Part shown: positions 1-64,000 of the stretch, in pieces
How positions within the stretch are numbered: the stretch's first letter is position 1
Layout: every line of letters starts with the position of its first letter
Assembly (NCBI GenBank): GCA_963714975.1
Contig: CAVQQD010000002.1
Span: 416,001 to 480,000, forward strand
Direction of reading: 5' to 3'
From: an uncultured Gammaproteobacteria bacterium
GTDB lineage: Bacteria > Pseudomonadota > Gammaproteobacteria > JAURND01
DNA length: 64,000 bases
Translations under genes and position numbers: made by a program
Notes under the pieces: generated by a model
What the model was told of the DNA's origin: nothing
Databases searched by the model: none
The model's input: only the letters and a program-made list of their open reading frames with translations

Positions 1-1086
1 CTCGAGGAGCCCGATGCTCTCGAAGATAATTATGAAAATGTGCAGATGATTAAAGATTCGGGCAGGCAATTGATAGAATTTTTTATGAATTGTTTAGAGA
101 TGGGGCGGATTGAAACCGAAGGGGTGGCACTTAGCAATGAAAATTTCAATCCCCAAACCATAACGGATCAGCTTGTCGAGATGTTGACCCCTTCCATGAA
201 ACAAAAAGGCTTAGGATTTTATTCCACTTATGATCCCGCTATTCCTGAAATGGTGTATGCCAGCGCGCCGGGATTTTATCGGATAATTTTAAATTTACTA
301 GGCAATGCGATTAAATTTACTGAGGAAGGCTCGATAAGCATGGACATTCTCTTACGGAAAACTCGCGATGAAGACACTGGCAAAGACAAAGAGGAACTTT
401 GTTTAAAAATCCGCGATACTGGTATGGGTATTCCCCAAGAAAAAATCGCGACTATTTTCGACCGCTTTACGCGCTTGACCCCTTCCTATGAAGGCAAATT
501 TGAGGGCCATGGGATTGGGCTGTATATTGTGCATAAATTTGTCACTTTGATGGGAGGAAAAATTGATGTGGACAGCGAAGTGGGTAAGGGCAGTTGCTTC
601 ACCATCACGTTTCCTTTTCTACCCGCCAAGGCATTCCTTAAACCAAGAGCAGTCAAACCTAAGTTTACCAAGCTAGCACCGCTTGGGGGTGCTGCCAGCG
701 AGGAAGAGAAGATAGGTCCGCGTATTTTGTTGGTTGAGGATAACCGGATGGCTCAAAAAGGCGTGGAATCAATACTCACGCACTTAGGTTATACGGTCGA
801 TATTGTGGATACAGGTAAGAAAGGCATAGAGATTTTTGAATTGGATAAATATGTACTGATTGTGCTCGATATTGGGTTAAAGGATATGAGTGGGACGACG
901 GTAGCAGCGCATATTCGTACTGCAGAAAAGGGTCGAAAAAATCCAGTGCCGATTGTGGCTCTGACGGCCCATAATGTTGAAAAAGTTCAAGCGGCGTGTC
1001 AGGCAGTGGGCATTAATGGGGTACTGGAAAAGCCTCTGACTGAGGAAGTGGCTCAGGAGGTGTTGGATTGTTTTCTGAAGCAATGA
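1..1086 (+). CDS. Hybrid sensor histidine kinase/response regulator (HATPase_c + receiver), 5'-truncated by window edge
   Basis: Frame open from base 1. N box NLLGNAIKFT, G1 DTGMGIP, F box IFDRFTR, G2 GHGIGLYIV; C-terminal receiver ILLVEDN...LDIGLKDMSG...IVALTA...KPL. Confidence 0.92.
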   Translation, partial: LEEPDALEDNYENVQMIKDSGRQLIEFFMNCLEMGRIETEGVALSNENFNPQTITDQLVEMLTPSMKQKGLGFYSTYDPAIPEMVYASAPGFYRIILNLLGNAIKFTEEGSISMDILLRKTRDEDTGKDKEELCLKIRDTGMGIPQEKIATIFDRFTRLTPSYEGKFEGHGIGLYIVHKFVTLMGGKIDVDSEVGKGSCFTITFPFLPAKAFLKPRAVKPKFTKLAPLGGAASEEEKIGPRILLVEDNRMAQKGVESILTHLGYTVDIVDTGKKGIEIFELDKYVLIVLDIGLKDMSGTTVAAHIRTAEKGRKNPVPIVALTAHNVEKVQAACQAVGINGVLEKPLTEEVAQEVLDCFLKQ

Positions 1087-1096
1087 AGTTTTAGAT

Positions 1097-1277
1097 CCCT
1101 TCTCCCACAAGCTAAGGCTCGTCGTCCCGGCATGGATGCCGGGATCCACGGCGCAGGAAGCGAATCTTTCACATCCTTGTGAACTGGATCCCTGCATCCT
1201 GCAGGGACGACGAACCCGGTCTGTTGGGCCTTAAAGTGAGTTGTGTGCATCGGCTAGCTACTCACAAGGGGAGAAGG
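1097..1277. repeat. Composite palindromic repeat: family-A element (1118-1214) nested between family-D arms
   Basis: CTCGTCGTCCCGGCATGGATGCCGGGATCC...CCCTGCATCCTGCAGGGACGACGAA is near reverse-complement of 34592-34688; flanked by CCCTTCTCCCACAAG (1097) and CACAAGGGGAGAAGG (to 1277). Confidence 0.8.
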
Positions 1278-1312
1278 AATAAGCAGGAGAGGGAACTTGA
1301 ATGCGCTCGGGT

Positions 1313-1409
1313 GGGGTCTCTTCGTCATCCCGAGGAGCTTGCGACGAGGGATCTCCATATGCCAGTTGCAGGAGATCCCTCGCTTCGCTCGGGATGACGG
1401 AGAGCCCCC
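1313..1409. repeat. Palindromic REP/RPE-like element, family B (GTCATCCCGAG...GGGATGAC)
   Basis: Hairpin TTCGTCATCCCGAGGAGCTTGCGACGAGGGATCTCC...GGAGATCCCTCGCTTCGCTCGGGATGACG; nearly identical in reverse complement to the insert in prmA (30713-30829). Confidence 0.88.
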
Positions 1410-1441
1410 TGGGGCGAGATGATTTTAGTGTGGAGGTCACC

Positions 1442-4255
1442 ATGGATGTCTTACGATACAATGAATTAAATATTTCCGCGGTAAAAAAGCAGTACGATAC
1501 TGTAGTGGCTTTACTCCAACAAAATAATTTTGCAGCGAGTGGGGTCAAGCAATTTGCAGGAACACCGTTTTACTTAGTGCCTCTAGATTCAACCCAGGGC
1601 TTGTTGTTTCGAGTAGTTTCCCACTAAAGTAAAAACTGTGTGCTGTTATTAGAAATTTTTACTGAGAAAGCAAAGTCGCGTTTTCTGCAGGGTATTCTTG
1701 ATACTAAGTTAGAACCCATCGCTAATCATCATTTTGAGCAATTTCCCGTCGATGCATTCAGTTATCTCAATCTCGAGCATCCTCATTTTCATATTTTGGA
1801 TAAAATTATTTCCTTTGATGCCACGCAACAGAACATTTTCCAATTGCATCCGCCGTTAATTGTGATCGGGTCGGCGGGCAGTGGCAAAACCATGCTGATT
1901 CTAGAGAAAATGAAAACCTATCCGGGGAACATTCTTTATGTCACTGGTTCGCCTTACTTGGTTCATAATGCCCGTCAGCTCTATTATGCGCAGCATTATG
2001 AAAATGATGGCCAAGAAATTGATTTTCTTTCCTATCACGAATTGTTAGAAACGATCCAAGTACCTCCCGGAGCGAAAATCAATTTTCAGCGCTTTGCGCG
2101 ATGGTTACATACTGTCAACCCACGGGGGGCGATTCAAGATGCCAATAAATTGTATGAGGAATTCCAAGGCGTCCTCACTGGCAATCGCTTGGATGCTGCC
2201 TATCTGTCTAAAGATCACTATCTGAATTTGGGTGTTAAGCAATCGATCTATCGCCAAGAAGAGCGATCTCTAATATATGACTTATTCCAGAATTATTTAA
2301 CCTTTTTAAAACAACAGCAACTTTACGATACGAACCTGATTTCCTATGAATACCTGACTGCTTGCGAAGCGCAATACGATTTTGTGGTGGTCGATGAGGT
2401 GCAGGATTTAACTCCGGTGCAACTGGCATTAATTCTCAAAAAACTAAAATATCCACAGCAGTTTCTGTTGTGCGGGGATTCCAATCAAATTGTTCATCCA
2501 AATTTTTTCTCCTGGGCTAAAATAAAAAGCTTGTTCTATCAGCAACCCCGGGAGCAGCATAGCGACATTCTGCGGGTCTTGAATAAAAACTATCGCAACG
2601 CCCCGGCGGTAACATCGCTCGCGAATAAATTATTAAAAATAAAAAATGCGCGGTTTGGTTCAGTGGATAAAGAAAGCCATTATCTGGTTGAGAGCCAAAA
2701 TAGCCATTCCGGCGCGGTGTATTGCTTATTAGACCATGAAGTGATCCGCCAGGAAATTAATGACAAGACGCGCAAGTCGACGCATTTTGCGGTGTTAGTA
2801 TTGCATGAGGATCTCAAAGAGCAAGCCGCGCGTTATTTTCAAACCCCGCTGATTTTTTCGATTTACGAAGCCAAGGGTTTGGAATACGACAATGTCATCC
2901 TCTACCATTTTATCTCCAGTGAAGAACGCAATTTTCGCGAGATTGCTCAAGGTGTGAGCACAGCAGATCTGGAAAGCGCCTTCACCTATGGTCGGGTTCG
3001 TGATAAAACGGATCGTTCGCTGGAAATCTATAAATTCTTTGTCAATGCCTTATACGTCGCTATCACCCGGGCGATCAAAAATGTTTACTTGATTGAAACC
3101 CTCGACCAACATCCCTTATTAAACCTCTTGGGCTTAACTCTCACCGCCAGGCTAGTAGCCATCGAAAGCCAAGAATCCTCCCCAGAGGAGTGGCAAAAAG
3201 AAGCCCGACGCTTAGAAATGCAAGGCAAACAAGCGCAGGCCGAGGCGATCCAAAGCCGCTTACTGCAAACCAAGCCGGTACCTTGGCCCGTGGTAACCTA
3301 TGATTACTTGATCTCCTTACGAGAACGCGCGCTGAATAAAGTCCATAAAGACAAAGAAGCCCGACTCCTGCTATTTGAATATGCCCTGCATTATCACCAA
3401 CTTAAGCCCATGATCGAATTGGCGGCCGTGGGATTTGCCCCCGTCCAAAAATCCAAAAAAGATTATAGTTTATTAGAGCGCAAATATTTTATGGGCTATT
3501 CCTCGAGCTCCACCCACTTAGTCATGTCCCAGGTAGCGCTTTACGGGGTAAATTTTCGCACTCCCTTTAACCAAACTCCCTTGATGGTCGCTTGTCATTT
3601 TGGCAATCCTATATTGGCGAAGCAATTACTGGATAAGGGCGCCAATCCTGATTTAACCGATAATGCCTGTCGAACCGCATTTCAAATTGCGTTACACAAA
3701 GCAGTGGGTGACAAACGCTTTGCCAAGGAAAAATTTTTGCTATTTTACGAATATTTTTCGCCTCAAAGCATGGGCTTACAATTAAATAACAAATTACTCA
3801 AGCTCGATGGACAACGTATCGAATTTTTTTTAATCAATGCCATCATGGCGATCCAACAACTAAGTCTCCAATCTGAGGAGGGTATTAGAATTTTTCAGGT
3901 TAGTGATTTTGTAGAGATTTTGACCCCTTTTCCAGAGATCATCCTTCCTGAGAAACGCAAGCGACGTGCTTATTTGTCTGGTATTTTGGCTCGACACGAA
4001 ATGAATAGAAACGATATTTACAACAAAAAACTATTCGTGCGAGTGAAACGAGGTCACTATGTTCTTAATCCAGAGTTGGTGATTAAAGCAGGAGAACAGT
4101 GGTTTCATCCCTACTTGTTTTGGTTCCACCACCATTACCAGTTTTCCGGTAGGATCCCCAAAGTAGAATTAGATGAGATCGTATCGAATAAGGAACAATT
4201 ACAAATCAGAGTAAGCAATGAGGCTTACTCTGGAAAAGCAATACTACAGCTATAG
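1442..4255 (+). pseudogene. UvrD/REP-type superfamily-1 helicase with C-terminal ankyrin repeat, interrupted by one in-frame TAA at 1625-1627
   Basis: GGAGGT RBS then ATG at 1442; 1442-1627 and 1640-4255 share a frame. Motifs GSAGSGKT, VVVDEVQD, GDSNQ, NYRN, AKGLEYD, LYVAITRA; ankyrin QTPLMVACHFGNPILAKQLLDKGANPD. Confidence 0.78.
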
Positions 4256-4435
4256 AGGATCAATAAATTCAGACTACAAATATCGATTTCAAAGCTCTGA
4301 TTAGATGTCAATCTCCAAAAAAAATGACAGACGGTTGAATAGTAATTTAGCAGGACAATTGCTGCGGCACAAGTGACGCACTCCTAATCGGCCTGGCAAA
4401 AATAATTTCCCCCTTTGAAAAAGGGGGTTAAGGGG

Positions 4436-5985
4436 CAATGGCACTACCTTAAGGAGCAAAGATGAATATAAGCCTATGATTTAGATGAAAAAAGATGAAA
4501 TCAGTTTCCAAATTTAATATTATTGTTGTAGCAAACACACAATAATAAAAAAAGGAAACTGATCTGTGAATTTTAAAAAGAAAAATAAAATTAAGCAAGT
4601 TAAAAATAAAAGACAAGAATTGGCTGATGGTGCACCAGACATTTTCCTGTTAAACCTATTGAATTCAGAAAAATGTCAGAAGATACTTAGAGAGTGCCGG
4701 GAATATCGTGACCGGATATATAGCCCCACCAAAACCTTATTTACGTTTATTAAACAAGTTTTAAATCCAGATAAATCCTGCAAAAAAGCGGTTGCTGGTG
4801 TTGTTGTGGAGCAGCTGCATAGTAAAAAAAAGAAGCAGAATAAAATAAGCTCAAATACTGGCCCCTATTGTAAGGCCAGAAAGCGATTGCCTGAAGATAC
4901 TGTGAAGGCATTAGTTAAAGAATCTGGAGCTTTCCCTTTGAAATCTATTCCAATGAGATGGAAAGTCTATGGCCGAGAATTAAAAGCATTTGATGGATCT
5001 ACCGTCAAAATGTCGGATACAAAAGCTAATCAAAAAAAATTTCCTCAGCATGGTAATCAGAAAAAAGGGGCTGGATTTCCTATGGCGCGAATAGTAGCCG
5101 TTATGTCACTGACGCGGGGAACCGTAATAGATTATGCAATAGGGGCTCACAAAGGAAAGGGCACAGGAGAAATCTCATTATTAAGAGAAATTATAAACTG
5201 CATTAAAGCCGACGATATTGTGCTGGGTGACCGTTATTACCCCAATTTTTTTCTTATGGCGGACTTAAAAAAAATAGGAGCTGATGGTGTTTTTCGCGGA
5301 CAAAGTCAAAGGAATTATGATTTTAGAATGGGACAAAAATTGGGTAAAAATGATCACATTGTCAACTGGGAGAAACCACAGAAACCGGAATGGATGACAC
5401 AAAAGCAATATGAGGCATACCCCGATCAAATTTCCATACGGGAATTTAAAGTATCAGGCCACATATACGTTACAACATTTTTAGACAAAAAATACCACAA
5501 AGCAGAGCTTGCCCAAATATATAAGCGAAGGTGGGAGGTGGAGCTTAATTTGCGAAGTATTAAAAGTATCATGAATATGGATATGTTATCGTGCAAAACA
5601 CCAGAAATGGTTAGAAAAGAAATAGGAATTCATTTATTAGCATATAATTTTATCAGAATAATTATAGCAAAAGCTTGTTATGAGTATGGCGTTAATCCAT
5701 GGGAAATAAGCTTTAAGGGAAGTGTGCAGCTACTAAATGAATTTATTCCTTATTTTATAAGCTCAAATCAGGTGAGCAACCATAAAATGTATATTGAGAT
5801 GTTAAAATTAATTGTGCAAAACAAAGTTGGAAATAGACCAGATAGGGTGGAGCCCAGGCTAGTCAAGCAAAGACCGAAACCATTTCCAGCCTTGAAGAGA
5901 AACAGAGCAATCGAAAAAGAAAAATTGCTACGTAAAATAAATAAAAGGATTTTAAAATATTCTGTGGCTTAAGGTAGTGCCATTG
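4436..5985 (+). mobile_element. IS4-family insertion sequence, copy 1 (1550 bp)
   Basis: 18-bp terminal inverted repeats CAATGGCACTACCTTAAG; 10-bp target duplication GGTTAAGGGG (4426-4435 / 5986-5995); second copy at 42006-43555. Confidence 0.95.
4566..5972 (+). CDS. IS4-family DDE transposase
   Basis: AFDGS, LGDRYY, YKRRWEVELNLRSIK (YREK-type motif), C-terminal RPDRVEPRLVK. Confidence 0.93.
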   Translation: MNFKKKNKIKQVKNKRQELADGAPDIFLLNLLNSEKCQKILRECREYRDRIYSPTKTLFTFIKQVLNPDKSCKKAVAGVVVEQLHSKKKKQNKISSNTGPYCKARKRLPEDTVKALVKESGAFPLKSIPMRWKVYGRELKAFDGSTVKMSDTKANQKKFPQHGNQKKGAGFPMARIVAVMSLTRGTVIDYAIGAHKGKGTGEISLLREIINCIKADDIVLGDRYYPNFFLMADLKKIGADGVFRGQSQRNYDFRMGQKLGKNDHIVNWEKPQKPEWMTQKQYEAYPDQISIREFKVSGHIYVTTFLDKKYHKAELAQIYKRRWEVELNLRSIKSIMNMDMLSCKTPEMVRKEIGIHLLAYNFIRIIIAKACYEYGVNPWEISFKGSVQLLNEFIPYFISSNQVSNHKMYIEMLKLIVQNKVGNRPDRVEPRLVKQRPKPFPALKRNRAIEKEKLLRKINKRILKYSVA

Positions 5986-6099
5986 GGTTAAGGGGGATTT
6001 CAAAAGGTGAGGATACTAACAGTATTGTCGTAGTACTCAATGCTTCTTGAAATCCCTTGTATTTTCCAAAGGGAGAGAGTATTTTTGTCCGCTGAGGGT

Positions 6100-6119
6100 G
6101 TTAATGTTTCCTTAAGATT
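6100..6119 (+). promoter_or_regulatory. PmrA-type direct-repeat box
   Basis: gTTAAtgTTtccTTAAgatt fits the Legionella/Coxiella PmrA consensus cTTAA-N2-TT-N2-cTTAA, ~80 bp upstream of ORF 6200. Confidence 0.6.
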
Positions 6120-6199
6120 TCTCAAGAAGAAAATGGTGAATATATTTGTTCATATTTTTAATAGCAATTACTTAATTACAATAATTAATTGAGAGAGTA

Positions 6200-6808
6200 A
6201 TGCCTAAGCCAGGTTTTTTTAACTTTAAAGAAGCTGCGGATAAAGCTGCCCATGTTTTGCTACCGCAACTTTATAATACTTCTCAGGCCTTTACTGCGAG
6301 TAATCCTGATGTAAAAAAGGATGCAGCAATAAGGGCTGCTGCAGCTTGGCTTGGAACAGCAGGGGTGATTGTTTTCATTATAAGCCAACATCATCCTGAG
6401 CTGGATATTCACGGCGCTAAAGAATCCATTGCTTCTCTCTTAAACAAAACAACATTAAATCTTGATGCGCAAAATTTTCTGCAGGTTATTACTTACATTG
6501 CGCTGCTTTGGGTCATACCAAAAACTTTTGAATGCATTGCATACATTAGACGGCAGCATCCAAGTTCCAAGAAGATGGAGATTAACTTAGATGATGATGA
6601 ACCAGAGTTGCCCTCCCAAAGTAATGATGATCTACCTCCCGATTCAATTTTCAATCCTAATAGGTTGGACCAAGATTATTTTAAAGCTCATCAAGTTGAT
6701 GCCTATACAGATTGGGATAACCGGACAACTGCATTTGCCCGCGCTTCAAAAATAAGAGATGAGATGAGTAAAAATCGGCATGACAAACATAAATGTATTA
6801 TTTTGTAA
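6200..6808 (+). CDS. Hypothetical membrane protein with C-terminal CaaX motif (CIIL); candidate effector
   Basis: Two hydrophobic segments, acidic/Pro-rich linker, ends KNRHDKHKCIIL. Confidence 0.72.
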   Translation: MPKPGFFNFKEAADKAAHVLLPQLYNTSQAFTASNPDVKKDAAIRAAAAWLGTAGVIVFIISQHHPELDIHGAKESIASLLNKTTLNLDAQNFLQVITYIALLWVIPKTFECIAYIRRQHPSSKKMEINLDDDEPELPSQSNDDLPPDSIFNPNRLDQDYFKAHQVDAYTDWDNRTTAFARASKIRDEMSKNRHDKHKCIIL

Positions 6809-6997
6809 CTATTTAGCAGATACCTCTGTAGCCTATTAGGAGCATTTGGTTGTGGGCTTCCATTAATTTTTGGTTTAATTGTCGACGGATAATGCCAAGA
6901 GTGGCGAGTGTTTATGTTCGAGGAATTTTTTTGCTCTAATGACACAATAAATTCTTTGCTTTAACAATTATACTGTAGTTAAAACTGAAAAAATTTG

Positions 6998-7027
6998 TTG
7001 ACAGCTTCTTCATTCATGCTCTACATT
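6998..7027 (+). promoter_or_regulatory. Putative sigma70 promoter for the gene starting at 7156
   Basis: TTGACA-N18-TACATT in AT-rich intergenic DNA; GAGG RBS before ATG 7156. Confidence 0.4.
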
Positions 7028-9834
7028 AATTTCAGGATTATAGTCTTTTGCTCATTTTCGATTTCGTATAGTATTTTTTCTTATCGTGATTTTCATTAGC
7101 TTTTTGTAGCGACTTCCAGTTAATTTAGAGTTCAAATAATAATGAGGAAACTTTAATGGCAGAATCTAAAAATTTGCACTTGAATGATTTAGAAGAAGTC
7201 GAGGAGCATAAAAAATTTTTTCCTCAAACTGAAGAACATCCTGAGATTCCAAAATCAAAACCGTCTATACTCAACACTAATAACCCCAAAGAGAAAAAAA
7301 TACCAGTATCAGACAGCTTTACTCTACCCCAGAGCCAACTAGTTCCTGATCATCCTATTTCGGTGGCATCTCAAAGTTTATTACCACTCTCGCAGTTTAA
7401 CGACAATTCATTGCTCTCACTTTCTCAGGGGAACCTCGATGAGAAACTGAAAACTTCAACATCAAGCAACTTTAATATTTCAGATTTTATTTTCGATCAA
7501 GATAGGTCTATCGCTATAGACGAGCACAAATTAGATACCAATGAAGAGCATAAAAATGAGAAACAACCCTTAGGTGACATGCCGCCCATTTTGACTGAAC
7601 TCTTGCAGGAATTAGCGGCTGAATTGAAATTAGAAAAACCAAACCTAGAAACCCTAGATGCCGCGTTTACTGTGTTATATCAGCACTGTACTCGGTTGTC
7701 GATCGAGGGCTGGCAGCAGTTTTTGCCTTTAGTGCACCGCTACATGCAGCAATGCTTGCCGGAGCGTCATACCCTGTATGCCTATCACCAACAAAAAACG
7801 CATTCTAAGATTTTACAGCAAGCCCAACGCCTCTTGTGGCAGTATGAGCAAATTGGGGTGTATGCGCAGCAGAGTTTAAATCACTTGGTGGTGCATGAGT
7901 TTTATCGACAAGGAGCCATTCACTTAGTTAAAAAGGGTTACCACCATCCTGAGCAATGGCTTGGAGGACCTCAACCTCCTGGCGTTACGATCACCAAGCC
8001 AGTAGAAAAAATTGTTTTTGATGAGGCTAAAGCCCAAAGGCGTTGTCAAAATAATCCTAAACTAAAAAATTACTATGATGAATTTGTGCGGCATCTGGCG
8101 GCATGCTTATGTGCGGCCATCATTATTTCTTCGGAGCGTGTTGATCCTTCTCAAGGATTTACACAGACCATTACCGCAGCACTCATCGAGAAGCTTATTC
8201 CTGATATCTTACACCTGACTCCTCTCGCAGGCGGAAAGATCAGTGCGGTTGCTAAAATAATTCAAACCGTGTCTGATTTTGCCTTTAAGCTACGGGCACA
8301 GCGTGATGCTAGGCGCGTCTGCGCTTGGTCGTTAACCGCCTATGATAGCGGTCGATTAGCTCGATCACTCGGGTTGCGTTTGGCTTTATTACGCGAGCCC
8401 ACCCTCATGTCTACTTTTGCTCCCTCTGAGATTTCAACCCAATCCTCAGGTATCGATAAACTCAAAGAAATCAAAGAGTATGCCATTACTCAAGCAGAAG
8501 CGCTGACCGATCAAGCGATGGTTAGTTTGCAAGGATTGAAAGAAAGCAAAAATTTTGATTCCGCGGGAGCGCTGGCTTTAAAAGATACTGATAGGATGTT
8601 GGATTTGCTGCAACAACGCACCCCAAATACCCAGCATTGGGGAGGTTCAGATGATTGGCTCAATGCGAATGTGGGATTTTTAGTAGACCAATTTCAAAAG
8701 CAGCTGAATCAAAAACCTGTATCCAATTCATTTTTCTCAATACCGCAAAGTATTGTCTCCATAGAAATTTCTTGCCAATTAACAGCACCCAGCACCTCTT
8801 TCCCGTCTGCCCGATTTTATCAAGGCAGTTATCAACCATTGACTGAAACGACCTGGCTGCAGCATAAGCAGACGACTGATGCGGAAATGTGGCATAAGGA
8901 GCATGGGCGGCTGTGGGATTTACTCGATAAAACCAATTTGGATGCCTTGCTGAAGTTTCAACAACAAATACTGGAAGATTTACAGCTGTCCTTCGGATGG
9001 AGTGATGAGGAACGGCAAGCAGTTTTAGCCCACTATGTGCGCCCTTTATGGGCTCAGGACCTGGGAATCAAAGTACTTGCCCAAGCGATTCAAGGTGCTG
9101 CTCATCAACCCTGGTCCTCCTGGGAACCCCGCCATCAACAGCTACAAAGAGCATTAGAGCGTCTGCGCTCTCAAGACGGAGAATTAGCTGAAATCGTGGG
9201 TCGTTGCTATTTTCGTGCTCTGGCCGAATGGCAAGTGCAAGTAGCAGCGGCGAGTGAACGGCAAGCGCAAGAAGTGGAAAAATTAACCTTAGAACAAAAG
9301 CGGTGGGAAAACCGTGCTGAAACTTGGAAGAACGATTTTCACGCTAAGGTCAAAGAATTAGGGATAGATTTAAGCGCTCCGACACCCGGTGTACCACCTC
9401 TGACTGAAGAGCAACATAACATCTATGCGAATCCTGAACAATTTCGTCACCTTGCTGTCGCAATTTGGGGAAGTGGTCAGGATTTTAGTATATTAGAGCC
9501 CCATAGTCATTACTGGGAGTCCAACTGGAAAAGTGCCCGCAATCAGAACCGACCGGAAGCCAACCCGATGCATTTGGCGTTAAGTTGTGCTTATCGAGAA
9601 GCCCAGCACGCCATTGAGGATGCCGCTGCCAGCAAACACCATGCGCTCCATGCGCGCCGGGAATCCTTGAAACAACAACAGATGCAAAGCAAAACGACGG
9701 CAGAGGCAATTACTAAAATATTCCAGGCTCAAAGAGTAACAGAACACAAACCCCACGGACATGTGCAACCCACTACACTTCCACAACTTCCTAGTGTGGT
9801 GAAAGTGCTGGATCAGAAAACTCCCTCCCTTAAA

Positions 9835-11546
9835 CCTAAAAACGGCAGTTGAAGGACTTCCTAACCGATAAAACTCTGATCAAATATCTTCCAACAAAGT
9901 ACCTTTTTTTCAATTTTATGTGGGTGCTGATAAACCAAGTGGTGGCTGCAGCGACTTTCCATTTAAATATTTTCCTACTGCTTGGCTCAAAATTCGATAC
10001 CAACATTGATCATGTGTTAACTGCTCCGCATCTTTTTTTAATCCTTTAAAAAATTTCACCACGCGGCTTAATAACATTTGAACTTTATTAATATTTCCAT
10101 GCGTGCTGCTGATAACAATGTGTGTTTGTCTTGCATGGACAGTTTGTTTTGCCATAGCATGCAATAATAAGGGACGACTCGTAATAGCTTCTAAATGTTT
10201 GTCAGGTTCTGCCAGGCGAGCAAATATATTCCACCAATTATAAATAAGAGCAACCACGCGCGACATAAAGCGGCAACGCTTCATGTCTTGGGTTGTAAAC
10301 CCGCTCCAACCCCATTGATTTTTCAATTCATCAAATATATTTTCACTGTCCGCACGATCGCGATAATGTTGCGCAATAGTCAGTATTTCATCCGGTAATG
10401 AAGTAACTAATACAGCGTATTCATAAACATAGGTTTTATCATCAACCTCACCAAAACATATCTCTAATTGTTTTGTTCCTGCATGTTGTGAAATAAGCAT
10501 TAAATTTTTTTGTATTTTTTTTCTCAACACGATGACTCGACGCGATCTTTCCCAACCATCTAATTTCAATAAGGCATCAGTCCCTTCCCAGCCCTGATCA
10601 GCAAAATACCAATCTTGACGAACCATTTTTACTTCTTCTATTAAACGCTTTACATTCTTCGTTGATTTCAATTTAAATAAATAGGGTATTTGCTTTTCTT
10701 CAGCAATTTTCATCACACCATCTGTACCAAAAGCACAATCACCTCGCAAAAATTGAGGCCACTGTGCACGCGGAATACGATCTAATAATTCCCATAAATC
10801 AGGCGCCGAATAACTGGATGCCATTTGATTACCAGGCTGTACTTCAACATCCAGTACTAAACGTAAATTGGCGATAAAATAGGAATGATAGGTATGAGAA
10901 GGGCGGCCAGGTTTTGTTGGATTATAACCCAATACAGCTCCTTCCTGTTTTCCATAAAGTACTTTAACTGTGGTATCAACATCTAATATCCATGGCACAC
11001 TCAGCAATGGCACATAACATTTATTTAAATGTTTTTGTAGCCATACTATTCCAGCTTCTTCTTCCATTTTTACAAAAGCACGCCGGAGTGAATCTTCACT
11101 CACTATTTTTTTCATACCCAATAAATCTGGATTTACTCCATCACAACGCAATGTAGTGATATGAGCATAGCGACTATGACCTGCTAAAACAGCTAATAAC
11201 AGCGTACCTAAAATGTCACGATTTGAAGGAGCGTTGGGACTTACTAATTGCAATGGACAATCTTCAACCCAAGGGTCAAATAAATTTCCAATCTTTAAAA
11301 ATTCAATAAAAAATGCCAATTGTCCTAGCGGAGTTACAGCAGCTTGAGGATCCCATTCCACATAGATGCGACCACCAAAAGTATCTAGGGCTAATGAGAC
11401 ATTTTTGGCTAATAAATTTTCTTCTTTTAAGTCTTCTGGCAGTTCACCCGTTGGGTGAAGAGGAGCCGGAGGTAGTTTCATGCGATTTCCCCTGTAATTT
11501 TGTTATAAGGGTCGCATTATCTCATAGTTCAACTGCTTTTTTTAGG
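9835..11546 (-). mobile_element. IS1380-family insertion sequence (1712 bp)
   Basis: Imperfect IRs CCTAAAAACGGCAGTTGAA / CCTAAAAAAAGCAGTTGAA; 5-bp target duplication TTAAA (9830-9834 / 11547-11551). Confidence 0.92.
9916..11481 (-). CDS. IS1380-family DDE transposase
   Basis: ILDVDTTVKVLYGKQEGAVLGYNP, LRGDCAF, YRDRADSENIFDELKNQWG. Confidence 0.92.
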   Translation of the reverse strand: MKLPPAPLHPTGELPEDLKEENLLAKNVSLALDTFGGRIYVEWDPQAAVTPLGQLAFFIEFLKIGNLFDPWVEDCPLQLVSPNAPSNRDILGTLLLAVLAGHSRYAHITTLRCDGVNPDLLGMKKIVSEDSLRRAFVKMEEEAGIVWLQKHLNKCYVPLLSVPWILDVDTTVKVLYGKQEGAVLGYNPTKPGRPSHTYHSYFIANLRLVLDVEVQPGNQMASSYSAPDLWELLDRIPRAQWPQFLRGDCAFGTDGVMKIAEEKQIPYLFKLKSTKNVKRLIEEVKMVRQDWYFADQGWEGTDALLKLDGWERSRRVIVLRKKIQKNLMLISQHAGTKQLEICFGEVDDKTYVYEYAVLVTSLPDEILTIAQHYRDRADSENIFDELKNQWGWSGFTTQDMKRCRFMSRVVALIYNWWNIFARLAEPDKHLEAITSRPLLLHAMAKQTVHARQTHIVISSTHGNINKVQMLLSRVVKFFKGLKKDAEQLTHDQCWYRILSQAVGKYLNGKSLQPPLGLSAPT

Positions 11547-14500
11547 TTAAAAAATCCTTCCAAGAGCGGGTTACCGAATTTTGGCAATGGGCGGCCCAAG
11601 AAGCGAGCGAGTTAGAACGCCAACTGGGTAATCCCCCCTGCGGCTTTAGTTTCCTAGCCTGGCCAGTCGATGGTCCCCAGATATTGCAAGGAATTTGGCG
11701 CTGTGGTTTTTTTCTCACCGAGCCTGCTAAGGTGGACCATCTCTATTGGCGCCGGTATTATGGTTTCCTGCAAGAACGTTTGAAGACCTTAACCCAGCTT
11801 CTGGCCTTACCCCTGCAATGGACAGAACCCACTCAGGCCGAGCAATATCAAATCGACTCCCAAAGTGTGATTCCTTATCGTCATGTGGCTTGTTGTTTGA
11901 GGGTCAGCGAGGCTGAAGCGCAGCAAGCACAGCATTTATGGCCAAGTTATCAAGAGCGCATCCAGGCCAGGCTTGCTGAAGTCACTTTACTAGAACACAA
12001 AATGCCTCTCTCACGTGCCCTAGCGCAGCAAGACATGAAGGCTACACTTACTCCTGTGCCTGCTGCGATGAAACAAACAGTCGCAAAGCATCTAGTATGT
12101 GACCCGATTGCTACGTTACTGCGTCCTTTGCAATTATGGTTACGGGATGCCGCCAGCTTTTATGGCCTGGCTCCAGATACACCAGAAAATCTGTTGAATG
12201 CATTGCAAACCCAGGGTTATCTGCACCCGGACTTTATTACCGATTTGCGTGCAGCTTACACCTGGGCATTGGCTCACAGTGAAGCGTTGCAGGATGCTTG
12301 GATACATGAAGAGCCACCAGTCGGTCTTAAACTTGGGCAAGCCATTTTGCTTGCAGAGAATGAGGCAGTACCCGAGCAATACCATAGCGCTTTTTATTTA
12401 TCCGCTCGACACTATCGACAGCACTGTCGTTACACCTTAGAAGTACTGCAACAAACTTATAGGGTGACGTATGCGCGTTGGTGCCACCAGGAAGCAATTC
12501 CTAAGGCCTTTAATCCCGTGGCCTTTCAGGCTAACTATTTATTAGAGCAAGCGGCCAACTCAGAGTTAACGGATCGACAAGCCTTTGGGGTTTTAGACTC
12601 TATTATTGAAGCGATCGCCCATCATCCCTCACTGCGAAAATCAGCGGATTGGCAACTCGCTAATTTTTTACAATTAAGCGAAGCACGGAAATTGTATTAT
12701 GTAGAACATCTGGCTCCTTATTTAACTTATGGGGAGCAAGACGCTCCTGAGGGGCTTATACAGCAGCTTCTGAATGTCCCAGAATTGAGTGGTCGGCGCC
12801 TACGTTGGGTCAAGGAACAAAGGGAATGGCAGGAGCGACTGCTCCCAATGCTTTGGGCAGAAAACAAGGCGACGACTACGACAGGATTACCCCCTGCTCA
12901 GAGTTCTGAAGCGTCGACTTCTTCAACAAACAGAGAGCACGATACTTCAATACAACCTCCTATCCGGGAGGAAAAAGACCAGGTAACGCCGAATGAAATA
13001 AAGGCGACGGTACCACCCATTCAGATGAGTGTGGTACGGCAAATCCAAAGCAATGGTGAATTACTTTGGCAAGTCCAGACACACGTACTCAACCCCAAAA
13101 TAGCTGAGAAACTTTTTGATTCTAAAGGACAATGGCTCCCAAAGGATCCCAAAGTTCCGGGGAATCATCGCGTTTTCCCCATCAAAATTGACAATCAACG
13201 GTTTTGGGTCAAGGTTTATCCCGAGCAACCCGCTATAGAGTGGATTGTTCACCAATTGGATCGCCGCTTGGGAGTATTTGGTACCCCACGCTTTGAAGTG
13301 GTGAAATTTCATCACGGGGGTCAAACTTCTTGTGCATTACTTAGTGAGCATGTCATGGGGTCTACACTGAAAAAGGTTATTCAAGAAAAACCTCAAAGAC
13401 TCGCCGAGTTGGATTTTATTTCGTTCGCTCGTACTTTATTGCGCGTTTTGCTGATTAATCCTGAGGATGATAAAGATGATGATTACTTGCTTGAAATGCA
13501 GCCAAACGGTCAACTGCATTTAAAACGAATTGATAACGATCGCGCATTTTTTGAACCCTTTACAGCAGAGGGCAATTACTTTTTTAGCAAGGCGACTTTG
13601 CAAGTCAAAAGTGTGGTGTATTGTTTGGAACAAATGCGTCAAAACTGGCCTTGCGAGCCCATGATTCAAAGCCTTTTGGAAGAATGGCGGCAGATACAAC
13701 CCCTGACGCTGATGCAAGATTTATTGGATCAGGCTACGGAACAACAGCTGGCGTGGAAAGAATTGTTTTCATCCACTGAGGTTGAGGATCATTTTAATTT
13801 GCCTGACCCTGATAAATGTTTAGCCGTGATGTTTTTCCCCCCCGGAGTTACCAAGGAAGTTATCAACCGATTGACTTTGATGCAAAATTCGCTTCGCGTA
13901 GCGGCCCAAAAACTTGCTGAAGCTAAAAGCTTTGATACTGACTCAAAGCCCAAAACGCCTAGTTTTTACCCACTGCATGGATTGACTTTACTGTGCGATA
14001 CTCAGCCGAAACTAGGGCGGTATTATGCTAAACCCCATGGGGAGCATGTCAGTTCACAGGGCCAAGAACCTAAGCACAGTGCTGAAGTTACGTGTGATCA
14101 TAGTCAAGTAGCTCATCGTTTTTCCCAAGCAGTGGGTTCTTGGTATAAAAGAAATACTCAAGGGGAAATGACAACTAATATATCAAGTTTCAAAGCTTTT
14201 CAATTGAGTGTTCGGTTACAAAAACCTTTAGAAATTCAGCAATTAAGCAATATGTGGCTCGGACAAGAATTCAGTCCTCAGCAAGAATTAAATGGGTTAA
14301 AAGAGTGGCGGATGACACGTCTACTCGATTTAGAACAAAAAATGTTAGCGCCTAGGTCCACTGTATTAGCTGAATCAAAAATATTACCCCAAAATGTAAG
14401 TCTTACCTCTCAAGATGAAGAAAAACTTTGGCAAAATCATCATGCACATGCAGCAGAGGAATTTCGGGCCTTACCACAGCCCCAACGCGAGAAAATATGG

Positions 14501-16575
14501 AATAATTTTTATTTAAAACTGCGGCGTCAACAGCTGAATGATCCGCAGCAATTAATTATACTCCATGCCATGATCGGAGCTGGTTGGCGGAAACTTGATT
14601 TGAGTGTATTTAATCCTAAATTAATTACCGACGAAAAGGTAATGGCATTACTGAGAGGGACACAGACAGCATTACCTGTCATACCTTTGCTTGAGCTTAA
14701 TCTGAATGGTTGTTATCGCTTATCGGAAAATATTTTAGATATAATTCACCGTTACAGCTATGAAACCCTTGAGCGCTTATACTGTAATCGCCTACTGTGG
14801 CAAAACATTGTTTTGGAAAATTGGGATCGATTGCTTTATTTTAAAGGTATAGGCACTAAAGTTTCGCAGTTCGTCATGAATAGGGTGCCTAAATTAGAGA
14901 AATTAAACTTATCTAAAACAACAACTCTGGTAACGCTCAGTGGGACTGCGCCAGAATTAGCTTATGTAAACGTGGATGGCTGCCACCAGTTACGGCATAT
15001 TGGTAAGCCAGGAGTAATTACGGGTCAGCCCTTGAATGCCCCGCAGTTAAAAGTGTTAAATATCGCCAAGTGTGTCAATTTAGAATATCTGTGTTTACCC
15101 AAAACACTTTTTTATGAAGTTATTATTTCACAACTACCCGAGTATCCTAAATTACAGGCGATCGAGTTACAAATCGATCAAGATTTTATTTCTATACCGA
15201 GCTATGCTATCCTCCCTCTGATTGCGCAAAACAGGACTTTAGATTGTGACGGCGCAGGATTGTCCTCGTCACAAATTACTAAGTTAACTGCTTATTTGGC
15301 GCATGATCAATTTTTCAACCATGTAGACTTGAGCAATAATCGTTTCATTTGGGATTTGCCTGGATGGGAACAGGAAGCATTGCTTGCTTTAGGCAAGGCA
15401 TTGGCGAGTAATAAAACCATTACGCATCTTAATATAAGTCGCCATGCGGTGAATATAGGGGATAGATGGCATGGTATGGAGGAAATACCACTACGTACTT
15501 GCCAATTGTTTTGCGATATGGTTGAACATAGCTCACTGATTAGTCTGGACATGTGGGGGGTTTGGGTGCATCCCTATGCAATTAAAAGGATCAGTGCAGC
15601 TGCCCGAGCGAATCCAACATTCCAAGAACTGAGGCATCATTATATCCACCATGTGGTCTCGGTATGGAATAAAAAGGGGGAAAAAAAACAATGGGTAAAA
15701 AAAGATGACTGTATCCAAAAGATACCGCAGTTAACTGAGGCTAAAACTCCTATAACCGGTAAACTCGAAAATTTCTCCTCTGCAATGCCTGGTGAAGCAG
15801 AGCCTTTGCAACAGGTCTCAAGTAGTAATTCCCTATTTGAAAGTCCAGTGGTATTTTTTTCTACTCCTGATTCAAAGCAGACTAGCGCAATGGGTGTAAA
15901 CAAAACAGTCACACCCACCTTTATCCGATGCCAAAACCAATTAATCAAAGAATGTGAACAAGGTAATTTGGCTGGTGTCATGAAATGGATTGCTAAAGGT
16001 GCCCAAGTGAATGAATCGAATGCGGAGGGAAAAAAACCTTTATATTCAGCCGTATATGGCCTGAATTTTCGGATAGTACAATATTTAATACAACAGCATA
16101 AAAAAGGGGTGGAATCTATTAGTTGGAAAGGTTGTGAGGAGCACAATATAAAACATTATGGCAAAACATTTCTTATGGAAAAGCGTATTGTCGAGACTAA
16201 TGAGGATTGGTGTCATTTAATGGAAACGACTCAAGAGAGTGAATTTTTGGATGGGTACCTGTTAAGTAAATATCCAAACACACATAAGTGGCAGTTCGCG
16301 AGGTTCGAAGTTGCTTGTTACCAACATGAAAAGGCGGATAGTGGGGTTGCAAAGCCTCTTTCTCAAGACATGATGGTGTGGTGGATAACAACAGCTGAGG
16401 GGTTGGAAGTACTGAAAGAGCAAATTATATCTGAATTGCAGCAACAGGAGTGCTCCAGCCAGAGTAAAAGCACCATGACATCTACATCCTAGCTTTGAAA
16501 ATCCCAAGGCTTTTAATAATTTTTTAAGCATTTTCCCGTGGTGTTTTGCGATTTTTTAAAGGGTTGCATTATATA

Positions 16576-18184
16576 CTTGATTCCGCAGTTTTGAGCGGTG
16601 CACAATAGGGTAGAATAAGATCGGGCTACTGAAACAGCTCCTGTTTTCGCTCTGCAAAAACAATCAACGCTAAACCAGTAGGCCGATACGAGGTATATTA
16701 CCTATCCCGATCATTCAAAACAAGGTAAATGCCTATGCTAATTCGTCCAATCCAGTGGGTTGTTGATTATATTGGCGCACTAAATGAGTCACTTCAAAAG
16801 ATATCATCAAAGCCATTAACGAAAAGTCAGTGCGGATGGTTTACCATTGTTTTGATGAGGCTAATTGTAGCGGGAACTTTTAATTGGGCTGCATTTGAAA
16901 GACGCAGCCTTGGTGAATGCAAAGAAAGTGGTTTGAGATGGGTATTTCGTCACGCAAAAATAGCCTGGGTTTATTTGCTACAAGCCAGCTTAATTCATAT
17001 TTTTTCGCACTATGAGATACAAAAGGGGGTTTTGGTTCTTGATGATTCTGACAAAATGCGCTCACGAAACACATCTAAAATAGCTGGTGTGCATAAAGTC
17101 AAAGATAAAAAGACGGGCGGATATTTTGAAGGACAAGAATTCCTTTTTCTTTTACTGGTCACAGAAAAAATTACTGTTCCAGTTGGTTTTCGATTTTATA
17201 TTCCAAATCCAGAGCTAAAGAAATGGAAAGAAACAGTGAAAGCAGAGAAAATAGCAGGAATCACTGCTAAAAATCGCACAAAACGCCCAGAGATAAATCC
17301 GGAATATCCGAGCAAACAAATGCTTGGATTGGATTTACTAAAAACGTTTTCGGAAAATCATCCGGATATTACTGTACAAGCTGTGTTGGCTGATGCGCTT
17401 TATGGCAACCAAGAGTTTATGGATGGAGCCGCAAAAGTAACAAATTGCGAACAAGTTATTAGTCAACTACGAAAAAATCAGTTAGTAACCTATCGTGGGA
17501 AAAATATTCCACTTACAACTTATTTTTCTCGCACTGCTGGCGTTGCCTGTAATCTTAGCGTGCGTGGTGGTGAAACAAAAAAAGTGACTGTTCTTGCAGC
17601 AAGATTGCGCGTTGTGTCACATAAAAAGAAGCGCTTTGTCATTGCATTAAAATATGAAGGTGAAACAGACTATCGCTTTATTGTCGCCCGAAATCTTACA
17701 TGGCGACACATGGATATTGTGCGAACTTACACGTTAAGATGGCTCGTGGAGGTTTTTATTGCGGACTGGAAAGGACATGGGGGCTGGAGGAATACATTGA
17801 GCAAACAACAAGGCGTTGAAGGCGCTGCGAATGGCGTAACGCTGAGCCTGTTGTGCGATCATCTTTTACTCCTGCATCCATCACAATCTGTCCTCATGAA
17901 AAACAAACAACCCGGAATGTCCGTTGGTTGCCTAATAGAGCGCATTAATTCAGAAGCGCTGATTGATGGAGTAAGTCATATTGTTAATTCAGATGAACCA
18001 AAAAAGGAGCTGAAAAAATTTGCTATGGCGCTAGAAAATTCGATACCTAATCGTTCATCTAGCAAGCATCTTGTTGGTAGAGATTTAGGAAGAATGGAAC
18101 CTACGGCATCGCTTCGATATCAAAAAGCGGCTTAATTCATTCATATGATGATTAATTGCAACTGCTAAAAACTGCGGAATCAAG
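16576..18184 (+). mobile_element. IS4-superfamily (IS701-like) insertion sequence
   Basis: IRs CTTGATTCCGCAGTTTTGAGC / GCTAAAAACTGCGGAATCAAG, flanked on both sides by TATATA (palindromic, so the IR/target boundary is ambiguous). Confidence 0.85.
16729..18135 (+). CDS. DDE transposase (IS701/IS4-like)
   Basis: VLVLDDSD, VLADALYG, YTLRWLVEVFIADWK; lies between IRs. Confidence 0.88.
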   Translation: MPMLIRPIQWVVDYIGALNESLQKISSKPLTKSQCGWFTIVLMRLIVAGTFNWAAFERRSLGECKESGLRWVFRHAKIAWVYLLQASLIHIFSHYEIQKGVLVLDDSDKMRSRNTSKIAGVHKVKDKKTGGYFEGQEFLFLLLVTEKITVPVGFRFYIPNPELKKWKETVKAEKIAGITAKNRTKRPEINPEYPSKQMLGLDLLKTFSENHPDITVQAVLADALYGNQEFMDGAAKVTNCEQVISQLRKNQLVTYRGKNIPLTTYFSRTAGVACNLSVRGGETKKVTVLAARLRVVSHKKKRFVIALKYEGETDYRFIVARNLTWRHMDIVRTYTLRWLVEVFIADWKGHGGWRNTLSKQQGVEGAANGVTLSLLCDHLLLLHPSQSVLMKNKQPGMSVGCLIERINSEALIDGVSHIVNSDEPKKELKKFAMALENSIPNRSSSKHLVGRDLGRMEPTASLRYQKAA

Positions 18185-18613
18185 TATATAGGAAAATAAA
18201 ATAACTTATGCGGTACATTCAAGGCTGTATTAGCCAATAGGCTGACGTGGCCCACTTGCGGTTCAGGAAGTCCTGTCCTCACTCTAAGAACTTACAGCAT
18301 GAGGTTTGAATTTCGAAGAATAGTGCGCTGAATCGCCTAAAAAAATGAGAGTATTACTAGTCTTACCATTTTGTTGGGTGCGCTACATAAAAACCTACCC
18401 AATGAACCATTATTGAGATAGCCGGAATTTAGTTATTTCCGACAGGGGGCTATGGTTTTTAACAAGAACTTATTTTTAAAAGCTATCCGCAAATAAAACA
18501 CAATGGAATTTTGCTTGTAACTGATTACCTGTAGTTCCCCAAAGTTAGCGAGCAATCAGGAAAATATATGATTTGTTCCCCCTACAGAGGGCAAGGAATT
18601 TATTTTAAACGTA

Positions 18614-18646
18614 CTTCATAATTCCTTAATAAGTCTCATGTACTAT
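18614..18646 (+). promoter_or_regulatory. PmrA-like box plus -10 element
   Basis: cTTCAtaattccTTAA, then TACTAT 11 nt downstream, ~30 bp before ATG 18677. Confidence 0.5.
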
Positions 18647-18676
18647 AAATTTACTTTATTTTTTTAAGAGGGCTTT

Positions 18677-19861
18677 ATGCAGGATAATTCAATACCTTTT
18701 GAAGTTTTACAGCAATGCTATGACGATTTATGCTATATATATGATAATGAGAGTTTAGCTAGATTTGATTCATGCGTATTAACGCAGCATGCAGCAATGG
18801 AAGAGGCTTTTTCGAATCTTTCTGAGGGGGAGGAAAACTCAGTAAAAAGGGTAGATACATTTTACAATTCAGCCCAAAGTATGGTGAATTCATTAAAGCT
18901 TCATAAGAAGTTTCCTGATGAATCGCCGGCTAAAAAGAGTTTTGACGCTTGCGAGAAAGCGTGTTTGAAATATTCAGGATGGGAAAAAGGGTTAGTTTTG
19001 TTGGTTGAACGGGAGAATATACCGATTTCTGATACAGAAAAATGGCTTGCAGTTCCAGAGAATAAGGCGGCCCTTGATAAATATCATAAAGAGTCTGTAG
19101 AGCGCACTTACCAGAGATTTCTAGAGCAGCAAGCGCTGGAGGAGAAAAATAAAATTTGTACTAGATTTAGTAATTTCTGGAAAGATAATCCTAAGTTGAC
19201 AGCTAGAATACCTCATTTATTTTGGCCAATCCCCGTGTCAATAGGTCTCACTTATCTGGCAAGTCTAGTTTATGATGTTTGTTCTCATTCATCGAGTATC
19301 GATGCGGTAAATAAATTTTTTAGTTCTAGGTTGCGGGATGCTTCTTCCCTTGAGATGTTAAAAACTCCTGGGGCTATATATGGATTGGCAACTTTACTGG
19401 CCGTTGCCGTTTGTGTTGGTGCTTGTTATTGGTGCAGCAAAAAACAACCAAAAGAACAAAAATACATCCCGCAGCAAAAGCTTAATGAAAAAAATGAAAT
19501 TTGTTCTAGGTTTAGTAATTTCCGAAAAGATAATCCTAAATTAGTTGCAAGAATACCTCATTTGCTTTGGCCAATCCCCGTGTCAATAGGTCTCACTTAT
19601 CTCGCAAGCCTAGTTTATGACGTCTGTTATCATGCATCGAGTATCGATACAGTAAATAAATTTTTTAATTCCAGGCTGCGGGATGCTTCTTCCTTTGAGA
19701 TGTTAAAAACTCCTGGGGCTATATATGGATTGGCAACTTTACTAGCCGTTGCCGTTTGTGTTAGCGCTTGTTGTTGGTGCAGCAAAAAACAACCAAAGGA
19801 ACAAAAATACACCCCGATTCTAGATAACCGGATTGTGGGGGGAACTTCACACAACAAATAG
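18677..19861 (+). CDS. Hypothetical membrane protein with internal 115-aa duplication; candidate effector
   Basis: GAGG RBS; each repeat has two hydrophobic helices and ends CVxACxWCSKKQPKEQKY. Confidence 0.75.
   Translation: MQDNSIPFEVLQQCYDDLCYIYDNESLARFDSCVLTQHAAMEEAFSNLSEGEENSVKRVDTFYNSAQSMVNSLKLHKKFPDESPAKKSFDACEKACLKYSGWEKGLVLLVERENIPISDTEKWLAVPENKAALDKYHKESVERTYQRFLEQQALEEKNKICTRFSNFWKDNPKLTARIPHLFWPIPVSIGLTYLASLVYDVCSHSSSIDAVNKFFSSRLRDASSLEMLKTPGAIYGLATLLAVAVCVGACYWCSKKQPKEQKYIPQQKLNEKNEICSRFSNFRKDNPKLVARIPHLLWPIPVSIGLTYLASLVYDVCYHASSIDTVNKFFNSRLRDASSFEMLKTPGAIYGLATLLAVAVCVSACCWCSKKQPKEQKYTPILDNRIVGGTSHNK
19141..19815 (+). repeat. Intragenic tandem duplication, 345-bp period
   Basis: AAAGATAATCCTAA at 19181 and 19526; highly similar DNA across both units. 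Confidence 0.92.
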
Positions 19862-20216
19862 ATGATTTGTTGCCCAGGGTTTAAAACAAATAGAAATTGT
19901 CCTAGTGGTTAGGGCGTTTGCGTTGCAAGGAAGATTTGTGGTAGATCTATATTACTGGTTGATGCCTAAAACCATATAAATAATTACTGGATAAGTAGGC
20001 TGCGCGTATTTTGTTTGGTCGGGATGACAGCACTGTGTGTGGTCGTTAGCCAGGTGAAAAACTGCGGATCAGGGTTTTGTCTATATAAAGTTTATAATTA
20101 TTCTTGCTTGAATTTTGCGCGATTCAGTGCTGCTCTAATGAGCTTTATTAGGCATTTACAGTGAAAAACCCGTCTAATAAAAACTTTTAAAATCCGTGGG
20201 TTACGACACAACTCCC

Positions 20217-20246
20217 TGATTGTTAATCACTGGATTGTAGGTTCGA
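20217..20246 (+). other. Degenerate tRNA 3'-half (anticodon to T-arm), att-like remnant
   Basis: TGATTGTTAATCACTGGATTGTAGGTTCGA matches 24/30 nt of the tRNA-Lys in this window; no acceptor or D arm. Confidence 0.5.
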
Positions 20247-20581
20247 ATTTTTCGGAGAATTGTTCGGGGAAAATAGTGTTCAGCGCTTATGTTGTACTGC
20301 AGAAAAACTTAAATTTCAGCAGTAACTAGTAACTCTCTTAACTTTTGCTTTTAACTAAACTTGCGAGTAGAATACTTTCCATATAAATGACAATCAGATT
20401 TCGACAATTCCTTGCCTCCGATTTAATGAACTGCTTCAGCGACTCCAGGTTATCAAAACAAATATAAAGAATAAAAAAGTTTTTTTGTAAATAATTAATG
20501 ACTAATACATCGCGAAGAATAACGACGGATTACTCTGGATAACAAGATTAAAATAGAATAAAAAAATCAGGAGGAACAAGT

Positions 20582-23500
20582 ATGTCCCTTTCACTAGAGG
20601 AAAAAGAGAAAAAAATCGAACATTTAAAAGAGATTCCAGATGACCTCACAACTACGTTTCATTTTTATCAACTTGCCGCGGAAGCAGGCAATACATTAGC
20701 GCATTATTATTTAGGACGTTGTTATCAAACCGGTCGTGGTGTGACTGTGAGTCTACCCGATGCAAGGCGTTGTTTTAAAATAGTAGTGGATCATTATCCT
20801 GAAAATCATCCTCAAGCACAGGCTGCTGCTCAGCGGTTGCAGTCTATACCCTCTACCATTCCAACGTCTGTAGTTATTCCTACCATCGAGATTGCTGAAT
20901 TTGAAGAATCAGAAGAGAAAAAGTTAGGGGATGGTGGACAAGGTAAAGTATATCAGAATAAGTGGCGGGATGAAGTCGTAGCCGTTAAATATTTTTCAGC
21001 ACATATTACCGAAGTGCAAAAACAGGTCCAACGTTTAGCAGAGGCTAAAACCAATCAATCGGATTATTTGATGCAGGTGAAAGCGCTGTGCTTAAAACCT
21101 CCCTGTGTGGTGTTGGAATATATATCAGAAAGCAATTTAAGTCAGTTTTTGGGAGCACGTCCTAATATTATTTGGTTGCATCGCTATCGCTTAGCACATG
21201 ATATTATCCAAGGAGTTGCTTATTTGCATAAACAAGGTTTACTCCACCGTGACCTAAAAAGTATAAATATCATGGTAATAGAAAGACCCCGTTTGCATAC
21301 GAAGTTATGCGATTTTGATTCGCTAAAAAAAAATCAAGTGGGTGAAACTGGCTCGACTGGCGTCATGACGACACCCTATTATTTAGATCCAAGATATTCG
21401 GAGGGATTTTCAGAATCCTATAAGAGTTACGCTTGGTATAACGAAATCTATAATTTGGGTTGCGTATTGTTGGAAATTACTACATGTAAAGATCTACCGT
21501 CAGTGCACATCCACGGAAATGATTTTTACATTCGAAAAGAGCAAAAAGATATACCATTAAGAGATAGCATTCCTACTAATTGTCCTGCTAATTTTGCACA
21601 ATTAATACGCGATTGTTTGCAGTATGATGCTACTTTGCAACCTCGTGCAGAGGTCCTAGCTCAACGAATGACGGCTCTGTTAGAAGCTGAACAATGCAAA
21701 CTTGCCAATACACCCGATGGAAAAGGTCACACTCCATTAATGCGAGCCATTTATCACAGAAAAATAGGAAAAGTAGCGACATTATTAGCCTGTAAAGCAG
21801 ATGTGAATCACATTGATTCTCATGGCTGGACCCCCTTGTTTTGGGCAGTACAAGGTGGCAAGCAAGCCACCCGCATGACGCGATTACTGCTGAAAGCTAA
21901 AGCAGATCCTACTATAGTGGGTCCAAAACAAACAGTATCGGTTCTACAACTGATATTACAAAATTCACTAATATTACAAAATGAATTAATTTCGGCTTGT
22001 GAAAATGGCAGTTTAACAAAAGTTAAAGCTGCCATAGCTAAAGGAGCATTAGTAAATTTACCTAATATGCAGGGCAAAAATCCTCTGTGTTGTGCCGTAT
22101 ATGGTATGAACCCTGGGGTAGTGAACTTTGTTATTACGCAACGAAGTGAAAGTGTCCCTGCTAATTTTTGGCAAGCTTGTGAAGAACATAATAAGAAACA
22201 CTACGGGCAAACTTTTTTAAGCATGGAATTTGCTCCTGTCTATTACAAAGATTGGTATGATTTACTAGAGAAAATTGAATCCAATGAGTTTTTGGTAAGA
22301 TATCACCTCGCGCAGGTGCATAAATACGAGAAGAATAGATGTTGGTGGGATAAAGATTTGATTGAATTAAAGAGGGTGGTGGCGATGGGTATAAGCGAAG
22401 CGCTGTCGTTGGGGTGGCGTTGGGTTGGAGTTGGAAGAAGCGTAGCTGAGACAGAAGTAGGGTATGCAGATTACCGGAATCAAATTAAGCAGGCAATAGA
22501 GACTGTGCCGCTACAAAATGAATTAATCAAGGGTTGTGAAAATGGAAGCTTAACTCAAGTTAAAGTGGCCATAGGCAAAGGCGCATCAGTAGATCTGCCT
22601 AATTGGCAAGGAAAAAATCCGCTGTATTGCGCCGTATATGGCATGAATCCTGATGTGGTGAGCTATATCATTGCACAATACGGTGAAAATTCTCTCATCC
22701 CCTCTTGGGAATCCTGTGAAGATCACAACAAAAAATATTACGGACAAATATTTTTAAATATGAAATTTGCTTCTGTCTATTACCGTGATTGGTATAACTT
22801 ACTTGTTCAGATTGAACACAATGAATTTTTAGCTGGATATCACCTCACGCAGGTTCATAAGTATTATGGGAAGGATGGTTGGTGTAAGAATTTTGGAAGT
22901 CTGAAGGAGTACGTAAAGTTACGGTTTGATGGGGCGGAGCGTGGCGGGTCTCAATCAACGGATGGAACTGAGCATGAGTATGCCGGTTGTCGGAATCAAA
23001 TTAAGCAGACAATGGAGCTGTCGCTACAAAATGAATTAATCACAGCCTGTGAAAATGGCAGCTTATCTAAAGTTAAAGCTGCCATAACCAAAGGTGCATT
23101 AGTGAATTTACCCAATGCACAAAACAAAAAGCCGTTGTATTGTGCCGTGTACGGCATGAATCCTGAGGTAGTGAACTATATCATTGCACAGCGTAGCAAA
23201 AAAGCATCCACTACCAGCAGTTGGGAAGCCTGTGAAGAACACAACAAAAAACACTACGGACAAACTTTTTTAAACATGAAATTTGCACCGAAAACATATA
23301 GTGAATGGTATACGTTATTAACTCAAATTGAGTCTAATGAATTTTTGGAGGGACATCATCTCGCGCAGGTTCAGGGGTATTACGAGAAGACTGAATGGTG
23401 TGTTAATTTACAGTCCTTGCTGGAGTGGGTGTCAAGTAGAGCTGCGCGTACCCATTACCTACTAATTTACTACGATCGACGAAGCGTTTTTCCCGAGACG

Positions 23501-24280
23501 GAGGCGGAGTATGATGGTTGTAGGAATCAAATTATTCGAGCGATGGAGGAGGCTGAGGTGGTACCTAATCAGGAGACCACCCTCTCTCTTTATGCCAGCC
23601 AACCGACATTCTTTGGCGGAGCCAGTAGCTTTAGTATCACTTCGAGTGATGCCAAAACAACAGCAGCTCCCCTGGATGAAAAAACACGCCAACAATTACA
23701 AAATGAATTAATTCAGGCTTGTGAAAATGGTAGTTTGGTGAAAGTTAAGGCCGCCATAGTTAAAGGGGCCTTAGTGGATTTACCCAACGCACAAGGCAAA
23801 AATCCGCTGTATTGTGCCGTGTATGGTATGAATCCTGAAGTGGTGAACTATGTCATTGCGCAGCGAGATGAAAATGCCCCTGCCAGCTCTTGGCAAGCTT
23901 GTGAAGAACATAACAAGAAACACTACCAGGGACAAACTTTTTTAAACATAAAATTTGCACCTGATTATTACAAAGATTGGTATCGTTTACTAGTTGAGAT
24001 CGAACCTAATGAATTTTTAGCGGGGTATCATCTTGCGCGGGTTCATAAGTATCATGGTAAGGCTAAGTGGTGCGAAAATTTTGAGGCGTTAAAAAAAGAA
24101 ACAGGTGAGTGCGGGGCGTATGGGCTGGGGCCTGGTGACAAGGTGGCGGGAGTGCGATTCATGGTGGAGACTGATCAGGGGTTTGACAGTTATAGGCATC
24201 AAATCAAGCTGGTGATTGAGGGATTACAGGCGGTGCAAACCAATCAGTCGATGACTCTGAATGGGGGTGGTACGAATTAA
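20582..24280 (+). CDS. Sel1 repeat + eukaryotic-like protein kinase + ankyrin repeats + four ~170-aa ankyrin-containing modules; candidate effector
   Basis: AGGAGG RBS; Sel1 AAEAGNTLAHYYLGRCYQTGRGV; kinase LGDGGQGKVY, VAVK, HRDLKSINI, DFD; ankyrins GHTPLMRA and GWTPLFWA; modules begin at 21974, 22511, 23024, 23696. Confidence 0.9.
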   Translation: MSLSLEEKEKKIEHLKEIPDDLTTTFHFYQLAAEAGNTLAHYYLGRCYQTGRGVTVSLPDARRCFKIVVDHYPENHPQAQAAAQRLQSIPSTIPTSVVIPTIEIAEFEESEEKKLGDGGQGKVYQNKWRDEVVAVKYFSAHITEVQKQVQRLAEAKTNQSDYLMQVKALCLKPPCVVLEYISESNLSQFLGARPNIIWLHRYRLAHDIIQGVAYLHKQGLLHRDLKSINIMVIERPRLHTKLCDFDSLKKNQVGETGSTGVMTTPYYLDPRYSEGFSESYKSYAWYNEIYNLGCVLLEITTCKDLPSVHIHGNDFYIRKEQKDIPLRDSIPTNCPANFAQLIRDCLQYDATLQPRAEVLAQRMTALLEAEQCKLANTPDGKGHTPLMRAIYHRKIGKVATLLACKADVNHIDSHGWTPLFWAVQGGKQATRMTRLLLKAKADPTIVGPKQTVSVLQLILQNSLILQNELISACENGSLTKVKAAIAKGALVNLPNMQGKNPLCCAVYGMNPGVVNFVITQRSESVPANFWQACEEHNKKHYGQTFLSMEFAPVYYKDWYDLLEKIESNEFLVRYHLAQVHKYEKNRCWWDKDLIELKRVVAMGISEALSLGWRWVGVGRSVAETEVGYADYRNQIKQAIETVPLQNELIKGCENGSLTQVKVAIGKGASVDLPNWQGKNPLYCAVYGMNPDVVSYIIAQYGENSLIPSWESCEDHNKKYYGQIFLNMKFASVYYRDWYNLLVQIEHNEFLAGYHLTQVHKYYGKDGWCKNFGSLKEYVKLRFDGAERGGSQSTDGTEHEYAGCRNQIKQTMELSLQNELITACENGSLSKVKAAITKGALVNLPNAQNKKPLYCAVYGMNPEVVNYIIAQRSKKASTTSSWEACEEHNKKHYGQTFLNMKFAPKTYSEWYTLLTQIESNEFLEGHHLAQVQGYYEKTEWCVNLQSLLEWVSSRAARTHYLLIYYDRRSVFPETEAEYDGCRNQIIRAMEEAEVVPNQETTLSLYASQPTFFGGASSFSITSSDAKTTAAPLDEKTRQQLQNELIQACENGSLVKVKAAIVKGALVDLPNAQGKNPLYCAVYGMNPEVVNYVIAQRDENAPASSWQACEEHNKKHYQGQTFLNIKFAPDYYKDWYRLLVEIEPNEFLAGYHLARVHKYHGKAKWCENFEALKKETGECGAYGLGPGDKVAGVRFMVETDQGFDSYRHQIKLVIEGLQAVQTNQSMTLNGGGTN

Positions 24281-24317
24281 ATATAAAAAGGAATTACTGC
24301 ATTAGTTCAGGCTTGAT

Positions 24318-24539
24318 ATGACAATTACCTATTTGGGGGAGCCTAACCATCAAATTGAAGTTATAACAAGTATACTTATGCAAAATAAGGAGGCAAGAGA
24401 TATATTAGAAAAAAATCTTGACATTCTTTTAGAAACTCATAATCGGTTGAAAAAAAGAAAATTTTCTGAGGATGAGTTTACGGATAACACCTCTACAAGT
24501 CAGTCCGATAACTCTAATCCCTATTTAGGAAATTGCTGA
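24318..24539 (+). CDS. Small hypothetical protein or gene fragment
   Basis: 73-aa ORF right after the kinase gene; contains LKKRKF; no recognisable domain. Confidence 0.35.
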   Translation: MTITYLGEPNHQIEVITSILMQNKEARDILEKNLDILLETHNRLKKRKFSEDEFTDNTSTSQSDNSNPYLGNC

Positions 24540-24596
24540 AACAAAAGGAGCCTTGCTTGTATAATAGTTATAGCAAAATAACCAATCACTCAATGG

Positions 24597-25256
24597 GTGC
24601 AACAGGGCAAGGGTGATCCTCTTCAAAGCGCGAGGTTGACGCTAATGGCTCAACAATTTTTAGAAATTTTCTACAATAAATCCTCTATTAATGCATTAAC
24701 GAAAAAGTTTAATATCAGTAGCAAAGAGTTATTTGTACATAGACCTATTTTATCTATGTGGGAAGAGGGCGATCCCTTACATTTTATGGTTTCTAAGAAT
24801 CCAACGACAGATAAATCGCTTCCTCCTGGTTCCTCTTCTTTACTCGAATTTTCAGAAGAACTCCAGCAATTACTTCCTTCCTGCTCAATCGAGGTGAGAA
24901 GCAAAGAGCTGATGTATTTTGTGGCTGATGATATAGTGGATAAGACGGCAAAAGAATGGGCTAAAAAATATTTAGATACGGCTATTTCCGTAGATGCGTT
25001 AACACAAGCTTCACCAGGCGAACAATTTGTCGAACGGGAAAAATCACTAAAAAATTCTGAAACGGATCCACAAGGCACTTTCAGAGAAAAAACTGAATCT
25101 AAAGTAAATAAAAAACGTAAGACGATGGAAGGCACGGTCACTATAGCGTCAGATTTTTTTTCTCAAAGAAAGCACTTCTCTCTAGGACAGGACAGCAATG
25201 AAAACGAACATAGTTTAACTGCTCCAGGCGATAAATCCGATAGTAGTAGTCCCTAG
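24597..25256 (+). CDS. Hypothetical protein, possibly the remnant of a larger gene
   Basis: 219 aa, low-complexity Ser/acidic C-terminus, NKKRK motif; start uncertain. Confidence 0.5.
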   Translation: MQQGKGDPLQSARLTLMAQQFLEIFYNKSSINALTKKFNISSKELFVHRPILSMWEEGDPLHFMVSKNPTTDKSLPPGSSSLLEFSEELQQLLPSCSIEVRSKELMYFVADDIVDKTAKEWAKKYLDTAISVDALTQASPGEQFVEREKSLKNSETDPQGTFREKTESKVNKKRKTMEGTVTIASDFFSQRKHFSLGQDSNENEHSLTAPGDKSDSSSP

Positions 25257-25647
25257 CCTGGATAACCAAACAGTTTAGCTACAGAATATCGCAATGATCG
25301 AGAACATTGTGGCCAAAGCTAACCACCCAACCCCTTTTAATCCAGCCTTCCAGGCCATTGAGTTATTAGGTTTTTTATATTTATCCAAAGCATAAGAAAA
25401 TACAAATATTGCTTGCCACCGGAATCTCTCATTAAAAAGATATTCCTATTTCAAGAAATCAATGTAGATGTGCGGGTTGGGTAAGTGGCATGAGGCTGTT
25501 TATCGTTTTTTCACAACTATCGGTCCGACGGAAGCAATGCAGTTGTGGCACCGTCCTTCCAATGCGGCTTGACTCAGTGGAAGATTGCTTTGACATTATA
25601 ATGATATTAATAGGTCGCATTGAGTGCTAAGATCTTTTCCTCCAACC

Positions 25648-25709
25648 TTCGACACATGTTCGACACGGGATTTTGATGCTTTAGTGGATTTCATTGTAAC
25701 TCCTTGATT
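25648..25709. promoter_or_regulatory. att-like region: TTCGACAC direct repeats and IHF consensus next to tRNA 3' end
   Basis: TTCGACAC at 25648 and 25659; TAACTCCTTGATT (25697-25709) matches YAANNNNTTGATW. Confidence 0.45.
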
Positions 25710-25712
25710 TAC

Positions 25713-25788
25713 TGGTGGGCCGTGTAGGGATCGAACCTACGACCTATTGATTAAGAGTCAACTGCTCTACCAACTGAGCTAACGGCCC
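25713..25788 (-). tRNA. tRNA-Lys (CTT)
   Basis: Reverse strand GGGCCGTTAGCTCAGTTGGTAGAGCAGTTGACTCTTAATCAATAGGTCGTAGGTTCGATCCCTACACGGCCCACCA; 76-nt cloverleaf, anticodon CTT, encoded CCA. Confidence 0.97.
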
Positions 25789-25914
25789 GGGTCAATACTG
25801 GCTAAGGCTCGGCATAATACAATACTTTCCACCCCAACTCTAGGGACTGGCAATTTTTTTTGTTATACTCCCGTCAATTTTACGATTAACGATATCAACC
25901 CTAGGAACCATACC

Positions 25915-26574
25915 ATGAAATCACGTTGGCTTATTCCCATCCTATTCCTACTAGGAACGACTTTCTCGGTTCTCGCTTTGGCCGATGAACAAGCAGCCGC
26001 ACTTTCCCCAGAAATTGCTGCCAAGGTTTACAATCCTCAGGGCAATGTAGCCGCTGGTAATCCAAATGGCTCTATCACTTTGGTTGAATTTTTCGACTAT
26101 AATTGCCATTTTTGTCGGGCATTGCAACCCACGCTCGAAAAAATAATTGCCAAGAATCCGGACTTACGTGTCGTTTATAAAGAATACCTATTATTTGGTC
26201 CTTTTTCATTACCCGCAACTGCTGCTGCATTGGCAGCTCAGACACAAGGTCAATATCTCAAGCTCCATAATGCGTTATTAAAGGCCAATCGACCACTCGA
26301 TGAAAAGGAGGTGCTTAAAATTGCTAAGGAACAAGGATTTAACACGGAGCAGTTAAAAACAGCGATGCATAGCCCCGAAGTAAAAGAACAAATTATCCAA
26401 AATGAAAAGCTGGTTGAGCGAATAAACTTAGATGCAGCCCCGGCTTTCTATATTACTAGCACCCGCCTAGCTCATGATCCAACGCAGCCGAATATTCCGC
26501 AATATTTCTATGTCGGCAGTGAAGATGCTCAAGACAATTTGCAAAAGCTGATTGATCAAGTGCGCAAAGGCTAA
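25915..26574 (+). CDS. DsbA-family thiol:disulfide oxidoreductase (Com1/DsbA2/ScsC-like)
   Basis: Signal peptide; GNPNGSITLVEFFDYNCHFCR (CxxC); adjacent to dsbD. Confidence 0.9.
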   Translation: MKSRWLIPILFLLGTTFSVLALADEQAAALSPEIAAKVYNPQGNVAAGNPNGSITLVEFFDYNCHFCRALQPTLEKIIAKNPDLRVVYKEYLLFGPFSLPATAAALAAQTQGQYLKLHNALLKANRPLDEKEVLKIAKEQGFNTEQLKTAMHSPEVKEQIIQNEKLVERINLDAAPAFYITSTRLAHDPTQPNIPQYFYVGSEDAQDNLQKLIDQVRKG

Positions 26575-26578
26575 GGCC

Positions 26579-28375
26579 ATGATCCGGTTTCTTTGCGCAC
26601 TGTTCACACTGTTATTTCTGTCATTTCTGCCTATTTTGGCGACTGCCTCCCAACAGCCCATGCCAGTGGACCAAGCCTTTTCTATCTCAGCCAAACCTTT
26701 TGGTAGTGATACTGTCCTACTTCATTGGACCATTGCCCCCAAGCATTACTTATATCGTGAACGTTTTAGCTTTAAACCACTCAAGCCAGAGCAAGCCAGT
26801 GTTGGCAGTATTTTGCTCCCACTTGGCATCCCCAAAGAGGATACCATTTTTGGGAAGTATCAAGTATTTGCTAAAGATTTAACGATTCCAGTCCCGCTCA
26901 TTCATGCCGATTCGACCGACACTCAGCTGCAAGTAAAATACCAGGGTTGTTCTGAAGAGGGATATTGTTATCCACCGACTACTCGAGTGATCAACATCAA
27001 TTTTACCGCTGGCACGGCGCAGCTAGTGGCAAGTCCAAAACCTCCCGCCGCCATAGCGGATCAGCAAGACAAGTTTATTCGCTTATTGTCAGGTCATCAC
27101 CTGATAACAATTCTGCTTGGTTTTCTTGGCTTTGGGATCCTTCTTTCATTTACTCCCTGCGTTCTGCCTATGTTGCCTATTCTTTCCGGCATCATTGTCG
27201 GCCATCAAAAAACCATCACCACGGGCAAAGCTTTTCGTCTCTCTGTGGTTTATGTGCTTAGCATGGCATTGACTTATGCCATTGCCGGCGTATTAGTGGG
27301 CATGATCGGCGGCAGTGTTCAGGCAACCCTGCAAAAGCCCTGGGTATTAATCCTGTCTAGCCTATTATTTGTGTTATTGGCCCTGTCTTTTTTTGGTCTT
27401 TACCAGATCAAACTGCCAGCACGTTTTGAAGAAAAGATCGCAAATCTCAGTCGACACCAGAAAAGCGGGCATTATGCTGGTGTTGCTATTATGGGTTGCC
27501 TAGCCTCATTAATCATCTCCCCCTGCGTAACTCCTGCCTTAGTTGGAGTACTCAGCTACATTGGCCAATCCGGAAACGCTTTATTTGGCGGGATTGCTTT
27601 ATTTGCTCTCGGTTTAGGGATGGGTTTCCCCTTGTTGCTGGTGGGTGCTGCCGGAGGTAAATTACTGCCTAAAGCGGGCGCTTGGATGAAAACCGTTGAA
27701 TCGGTATTTGGGGTATTATTTTTGGGGATGGCGATTTGGATTTTAAGTCGGATTATCCCTGCGCAAATAACTTTAGTGTTATGGGCTTCTTTGCTCATTA
27801 TTTCCGCTATATATCTTGGGGCATTCTCTTCCAATCCAGTTCATGGTTGGCAAAAGCTATGGAAAGGATCGGGGATCATTATGCTCGTCTATGGAATTTT
27901 AATGATTGTAGGAGCTGCGCAGGGCAACATCGACCCCTTACGACCTCTTAGCTTAGGCAACACTCCTCATGTTACTCAACAAGAACAGCAACGCCCGCTG
28001 TTTGTACGGGTGAAGACTCCTGAGGACGTTGCTTCGGCTATTCAAACCGCGAAAGGGCAGGGGAGACCTACCCTGTTAGACTTCTATGCCGATTGGTGTG
28101 TAAGTTGCATAGAAATGGAGCGCAGCAGTTTTCGCGATCCAGAGGTACTTGCGGCTCTGGAGCAATTTATTAGATTAAAAGCAGATGTAACGCATAATAA
28201 CCCTGAAGATAAAAGTATGATGCAGCACTATCAAGTCGTTGCTCCTCCCACTCTTTTGTTTTTTAGCCCTAAAGGAGATTTAATGACATCCTTGACCTTA
28301 GTTGGGAAAGTGGATAAGCAAGTCTTATTGGCGCATTTACACCGAGCTGGTATGATTCAGGACCATAATTTATGA
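26579..28375 (+). CDS. dsbD: Thiol:disulfide interchange protein DsbD
   Basis: YQGCSEEGYCYPP, FTPCVLPM, SPCVTP, DFYADWCVSC; start moved to ATG 26579. Confidence 0.95.
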   Translation: MIRFLCALFTLLFLSFLPILATASQQPMPVDQAFSISAKPFGSDTVLLHWTIAPKHYLYRERFSFKPLKPEQASVGSILLPLGIPKEDTIFGKYQVFAKDLTIPVPLIHADSTDTQLQVKYQGCSEEGYCYPPTTRVININFTAGTAQLVASPKPPAAIADQQDKFIRLLSGHHLITILLGFLGFGILLSFTPCVLPMLPILSGIIVGHQKTITTGKAFRLSVVYVLSMALTYAIAGVLVGMIGGSVQATLQKPWVLILSSLLFVLLALSFFGLYQIKLPARFEEKIANLSRHQKSGHYAGVAIMGCLASLIISPCVTPALVGVLSYIGQSGNALFGGIALFALGLGMGFPLLLVGAAGGKLLPKAGAWMKTVESVFGVLFLGMAIWILSRIIPAQITLVLWASLLIISAIYLGAFSSNPVHGWQKLWKGSGIIMLVYGILMIVGAAQGNIDPLRPLSLGNTPHVTQQEQQRPLFVRVKTPEDVASAIQTAKGQGRPTLLDFYADWCVSCIEMERSSFRDPEVLAALEQFIRLKADVTHNNPEDKSMMQHYQVVAPPTLLFFSPKGDLMTSLTLVGKVDKQVLLAHLHRAGMIQDHNL

Positions 28376-28395
28376 ACCACCTATAGGATATCACT

Positions 28396-28884
28396 ATGGA
28401 TAAACAAAAGATCAAAAAAATCAAAAAACTCATTCAATTATTGCAAGAGACTGGAATCGGCGAAATTGAAATTCATGAGGGGGAAGACTCTATTCGGATT
28501 AGTCGAAATGGCGCCGCAATGATTGCGACACCCCAATTTATTGCACCTGGCTTTGCTCAAGCTCCGGCCGTCGCCACTACACCTGCCTCGCACATCACAC
28601 AGATCCCTGGAAGCCCTGAGAGCAAACCTGCCAAAGAAGTCGAAGGACATTTGGTCAAATCCCCTATGGTCGGCACTGTGTACTTAGCTTCTGCGCCTGG
28701 CGAAAAGCCGTTCGTCGAAGTGGGTCAATCAGTCAATATGGGTGACACCATTTGTGTCATCGAAGCCATGAAAATGTTCAACCAAATTGAAGCGGATAAA
28801 ACAGGCACCATCAGTGCACGTTTAATTGAAAATGGTAACCCTGTCGAATATGACCAAGCTCTTTTCATAATCGAGGAGGGTTAG
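28396..28884 (+). CDS. accB: Acetyl-CoA carboxylase biotin carboxyl carrier protein
   Basis: SPMVGT and EAMKM biotinylation motif. Confidence 0.97.
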
Positions 28885-28886
28885 GC

Positions 28887-30236
28887 ATGTTAAAGAAAGT
28901 GCTGATCGCTAATCGCGGCGAAATTGCCTTGCGTGTCCTGCGTGCTTGCAGAGAGTTGGGCATTAAAACCGTGGCCATTTACTCTACTGCAGACCAAAAT
29001 CTAATGCATGTACGTCTGGCGGATGAAGCTGTCTGCATTGGCCCAGCCAGCTCAGCTGAAAGCTATCTGAACATTCCCGCCGTGATCAGCGCAGCAGAAA
29101 TTACTCATGCGGATGCAATCCACCCAGGCTATGGTTTTTTGGCAGAAAATACCGATTTTGCTGAGCGCGTAGAAAAAAGCGGATTCACCTTCATTGGCCC
29201 GACCAGTGAGGTCATTGAAACCATGGGAAATAAAGTATCTGCGATTGCTGCAATGCGCGAAGCGGGAATTCCCTGTGTTCCAGGCTCTAATGGCATTTTG
29301 GGTGATAACACTGAAGAAAACTTACGAATTGCTGAAGAGATAGGTTATCCTGTCATTATTAAAGCTGCTGGGGGCGGTGGTGGGCGCGGTATGCGGGTTG
29401 TCCATAGTCATGAATTATTACTGAACTCGATTGCCATGACGCGCACCGAAGCTGAGGCAGCTTTTGGCAATCCTAAAGTCTACATGGAAAAATTCCTGCA
29501 AAATCCGCATCACATCGAAGTTCAAGTGCTAGGGGATGGGAAAGGCAACGCCATCCATCTAGGCGAGCGAGATTGCTCACTCCAGCGCCGTCATCAAAAA
29601 GTGCTGGAAGAAGCACCTGCAGTTATTATCACTGAGGAACAACGTCGCTTTATTGGCGAGCGCTGTGTGAAGGCCTGCCAAGAAATAGCTTACCGTGGTG
29701 CTGGCACCTTTGAATTTCTCTATGAAAATGGCGAATTTTATTTTATTGAGATGAACACGCGCATTCAGGTGGAACACCCCATCACCGAAATGATCACTGG
29801 CATTGATATTGTTAAAGAACAACTGTGCATTGCTGCTGGTAAACCACTTAGCTACAGCCAAAAAGATATCACCCTGCGGGGACATGCGATCGAATGTCGC
29901 ATCAATGCTGAAGATCCCCGCTCATTTATTCCTTCGCCAGGAACTGTTAGCGTCTTTCATGCACCTGGTGGACCAGGCATTCGAGTGGATTCGCATATTT
30001 ACACCGGCTACAAAGTGCCTCCCTATTATGACTCGATGATTGCTAAAATTATCAGTTATGGAGAAAGTCGCGAAATTGCCATTGCTCGGATGCGCAATGC
30101 CTTGGATGAAATCATTATTGAAGGGATTAAAACCAATATTCCCTTGCAGCAAGAAATTTTGCAGGATAAAAACTTTATTGATGGAAAAATCAATATTCAT
30201 TATTTGGAACATAAGTTGAGACAGGCTAGCAAATGA
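28887..30236 (+). CDS. accC: Biotin carboxylase
   Basis: [35 protein letters not shown]. Confidence 0.98.
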
Positions 30237-31255
30237 GTCTGGTTGAGTGGCAGCAATTAAGGTTCTCTATTTCCGGTCAACAAAGCGATTCAGCAGAAGC
30301 ATTGCTGCAAGCCGCGGGAGCCTTTGCTGTGAGTTTCCAAGCCGCGCAGGAAGAAGAGGAGATATTCGAGCCCGACCTGAATGACACCCCTTTATGGGAA
30401 GAAGTTCAAGTCACTGCTTTGTTTGCAGAACACGCTGTGCTGACGCCCGTTATCGATCAACTACAACAAGCATTCGACTGCAGTCACTGCTCAATCGAGA
30501 AGATTCCAGAACAATCTTGGCAACGAAACTACCAACAACAGGTTAAACCGGTTTGTATTGCCGAGCGCCTGTGGATTTACCCAAGTTGGGAACCCATTTT
30601 AGCGCCAGATAAGCCACACATTATCCTCGATCCTGGCTTGGCTTTTGGTACTGGCACGCACCCCACGACTGGACTTTGCCTCGAGTGGCTAATCGAACAT
30701 GTCTATGCGGGGGTCTCTCTGTCATCCCGAGCTCCGTCATCCCGAGCTCCGTCATCCCGAGCGAAGCGAGGGATCTCCTGCAATTGGCATGGAGATCCCT
30801 TGTCGCAAGCTCCTCAGGATGACGAAGGGATGCGGGTAATCGATTATGGGTGTGGCTCCGGTATCCTGGCTCTTGCTGCGGTAGCATTGGGTGCACAAGA
30901 AGTGTGGGCAGTGGATAATGATCCGCAAGCCTTAGAAGCTACGCGTGAAAATGCACGTCGCAATCAATGTGAGCACAAGATCCACCCGGTTCTGCCAGAA
31001 GCACTACCAGAACTAATGGTCGATCTCTTAGTAGCTAATATTCTTAGCAAGCCCTTAATCACCCTGGCCCCACACTTCGCCGCCAAAGTTAAGCCCGGCG
31101 GCCACCTCGCTTTATCCGGTGTGTTAAAAACGCAAATTCACGAGGTAATTCCTGCTTACCAAGACTGGTTTTCTCTTTACCCCCCTAAAATTGCGGATAT
31201 AGAGGCATGGGTTAGATTAGACGGTGTTCGAAACTTGAGTTATAATCGCCTCTAG
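30233..31255 (+). CDS. prmA: Ribosomal protein L11 methyltransferase, with a 39-aa palindrome-derived insertion
   Basis: [32 protein letters not shown]; follows accC. Confidence 0.95.
30713..30829. repeat. Family-B palindromic element inserted in frame in prmA, with a tandem 15-bp unit
   Basis: GTCATCCCGAGCTCC x2, then GTCATCCCGAGCGAAGCGAGGGATCTCC...CTCCTCAGGATGACGAA; 117 nt; matches 1313-1409. Confidence 0.9.
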
Positions 31256-31411
31256 TTTCAACTGATGGCTACAAAACATAAAACTTAAAACTATGCTCTT
31301 TTCGATCGGATTGTTACAAAATCTTACAGTTGAAATGCAAGGAAGATAAAAGAGTATGGTGGCGTTGTTACATACTTCCATTTTACACTGTGAACGGGAT
31401 GTCTTTTAACC

Positions 31412-31675
31412 ATGAATACTGTTGATGCTTTAAGCACTTTTCAGCAAAAATCCTTACGAGAATTTATTCTACATATGTTAGAAAATTATTTTGCTCAGCT
31501 GGATGCCTCTTTATTACCAAAAAATCTTTACGATTTAGTGATTGAGGAAATTGAGCCTCCTCTGATAACGGCCACTTTAAGTTACACCAAGGGTAATCAG
31601 TGCAAAGCAGCTGTCCTGTTAGGAATCAGCCGCAGCACCTTAAGAAAAAAAATGAAATTATATAATTTGAATTAG
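31412..31675 (+). CDS. fis: Fis-family DNA-binding protein
   Basis: LYDLVIEEIEPPL...TKGNQCKAAVLLGISRSTLRKKMKLY; directly upstream of purH. Confidence 0.9.
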   Translation: MNTVDALSTFQQKSLREFILHMLENYFAQLDASLLPKNLYDLVIEEIEPPLITATLSYTKGNQCKAAVLLGISRSTLRKKMKLYNLN

Positions 31676-31678
31676 CCT

Positions 31679-33262
31679 ATGGCGAATCAAACCAACAACC
31701 CAGTGATACAACGAGCGCTGATCAGCGTTTCTGATAAAACGGGTATTGTGCCATTAGCAAGGGAATTGCAAAAAAGAAACGTGGTGCTCCTCTCCACCGG
31801 CGGGACGGCGCAATTATTGCAGGCCGCAGGCATTCTAACCCAAGAAGTGGCCGAATATACTGGGTTCCCCCAAATCATGGGCGGGCGGGTAAAAACATTA
31901 CACCCAAAAATTCATGGCGGTCTCTTAGCGCGTCGGGACCTAGATACGGAGGTTATGCTGGAAAACCAAATCCTCCCCATTGATTTGCTTATTGTCAACC
32001 TCTATCCCTTTGCTAAAACTATCCAACAACCCTATTGTGGCTTAGAAACTGCTATCGAACAAATCGATATTGGTGGGCCGAGTATGCTTAGAGCTGGTGC
32101 AAAAAACTATCGATTTGTCACCACTTTAGTCGATCCCTTGGATTACTCCATGTTATTGCTTGAACTGGAGGCTGAACATGGCGCAACTACGCTTGAGACA
32201 CGCTTCAAATTAGCACAAAAAGTTTTTGCTCACACCGCGAAATACGATGGCAGCATTGCTAATTATCTGAACAAAATGCATCTGGATAATAGCCAAAACG
32301 CTTTTCCACAAGTCTTAACGATGCAATTTACCAAGCAGCAAGAGCTGCGCTATGGAGAAAATCCCCATCAACAAGCCGCATTTTATGTTGAGGAACCCAT
32401 TACCGAACCCAGCGTAGCTACGATTCATGCCCATCAAGGTAAGCCACTTTCTTTTAACAATATTGCGGACACCAATGCGGCGTTGGAATGTGTGAAATCT
32501 TTTTCGAGAAATGCTGCCTGCGTGATTGTCAAACATGCTAATCCCTGTGGAGTAGCTTTAGCGAATGATCAACTTGAGGCTTATCTTAAGGCCTGGCAAG
32601 TCGATCCTACCTCGGCGTTTGGAGGTATCATTGCTTTCAATCAACCCTTATTGGCTGACACCGCGAAAGCCATTTTGGATCACCAATTTGTTGAAGTGAT
32701 TATTGCTCCCAGGGTAGAGGATAAGGCCCTAACTTTATTGGCGAGTAAACCGAATATTCGGGTGCTGAGTTGCGGAGAATGGCAGACACAAAATCCCTAT
32801 CTGGATTATGCTCGAGTGAATGGGGGACTTTTGGTACAAGAAGCAGATACCGTCACGTTTTCTCCCAGTGATTTAAAAATCGTCAGCCAGCGTCAACCTT
32901 CTGTACAGGAATTTAATGACCTCTTATTTGCCTGGGAGGTAGCCAAGCATGTCAAATCGAATGCCATTGTTTATGCTAAAAACGAAACGACGATTGGGAT
33001 TGGCGCTGGCCAAATGAGTCGCGTCTTTAGCGCCATCATTGCTGCCCTCAAGGCTCGCGATGCCCAATTGGAATTATCTGGTGCAGTCATGGCCTCCGAT
33101 GCATTTTTGCCGTTTCGAGATGGGGTGGATACAGCAGTCAGCCAAGGCATCACGGCCATTATTCAACCAGGAGGATCATTACGTGATGCGGAAGTGATCA
33201 AAGCAGCCGATGAAGCAGGTATCGCCATGGTATTTACTGGCATTCGACATTTTAAGCATTAA
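31679..33262 (+). CDS. purH: Bifunctional AICAR transformylase/IMP cyclohydrolase
   Basis: [35 protein letters not shown]. Confidence 0.98.
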
Positions 33263-33308
33263 CCCGTTGTCCTGGTATGGATGCAGGGATGAAGCTCAAG
33301 GTACGCAT

Positions 33309-34637
33309 ATGAATATTCTAATCATTGGTCAAGGCGGAAGAGAACATGCAATGGCTTGGTCTATCAAACGCTGCGCAAAAACAGCGGTGATCTATGTAGC
33401 TCCCGGGAATGCCGGAACAGACCAAGAAACAGGCGTTGAAAATGTCCCCATTGCCAGCAATGACATCCCAGAGCTCATAAAATTTGCCAAACAAAATAAC
33501 ATTGATTTGACCATCGTCGGGCCCGAAGCCCCCTTAGCTGCTGGCATCGTGGATGCTTTTGCTGCAGAAAATTTAGCTTGCTTTGGACCAAGCCAGGAAG
33601 CAGCCCAGTTAGAATCCTCAAAAGCCTTCAGCAAGCAATTTATGCTACGTCATAATATTCCCACGGCGTGCTATGCTGCTTTCACCGATTTAGCTCAAGC
33701 CAAAGCTTATGCGGAACAACAAGCATTTCCGCTGGTGATTAAAGCTGATGGGTTAGCTACTGGTAAAGGGGTGGTTATTGCCCATAATCTTGCGGAAGCT
33801 TTCACAGCTCTGGAACAAATGTTGCAAGGTTACTACGGTAGCGCTGGTCAATGCGTCATTATTGAGGAATTTCTTAGTGGAGAAGAAGCGAGCTTTATTG
33901 TCATGAGTGATGGGGAATTTGCATTAGCTTTGGCCACATCACAAGACCATAAAACCCGCGACGATGGTGATCAAGGGCCAAACACCGGAGGGATGGGTGC
34001 TTATTCTCCGGCTCCCATTATTACCCCCGAAATTCATCAACAAGTGATGGACCAGATTATTTATCCTACCCTAAAAGGAATGGCAGCCGAAGGCCACCCC
34101 TATGTTGGTTTTCTCTATGCTGGGCTGATGATAGCAAAGGGGGGTAGGGAGGATTTACAAGTAAAAGTTCTCGAATTTAATTGCCGTTTAGGCGACCCAG
34201 AAACCCAAGCGATTTTATTTCGCTTACAATCTAATTTAGCTGAAGCTTGCGCTGCTGCCTTAGAAAAACGCTTAAATCAGGTCCAGTTGTCCTGGGATCC
34301 ACGAGCTGCCCTCGGCATTGTGTTAGCCGCTAAGGGCTACCCGGAACAATATCCCCGGGATGAAGTTATTCAAGGATTGGAGCTGGAGCGAGAGGATTGT
34401 AAAATTTTCCACGCTGGCACCGTATTAGAAGACTCACAAATCAAGACCGCAGGAGGGCGGGTTTTGTGTGCTACCGCATTAGGATCGAATCTCCGGGAAG
34501 CACAAGCATTAGCCTATGAATTAGCGAAAAATATCCAATGGCCAAGTAAATATTACCGAACTGATATTGGCTACCGAGGAATTTTGCGGGATTCGTCGTC
34601 CCTGCAGGATGCAGGGACCCAGATCACAAGGACGTGA
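33309..34637 (+). CDS. purD: Phosphoribosylamine-glycine ligase
   Basis: Start MNILIIGQGGREHA; KADGLATGKGV, GPNTGGMGAYSP, EFNCRLGDPE; C-terminus runs into a palindromic repeat. Confidence 0.97.
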   Translation: MNILIIGQGGREHAMAWSIKRCAKTAVIYVAPGNAGTDQETGVENVPIASNDIPELIKFAKQNNIDLTIVGPEAPLAAGIVDAFAAENLACFGPSQEAAQLESSKAFSKQFMLRHNIPTACYAAFTDLAQAKAYAEQQAFPLVIKADGLATGKGVVIAHNLAEAFTALEQMLQGYYGSAGQCVIIEEFLSGEEASFIVMSDGEFALALATSQDHKTRDDGDQGPNTGGMGAYSPAPIITPEIHQQVMDQIIYPTLKGMAAEGHPYVGFLYAGLMIAKGGREDLQVKVLEFNCRLGDPETQAILFRLQSNLAEACAAALEKRLNQVQLSWDPRAALGIVLAAKGYPEQYPRDEVIQGLELEREDCKIFHAGTVLEDSQIKTAGGRVLCATALGSNLREAQALAYELAKNIQWPSKYYRTDIGYRGILRDSSSLQDAGTQITRT

Positions 34638-34688
34638 AAGTTTCGCTTCCTGCGCCGGGGATCCCGGCATTCATGCCGGGATGACGAG
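34592..34688. repeat. Family-A palindromic element overlapping the purD 3' end
   Basis: Near reverse-complement of 1118-1214; contains the purD stop codon. Confidence 0.85.
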
Positions 34689-34726
34689 CCATCGAATAAG
34701 CTCGAGAGAAGGATCTTAAGGAAACC

Positions 34727-35863
34727 ATGGCTATAAATTTTTCTTTCCAGCGTTTAGTCGCGATGATTGTTAAAGAATTTATCCAGATGCGCCGCGACCG
34801 CTTAACTTTTGCGATGATGATTGGGATTCCAGTCATGCAATTAATTTTGTTTGGCTTTGCCATCAATACCAATCCCAGGCATTTACCCACCGCAGTATTG
34901 GCTGAGGATCATAGTCCTTATACCCGCGCCTTTATTCAGGGTTTGAAAAATACCGACTATTTTAAAATTAGCCATGAAGTCAGCAGTGAAAGGGAAGCAG
35001 CACGGCTCCTTGCTGCCAATGAAGTATTATTCTTGATTTCTATTCCGACAGATTTTACCTACCGCTTGATTCGTCATGAGCATCCCAGCATTTTGTTAGA
35101 AGCGGATGCAACTGATTCGGTGGCGGTGGGAAACGCAATTTCGGCTGTGCAAATTATGGCGCAACACGTGTTAGATCAGACGATCAAGGGTCGGGTCCAT
35201 TATTTAATTAATGCGCCTCTTAGTTATAATGTCATAATACATGCAAAATATAACCCTGAGAGTAATACCCAATATAACATTGTGCCGGCATTAATGGGGG
35301 TAGTGCTCACGATGACGATGGTCCTAATTACCAGTTTGGCTATTACTCGGGAACGAGAGCGTGGCACGATGGAAAATCTTTTGGCAACCCCGCTACAACC
35401 GCTGGAAGTTATGCTAGGCAAAATTACTCCTTACATTATGGTAGGTTATCTCCAAGTCTTGTTAATTTTAGCACTGGCCCATTGGCTGTTTTTTGTGCCT
35501 ATTTTTGGCAGTGTAGTATTGTTACTGATTGCTGTATTGCCATTTATTCTCGCGAATTTGGCTGTTGGTTTGACATTTTCAAGTATTGCAAAAAATCAGT
35601 TACAAGCGATGCAAATGGCCTTTTTTTTCTTTTTACCGTCGATTTTACTTTCGGGGTTTTTATTTCCTTTTCGTGGAATGCCAGATTGGGCACAATATCT
35701 GGGACAAATCTTACCATTAACACATTTTCTCAGGATTGTGCGAGGTATTTTGTTGAAAGGTAATGGTTTAGCAGAAATATGGCCAGATGTATGGCCAATT
35801 GGCGTATTTATGCTAGTGATTTTGATTATAGGCTTGAAGCGTTACCGACGAACTTTGGATTAA
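34727..35863 (+). CDS. ABC-2 type transporter permease (YhhJ/YbhR-like)
   Basis: MIVKEFIQMRRDR, RERERGTMENLLATP, LLSGFLFP...MPDWAQ...PLTHF. Confidence 0.93.
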   Translation: MAINFSFQRLVAMIVKEFIQMRRDRLTFAMMIGIPVMQLILFGFAINTNPRHLPTAVLAEDHSPYTRAFIQGLKNTDYFKISHEVSSEREAARLLAANEVLFLISIPTDFTYRLIRHEHPSILLEADATDSVAVGNAISAVQIMAQHVLDQTIKGRVHYLINAPLSYNVIIHAKYNPESNTQYNIVPALMGVVLTMTMVLITSLAITRERERGTMENLLATPLQPLEVMLGKITPYIMVGYLQVLLILALAHWLFFVPIFGSVVLLLIAVLPFILANLAVGLTFSSIAKNQLQAMQMAFFFFLPSILLSGFLFPFRGMPDWAQYLGQILPLTHFLRIVRGILLKGNGLAEIWPDVWPIGVFMLVILIIGLKRYRRTLD

Positions 35864-35985
35864 AACAGGCATCTATGGCCTATCTTTCGCAACGAAATGG
35901 ATGAAAAATGCTCATGTACTAATTTGTACACTGCGCTTTTTCACCCATTTCGTTACTTCAACCTAGGCTCATAGCTGCCTGTTTT
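35862..35985. repeat. ~124-bp long imperfect palindrome (RPE-like)
   Basis: AAAACAGGCATCTATG...AACGAAATGGATGAAAAATGCTCATGTAC/GTACACTGCGCTTTTTCACCCATTTCGTT...CATAGCTGCCTGTTTT. Confidence 0.8.
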
Positions 35986-36044
35986 TGGCAACTTTGGCAA
36001 TGTGGTGAATAGTTACAGTTCTTTAAAAAGCAAGGAGAATTTAC

Positions 36045-37229
36045 ATGGGAGTAAATAAATGCATCGCAGTTTTTTTTATTACAATTTTACTGTTATTAGG
36101 AACAGGATGTCAGGAGAAAAGTAAACCAGAGAGCAGCAGCCCTGCCCAAAAGCCTGCCGCCATCCAAGAAAGTTCCAATATTTATCTCCACACTCAAGCT
36201 AATAAGTTGGCCGCGGTAACGCACAGCGCATTGCCGCGCGTGTATGTGCCAAATAGCCGAGATAACACGGTGAGTGTCATTGACCCTAGCACTTATCAAG
36301 TCCTGGCCACTTTTCCAGTAGGCAAAACCCCGCAACATGTGGTGCCATCTTATGACCTTAAAACTTTGTGGGTATTAAATAACGATGGTGATAGCGTTAC
36401 CCCGATTGATCCTAATACGGCTCAGCCTGGGGATAGGATTGCTGTGGTCGATCCTTATAATCTGTATTTCACCCCCGATGGTCGGTTTGCCATTGTAGTG
36501 GATGAAGGCAAAAAACTGCTGGATTTTCGCGACCCCCAGACCATGGCGCTGATAGATTCTATCCCGGTGGAATGCAAAGGGGTGAATCATATGGACTTTA
36601 CCGTGGATGGTCGTTATGCCATTGCCACTTGTGAGTTTTCTGGGCAAGTATTGAAACTGGATGTCTTAAATCGCAAGATCTTAGCTTATCTTTCCCTGGG
36701 GATTAATATGCCAGAGCGAGGCTGTATGCCGCAAGATGTGCGCCTCTCTCCCGATGGTCGGATTTTCTATGTGGCGGATATGAATAAAGGCGGGGTGTTT
36801 CTGATTGAGCCTGATTCTTTTAGTGAGGTAGGGTTTATTCCAACTGGTGTTGGTACTCATGGCATTTATCCGAGTCGGGATGGCAAGTTTTTTTATGTTG
36901 CCAATCGAGGTTGCCCGAGTTTAGGGTGTCGCCTGCCTGGTTTTTGTCCTCCCAATGGGCCCGGCAATATTGCTGTGGTTGATCCCGTTGCGAAAAAAGT
37001 AGTTGCGCAGTGGCCAATTCCAGAAGGGGGTAGTCCGGATATGGGGAATATCACTGCGGATGGTAAAGAATTATGGCTATCAGGACGTTATGACAGTGAA
37101 GTCTATGTATTTGACACCAGCACCGGCCTATTAACCCACCGTATACCCGTTGGCCGCGGCCCGCATGGACTCACGGTTTGGCCACAACCCGGGCGCTATT
37201 CATTAGGGCATACTGGGAATATGCGCTAA
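36045..37229 (+). CDS. YVTN/YncE-type beta-propeller lipoprotein
   Basis: Lipobox LGTGC; blades RVYVPNSRDNTVSVIDP, FYVADM, FYVANRG, IPVGRGPHGL. Confidence 0.85.
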   Translation: MGVNKCIAVFFITILLLLGTGCQEKSKPESSSPAQKPAAIQESSNIYLHTQANKLAAVTHSALPRVYVPNSRDNTVSVIDPSTYQVLATFPVGKTPQHVVPSYDLKTLWVLNNDGDSVTPIDPNTAQPGDRIAVVDPYNLYFTPDGRFAIVVDEGKKLLDFRDPQTMALIDSIPVECKGVNHMDFTVDGRYAIATCEFSGQVLKLDVLNRKILAYLSLGINMPERGCMPQDVRLSPDGRIFYVADMNKGGVFLIEPDSFSEVGFIPTGVGTHGIYPSRDGKFFYVANRGCPSLGCRLPGFCPPNGPGNIAVVDPVAKKVVAQWPIPEGGSPDMGNITADGKELWLSGRYDSEVYVFDTSTGLLTHRIPVGRGPHGLTVWPQPGRYSLGHTGNMR

Positions 37230-37308
37230 AACAGCGTGCAGATTTGATCTCGCGTAATTATCCTTGTATTATGGTAGGAAGCATACCAATTTACAAGGAA
37301 AGCATTCG

Positions 37309-38466
37309 GTGAAACGAAGTCATTACCTCGCTCGCATCCAAAAAGCATTTGAAATCCACAAAGTGGTCGCTTTACTGGGGCCCAGACAATGTGGCAAGAC
37401 CACGCTTGCCAAAGACTATATCCAGCATGAGCCTCAGTTGTCTACAGCCCGAAACTACTTTGACCTAGAAAGAGCGACTGATTTAGCTCGCTTATCCCAT
37501 CCTCAATTAGCCCTTGAGGCACTGGATAACTTGATCGTCATTGATGAAATTCAACGCCTTCCCGAATTATTCCCTACTATACGAGTATTGGTCGATCATA
37601 CAACAACCCAGCGCTACCTGGTTCTAGGTAGCGCTTCTCGTGATCTCATTCGACAATCCTCTGAAACGCTTGCTGGTCGAATTCAATATATTGAAACAAC
37701 ACCATTTTCATATGAAGAAACCCATGATCTGCATCGTTTATGGTTACGAGGGGGGTTCCCTCTATCTTATTTAGCAAAAACAGATGAAGACAGCATCATT
37801 TGGCGCAGAGAATATACTCAAACCTTTCTTGAGCGTGACATTCCTAATCTTGGTATACGAATCTCTCCAATTGAGTTAAGACGATTCTGGATGATGATTG
37901 CCCATTATCATGGCAACGTATTTAATGCCTCTGAAATAGGAAAATCTTTAAGACTGAATCACAAAACAATTCGTTATTACACGGATATCCTAGTTGGAAC
38001 ATTTATGTTACGCGAAATCCCAGCCTGGTTTGAAAATATCTCCAAACGCCAGATAAAATCGCCAAAAATCTATTTTCGTGACAGCGGCATTTTGCATTAT
38101 CTGTTGAATATATCCAACGAAGATGATTTATATCAACACCCTAAATTAGGATCATCGTGGGAGGGATTTGCGCTAGAATCAATCATCAGACATCACGAAG
38201 CTGTCGATGGGGAATATTATTTTTGGGGAACACAAGGACATGCCGAATTAGATTTATTAATTATCAAAAATGGTAAGCGCTTAGGATTTGAATTTAAATA
38301 TACCGATATGCCCAAGATCACAAAATCCATGACTATTGCTATCGAAGATCTCAAATTAGATAAATTATTCGTTATTTTCCCCAGCAAAGAATCTTTTCCA
38401 TTATCCACTCAGATTTACGCGGCTGGGTTAGAAAGTTATTTGCAAGCCCATTCTTCACCACCCTAA
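37309..38466 (+). CDS. AAA+ ATPase (AAA_14 + DUF4143-type)
   Basis: GPRQCGKTT, IVIDEIQ, LGSAS...SETLAGR, LWLRGGFP, KSPKIYFRDSG, ELDL...FEFK; GTG start after AAGGA. Confidence 0.9.
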   Translation: MKRSHYLARIQKAFEIHKVVALLGPRQCGKTTLAKDYIQHEPQLSTARNYFDLERATDLARLSHPQLALEALDNLIVIDEIQRLPELFPTIRVLVDHTTTQRYLVLGSASRDLIRQSSETLAGRIQYIETTPFSYEETHDLHRLWLRGGFPLSYLAKTDEDSIIWRREYTQTFLERDIPNLGIRISPIELRRFWMMIAHYHGNVFNASEIGKSLRLNHKTIRYYTDILVGTFMLREIPAWFENISKRQIKSPKIYFRDSGILHYLLNISNEDDLYQHPKLGSSWEGFALESIIRHHEAVDGEYYFWGTQGHAELDLLIIKNGKRLGFEFKYTDMPKITKSMTIAIEDLKLDKLFVIFPSKESFPLSTQIYAAGLESYLQAHSSPP

Positions 38467-38524
38467 ATCCCCTATCTTATTCCAAAGTAGAGACAACTGA
38501 AGTTTGCCTGATATGACAAAAACT

Positions 38525-38557
38525 GTTAATACAAGTTTAAGCTTAATGCGTTATTAT
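38525..38557 (+). promoter_or_regulatory. PmrA-like box plus -10 element
   Basis: gTTAAtacaagtTTAA (N7 spacing), then TATTAT 11 nt downstream, before ATG 38591. Confidence 0.5.
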
Positions 38558-38590
38558 ACCGTTCAGTTTCGCCATTAACTGAGATAAACC

Positions 38591-41539
38591 ATGCAAATCA
38601 CTAAAGCACTACTGCGTTTTCTCTTGCCACCGCTCAGCATAATAGACGCTTGGACGGATCGGCGTAAATTCGCCAGTACGATGTTGTGGGGCGGGGGTTT
38701 GGGAGCAATCATTGGACCGATTTTGGCTCTGCCATTAGGCTTATACTTGTTTGGGTTTTTTGGATCTTCTGTTCCATTACTTGCTTTGAACACATTACCC
38801 GGTCTCCTCATAGTCTGTTTAGGTCTCTGGGGGGCTAGTGTATTGGGTCGCTTTGTGGGCTTTTTGTTGGGATGTGCCCAAACTGGTACTGATGTCCCCC
38901 ATAATCCCCTGGAATTCCGTGAAAAAATATTGCAAGCGGGACTCAGGTTTGCCTTGTTTGGTAATGGGGTGATGGAGCAGTTTTACCACTTATTTTGTAG
39001 ATCAGTAGAGTTGGAAACTCTAGATGGGATTGATTTGTTACGCCCAGCCATCAGGGCTAACACCTATGTCTATTTCCAGAGGGGAGGCGAACAATGGTTA
39101 GGGATGGTCAATTTTTTACGCATAAGTTGTGCCCCTAAATTTACAAACTGGCTTAATGACGATTATTCAGCGCAATCAATTTTAACTGCACTGACGCCTG
39201 TTCCGGTGGGGCATCATGTTCGATTGTGCGAATTATTAGGTCGCTTCTACAATTTGAGCTATTTTAATCAGGGTACTGCCGTAGGGGTAATCACGCGTTA
39301 TGCGACTGTTTCTCTCCTAAATAAGGAAAAGTTATGCACAGAGTTGGATGTTCTAAAAGATTGTGGTTTGTTGGTGGCAGGTACAAATAATCGAACAAAA
39401 ATAGAGATGATCAATCAGGGGTTTGGTTGGTCTACATTTCACTGGCAGCAGCAAATGCCAGCTGGCGATTTGGCTCAGGTTGTGCAAATTGCCAAAGCAT
39501 TGAGCTTATTTCGTCCTGAAGAACAATTGCAAATTATTCGCCATCGCTACAATGCTTTAAAAATACGTCCTGTGCTTCATTTGCTGCAGCAAGAACAGCT
39601 AGCAACTTCCGCTATTTTTTCGCAGGTGTTAGAAAATTCTGGGTCAGATATTGATGTACCTGCCTGTTATACTACAGCCGAGCAATGTGGGTTATTTAGC
39701 GATGAACCCACTAATGCTTTATGGCGCGCACCTGAGGATGAGAAGGGGGCATTGAGTAAGTTGCGAAAACAGAGGTTCTTTAATGTGTATAATATGTTTG
39801 CCCAATTTAGTATGGGGAGTTGCCAGATAAATCCGTGGTTGAAACAATGTTCATTGATTAAGTTTGATTTAATAGCCTCAGGTCAGTATCCGTCTCCAAC
39901 TTATGAAATGAGTGTGGTATTGAGAGACGTACCTGATGCTTGGTTAACCAAGGAAAATTGCCAGCGCATATTGCAGAATCAGAATTGTAGTTTCATTGCT
40001 AAAGGCTTAAAATGTTTGCAAGAAGGGAAAATAACAATACCTAGAGAAGGAGTTCGGCGAGTTAATTTACTCGGGGTTGAGCAGGGTCGGCAATTTTTTG
40101 AGTTAGTTATTGCGAGCAGTTCAAATGCTCCTAGTGTCGCTGCAGCATTGCCTGCCCTTTTTGCGCTTGCCCCATCCAAGCTTGGAGATTATCTAGAATT
40201 AATTAAGCAAAAATTACCGTCATTTACTTATGATCAAATTTCTGCAGTAAATGAGTTCATTAGTAAAAATTCCCATGTATTGGAAAAAATAAGTCAGGAG
40301 GATTTTCAGCGCGTGTTTGCTTATCCAGAAAAATTAGCCGTGCTTCAGGAGACCTTGAACATTCAGTCAATACTTTTGAAGCCTCATAATTTAAGTGCAC
40401 TATTGCAATGCTTGCCGGAAATAGAAGCGATTAAGCAAACTCTTGAGCAGCAACGAAATTCTCAAACCCTAAATCAAGCGACTTTTAATGAATTGATTGC
40501 CAAATACTATCAAACGCAGGCGAGGGAAGCGGTGAGATGGGGGAGTAAAGAGGTGCGAATCGGTAAGGAAAAAGCAGGGATGATGGAAGGTGACTTATCA
40601 GATGATATTTTTAAGCTGATTGCCACTTATACTTCTGAGAATGTCTGGGATAAATCGCCTCATCAAGAATTATTTGCAGCATTAGAAGCAAATCACTGTG
40701 CTGATTTGCTGGAAGATACTGAACTTGAGAAACAATTAATTGGCCAAACCGATAGTGCTATTGAAGCAATTACTCGACTGATCAAAGTAGTAGAATCCAC
40801 TGACGTTTTTACTCAATTCGAACAAAAGGGGGCTAGTAATAATAGCCCAAGCAGAGTAGAGATTTTGTTAAGGATGAGTAGGCCAAGCCACGTATGGCAC
40901 TCGAGAGATAATTTTTGGCTGGTTCGTATCTTGAGGGAAGGTAAATTACTACAAGGTAAAAAAGCGCCCGGAAATTTTCTGCAAGTGCTGAACAATGTCA
41001 ATCATAGTGATGCTATTAAGCAGCTTCTTGAGAACAAAGCTGTTGCCAATTGCCCTGATTATTTTGTTCCGATTATCTCGCAAGGAAAGTATGCTGAAGC
41101 TATCAATGAACTGCTGGTTGCATTCGAGGCTGATTTTTTTGATGGAAATAATACATCCAGTATTGATAACTTAGATCGAGTGATTAAGCGTGCTCCCGAG
41201 GCGAAAGAATTTAGGAAAATCTTAGAAATAATGAAACAAGAGGGGTTGCTTGACTCGGACGTCTCTAGGCAAGTACAAAGCAATTTCGAATCTTTATTTA
41301 ATGCTGGCCCAGCGAGAAGCATTTTAGATCGGATAAATCAGCATAGACAAAGTGGCACTCCACTGACTCAGGAAAAATTTAGGGAAATAGTTATCTTACC
41401 ATCGAAAAATTCTGTACCTCAGTCGGTTGTAGTGTCAGGTGGCTCACCCATTCATACACTACCAGTACGGGATTCCAAAAAGGAGACTGATACTTCGCAA
41501 AATAATGATGATGGTCCTTTGCTCTGCATAATTTTGTAA
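38591..41539 (+). CDS. Large hypothetical protein: N-terminal TM segments, helical body, C-terminal CaaX motif (CIIL); candidate effector
   Basis: 982-aa ORF with Gly-rich hydrophobic N-terminus; ends DDGPLLCIIL. Confidence 0.8.
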   Translation: MQITKALLRFLLPPLSIIDAWTDRRKFASTMLWGGGLGAIIGPILALPLGLYLFGFFGSSVPLLALNTLPGLLIVCLGLWGASVLGRFVGFLLGCAQTGTDVPHNPLEFREKILQAGLRFALFGNGVMEQFYHLFCRSVELETLDGIDLLRPAIRANTYVYFQRGGEQWLGMVNFLRISCAPKFTNWLNDDYSAQSILTALTPVPVGHHVRLCELLGRFYNLSYFNQGTAVGVITRYATVSLLNKEKLCTELDVLKDCGLLVAGTNNRTKIEMINQGFGWSTFHWQQQMPAGDLAQVVQIAKALSLFRPEEQLQIIRHRYNALKIRPVLHLLQQEQLATSAIFSQVLENSGSDIDVPACYTTAEQCGLFSDEPTNALWRAPEDEKGALSKLRKQRFFNVYNMFAQFSMGSCQINPWLKQCSLIKFDLIASGQYPSPTYEMSVVLRDVPDAWLTKENCQRILQNQNCSFIAKGLKCLQEGKITIPREGVRRVNLLGVEQGRQFFELVIASSSNAPSVAAALPALFALAPSKLGDYLELIKQKLPSFTYDQISAVNEFISKNSHVLEKISQEDFQRVFAYPEKLAVLQETLNIQSILLKPHNLSALLQCLPEIEAIKQTLEQQRNSQTLNQATFNELIAKYYQTQAREAVRWGSKEVRIGKEKAGMMEGDLSDDIFKLIATYTSENVWDKSPHQELFAALEANHCADLLEDTELEKQLIGQTDSAIEAITRLIKVVESTDVFTQFEQKGASNNSPSRVEILLRMSRPSHVWHSRDNFWLVRILREGKLLQGKKAPGNFLQVLNNVNHSDAIKQLLENKAVANCPDYFVPIISQGKYAEAINELLVAFEADFFDGNNTSSIDNLDRVIKRAPEAKEFRKILEIMKQEGLLDSDVSRQVQSNFESLFNAGPARSILDRINQHRQSGTPLTQEKFREIVILPSKNSVPQSVVVSGGSPIHTLPVRDSKKETDTSQNNDDGPLLCIIL

Positions 41540-42005
41540 CAGTAGCTTGCTTTTAATTTCAACCCATTGAATAATAGGAAACCTCAGGTGGTGACACCTG
41601 AGGCGCGCGGAACAGATGTTGACGCATCTGAGCCGAACTTCCACATGACAACTCAGAGAAGGAGTTAGCCACATGACGTTTTTGATTTTAGCCTATCGTT
41701 GGTTGTTTCCAAACTGCTTTTTACATTTTGCCTCTGGCTGTCGTTTTCACTGTACCCTGTTGCAGTCCTCTGCCGTCATTGGCTGCGTGTGGAATGGGGG
41801 TATTGCTGCGAAACGTGTTGGGTCAGGGGATGATTATGTCAAGAGCAGGATAGACTAGAAGCAGCAGAGGTAGGATTTGGCGGAGCAGCTGAATGTTGCT
41901 CTGCTGCTTCGTTCGTAATCCTAGGTTTTTGATATTCACATCACTTAGGAGTTTGAACATGAATAATAAAAAAGTCTTATTAATTGAAGATGAGGACCTG
42001 GCAAT

Positions 42006-43555
42006 CAATGGCACTACCTTAAGCCACAGAATATTTTAAAATCCTTTTATTTATTTTACGTAGCAATTTTTCTTTTTCGATTGCTCTGTTTCTCTTCAAG
42101 GCTGGAAATGGTTTCGGTCTTTGCTTGACTAGCCTGGGCTCCACCCTATCTGGTCTATTTCCAACTTTGTTTTGCACAATTAATTTTAACATCTCAATAT
42201 ACATTTTATGGTTGCTCACCTGATTTGAGCTTATAAAATAAGGAATAAATTCATTTAGTAGCTGCACACTTCCCTTAAAGCTTATTTCCCATGGATTAAC
42301 GCCATACTCATAACAAGCTTTTGCTATAATTATTCTGATAAAATTATATGCTAATAAATGAATTCCTATTTCTTTTCTAACCATTTCTGGTGTTTTGCAC
42401 GATAACATATCCATATTCATGATACTTTTAATACTTCGCAAATTAAGCTCCACCTCCCACCTTCGCTTATATATTTGGGCAAGCTCTGCTTTGTGGTATT
42501 TTTTGTCTAAAAATGTTGTAACGTATATGTGGCCTGATACTTTAAATTCCCGTATGGAAATTTGATCGGGGTATGCCTCATATTGCTTTTGTGTCATCCA
42601 TTCCGGTTTCTGTGGTTTCTCCCAGTTGACAATGTGATCATTTTTACCCAATTTTTGTCCCATTCTAAAATCATAATTCCTTTGACTTTGTCCGCGAAAA
42701 ACACCATCAGCTCCTATTTTTTTTAAGTCCGCCATAAGAAAAAAATTGGGGTAATAACGGTCACCCAGCACAATATCGTCGGCTTTAATGCAGTTTATAA
42801 TTTCTCTTAATAATGAGATTTCTCCTGTGCCCTTTCCTTTGTGAGCCCCTATTGCATAATCTATTACGGTTCCCCGCGTCAGTGACATAACGGCTACTAT
42901 TCGCGCCATAGGAAATCCAGCCCCTTTTTTCTGATTACCATGCTGAGGAAATTTTTTTTGATTAGCTTTTGTATCCGACATTTTGACGGTAAATCCATCA
43001 AATGCTTTTAATTCTCGGCCATAGACTTTCCATCTCATTGGAATAGATTTCAAAGGGAAAGCTCCAGATTCTTTAACTAATGCCTTCACAGTATCTTCAG
43101 GCAATCGCTTTCTGGCCTTACAATAGGGGCCAGTATTTGAGCTTATTTTATTCTGCTTCTTTTTTTTACTATGCAGCTGCTCCACAACAACACCAGCAAC
43201 CGCTTTTTTGCAGGATTTATCTGGATTTAAAACTTGTTTAATAAACGTAAATAAGGTTTTGGTGGGGCTATATATCCGGTCACGATATTCCCGGCACTCT
43301 CTAAGTATCTTCTGACATTTTTCTGAATTCAATAGGTTTAACAGGAAAATGTCTGGTGCACCATCAGCCAATTCTTGTCTTTTATTTTTAACTTGCTTAA
43401 TTTTATTTTTCTTTTTAAAATTCACAGATCAGTTTCCTTTTTTTATTATTGTGTGTTTGCTACAACAATAATATTAAATTTGGAAACTGATTTCATCTTT
43501 TTTCATCTAAATCATAGGCTTATATTCATCTTTGCTCCTTAAGGTAGTGCCATTG
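42006..43555 (-). mobile_element. IS4-family insertion sequence, copy 2 (1550 bp)
   Basis: Same IRs as copy 1; 11-bp target duplication GACCTGGCAAT (41995-42005 / 43556-43566). Confidence 0.96.
42019..43425 (-). CDS. IS4-family DDE transposase
   Basis: Identical to 4566-5972 except FDGS to FDGF. Confidence 0.93.
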   Translation of the reverse strand: MNFKKKNKIKQVKNKRQELADGAPDIFLLNLLNSEKCQKILRECREYRDRIYSPTKTLFTFIKQVLNPDKSCKKAVAGVVVEQLHSKKKKQNKISSNTGPYCKARKRLPEDTVKALVKESGAFPLKSIPMRWKVYGRELKAFDGFTVKMSDTKANQKKFPQHGNQKKGAGFPMARIVAVMSLTRGTVIDYAIGAHKGKGTGEISLLREIINCIKADDIVLGDRYYPNFFLMADLKKIGADGVFRGQSQRNYDFRMGQKLGKNDHIVNWEKPQKPEWMTQKQYEAYPDQISIREFKVSGHIYVTTFLDKKYHKAELAQIYKRRWEVELNLRSIKSIMNMDMLSCKTPEMVRKEIGIHLLAYNFIRIIIAKACYEYGVNPWEISFKGSVQLLNEFIPYFISSNQVSNHKMYIEMLKLIVQNKVGNRPDRVEPRLVKQRPKPFPALKRNRAIEKEKLLRKINKRILKYSVA

Positions 43556-53230: not shown

Positions 53231-55108
53231 ATGAATCAATATCCTGCGTGGAAATATGTGCTGCTGGTGGTCCTGATTTTATTTGGATTAATTTATGCGG
53301 CTCCTAATTTATTTCAAGAAGACCCGGTTGTCCAGATTTCAGCTAAAGGGTCGGCAAGCATTTCTCCTGGAATTGAGCAGCAAGCCACGCAAGCTCTGAA
53401 AACACAGGGTATTCCTTTTCTCGCCGTCGAAGCGCAAGGAGCGAATCTCACGATTATTCGTTTTCTCAATACGGATAACCAATTAAAAGGCCAGGATGCT
53501 ATTAAGGCGGCTTTGGGAACTGATTATGTGGTGGCCTTAAATCTGGTTCCTCGTACCCCCGCTTGGTTGACAGCCATCGGGGCGCATCCCATGAAGCTTG
53601 GCTTAGACTTGCGTGGTGGCGTCAATCTGGTACTGGATGTCGATGTCGATTCGCTCGTCAAAACTCGAGTAGAAGCGGATGTCAACAATATTAGTAGTGA
53701 ATTAAGGGAAAGTAGGATTCGTTATGTAGGCATTACTTCGAATGCAACCAGGCATCAAATTAGCATTGTTTTTCGTGATGCGGACAATCGTGATGCGGCT
53801 TATCGTTTGTTAGGAACCCGTTTTACTGATTACAATCTTGAGGAATCTACGGCGCAAGGTCAATTTTTGCTCACAGCCACGATGACTGTTGCCGCGATGC
53901 AGAAGATTAATACTTATGTTATTGATCAAACTCAAAATGTTTTAACCAATCGTGTCAATGAATTGGGGGTGAGTGAGGCGGTAGTGCAGCGCCAAGGTAA
54001 ATCGCAAATTAGTATTGATTTGCCTGGGATCCAAGATGCGGCACGAGCGAGAGAATTGATTGGTAAAACCGATACCTTGCGGTTTCAATTGGTCGACATG
54101 CAGGGGGATTTACCAAGTGCTGTAGCCGGGACGCCGCCATTAGGAAGTCATTTGTATCAATATGAGGGTCGCCCCATCTTACTAAAAAACCAGGTGATAT
54201 TGACAGGTGGGTCAATCACCTATGCAAATGCGACCCTCGCTTCTGATGGTCGTCCCGCCGTGGCAGTGCGTTTAGGTGGGGGCGGAGAAAGCCTGTTTAG
54301 CCGTATTACAGCAGAGAATGTCGGGAAATTATTAGCAGTAGTTTATGTAGAATCGATTCCACAAACCAAAATGATTAATGGCCAGTTGGTAAGATCGCGT
54401 ATCCAAAAAGAAAAGGTGATTAATGCCGCTACCATCCGTTCGGCTTTACCCAGTAATTTTGAGATTAGTGGCTTAGATAACATGAAATATGCCCAAGATT
54501 TAGCCCTGTTATTACGCTCGGGTGCTTTGGTGGCGTCTGTCGATGTGATTCAAGAACGTACGGTGGGACCAACCCTCGGAGCGGCAAATATTAAAAAGGG
54601 TGTGCTTTCAGTATTGGTTGGGGCTTTGGCGGTAATTGTATTTATGGCGCTTTATTACCATTTGTTTGGGTTAGTGGCGAATATTGCGGTGATATTAAAC
54701 GTGGTTTTTATAGTAGCTATTTTGTCCATTTTGGGGGCCACCTTAACTCTACCTGGAATTGCCGGTATTGTGTTGACTATGGGTATTGCGGTGGATGCGA
54801 ATGTCTTAATCAACGAGCGAATTCGGGAAGAATTGCGTCTCGGGATTAGCCCGCAAGCGAGTATCCACACCGGGTATGAAAGAGCCTTTGTCACGATTGT
54901 TGATGCTAATGTGACTACTTTAATTGTAGCCATAATTCTTTTTTCTTTAGGTAGTGGGGTAGTGAAAAGTTTTGCCATTACTTTGACAATTGGTATTCTC
55001 ACCTCAATGGTAACTGCAATATTTTTTACCCGAGCTATCATTAATTTAATTTATGGTAGGCGCAATGTTAAAGAGTTGTCGATTGGTATCAAACTGACGA
55101 GAAATTAA
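53231..55108 (+). CDS. secD: Protein translocase subunit SecD
   Basis: MNQYPAWKY, LGLDLRGG, RVNELGVSE, LPGIAG, AVDANVLINERIREE. Confidence 0.98.
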   Translation: MNQYPAWKYVLLVVLILFGLIYAAPNLFQEDPVVQISAKGSASISPGIEQQATQALKTQGIPFLAVEAQGANLTIIRFLNTDNQLKGQDAIKAALGTDYVVALNLVPRTPAWLTAIGAHPMKLGLDLRGGVNLVLDVDVDSLVKTRVEADVNNISSELRESRIRYVGITSNATRHQISIVFRDADNRDAAYRLLGTRFTDYNLEESTAQGQFLLTATMTVAAMQKINTYVIDQTQNVLTNRVNELGVSEAVVQRQGKSQISIDLPGIQDAARARELIGKTDTLRFQLVDMQGDLPSAVAGTPPLGSHLYQYEGRPILLKNQVILTGGSITYANATLASDGRPAVAVRLGGGGESLFSRITAENVGKLLAVVYVESIPQTKMINGQLVRSRIQKEKVINAATIRSALPSNFEISGLDNMKYAQDLALLLRSGALVASVDVIQERTVGPTLGAANIKKGVLSVLVGALAVIVFMALYYHLFGLVANIAVILNVVFIVAILSILGATLTLPGIAGIVLTMGIAVDANVLINERIREELRLGISPQASIHTGYERAFVTIVDANVTTLIVAIILFSLGSGVVKSFAITLTIGILTSMVTAIFFTRAIINLIYGRRNVKELSIGIKLTRN

Positions 55109-55109
55109 C

Positions 55110-56027
55110 ATGGAATTTTTTAGAGCGAACACCCAGATTAATTTTATGGCCCAACGCAAATGGGCGGCGTTATTTTCTATTGTGTTATTTGTCGCTTCAA
55201 TTGTTTCACTCATTGTCCACGGTTTGCATTTTGGTTTAGATTTCACTGGGGGCACCCAAATAGAATTAAGTTATCAACAACCTGTTGATTTAAATACCCT
55301 GCGTGAGAAGTTGAATCAGGCCGGTTTTTCTTCAGCGGTGGTGCAATCTTATGGCACGTCAAAAAATGTGCTCATTCGCATTCCTCCACTAAAAGAAGTT
55401 TCTGAAAGTGCATTAAAAGAGCGAATATTACAGGCATTACCTGGTTCCCAATTTCAACAAATAGAATATATTGGTGCGCAAGTAGGTAGAAGTTTAGTGA
55501 CGAATGGCTTATTGGCTGTGTTGGTTTCATTATTAGCAACGATTGCTTATATTGCTTTTCGTTTTGAACTGCGTTTTGCGGTGAGTGCCGCTGTGGCGCT
55601 TATACATGATCCAATTTTAATTCTCGGTGTTTTTTCGTTTTTCAATCTGCAGTTTGATTTAATTTCTTTAGCCGCTCTTTTAACCTGCATTGGTTATTCC
55701 TTGAATGATACGATTGTGGTATATGATCGGGTTCGGGAAAATTTTCGTAAAATTCGCAAGGGAAGTGCAATTGAGGTAATGAATCAATCAATTAATCAGA
55801 CCTTATCACGAACGATCATGACCTCTGGCTTAACTTTGTTAGTAGTGGTTGCCTTATTAATTTTTGGCGGAGAGATGTTGCGGGGGTTTTCAATTGCTTT
55901 AATCGTCGGTATTGGCGTAGGTACTTATTCTTCCATTTATGTAGCAGGATCTTTGGCAATCGCTTTGGGCTTGGATCGCACCCATTTATTGCCGGCGGCC
56001 AAAAAAGAAGAGGATGGGCTACCCTAG
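55110..56027 (+). CDS. secF: Protein translocase subunit SecF
   Basis: GLDFTGG, GYSLNDTIVVYDRVREN, GTYSSIYVA. Confidence 0.98.
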   Translation: MEFFRANTQINFMAQRKWAALFSIVLFVASIVSLIVHGLHFGLDFTGGTQIELSYQQPVDLNTLREKLNQAGFSSAVVQSYGTSKNVLIRIPPLKEVSESALKERILQALPGSQFQQIEYIGAQVGRSLVTNGLLAVLVSLLATIAYIAFRFELRFAVSAAVALIHDPILILGVFSFFNLQFDLISLAALLTCIGYSLNDTIVVYDRVRENFRKIRKGSAIEVMNQSINQTLSRTIMTSGLTLLVVVALLIFGGEMLRGFSIALIVGIGVGTYSSIYVAGSLAIALGLDRTHLLPAAKKEEDGLP

Positions 56028-56036
56028 TAATATATT

Positions 56037-56090
56037 CCTTCTCCCCTTGTGGGAGAAGGTGCCGAAGGCGGATGAGGGGAACCTCCCTCA
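56037..56090. repeat. Family-D palindromic repeat
   Basis: CCTTCTCCCCTTGTGGGAGAAGGTGCCGAAGGCGGATGAGGGG directly after secF. Confidence 0.82.
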
Positions 56091-56193
56091 GAAACTGCTG
56101 GATATTCAGCAGCATTTCGCCTAAGATTTGTCGACCCCGGCATGTGCCGGATGTGCAGTACCTTTGAAAACCTTTTCAAAAGGAAGATGGACC

Positions 56194-56781
56194 ATGATTT
56201 TACTCGGCATACTCTTTCTCATTATCGGCTACTTGGTGGGTTCTCTATCAAGTGGGGTTCTGGTTTGTAAGGCGATGAAATTACCGGACCCCAGAGAGGC
56301 TGGGTCTGGAAATCCGGGCGCAACCAATGTATTGCGATTATATGGTAAGTTGCCTGCAATCTTAGTACTGGTGTGCGACGCATTAAAAGGCTTTATTGTG
56401 GTATTGCTGGCTAAAATATTTGGAGTCTATGGCTTCATGTTAGGTTTAGTGGCTCTAAGCACGGTGGCGGGTCATATGTTTCCAGTGTTCTTCCAATTTA
56501 GAGGAGGAAAAGGAGTGGCAACTGCCTTTGGTGCTGTCTTGGTATTATCGTTTTGGGTGGCCATCATTGCAGTGGTGGCTTGGTTTGTCGTAGTGCTAGT
56601 TACCCGCTATGTTTCTTTAGCTTCTTTGGTGGCCAGTATTTTTGCTGCGATCTTAATCCTTTTTATCCATACCAGTTATTTTTTACCGATGGCTATAATA
56701 GCAGCATTAATTATTTGGAAACATATGGAAAATATTGAGCGACTAAGAACAGGGACAGAAAATAAGGTTGAGTTGAAGTAA
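56194..56781 (+). CDS. plsY: Glycerol-3-phosphate acyltransferase PlsY
   Basis: GSGNPGATNVLR, DALKG, GHMFPVF..FRGGKGVAT, HMENIERL; start at ATG 56194. Confidence 0.96.
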   Translation: MILLGILFLIIGYLVGSLSSGVLVCKAMKLPDPREAGSGNPGATNVLRLYGKLPAILVLVCDALKGFIVVLLAKIFGVYGFMLGLVALSTVAGHMFPVFFQFRGGKGVATAFGAVLVLSFWVAIIAVVAWFVVVLVTRYVSLASLVASIFAAILILFIHTSYFLPMAIIAALIIWKHMENIERLRTGTENKVELK

Positions 56782-56799
56782 GCCCACAGGAATAACCCG

Positions 56800-57366
56800 A
56801 TGCCACCCAAGCGAGATAATCTAATTTGGATTGATTTAGAAATGACCGGGCTTAGCCCCGATCGGGATCGTATCCTTGAAATTGCGACGGTAGTAACAAA
56901 TTCTGATCTCACTGTAGTGGCTGAAGGCCCGGTGATGGCTATCCATCAGCCAGATAGTATCTTAGAAATGATGGATGAATGGAATATCAATCAGCATACT
57001 AAGTCGGGGTTAGTGGTTCGCGTGCAAGCAAGTTTGATCACTGAAGAGCAAGCCCAAGCAGAAACTATTGAATTCCTGATGCAGCACGTTCCCCCAGGAA
57101 GATCCCCGATGTGTGGAAATAGTATTTGCCAGGATCGCCGATTTTTATATCGTTGGATGGGGAAACTCGAGCAATATTTCCATTATCGGAACTTGGATGT
57201 CAGCTCTATAAAAATCTTAGCCCAGCATTGGGCCCCGCAAATATTGCAAGGGGTGAAAAAGGACGTAAAACACCTAGCTCTTGATGATGTCTACCAATCA
57301 ATTGCCGAATTAAGGCATTACCGCCAGAATTTCTTCTTGTTGCCCCCCTTGGAAAAAGAGGGTTAG
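56800..57366 (+). CDS. orn: Oligoribonuclease
   Basis: [40 protein letters not shown]. Confidence 0.97.
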
Positions 57367-57369
57367 GGA

Positions 57370-57446
57370 TTCGTCGTCCCTGCAGGATGCCGGGATCCAT
57401 GCCGGGACGACGAGCCCCCTCTCTCCCCTTTTTAAAGGGGGAATTT
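57370..57446. repeat. Short family-A palindrome fused to a family-C hairpin, after orn
   Basis: TTCGTCGTCCCTGCAGGATGCCGGGATCCATGCCGGGACGACGAG followed by CCCCTTTTTAAAGGGG. Confidence 0.75.
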
Positions 57447-57621
57447 CCGCAAAATATTCTAACTTATTGATTCTTAAAGACCATTTATTTTTTATCAAAT
57501 AAAAGTGAAATCTCACTGCCATATACTATAATCTTCCAACGAGGGATGTAAAAAGGATAAAAAATCAGGTATGGAGTGGGAATCCTCAGTCCTAATTAAC
57601 AAAACGTGGAGATTAAAAATT

Positions 57622-57840
57622 ATGTTTACCTATTTAGCTGATGTAGAACTTGACACAATTGTTGGTGGTGGCGGATATGGTGGTGGCCATAAAATGCAAC
57701 AGCCAGCATTGCAAATTACTACATTGAATGTATCTAGTGAATCGAAATCATTCTCTTATTCACAAAGCAGCTCAAGCTTACAGTTCTTTAACTTACAAGT
57801 TGGTAAGACGAATGCAAGTCCTGTTAGTATAACCCTGTAG
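57622..57840 (+). CDS. Double-glycine-leader peptide precursor 1 (72 aa; Ser/Gln-rich core)
   Basis: GGAG RBS; MFTYLADVELDTIVGG|GGYGGGHKMQQPALQITTLNVSSESKSFSYSQSSSSLQFFNLQVGKTNASPVSITL; upstream of a C39 ABC transporter. Confidence 0.88.
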   Translation: MFTYLADVELDTIVGGGGYGGGHKMQQPALQITTLNVSSESKSFSYSQSSSSLQFFNLQVGKTNASPVSITL

Positions 57841-57948
57841 TGATAAATGATTAAACTCCCCCTTAATCCCCCATCCTCTGCGTTGGATGGGGTGGTTAAT
57901 GAGGGGTTCCAAGAAGGTCATATGAACAAAAATTTGGGGGGGTCTTAT

Positions 57949-58194
57949 ATGATAAATACCGTACTTACTGATCATTGTTTAGATACACTGAATGTAGTAG
58001 GAGGAAGAGGGTTTGGATATCACCCGCAACATACTGGCTCACAGAGCTCTGGGCAAACGCCGGTGCAGATAACACACTTACAAATAACCAGTTTCAGCGT
58101 ATCGTTTTCTTTTTCTGTAGCTTTTTCAAGCTTGCAATTTACCAATATTCAAATAGGAAATACAGGTCCCAGTCCAGTGACTATTGCGATTTAG
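57949..58194 (+). CDS. Double-glycine-leader peptide precursor 2 (81 aa; Ser/Phe-alternating core)
   Basis: MINTVLTDHCLDTLNVVGG|RGFGYHPQHTGSQSSGQTPVQITHLQITSFSVSFSFSVAFSSLQFTNIQIGNTGPSPVTIAI; aligns without gaps to the C-terminal core of precursors 1 and 3. Alternative start at 57922. Confidence 0.8.
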   Translation: MINTVLTDHCLDTLNVVGGRGFGYHPQHTGSQSSGQTPVQITHLQITSFSVSFSFSVAFSSLQFTNIQIGNTGPSPVTIAI

Positions 58195-58314
58195 GTTACG
58201 AAGGCTGATGCCTGGAGTGTGGTAAGGAAGTTTTTTATGGACTCGTGAAGGATCAAATAGGATACGTAGGAATGCTGAGTCCAAAAATGTAGTTAAAATG
58301 TGGAGATTAAAAAT

Positions 58315-58527
58315 ATGTTTACTTATTTAGCTGATGTAGAACTTGACACAATTGTTGGTGGATGGGGAAATCACACACCAAAACAACAACAAGCGTTGCA
58401 GATTACTACACTGAATGTATCTAGTGAATCGAAATCATTCTCTTATTCACAAAGCAGCTCAAGCTTGTCGTTCTTTAACTTACAAATTGGTAAGACGAAT
58501 CCAAGCCCAGTTTCTATAAGCTTATAG
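58315..58527 (+). CDS. Double-glycine-leader peptide precursor 3 (70 aa; paralogue of 1)
   Basis: MFTYLADVELDTIVGG|WGNHTPKQQQALQITTLNVSSESKSFSYSQSSSSLSFFNLQIGKTNPSPVSISL. Confidence 0.88.
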   Translation: MFTYLADVELDTIVGGWGNHTPKQQQALQITTLNVSSESKSFSYSQSSSSLSFFNLQIGKTNPSPVSISL

Positions 58528-58641
58528 TATTTGGAAATTAACCCCCCCCAATCCCTCTACCCCTTTTCCAAAGGGGGTAGAGAGATTTAAAGGGGAAATA
58601 AATTGAAGCGAATTGTAGTGTCATTAATTGGAGAGACAATC

Positions 58642-58809
58642 ATGATTAAATATTTAAAAGATGTAAAAATGGAAAAATTAGCCGGGGGAGGTGGGTGTAG
58701 GCCAAATCCATGCCGTCCACGTCCACCTATCTGCAAGCCGCCCGTAGTGTGCCAGCCTGTAGCATGTCACCCGGTGTCATGCCATCCCCGTCCTCGCTGC
58801 GGTTATTAA
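58642..58809 (+). CDS. Double-glycine-leader peptide precursor 4 (55 aa; Cys/Pro-rich core)
   Basis: GGAG RBS; MIKYLKDVKMEKLAGG|GGCRPNPCRPRPPICKPPVVCQPVACHPVSCHPRPRCGY. Confidence 0.82.
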   Translation: MIKYLKDVKMEKLAGGGGCRPNPCRPRPPICKPPVVCQPVACHPVSCHPRPRCGY

Positions 58810-58821
58810 GGTTGTGAAATT

Positions 58822-58914
58822 CCTTCTTCCGCTTGCGGGAGAGGGTGCCGAAGGCGGGTGAGGGTGTTTGAAATGGCTTCAAGCCACGAAGAACATCCTC
58901 ACCCGCCTTCGGCA
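58822..58914. repeat. Family-D palindromic repeat
   Basis: GTGCCGAAGGCGGGTGAGGGTGTT...AACATCCTCACCCGCCTTCGGCA between the precursors and the transporter genes. Confidence 0.82.
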
Positions 58915-59010
58915 TTTTTCTTCTGAAAAAGTGGTTGATTTATATGAAAGACCCACCTATCATGTGATAGATTTGGAAATTAAACCACACCTACGGGAAA
59001 GGAGTTCTCA

Positions 59011-60276
59011 GTGCAAGACAAACCATTATTCCGTGAAGCTGCTTTAAAGCATTTCTCTTCTCCAGAACAGCTAGATCAACTGATTCAAGTAGTTACTCCT
59101 AGGGCTTGGATTGTGGCAGGGACCCTCTACGCTCTTTTATTCATCATCATTCTCTGGTCCATTATTGGCACCATCCCAACCCGCGGTGAAGGGAAGGGAA
59201 TTTTATTGGCTGGCAATGGTGACATTTATGGCGCTGTGGTTCCCCAGGGACCTAGCCGCGTGAGTAATGTTCTGGTAAAACCTGGGGACAAAGTAGTTAA
59301 AGGCCAAATAGTGGCTACTATGTCTCGACCTGATTTAACCGATCAAATCAAAGTCAGCCAAAATTACGTTGCTGAACTACAAAATAAATATAATCAGTTG
59401 CTGACATTGTCGCGTGGTGCTGTTGCCACTCGGGAGCAGCAAGTTGCTATGCAGCAACAAGCACTGCAGCGCTCTTTAACCGATAGTCAGTCAAAACTGG
59501 ATAACATCAGTGAATTATTATCCATTAAGCAAGGAGCATTTAAAAAAGGCATTGAAACCAGACAAAGCGTTGATCAAACGACCCAGGATTATTATAACGC
59601 TAAAAATATCCTCGAAGGATTTAGAAATCAATTAATTCAATTACATGTAGAAGAACGTAGTTTCATTGATCAATGGAATCAAAGATTGCGAGACCTTGAT
59701 TTAAAGATTGTTGATGAAAAAGTTAAGTTGGCCAACTTGCAAAAAGCATTAATTCTTTCCTCCGATGTTGCCAGTCCTGTTGCCGGTATAGTCACTGGCG
59801 TTCAAGCGACTTTAGGGAGCATTCTGAATACGGGTGATTCTGTCGTGAGTGTTGCTAACGAAGGTCAAGGCTTAGATGCTCTGGTTTATCTTCCCCCACA
59901 AATAGGTAAACGCATTAAGCCTGGGATGAAAGCTTTAGTTGCACCGACTACAGTCGAAAAAGCGGAATATGGCAGTATTTTTGGTCATGTAGTGCGGGTG
60001 GCGGCATTTCCATCAAGTCCCCAAGCAATAGAATCAGTTTTGCAAAATCCTGATTTAGTAAAAGCATTTACCAAAGAAGAATCTCCCATTGAGGTGCGTA
60101 TTCATTTAGAAAAAGATCCCGCTACTTATAGTGGATTAAAATGGTCATCTTCCCGAGGGCCTCAACAAAAAATTACGATGGGTACTTTAGCAACTGCCAT
60201 GGTAACGATACGTGAGCAGGCTCCGATCACTTTGGTGATCCCTGCCTTTAGAAAATTTACTGGAATGGAATATTAA
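59011..60276 (+). CDS. NHLP/NHLM bacteriocin-system secretion protein (HlyD-like membrane fusion protein)
   Basis: LFREAALKHFSSPEQLDQLIQVVTPRAW, coiled coil, EYGSIFGHV, SGLKWSSSRGP, EQAPITLVIP. Confidence 0.93.
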   Translation: MQDKPLFREAALKHFSSPEQLDQLIQVVTPRAWIVAGTLYALLFIIILWSIIGTIPTRGEGKGILLAGNGDIYGAVVPQGPSRVSNVLVKPGDKVVKGQIVATMSRPDLTDQIKVSQNYVAELQNKYNQLLTLSRGAVATREQQVAMQQQALQRSLTDSQSKLDNISELLSIKQGAFKKGIETRQSVDQTTQDYYNAKNILEGFRNQLIQLHVEERSFIDQWNQRLRDLDLKIVDEKVKLANLQKALILSSDVASPVAGIVTGVQATLGSILNTGDSVVSVANEGQGLDALVYLPPQIGKRIKPGMKALVAPTTVEKAEYGSIFGHVVRVAAFPSSPQAIESVLQNPDLVKAFTKEESPIEVRIHLEKDPATYSGLKWSSSRGPQQKITMGTLATAMVTIREQAPITLVIPAFRKFTGMEY

Positions 60277-60339
60277 AATCCCCCCTACACGTCGTCCCGC
60301 GGCTTGTGCGCGGGATGACGTAAGTAGGGGGGGATTTTA
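60274..60339. repeat. Nested palindrome between transporter genes
   Basis: TAAAATCCCCCCTAC-ACGTCGTCCCGCG..CGCGGGATGACGT-AAGTAGGGGGGGATTTTA. Confidence 0.8.
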
Positions 60340-60344
60340 GAGGG

Positions 60345-62576
60345 ATGGAATGTATGGAAAAGTGGTATCGAAGTTTAAAAGCTAAATGGTTGGCTTTAAT
60401 CACGCGTTTTAATAACCAGAAAACGTATGTAAAAACTCCTACCATTTTGCAAATGGAAGCAGCAGAATGTGGTGCTGCAGCACTGGGTATTATACTAGCG
60501 TTTTATGGACGTTATGTCCCTTTAGAAGAATTACGTACTGCTTGTGGTGTGTCACGTGATGGCAGTAAAGCGACGAATATGCTCAAAGCAGCGCGCCGTT
60601 ACGGGTTAAATGCTCAAGGAGCTAAAGTTGAGCCTGAATCTTTTGCCGAACTAAAATTACCGGTTATCGTGTTTTGGGAATTTAATCATTTTGTCGTAGT
60701 GGAAGGTTTTGATCGCCAATGGATTTATCTGAACGATCCTGCTACTGGCCCTCGGACTGTCACCCATGCTGATTTTAATGAATCGTTTACTGGGATTGTC
60801 TTATTATTCGAGCCTTCTGAGCAATTTGAACCCGGTGGGCAGAAATCTAATTTTGTGGAGAGTTTGGTACAACGCCTTAAAGGATTAAAGCATGATTTAG
60901 CTTTTGTCGTGCTAGCCAGTTTAGTCGCTGTGGCGCCTAGCATTGCTATTCCAGGACTTACCAAAATCTTTATTGACCAAATACTCATTCAACATCTGTC
61001 TGGATGGTTGCTGCCGTTGTTATGGGGTCTGCTTATTACTGGGGTTTTTCGTGCACTGGTTTCCTATTTGGAACAAATGTATTTGCTCCGGTTGCAATTA
61101 AAAATGCTGTTGACTTCTTCTGCTCGGTTTATTTGGCATGTGTTGCGGTTACCTTTTGGATTTTTTAGTCAACGTTTTGCTGGAGATATTCAATCGCGTG
61201 TTGAGTCTAATGATCGGCTCTCAGAATGGTTATCTGGGGAATTATCCGCAAGCATGGTCAGCATGTTTAGCATGGTCCTATTTGCGGTGGTGATGTTCCT
61301 TTTTGACTGGGTACTCACGCTAGTTGCCATCGTAATTGCTTCAACCAATGCTTGGTTATTTCTCACTATTTCTCGTGGTATCGAGAACGCAAGTCGGCGC
61401 TTACAACAGGAATTCGGTAAATTAAATGGAATTGAGATGAATGGCTTACAAGCGATTGAAACCATCAAAGCTAGTGGCATAGAAGATGATTTCTTTGAGC
61501 GCTGGTCAGGTTATCATGCTAAGACATTAAATAGCCAACAAAAAATTCACTTATATAGTCGTATCCTGCTCGTCATTCCGCAATTACTCAATGGCTTCAT
61601 GGCTATTATAATCTTGGGTTTAGGTGGCTGGCGGATTATTCAAGGGCATCTCAGTATTGGCGGACTAGTGGCTTTCCAAAGTTTATTGGCTAGTTTCAAT
61701 GCGCCGCTAATGACTTTGATTGGCGCTGGCAATAAATTGCAACAAATTAAAGCTGATATAGCTCGTTTGGATGATGTCCAAAAACATCCAGAAGATTCAC
61801 GTCTTACGATTGAAGAAGCACAAGCTCATCAAGAGCCTTTAAAGGGGCAATTAGAACTTAGCAATATTAATTTCGGTTATTCTCCCTTGGACCCTCCTTT
61901 TATCGAAAACATCAATTTGAATTTGCAGCCTGGAAAGCGCATTGCTATCGTGGGAGCCTCTGGCAGCGGAAAATCTACTTTAGCGAAACTTATTTGTGGC
62001 TTGTATTCTCCTTGGTCCGGTGAAATTTCCTGGGATAATGTTCCGATGACAGCTATTTCTGCGGCAACACTGAGCCGATCTTTGGCATTTGTCGATCAGG
62101 AGGTTTTTTTATTTGAGGGCACCATTCAACAAAATCTTACTTTGTGGAAAAAAGGAGTTTCTTTTAGCATTCTGGAAAGTGCGGTTCATGATAGCTTATT
62201 AGAATCAGTGGTGCTAAATCGCCCGAAAGGGTTGTTCAGCGAAGTCATTACTGCGGGTGCTAATTTTAGTGGTGGACAGCGCCAACAATTGGAAATTGCT
62301 CGAGCTTTAGTGCAAGAACCCGCCATTTTAGTTTTGGATGAAGCCACTTCAGCTCTAGATGCTACTACCGAGCAAGGCATTATGGATAATCTAAAGAAAC
62401 GTAATTGTAGTATGCTGTTAATTGCTCATCGCTTAAGTACCATTCGTGATTGTGATGAAATTATTGTGCTAGAGCAAGGAAGAGTCATTGAACGCGGTAC
62501 CCATGACCAGTTGTTTGGTTTACAGAGTGCCTATCATCATTTAGTCCAAACCGAAGGTGAGATAATTCATGCCTAA
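60345..62576 (+). CDS. NHLP/NHLM-type peptidase-containing ABC transporter (C39 peptidase + TMD + NBD)
   Basis: KTPTILQMEAAECGAAAL, CGVSRDGS, WEFNHFVVVEG, NDPA; Walker A GASGSGKST; FSGGQRQ; VLDEATSALD. Confidence 0.95.
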   Translation: MECMEKWYRSLKAKWLALITRFNNQKTYVKTPTILQMEAAECGAAALGIILAFYGRYVPLEELRTACGVSRDGSKATNMLKAARRYGLNAQGAKVEPESFAELKLPVIVFWEFNHFVVVEGFDRQWIYLNDPATGPRTVTHADFNESFTGIVLLFEPSEQFEPGGQKSNFVESLVQRLKGLKHDLAFVVLASLVAVAPSIAIPGLTKIFIDQILIQHLSGWLLPLLWGLLITGVFRALVSYLEQMYLLRLQLKMLLTSSARFIWHVLRLPFGFFSQRFAGDIQSRVESNDRLSEWLSGELSASMVSMFSMVLFAVVMFLFDWVLTLVAIVIASTNAWLFLTISRGIENASRRLQQEFGKLNGIEMNGLQAIETIKASGIEDDFFERWSGYHAKTLNSQQKIHLYSRILLVIPQLLNGFMAIIILGLGGWRIIQGHLSIGGLVAFQSLLASFNAPLMTLIGAGNKLQQIKADIARLDDVQKHPEDSRLTIEEAQAHQEPLKGQLELSNINFGYSPLDPPFIENINLNLQPGKRIAIVGASGSGKSTLAKLICGLYSPWSGEISWDNVPMTAISAATLSRSLAFVDQEVFLFEGTIQQNLTLWKKGVSFSILESAVHDSLLESVVLNRPKGLFSEVITAGANFSGGQRQQLEIARALVQEPAILVLDEATSALDATTEQGIMDNLKKRNCSMLLIAHRLSTIRDCDEIIVLEQGRVIERGTHDQLFGLQSAYHHLVQTEGEIIHA

Positions 62577-64000
62577 GAGAAATGAAGACTCCATTGTCAA
62601 CGAAGCCGTGATGCATTTGGCTTCTGTGTTTAGCGAAGAAAATTTTAATGAACCTAGCAGTGAGCAAACAGATGCGCTGTGGATTGCGTGCGAATATATT
62701 TGTCGTGATCTAGCGATGGCTATTCAAAAACCTGCGCGAATTCCTGAACAAGCAAATTATCATAGTTTATTGATGGAAATTGCTCGCGCTTCTTCCTTTC
62801 GAGTTCGCCGCGTAGCGCTAAAAGGGCAGTGGTGGCGTTTTGATAATGGTCCCTTGTTAGTATTTGATGCCAATACTCAATCTCCCCAGGCATTGGTTTT
62901 AGATAAAAAAGGCCAGTACCAATTAATTGATCCGATCACTGGTGACAGACGTTTGGTGGATGAAAAAGTAGCACATGAATTAGCTGGCTTGGGTTATACC
63001 TTTTATAAAAGTTTGGCGAATGCCAAGTTAACCTGGTGGGGATTGCTACGTTTTGCATTCCAAGGACGGACTCGTGATGTTTGGCGAACTTTAGCTTTGC
63101 AAGCGGGTGTGGGTTTGTTCGCACTTTTTATTCCGATTGCGACGGGCATTATTTTAGACATAGCCGTACCCAATGCTAACCTTTCTATCTTAGGTCAATG
63201 GGTAATAGGATTACTGGTTTTCACCCTCGTGGCAGCAATTTTTAATGCCAGCCAAGTTTTGTCATTATTGCGTCTGCGTTTTAAGATGAATGCTTATACC
63301 CAAGGGGCTATTTGGGATCGTTTGTTGCGATTACCGGTAGGTTTTTTTCGTACCTTTACCCCAGGGGATCTTGCTGTAAGAGCCTCGGGTGTTGATACCA
63401 TTCAACAAGATTTGACTGATGCTGCGCTGCAAACCTTACTAAGCGGCGTGTTTTCTATCTTCACTTTTGGGCTGATGATTTATTATTCGTCTTCTTTAGC
63501 GTTGGTTGCATTGGTGTTGTTAGCTTTGTTTGTCGCTGCAATCATTCTGGAAGCTCAAATTGAATTAAAATTTCAGCGTCCGGTAGCAAAATTGGGTGGG
63601 ATGTTAGCTGATTTGATGCTGCAATTTCTCACGAATATCAGTAAATTGCGGGTTTGTCATAGTGAAACCCGGGCCTTTGCAATTTGGGCAAAACAGTTCT
63701 CCAGGAAAAATCGGCTTTTTCTCGGTGCCTCATTGTGGGCCATTCGTTTTTCCATTTTTCGGACCTTGCTGGCAACCTTAGGCATAATTGGCTTATACGG
63801 TTTGGTGGGCAGTAAATTCTCATCTTTGAGTTTTGGTAGTTTTATTGCATTTAATGCGGCTTTTGGGCAATTTTTTGTGTCTGTATTAGGATTGGCGGGA
63901 GTGTTTGCAACGATTATCCGTATCATTCCGCTCTATGAACGTATTCAACCTATTCTGCATGCGCAACCCGAGCGTGATATGGAGGGCATTGATCCAGGAA
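62569..64000 (+). CDS. Second NHLP/NHLM-type ABC transporter subunit, 3'-truncated by window edge
   Basis: Absent from the ORF track (no stop inside the window). ATG overlaps the previous gene: MPKRNEDS...IARASSFRVRRVALKGQWWRFDNGPLL...AIWDRLLRLPVGFFRTFTPGDLAVR...IIPLYERIQPIL. Confidence 0.92.
   Translation, partial: MPKRNEDSIVNEAVMHLASVFSEENFNEPSSEQTDALWIACEYICRDLAMAIQKPARIPEQANYHSLLMEIARASSFRVRRVALKGQWWRFDNGPLLVFDANTQSPQALVLDKKGQYQLIDPITGDRRLVDEKVAHELAGLGYTFYKSLANAKLTWWGLLRFAFQGRTRDVWRTLALQAGVGLFALFIPIATGIILDIAVPNANLSILGQWVIGLLVFTLVAAIFNASQVLSLLRLRFKMNAYTQGAIWDRLLRLPVGFFRTFTPGDLAVRASGVDTIQQDLTDAALQTLLSGVFSIFTFGLMIYYSSSLALVALVLLALFVAAIILEAQIELKFQRPVAKLGGMLADLMLQFLTNISKLRVCHSETRAFAIWAKQFSRKNRLFLGASLWAIRFSIFRTLLATLGIIGLYGLVGSKFSSLSFGSFIAFNAAFGQFFVSVLGLAGVFATIIRIIPLYERIQPILHAQPERDMEGIDPG

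Follow-up and report, generated by a model that had tools for sequence, protein, structure and literature searches.

Introduction

Peptidase-containing ABC transporters export double-glycine (GG) peptides, which in Gram-negative bacteria go by the name of class II microcins and in cyanobacteria by that of tandem bacteriocins. In the class II microcins MccV, MccE492, and MccAB1 of Acinetobacter baumannii, a 15–19-residue leader ending in GG precedes an unmodified, Gly/Ser/Ala-type-rich peptide of <10 kDa, and C39 ABC transporter and adaptor are encoded side by side, with TolC elsewhere. MccAB1 forms amyloid and drives biofilm formation; MccE492, as cited in the MccAB1 work, also forms amyloid. 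The cyanobacterial tandem bacteriocins (CTB; NF038167, PF28158) and the “group V” three-gene transport clusters (Wang et al, 2011) comprise tandem short-leader GG peptides with Gly/Gln/Asn/Ser/Thr-rich, low-charge cores of 55–70 residues beside a TIGR03794-type adaptor, and some cyanobacterial genomes hold 15–23 copies. EbfG1–4 of Synechococcus elongatus PCC 7942 are four small, co-transcribed GG-motif proteins whose secretion is aided by the C39 ABC transporter PteB; EbfG1–3 are amyloid-prone and EbfG4 is not. The export trio TIGR03794, TIGR03796, and TIGR03797 is described by Haft et al (2010) for NHLP/Nif11 RiPP systems. Finally, curli (CsgA/CsgB) are built from Ser/Gln/Asn-rich strand-turn-strand repeats of ~23 residues, with related subunits encoded together.

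Here, we analyse a window of 64,000 nucleotides from an uncultured gammaproteobacterium, in which four short, co-oriented genes (pepA–D), each with a 16–19-residue leader that terminates in GG, are followed by three export genes (Table 1). With class II microcins this cassette shares leader type, gene adjacency, a distant TolC and, as predicted from sequence, mature peptides of the same size and composition class. However, its pump has two NHLP-type ABC subunits in place of one PCAT, no immunity gene was found, and its cores are unlike any family searched, microcins being set beside it by description. The likeness to CTB clusters comprises the tandem GG peptides, the adaptor type, and the low-charge cores; in a comparison of language-model features, these clusters also come closest to pepB (score 0.77, a lead only). 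Yet NF038167, the best match among bacteriocin families, reaches only 14.6 bits (cut-off 32) and largely via the leader, core-only profile comparison yields a probability <2%, and the CTB leaders seen have 21–26 residues (24 in most). The CTB model has no match in the S. elongatus control genome. EbfG1–4/PteB resembles the cassette by description (four GG peptides, C39 ABC export, no modifying enzyme), but the cassette has a three-gene NHLP-type pump and a Dot/Icm-bearing gammaproteobacterial host. In contrast to NHLP/Nif11 systems, whose trio it shares, the cassette has short leaders lacking NHLP or Nif11 homology and no adjacent cyclodehydratase, LanM, or radical-SAM enzyme. With curli it has in common a Ser/Gln/Asn-rich strand-turn-strand repeat of ~23 residues and the joint encoding of several related subunits. 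Unlike curli, which use Sec plus CsgG, it relies on an ABC route of the type-I-like kind in which the leader is cleaved, has no Curlin_rpt match, and displays only two repeat units.

Results

Four double-glycine peptide genes precede the exporter

All four GG-leader ORFs reported in the initial annotation are present and co-oriented with the export genes. pepA and pepC share the leader MFTYLADVELDTIVGG, while those of pepB and pepD are MINTVLTDHCLDTLNVVGG and MIKYLKDVKMEKLAGG, respectively. The pepB leader comprises 19 residues, or 28 if translation starts at an alternative ATG at 57922; the pepD leader is 53% identical to the A/C leader across 19 residues. The leaders fit the double-glycine pattern, with hydrophobic residues at −4, −7, −12, and −15, and resemble one another as well as those of the related loci described below. 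Every ATG is preceded by a Shine-Dalgarno element (GGAG or a G-run, 8–10 nt upstream; GGAG at 8 nt for pepD).

Table 1. Features of the cassette in window coordinates.
Feature	Position	Strand	Details
Sigma-70-like promoter candidate	57505..57532	+	GTGAAA-16-TATAAT; 10/12 consensus positions; ~90 nt 5′ of pepA
pepA	57622..57840	+	72-aa precursor: 16-aa GG leader, 56-aa core
Stable hairpin 3′ of pepA	57854..57908	+	−32.9 kcal/mol, z = −3.2, for the 88-nt stretch 57838–57925
pepB	57949..58194	+	81-aa precursor, 62-aa core containing SFSVSFSFSV
pepC	58315..58527	+	70-aa precursor, 80% identity to pepA
Stable hairpin 3′ of pepC	58550..58587	+	−30.3 kcal/mol, z = −3.4, for the 86-nt stretch 58525–58610
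pepD	58642..58809	+	55-aa precursor: 16-aa GG leader, 39-aa core
Double hairpin then U-run, pepD-adaptor gap	58822..58918	+	−71.4 kcal/mol, z = −9.0
HlyD-like membrane-fusion adaptor, NHLP type	59011..60276	+	TIGR03794 292 bits (cut-off 156.2); Pfam HlyD_3
ABC1: C39 peptidase, permease, ATPase (PCAT)	60345..62576	+	TIGR03796 1011 bits (cut-off 853.3)
ABC2: second permease/ATPase subunit	62569..64000, leaves window; end at window-equivalent 64725	+	Full-length protein: TIGR03797 820.4 bits (cut-off 709.4)

pepA, pepB, and pepC are paralogues, with pepB 46–49% identical to the other two, and tblastn finds no additional copy in the 2.56-Mb genome. As initially noted, their cores are Cys-free and rich in S/T/Q/N (44–52%), with 1–4 charged residues; that of pepA is Ser/Gln/Gly-rich. 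Two similar strands recur exactly 23 residues apart at positions 14/37 of pepA and 20/43 of pepB in a pattern search, and manual counting gives the same spacing for pepC (12 and 35, LSFFNLQI). The strict beta alternation claimed earlier is present, although its statistical weight is modest. Against 20,000 composition-preserving shuffles, alternating runs reach at most 10 residues in pepB (p = 0.03) and 6 in both pepA (p = 0.46) and pepC (p = 0.40). The pepD core is of a different kind, with 7 Cys, 12 Pro, and a net cationic charge. Homologue searches with pepD were negative, and the A/B/C cores have no relative in 1.84 billion protein representatives or in DNA scans.

Of the 71 codons aligned between pepA and pepC, 48 are identical, 12 differ only synonymously, and 11 carry non-synonymous changes, 7 of these 11 being located in the linker directly past the GG. 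In the beta-core (codons 29–72), 8 synonymous face 4 non-synonymous changes, which fits genuine coding genes under constraint; on these codon counts, the A/C core shows purifying selection. Moreover, a 225-nt contig from RNA library X2 is identical to 57606–57830 (pepA), and parts of pepB are covered at 99–100% identity by contigs of X1 (possibly DNA) and X3 (RNA). Two soil RNA libraries, each from a different study, thus contain pieces of pepA or pepB, a hint rather than proof of transcription.

The promoter candidate is a consensus match only, one of 9 such sites in the region where shuffles predict 3.5. The double hairpin ahead of the adaptor gene is one copy of a palindromic repeat that is scattered over the three contigs (52 blastn matches).

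The export trio is of the NHLP type

The proposed HlyD-like adaptor, C39-peptidase ABC transporter, and second ABC subunit are confirmed, as all three proteins exceed the NCBI equivalog cut-offs for NHLP export. ABC1 matches Pfam Peptidase_C39 (1.2e-36) and the LahT protease structure 6mpz (2.4e-45); the ECG, NHF, and NDP motifs align, and the catalytic Cys, His, and Asp line up with those of LahT. Thus, leader-cleaved export by this trio is well supported at the level of sequence. ABC2, read past the window, is 718 residues long. The model of its N-terminal 170 residues (pLDDT 76.8) has the HlyB C39-like domain 3zua as best PDB match (E 4.7e-5, TM 0.51/0.61), and no Cys or His of this domain is invariant among 7 orthologues; its predicted fold is that of a C39-like domain without catalytic activity. 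TolC, which was to be sought elsewhere in the genome, is found with 287.8 bits. The same genome holds a second NHLP-like trio with no visible cargo.

Tailoring enzymes are missing from the neighbourhood and from related loci

No tailoring enzyme is encoded between orn and the cassette or within ~11 kb downstream, in line with the initial view of the locus. ABC2 is followed by a convergent BrkB/YihY membrane protein, a phosphoribosyltransferase, and a lipid-type cluster. Likewise, neither the stretch from orn to the adaptor gene nor that directly after ABC2 contains a small membrane ORF resembling an immunity gene, and none was noticed in the related loci. Genome-wide, the search for modifying enzymes gave a divided result: a SPASM radical-SAM enzyme was not found, while three YcaO-domain ORFs were, all away from the cassette. 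One is paired with TfuA on contig C3; the others are tandem divergent ORFs on C2, some 238 kb away. NHLP and Nif11 leaders are absent from the genome, and a LanC search gave no match either here or in its controls and therefore carries no weight.

Enzyme-free cassettes with 15–16-residue GG leaders also occur in two sister-genus genomes, Legionella bononiensis, and L. quateirensis. None of the 64 neighbouring proteins at 7 related loci is a tailoring enzyme, and the flanking housekeeping genes differ from genus to genus. Adaptor identity across these loci is 55–65%, yet the cores are unalignable (hhalign probability <2%). Two of them, L030 and L031, have sensor kinase or response-regulator genes directly upstream. 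Further, CTB bacteriocins with short leaders adjoin a TIGR03794-type adaptor in 5 cyanobacterial loci. For this Legionella-like bacterium, initially proposed to be probably intracellular, a host-associated lineage is plausible: the genome has 3 DotI/IcmL matches above cut-off as opposed to 0 in 14 control genomes, and the window encodes ankyrin/kinase proteins.

Discussion

The cassette was initially put forward as a candidate new system. Its design, however, is already known: it recurs in sister-genus and Legionella genomes, short-leader CTB bacteriocins adjoin the same HlyD type, and among 37 precursors from three-gene-cassette clusters, Wang et al (2011) assigned 16 to neither the NHLP nor the Nif11 class. 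The idea of an amyloid with GG leader and C39 ABC export has likewise been published, EbfG1–4/PteB being its described form, alongside MccAB1 and, as cited with it, MccE492. The novelty lies in the cargo, namely in A/B/C cores without detectable relatives.

We consider unmodified, leader-cleaved, microcin-like peptides secreted by a self-contained make-cut-export cassette, which would be the form that double-glycine peptide systems take in the Legionellales lineage, to be the best reading, at about even chances. It draws on the three export proteins with intact C39 motifs and a TolC in the genome, on double-glycine leaders alike within the cassette and among related loci, and on peptide genes that appear real from their Shine-Dalgarno elements, the A/C core changes and, as a hint, the RNA-library contigs. 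The 7 enzyme-free related loci, a genome devoid of NHLP and Nif11 leaders, and the CTB bacteriocins beside the same adaptor type point in the same direction, as does the pairing of a conserved adaptor with unalignable cores. Bacteriocins typically combine a conserved pump with rapidly changing cargo. The missing immunity-like ORF and the low score against bacteriocin families count against it, and three similar peptides plus an odd one without immunity gene parallel the EbfG matrix operon. The distant YcaO-domain genes would allow modification in trans, which counts against unmodified products.

A functional amyloid of the EbfG kind is an alternative of clearly lower probability. Here, exported and cleaved A/B/C would form cross-beta fibres at the cell surface or in its surroundings by stacking their two strands, and pepD would be an accessory such as a cross-linker or nucleator. 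It would account for the almost uncharged S/T/Q/N-rich cores with their alternating stretches and strand repeat, for the low-confidence AF2 monomer with strands at residues 43–46, 50–56, and 64–69, and for the lack of an immunity gene, and it has precedents in the EbfG operon and MccAB1. Yet alternation is significant in pepB only, no curlin, Fap, or other amyloid family in Pfam/NCBIfam matches at E ≤ 0.1, and cargo that is not conserved between sister genera with a common pump is unusual for a structural fibre. That the small ORFs arose by chance or are remnants in decay, with the exporter handling other cargo, is highly improbable: homologues outside this genome are absent and the second trio also lacks visible cargo, but four co-oriented ORFs with Shine-Dalgarno elements and canonical leaders directly 5′ of a matching exporter, selection on the A/C core, identical RNA-library contigs, and recurrence of the layout in related genomes speak against it.

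Remote tailoring, by which a YcaO protein would modify the Cys-rich pepD or the Ser/Thr-rich cores before export, seems improbable. Leaders of 16 residues are short for recognition by modifying enzymes, nothing links the three YcaO genes to the locus, NHLP/Nif11 leaders and SPASM enzymes were not found in the genome, and adjacent enzymes are missing at 7 of 7 related loci; the high Cys content of pepD would suit it, and according to Haft et al (2010) and Wang et al (2011), the precursors and enzymes that go with an NHLP-type exporter are often encoded at distant sites. Similarly doubtful is a role as pheromone-like signals or as peptides acting on a eukaryotic host. Some GG-leader substrates of C39 ABC transporters are competence or quorum pheromones, the PDB matches include ComA structures, and regulators adjoin L030 and L031, but no sensor or regulator lies beside this cassette and pheromones are usually shorter than 54–62 residues. 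The Dot/Icm components and eukaryote-like proteins of the lineage fit a host-directed role, for which nothing points to a target.

In the microcin-like reading, the four precursors would probably be transcribed from a promoter 5′ of pepA, and the hairpins after pepA, pepC, and pepD may hold peptide mRNA above transporter mRNA. The active C39 domain of ABC1 would recognize the amphipathic leader and cleave past the GG, and ABC1, ABC2 with its dead C39-like domain, the adaptor, and TolC would form the export path, as judged from their families. Thereby, the uncharged, beta-prone A/B/C cores of 54–62 residues and the Cys/Pro-rich, cationic 39-residue D core would leave the cell without tailoring. 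Outside, the peptides would most likely compete like microcins, and since such peptides can self-assemble, antibiotic and matrix roles may be compatible.

Four double-glycine peptide genes precede a peptidase-type export trio

Downstream of secD, secF, plsY, and orn, the window carries four co-oriented small ORFs (pepA to pepD) followed by three transporter genes, which encode an HlyD-like adaptor and two ABC subunits, ABC1 and ABC2 (Table). ORF reading and family cut-offs confirm the initial annotation on this arrangement as well as on the short leaders, which comprise 16, 19, 16, and 16 residues in pepA, B, C, and D, every one ending in GG (MFTYLADVELDTIVGG in pepA and pepC, MINTVLTDHCLDTLNVVGG in pepB, MIKYLKDVKMEKLAGG in pepD). 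Each of the four starts is preceded by GGAG or a G-run 8–10 nt upstream. Hydrophobic residues occupy positions -4, -7, -12, and -15 in the leaders of pepA, pepC, and pepD, the usual pattern of double-glycine leaders, and the pepB leader contains a two-residue insertion before VGG.

The first three genes are paralogues (A/B/C), with A and C 80% identical and B 46–49% identical to either, while pepD is different in kind. Of the 71 codons aligned between A and C, 48 are unchanged, 12 carry synonymous and 11 non-synonymous differences. The linker directly after GG accounts for seven of the latter; the beta-core displays 8 synonymous versus 4 non-synonymous changes, which fits purifying selection.

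Hairpins follow pepA (-32.9 kcal/mol, z = -3.2) and pepC (-30.3 kcal/mol, z = -3.4), and a double hairpin with a U-run behind it lies between pepD and the adaptor gene (58822–58918; -71.4 kcal/mol, z = -9.0). Since the latter belongs to a palindromic repeat dispersed over the genome (52 blastn matches), it can only tentatively be read as an attenuator. Small spurious ORFs near 56014–56179 are translations of similar palindromic elements. In soil RNA libraries from two studies, we found a contig identical to 57606–57830 (library X2) and contigs over 58016–58166 and 58177–58327 (library X3; one and no differing letter, respectively). A contig of a further run, X1, apparently of DNA, covers 57906–58175. 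The remainder of 57500–59100 (pepD, most of pepC, and the adaptor start) has no contig cover in X1–X3, which carries no weight either way. As an RNA library can hold DNA, the contigs give no more than a hint at expression of the peptide genes.

Features of the cassette, its surroundings, and the genome (G000, source genome; C2 and C3, its contigs; L, extracted loci; the window spans G000:C2:416001–480000)
Feature	Location	Positions	Strand	Remark
Promoter-like site	window	57505–57532
pepA	window	57622–57840		most plausible start
pepB	window	57949–58194		most plausible start; alternative ATG 57922
pepC	window	58315–58527		most plausible start
pepD	window	58642–58809		most plausible start; core 39 residues, 7 Cys, 12 Pro
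BrkB/YihY membrane protein	downstream of ABC2		convergent
Phosphoribosyltransferase	downstream of ABC2, after BrkB/YihY
Lipid-type cluster	L001 (G000:C2:473000–492000), after the phosphoribosyltransferase	9401–15734
TolC	G000:C2	334912–336171		TIGR01844, 287.8 bits vs cut-off 225.15
Two tandem divergent YcaO ORFs	L118 (G000:C2:703000–722000)	8535–11016		401 and 418 aa; ~238 kb from cassette
YcaO-TfuA pair (thioamidation-type)	L119 (G000:C3:466000–481000)	5698–8425		near transposases
Helicase with ankyrin repeats	window	1640–4252
DDE transposase	window	4566–5969	+	468 aa; same Pfam match as the next
DDE transposase	window	42022–43425	-	468 aa
Ankyrin-repeat protein	window	11684–16489		1602 aa
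Ser/Thr kinase with ankyrin repeats	window	20582–24277		1232 aa

Core sequences and the search for relatives

As initially described, the A/B/C cores, i.e., the parts after GG, contain no Cys. They comprise 44–52% S/T/Q/N and carry 1–4 charged residues, and a pattern search recovered the strand pairs LQITTLNV/LQFFNLQV and VQITHLQI/LQFTNIQI 23 residues apart. The same spacing separates LQITTLNV (position 12) and LSFFNLQI (position 35, hand count) in pepC. The strict beta alternation claimed for three cores is significant in pepB (run of 10, p = 0.03) and not in A and C (run of 6, p = 0.40–0.46). Predicting a complex from four pepC cores gave ‘no answer’ (score 0.01, mark 0.42), which speaks neither for nor against assembly, and the confidence of an AF2 monomer of pepC on a three-row alignment (mean pLDDT 57.5) did not suffice to search for similar folds. 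At E ≤ 0.1, Pfam provides no family for any of the four peptides, so that the cores differ from curli in having no match to the Curlin repeat (Curlin_rpt).

A word-indexed search of the A/B/C cores against 5.8 billion clusters returned the window's own proteins only, and a HMMER core profile run against 1.84 billion representatives added a single protein, P0004. The latter is a 1052-aa perfect tandem-repeat protein matched in 12 repeats, which we judge to be a chance hit. A back-translated DNA scan yielded 0 homologues among 155 stretches in metagenome contigs and 31 in genome contigs, and an order-level search of nine genomes gave leader-only matches (E 0.15 and 0.79). For pepD, the cluster search provided no candidate and the best Atlas match (0.76) is an unnamed cluster. 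Relatedness of the cores to peptides of the CTB family, a sister genus, or Legionella was rejected at hhalign probabilities of 0.2–1.7%. A further sister-genus peptide type is encoded immediately upstream of the adaptor gene (L024 14131–14352, L025 7013–7285), its leader beginning with MNNR.EFV and ending in GVG or GAG, its core beta-prone and Thr/Ser/Gly/Asn/Val-rich. By eye it resembles pepB (QIGN..., ...SITL), and it was rejected as a relative by Smith–Waterman alignment against 2000 shuffles (p = 0.12–0.54) and by hhalign (0.65%). As far as sequence comparison reaches, A/B/C are an orphan cargo family on a known cassette, and it is the cargo that is new.

Export machine

All three transporter proteins exceed their family cut-offs: the adaptor scores 292 bits on TIGR03794 (cut-off 156.2), ABC1 1011 bits on TIGR03796 (853.3), and ABC2, read at full length from the genome, 820.4 bits on TIGR03797 (709.4). 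ABC1 carries a Peptidase_C39 domain (1.2e-36) that is nearest to the solved double-glycine protease LahT150 (6mpz, E 2.4e-45), to which its ECG, NHF, and NDP motifs (Cys, His, Asp) align. The ABC2 type is usually described as having no peptidase domain, according to the excerpted text of Haft (2010), and sequence searches gave no match for its first 174 residues. An AF2 model of this N-terminal region built on seven orthologues (pLDDT 76.8, pTM 0.71) is most similar to the catalytically dead C39-like domain of HlyB (3zua, E 4.7e-5, TM 0.51/0.61), followed by the ComA peptidase domain and the HlyB/D complex and, lower, by PCAT1 and LahT; two unrelated papain-like proteins are also within the top five. 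Moreover, no Cys or His is invariant across the seven orthologues. By this predicted model, the ‘peptidase-less’ second ABC subunit would fold like a dead C39-like domain, which together with the lack of invariant Cys and His suggests that the pump probably pairs a cutting with a substrate-holding subunit.

A second NHLP-like trio is present in the same genome on the minus strand (L023, G000:C3:727000–745000, locus coordinates 5713–11787), where a 144-aa cyclic-nucleotide-binding protein (weak TIGR03896 match) comes before it and a large NRPS gene (>1880 aa) adjoins it. Its ABC1 and ABC2 score just under the cut-offs (842.9 vs 853.3 and 700.2 vs 709.4 bits), and we found no GG-leader peptide beside it.

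Tailoring enzymes and gene neighborhood

The view that no modifying enzyme accompanies the cassette holds over the stretch from orn to 11 kb past ABC2, in which the downstream genes were read. The lipid-type cluster contains a 1059-aa protein in which AMP-binding, carrier, and class I/II aminotransferase domains are fused, much as if a fatty-acyl-AMP ligase were linked to an oxoamine synthase. Next come a fatty-acid hydroxylase, an ORF of 375 aa without any Pfam match, a NAD-dependent epimerase, and a 123-aa ORF, which by eye looks like a candidate diacylglycerol kinase. The product of this cluster may be an amino- or sphingo-like lipid.

The cassette further differs from NHLP and Nif11 RiPP systems, which combine a long leader with a tailoring enzyme in the cluster. 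NHLP leaders (TIGR03793) are found neither in the four peptides nor in the whole genome, and Nif11 leaders (TIGR03798) are absent from the four peptides, the best genome match (E 0.36) lying inside a 263-aa frame. The genome-wide check proposed initially, for YcaO, radical SAM enzymes, and TolC, had a mixed outcome: TolC is encoded elsewhere in the genome, no SPASM radical-SAM enzyme was found in it, and three YcaO-domain ORFs are present, all far from the cassette. The corresponding LanC search is uninformative, as its controls were silent too. The L118 YcaO pair lies among shikimate-pathway genes, beside an ankyrin protein resembling the Dot/Icm effector AnkG; no precursor peptide was seen for these ORFs or for the YcaO-TfuA pair.

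The cassette recurs in other lineages

The order to which the source genome belongs (2.56 Mb in three contigs) holds only nine species genomes, four of which contain TIGR03796 over cut-off. In two genomes of a sister genus (G002 and G003), the cassette lies between rluB and an acyl-CoA dehydrogenase gene in the order ABC1, ABC2, GG/GA-leader peptides (six in G002, five in G003), and HlyD. Leaders such as MMTYICDVELKTVAGG resemble those of pepA–D; the cores are quite different.

Scanning the adaptor alignment over 185,579 species genomes yielded 59 loci, six of them at 55–62% identity: two uncultured relatives, Legionella bononiensis, L. quateirensis, a Legionella MAG, and another gammaproteobacterial MAG. 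In nearly all other loci the best aligned segment is 25–40% identical, and a few matched via shorter fragments only. Both named Legionella species encode two peptides each with the leader MNYLPD[DE]DL[DN]QIVGG, and the three transporter genes come next, ordered as they are here. Short-leader peptides are adjacent in five of the eight clade loci, counting our own and that of G002; the remaining three comprise a 4.2-kb contig, a contig ending just past the adaptor gene, and the Legionella MAG. In this MAG, a 181-aa ORF just after ABC2 (L031 14850–15392) has ...APLILGG internally, near residue 51, and a long tail rich in His and Gly; it may represent a cargo with a longer leader for a pump of the same type.

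Among 64 neighboring proteins of seven related loci, no tailoring enzyme was found. These neighbors are different housekeeping genes in each genus, and the genes following orn differ in every genome of the family; thus, the cassette is self-contained and moves around. Among 400 sampled genomes of the class, 23 contain the adaptor over cut-off; within the 1.5-kb flanks covered, short-leader peptides were seen only in our own and the two sister-genus genomes, which carries no weight for the other 20.

We surveyed the 59 adaptor loci for GG peptides with one regular expression on the plus strand, which retrieved 40 ORFs in 25 loci. Thirty-six were scanned in NCBIfam (two ORFs of locus L029 were left out, and two of L028 gave nothing above cut-off), placing NHLP leaders over cut-off in three loci, Nif11 in one, and CTB in four; L071, scanned with a shorter start, also holds CTB over cut-off. 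The scanned ORFs include at least one that encodes something other than a precursor, namely lumazine synthase (L026). Since the pattern may miss precursors in the 34 loci that gave no ORF, these counts are minimum values.

The CTB (cyanobacterial tandem bacteriocin; NF038167, in the Atlas rows Pfam PF28158) peptides exceed the NF038167 cut-off in five cyanobacterial loci beside the same adaptor type. Four of the five genomes (G009–G012; L048, L050, L052, L053) contain 15–23 CTB matches each. Many CTB genes form head-to-tail arrays of near-identical copies about 370 bp apart, and most arrays in G009–G012 are far from the NHLP-type adaptor locus. CTB cores resemble those of the cassette in being Gly/Gln/Asn/Ser/Thr-rich and low in charge. 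In contrast, pepC reaches 14.6 bits against the 32 required by NF038167, mostly via its leader, the other three peptides do not match, a genome search with NF038167 gave 0 matches at E ≤ 10, and core-only hhalign probabilities are 0.5–1.7%.

The recurrence of an enzyme-free, short-leader cassette in a sister genus and two Legionella species, with CTB analogues in cyanobacteria, argues against the initial proposal of a candidate new system. That proposal took the trio as normally accompanying NHLP or Nif11 leaders and modifying enzymes. This describes its discovery (Haft, 2010, in excerpt) and is not true as a rule: ‘group V’ clusters are defined by exactly this three-gene cassette, and their 37 precursors comprise 11 NHLP, 10 Nif11, and 16 other peptides, as stated in the excerpted text of Wang et al (2011).

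Discussion

The genome setting points to a host. DotI/IcmL has three matches over cut-off, compared to none in 14 control genomes, the window encodes ankyrin-repeat and kinase proteins, and Legionella species are the closest named relatives by adaptor. Hence, of the earlier suggestion of a probably intracellular lineage, the host-associated part is reasonable, and the lineage is probably host-associated. Four DDE transposase genes are interspersed among the eukaryote-like proteins (1640–24277 and 42022–43425).

A leader-cleaved, ABC-exported amyloid is already a known concept. In Synechococcus elongatus, according to partial text of the published work, four co-transcribed GG-motif proteins, EbfG1–4, rely on the C39 cysteine of PteB both to be secreted efficiently and to form biofilms; EbfG1–3 are amyloid-prone (Congo red, AmyTracker, EM), EbfG4 is not, and the authors draw an analogy to CsgA/CsgB. 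Our cassette likewise combines several small GG-motif proteins with a C39 ABC transporter, a likeness of layout from which transporter dependence would follow by analogy. The class II microcin MccAB1 of Acinetobacter baumannii is described, again in excerpt, as a thioflavin-positive amyloid that drives biofilm formation, and the same paper cites MccE492 as an earlier amyloid-forming microcin.

We give an even chance to the reading that pepA–D encode unmodified, microcin-like secreted peptides. Class II microcins have leaders of ~15–19 residues ending in GG/GA/GS, which those of pepA–D fit, as well as an adjacent C39 ABC transporter and membrane-fusion protein and a genomic TolC, all of which are present. 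A competitive role is further favored by the small size of the peptides and, as the strongest point, by cores that cannot be aligned between genera though the adaptors are 55–65% identical. However, the layout of three similar peptides and one odd one, and the lack of an immunity-like gene by eye, favor a matrix role instead: among ORFs of at least 30 aa at 57366–59011 or just after ABC2, none is small with an obvious hydrophobic membrane stretch. To our knowledge, immunity proteins share no common signature, and an exporter can itself protect its producer. A primarily structural amyloid, to which these two points lend weight, is in our estimation rather doubtful. Still less probable is its extension in which A/B/C are fibre or matrix amyloid subunits of a Dot/Icm-bearing, host-associated gammaproteobacterium, secreted via a two-subunit peptidase ABC exporter, with pepD as covalent cross-linker or nucleator, and in which A/B/C, two sister-genus families, and the CTBs constitute a single convergent class of exported peptides that self-assemble, as opposed to antibiotics. 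Modification in trans, which could draw on the three remote YcaO-domain ORFs, is unlikely; no tie between these ORFs and the cassette was found. Signaling or host-directed roles have a similarly slight chance.

Returning to the microcin-like reading and its setting, the NHLP-type exporter with short leaders and no enzymes emerges as a recurrent, self-contained cassette of Legionella species, uncultured relatives, and cyanobacteria, which corrects the tempting view of such an enzyme-free exporter as novel. To this cassette, the present locus adds an orphan cargo family of unusual serine-rich, beta-prone build, and the predicted ABC2 fold would suggest that the two subunits divide the labor, one cleaving the leader and the other holding the substrate. 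Secreted peptides have hardly been explored in Legionellales-type genomes, and titles and abstract openings revealed no published description of a double-glycine, bacteriocin, C39, or class II microcin system in Legionella. Should the peptides self-assemble, the connection between microcin and amyloid or biofilm would reach an amoeba-associated lineage as well.
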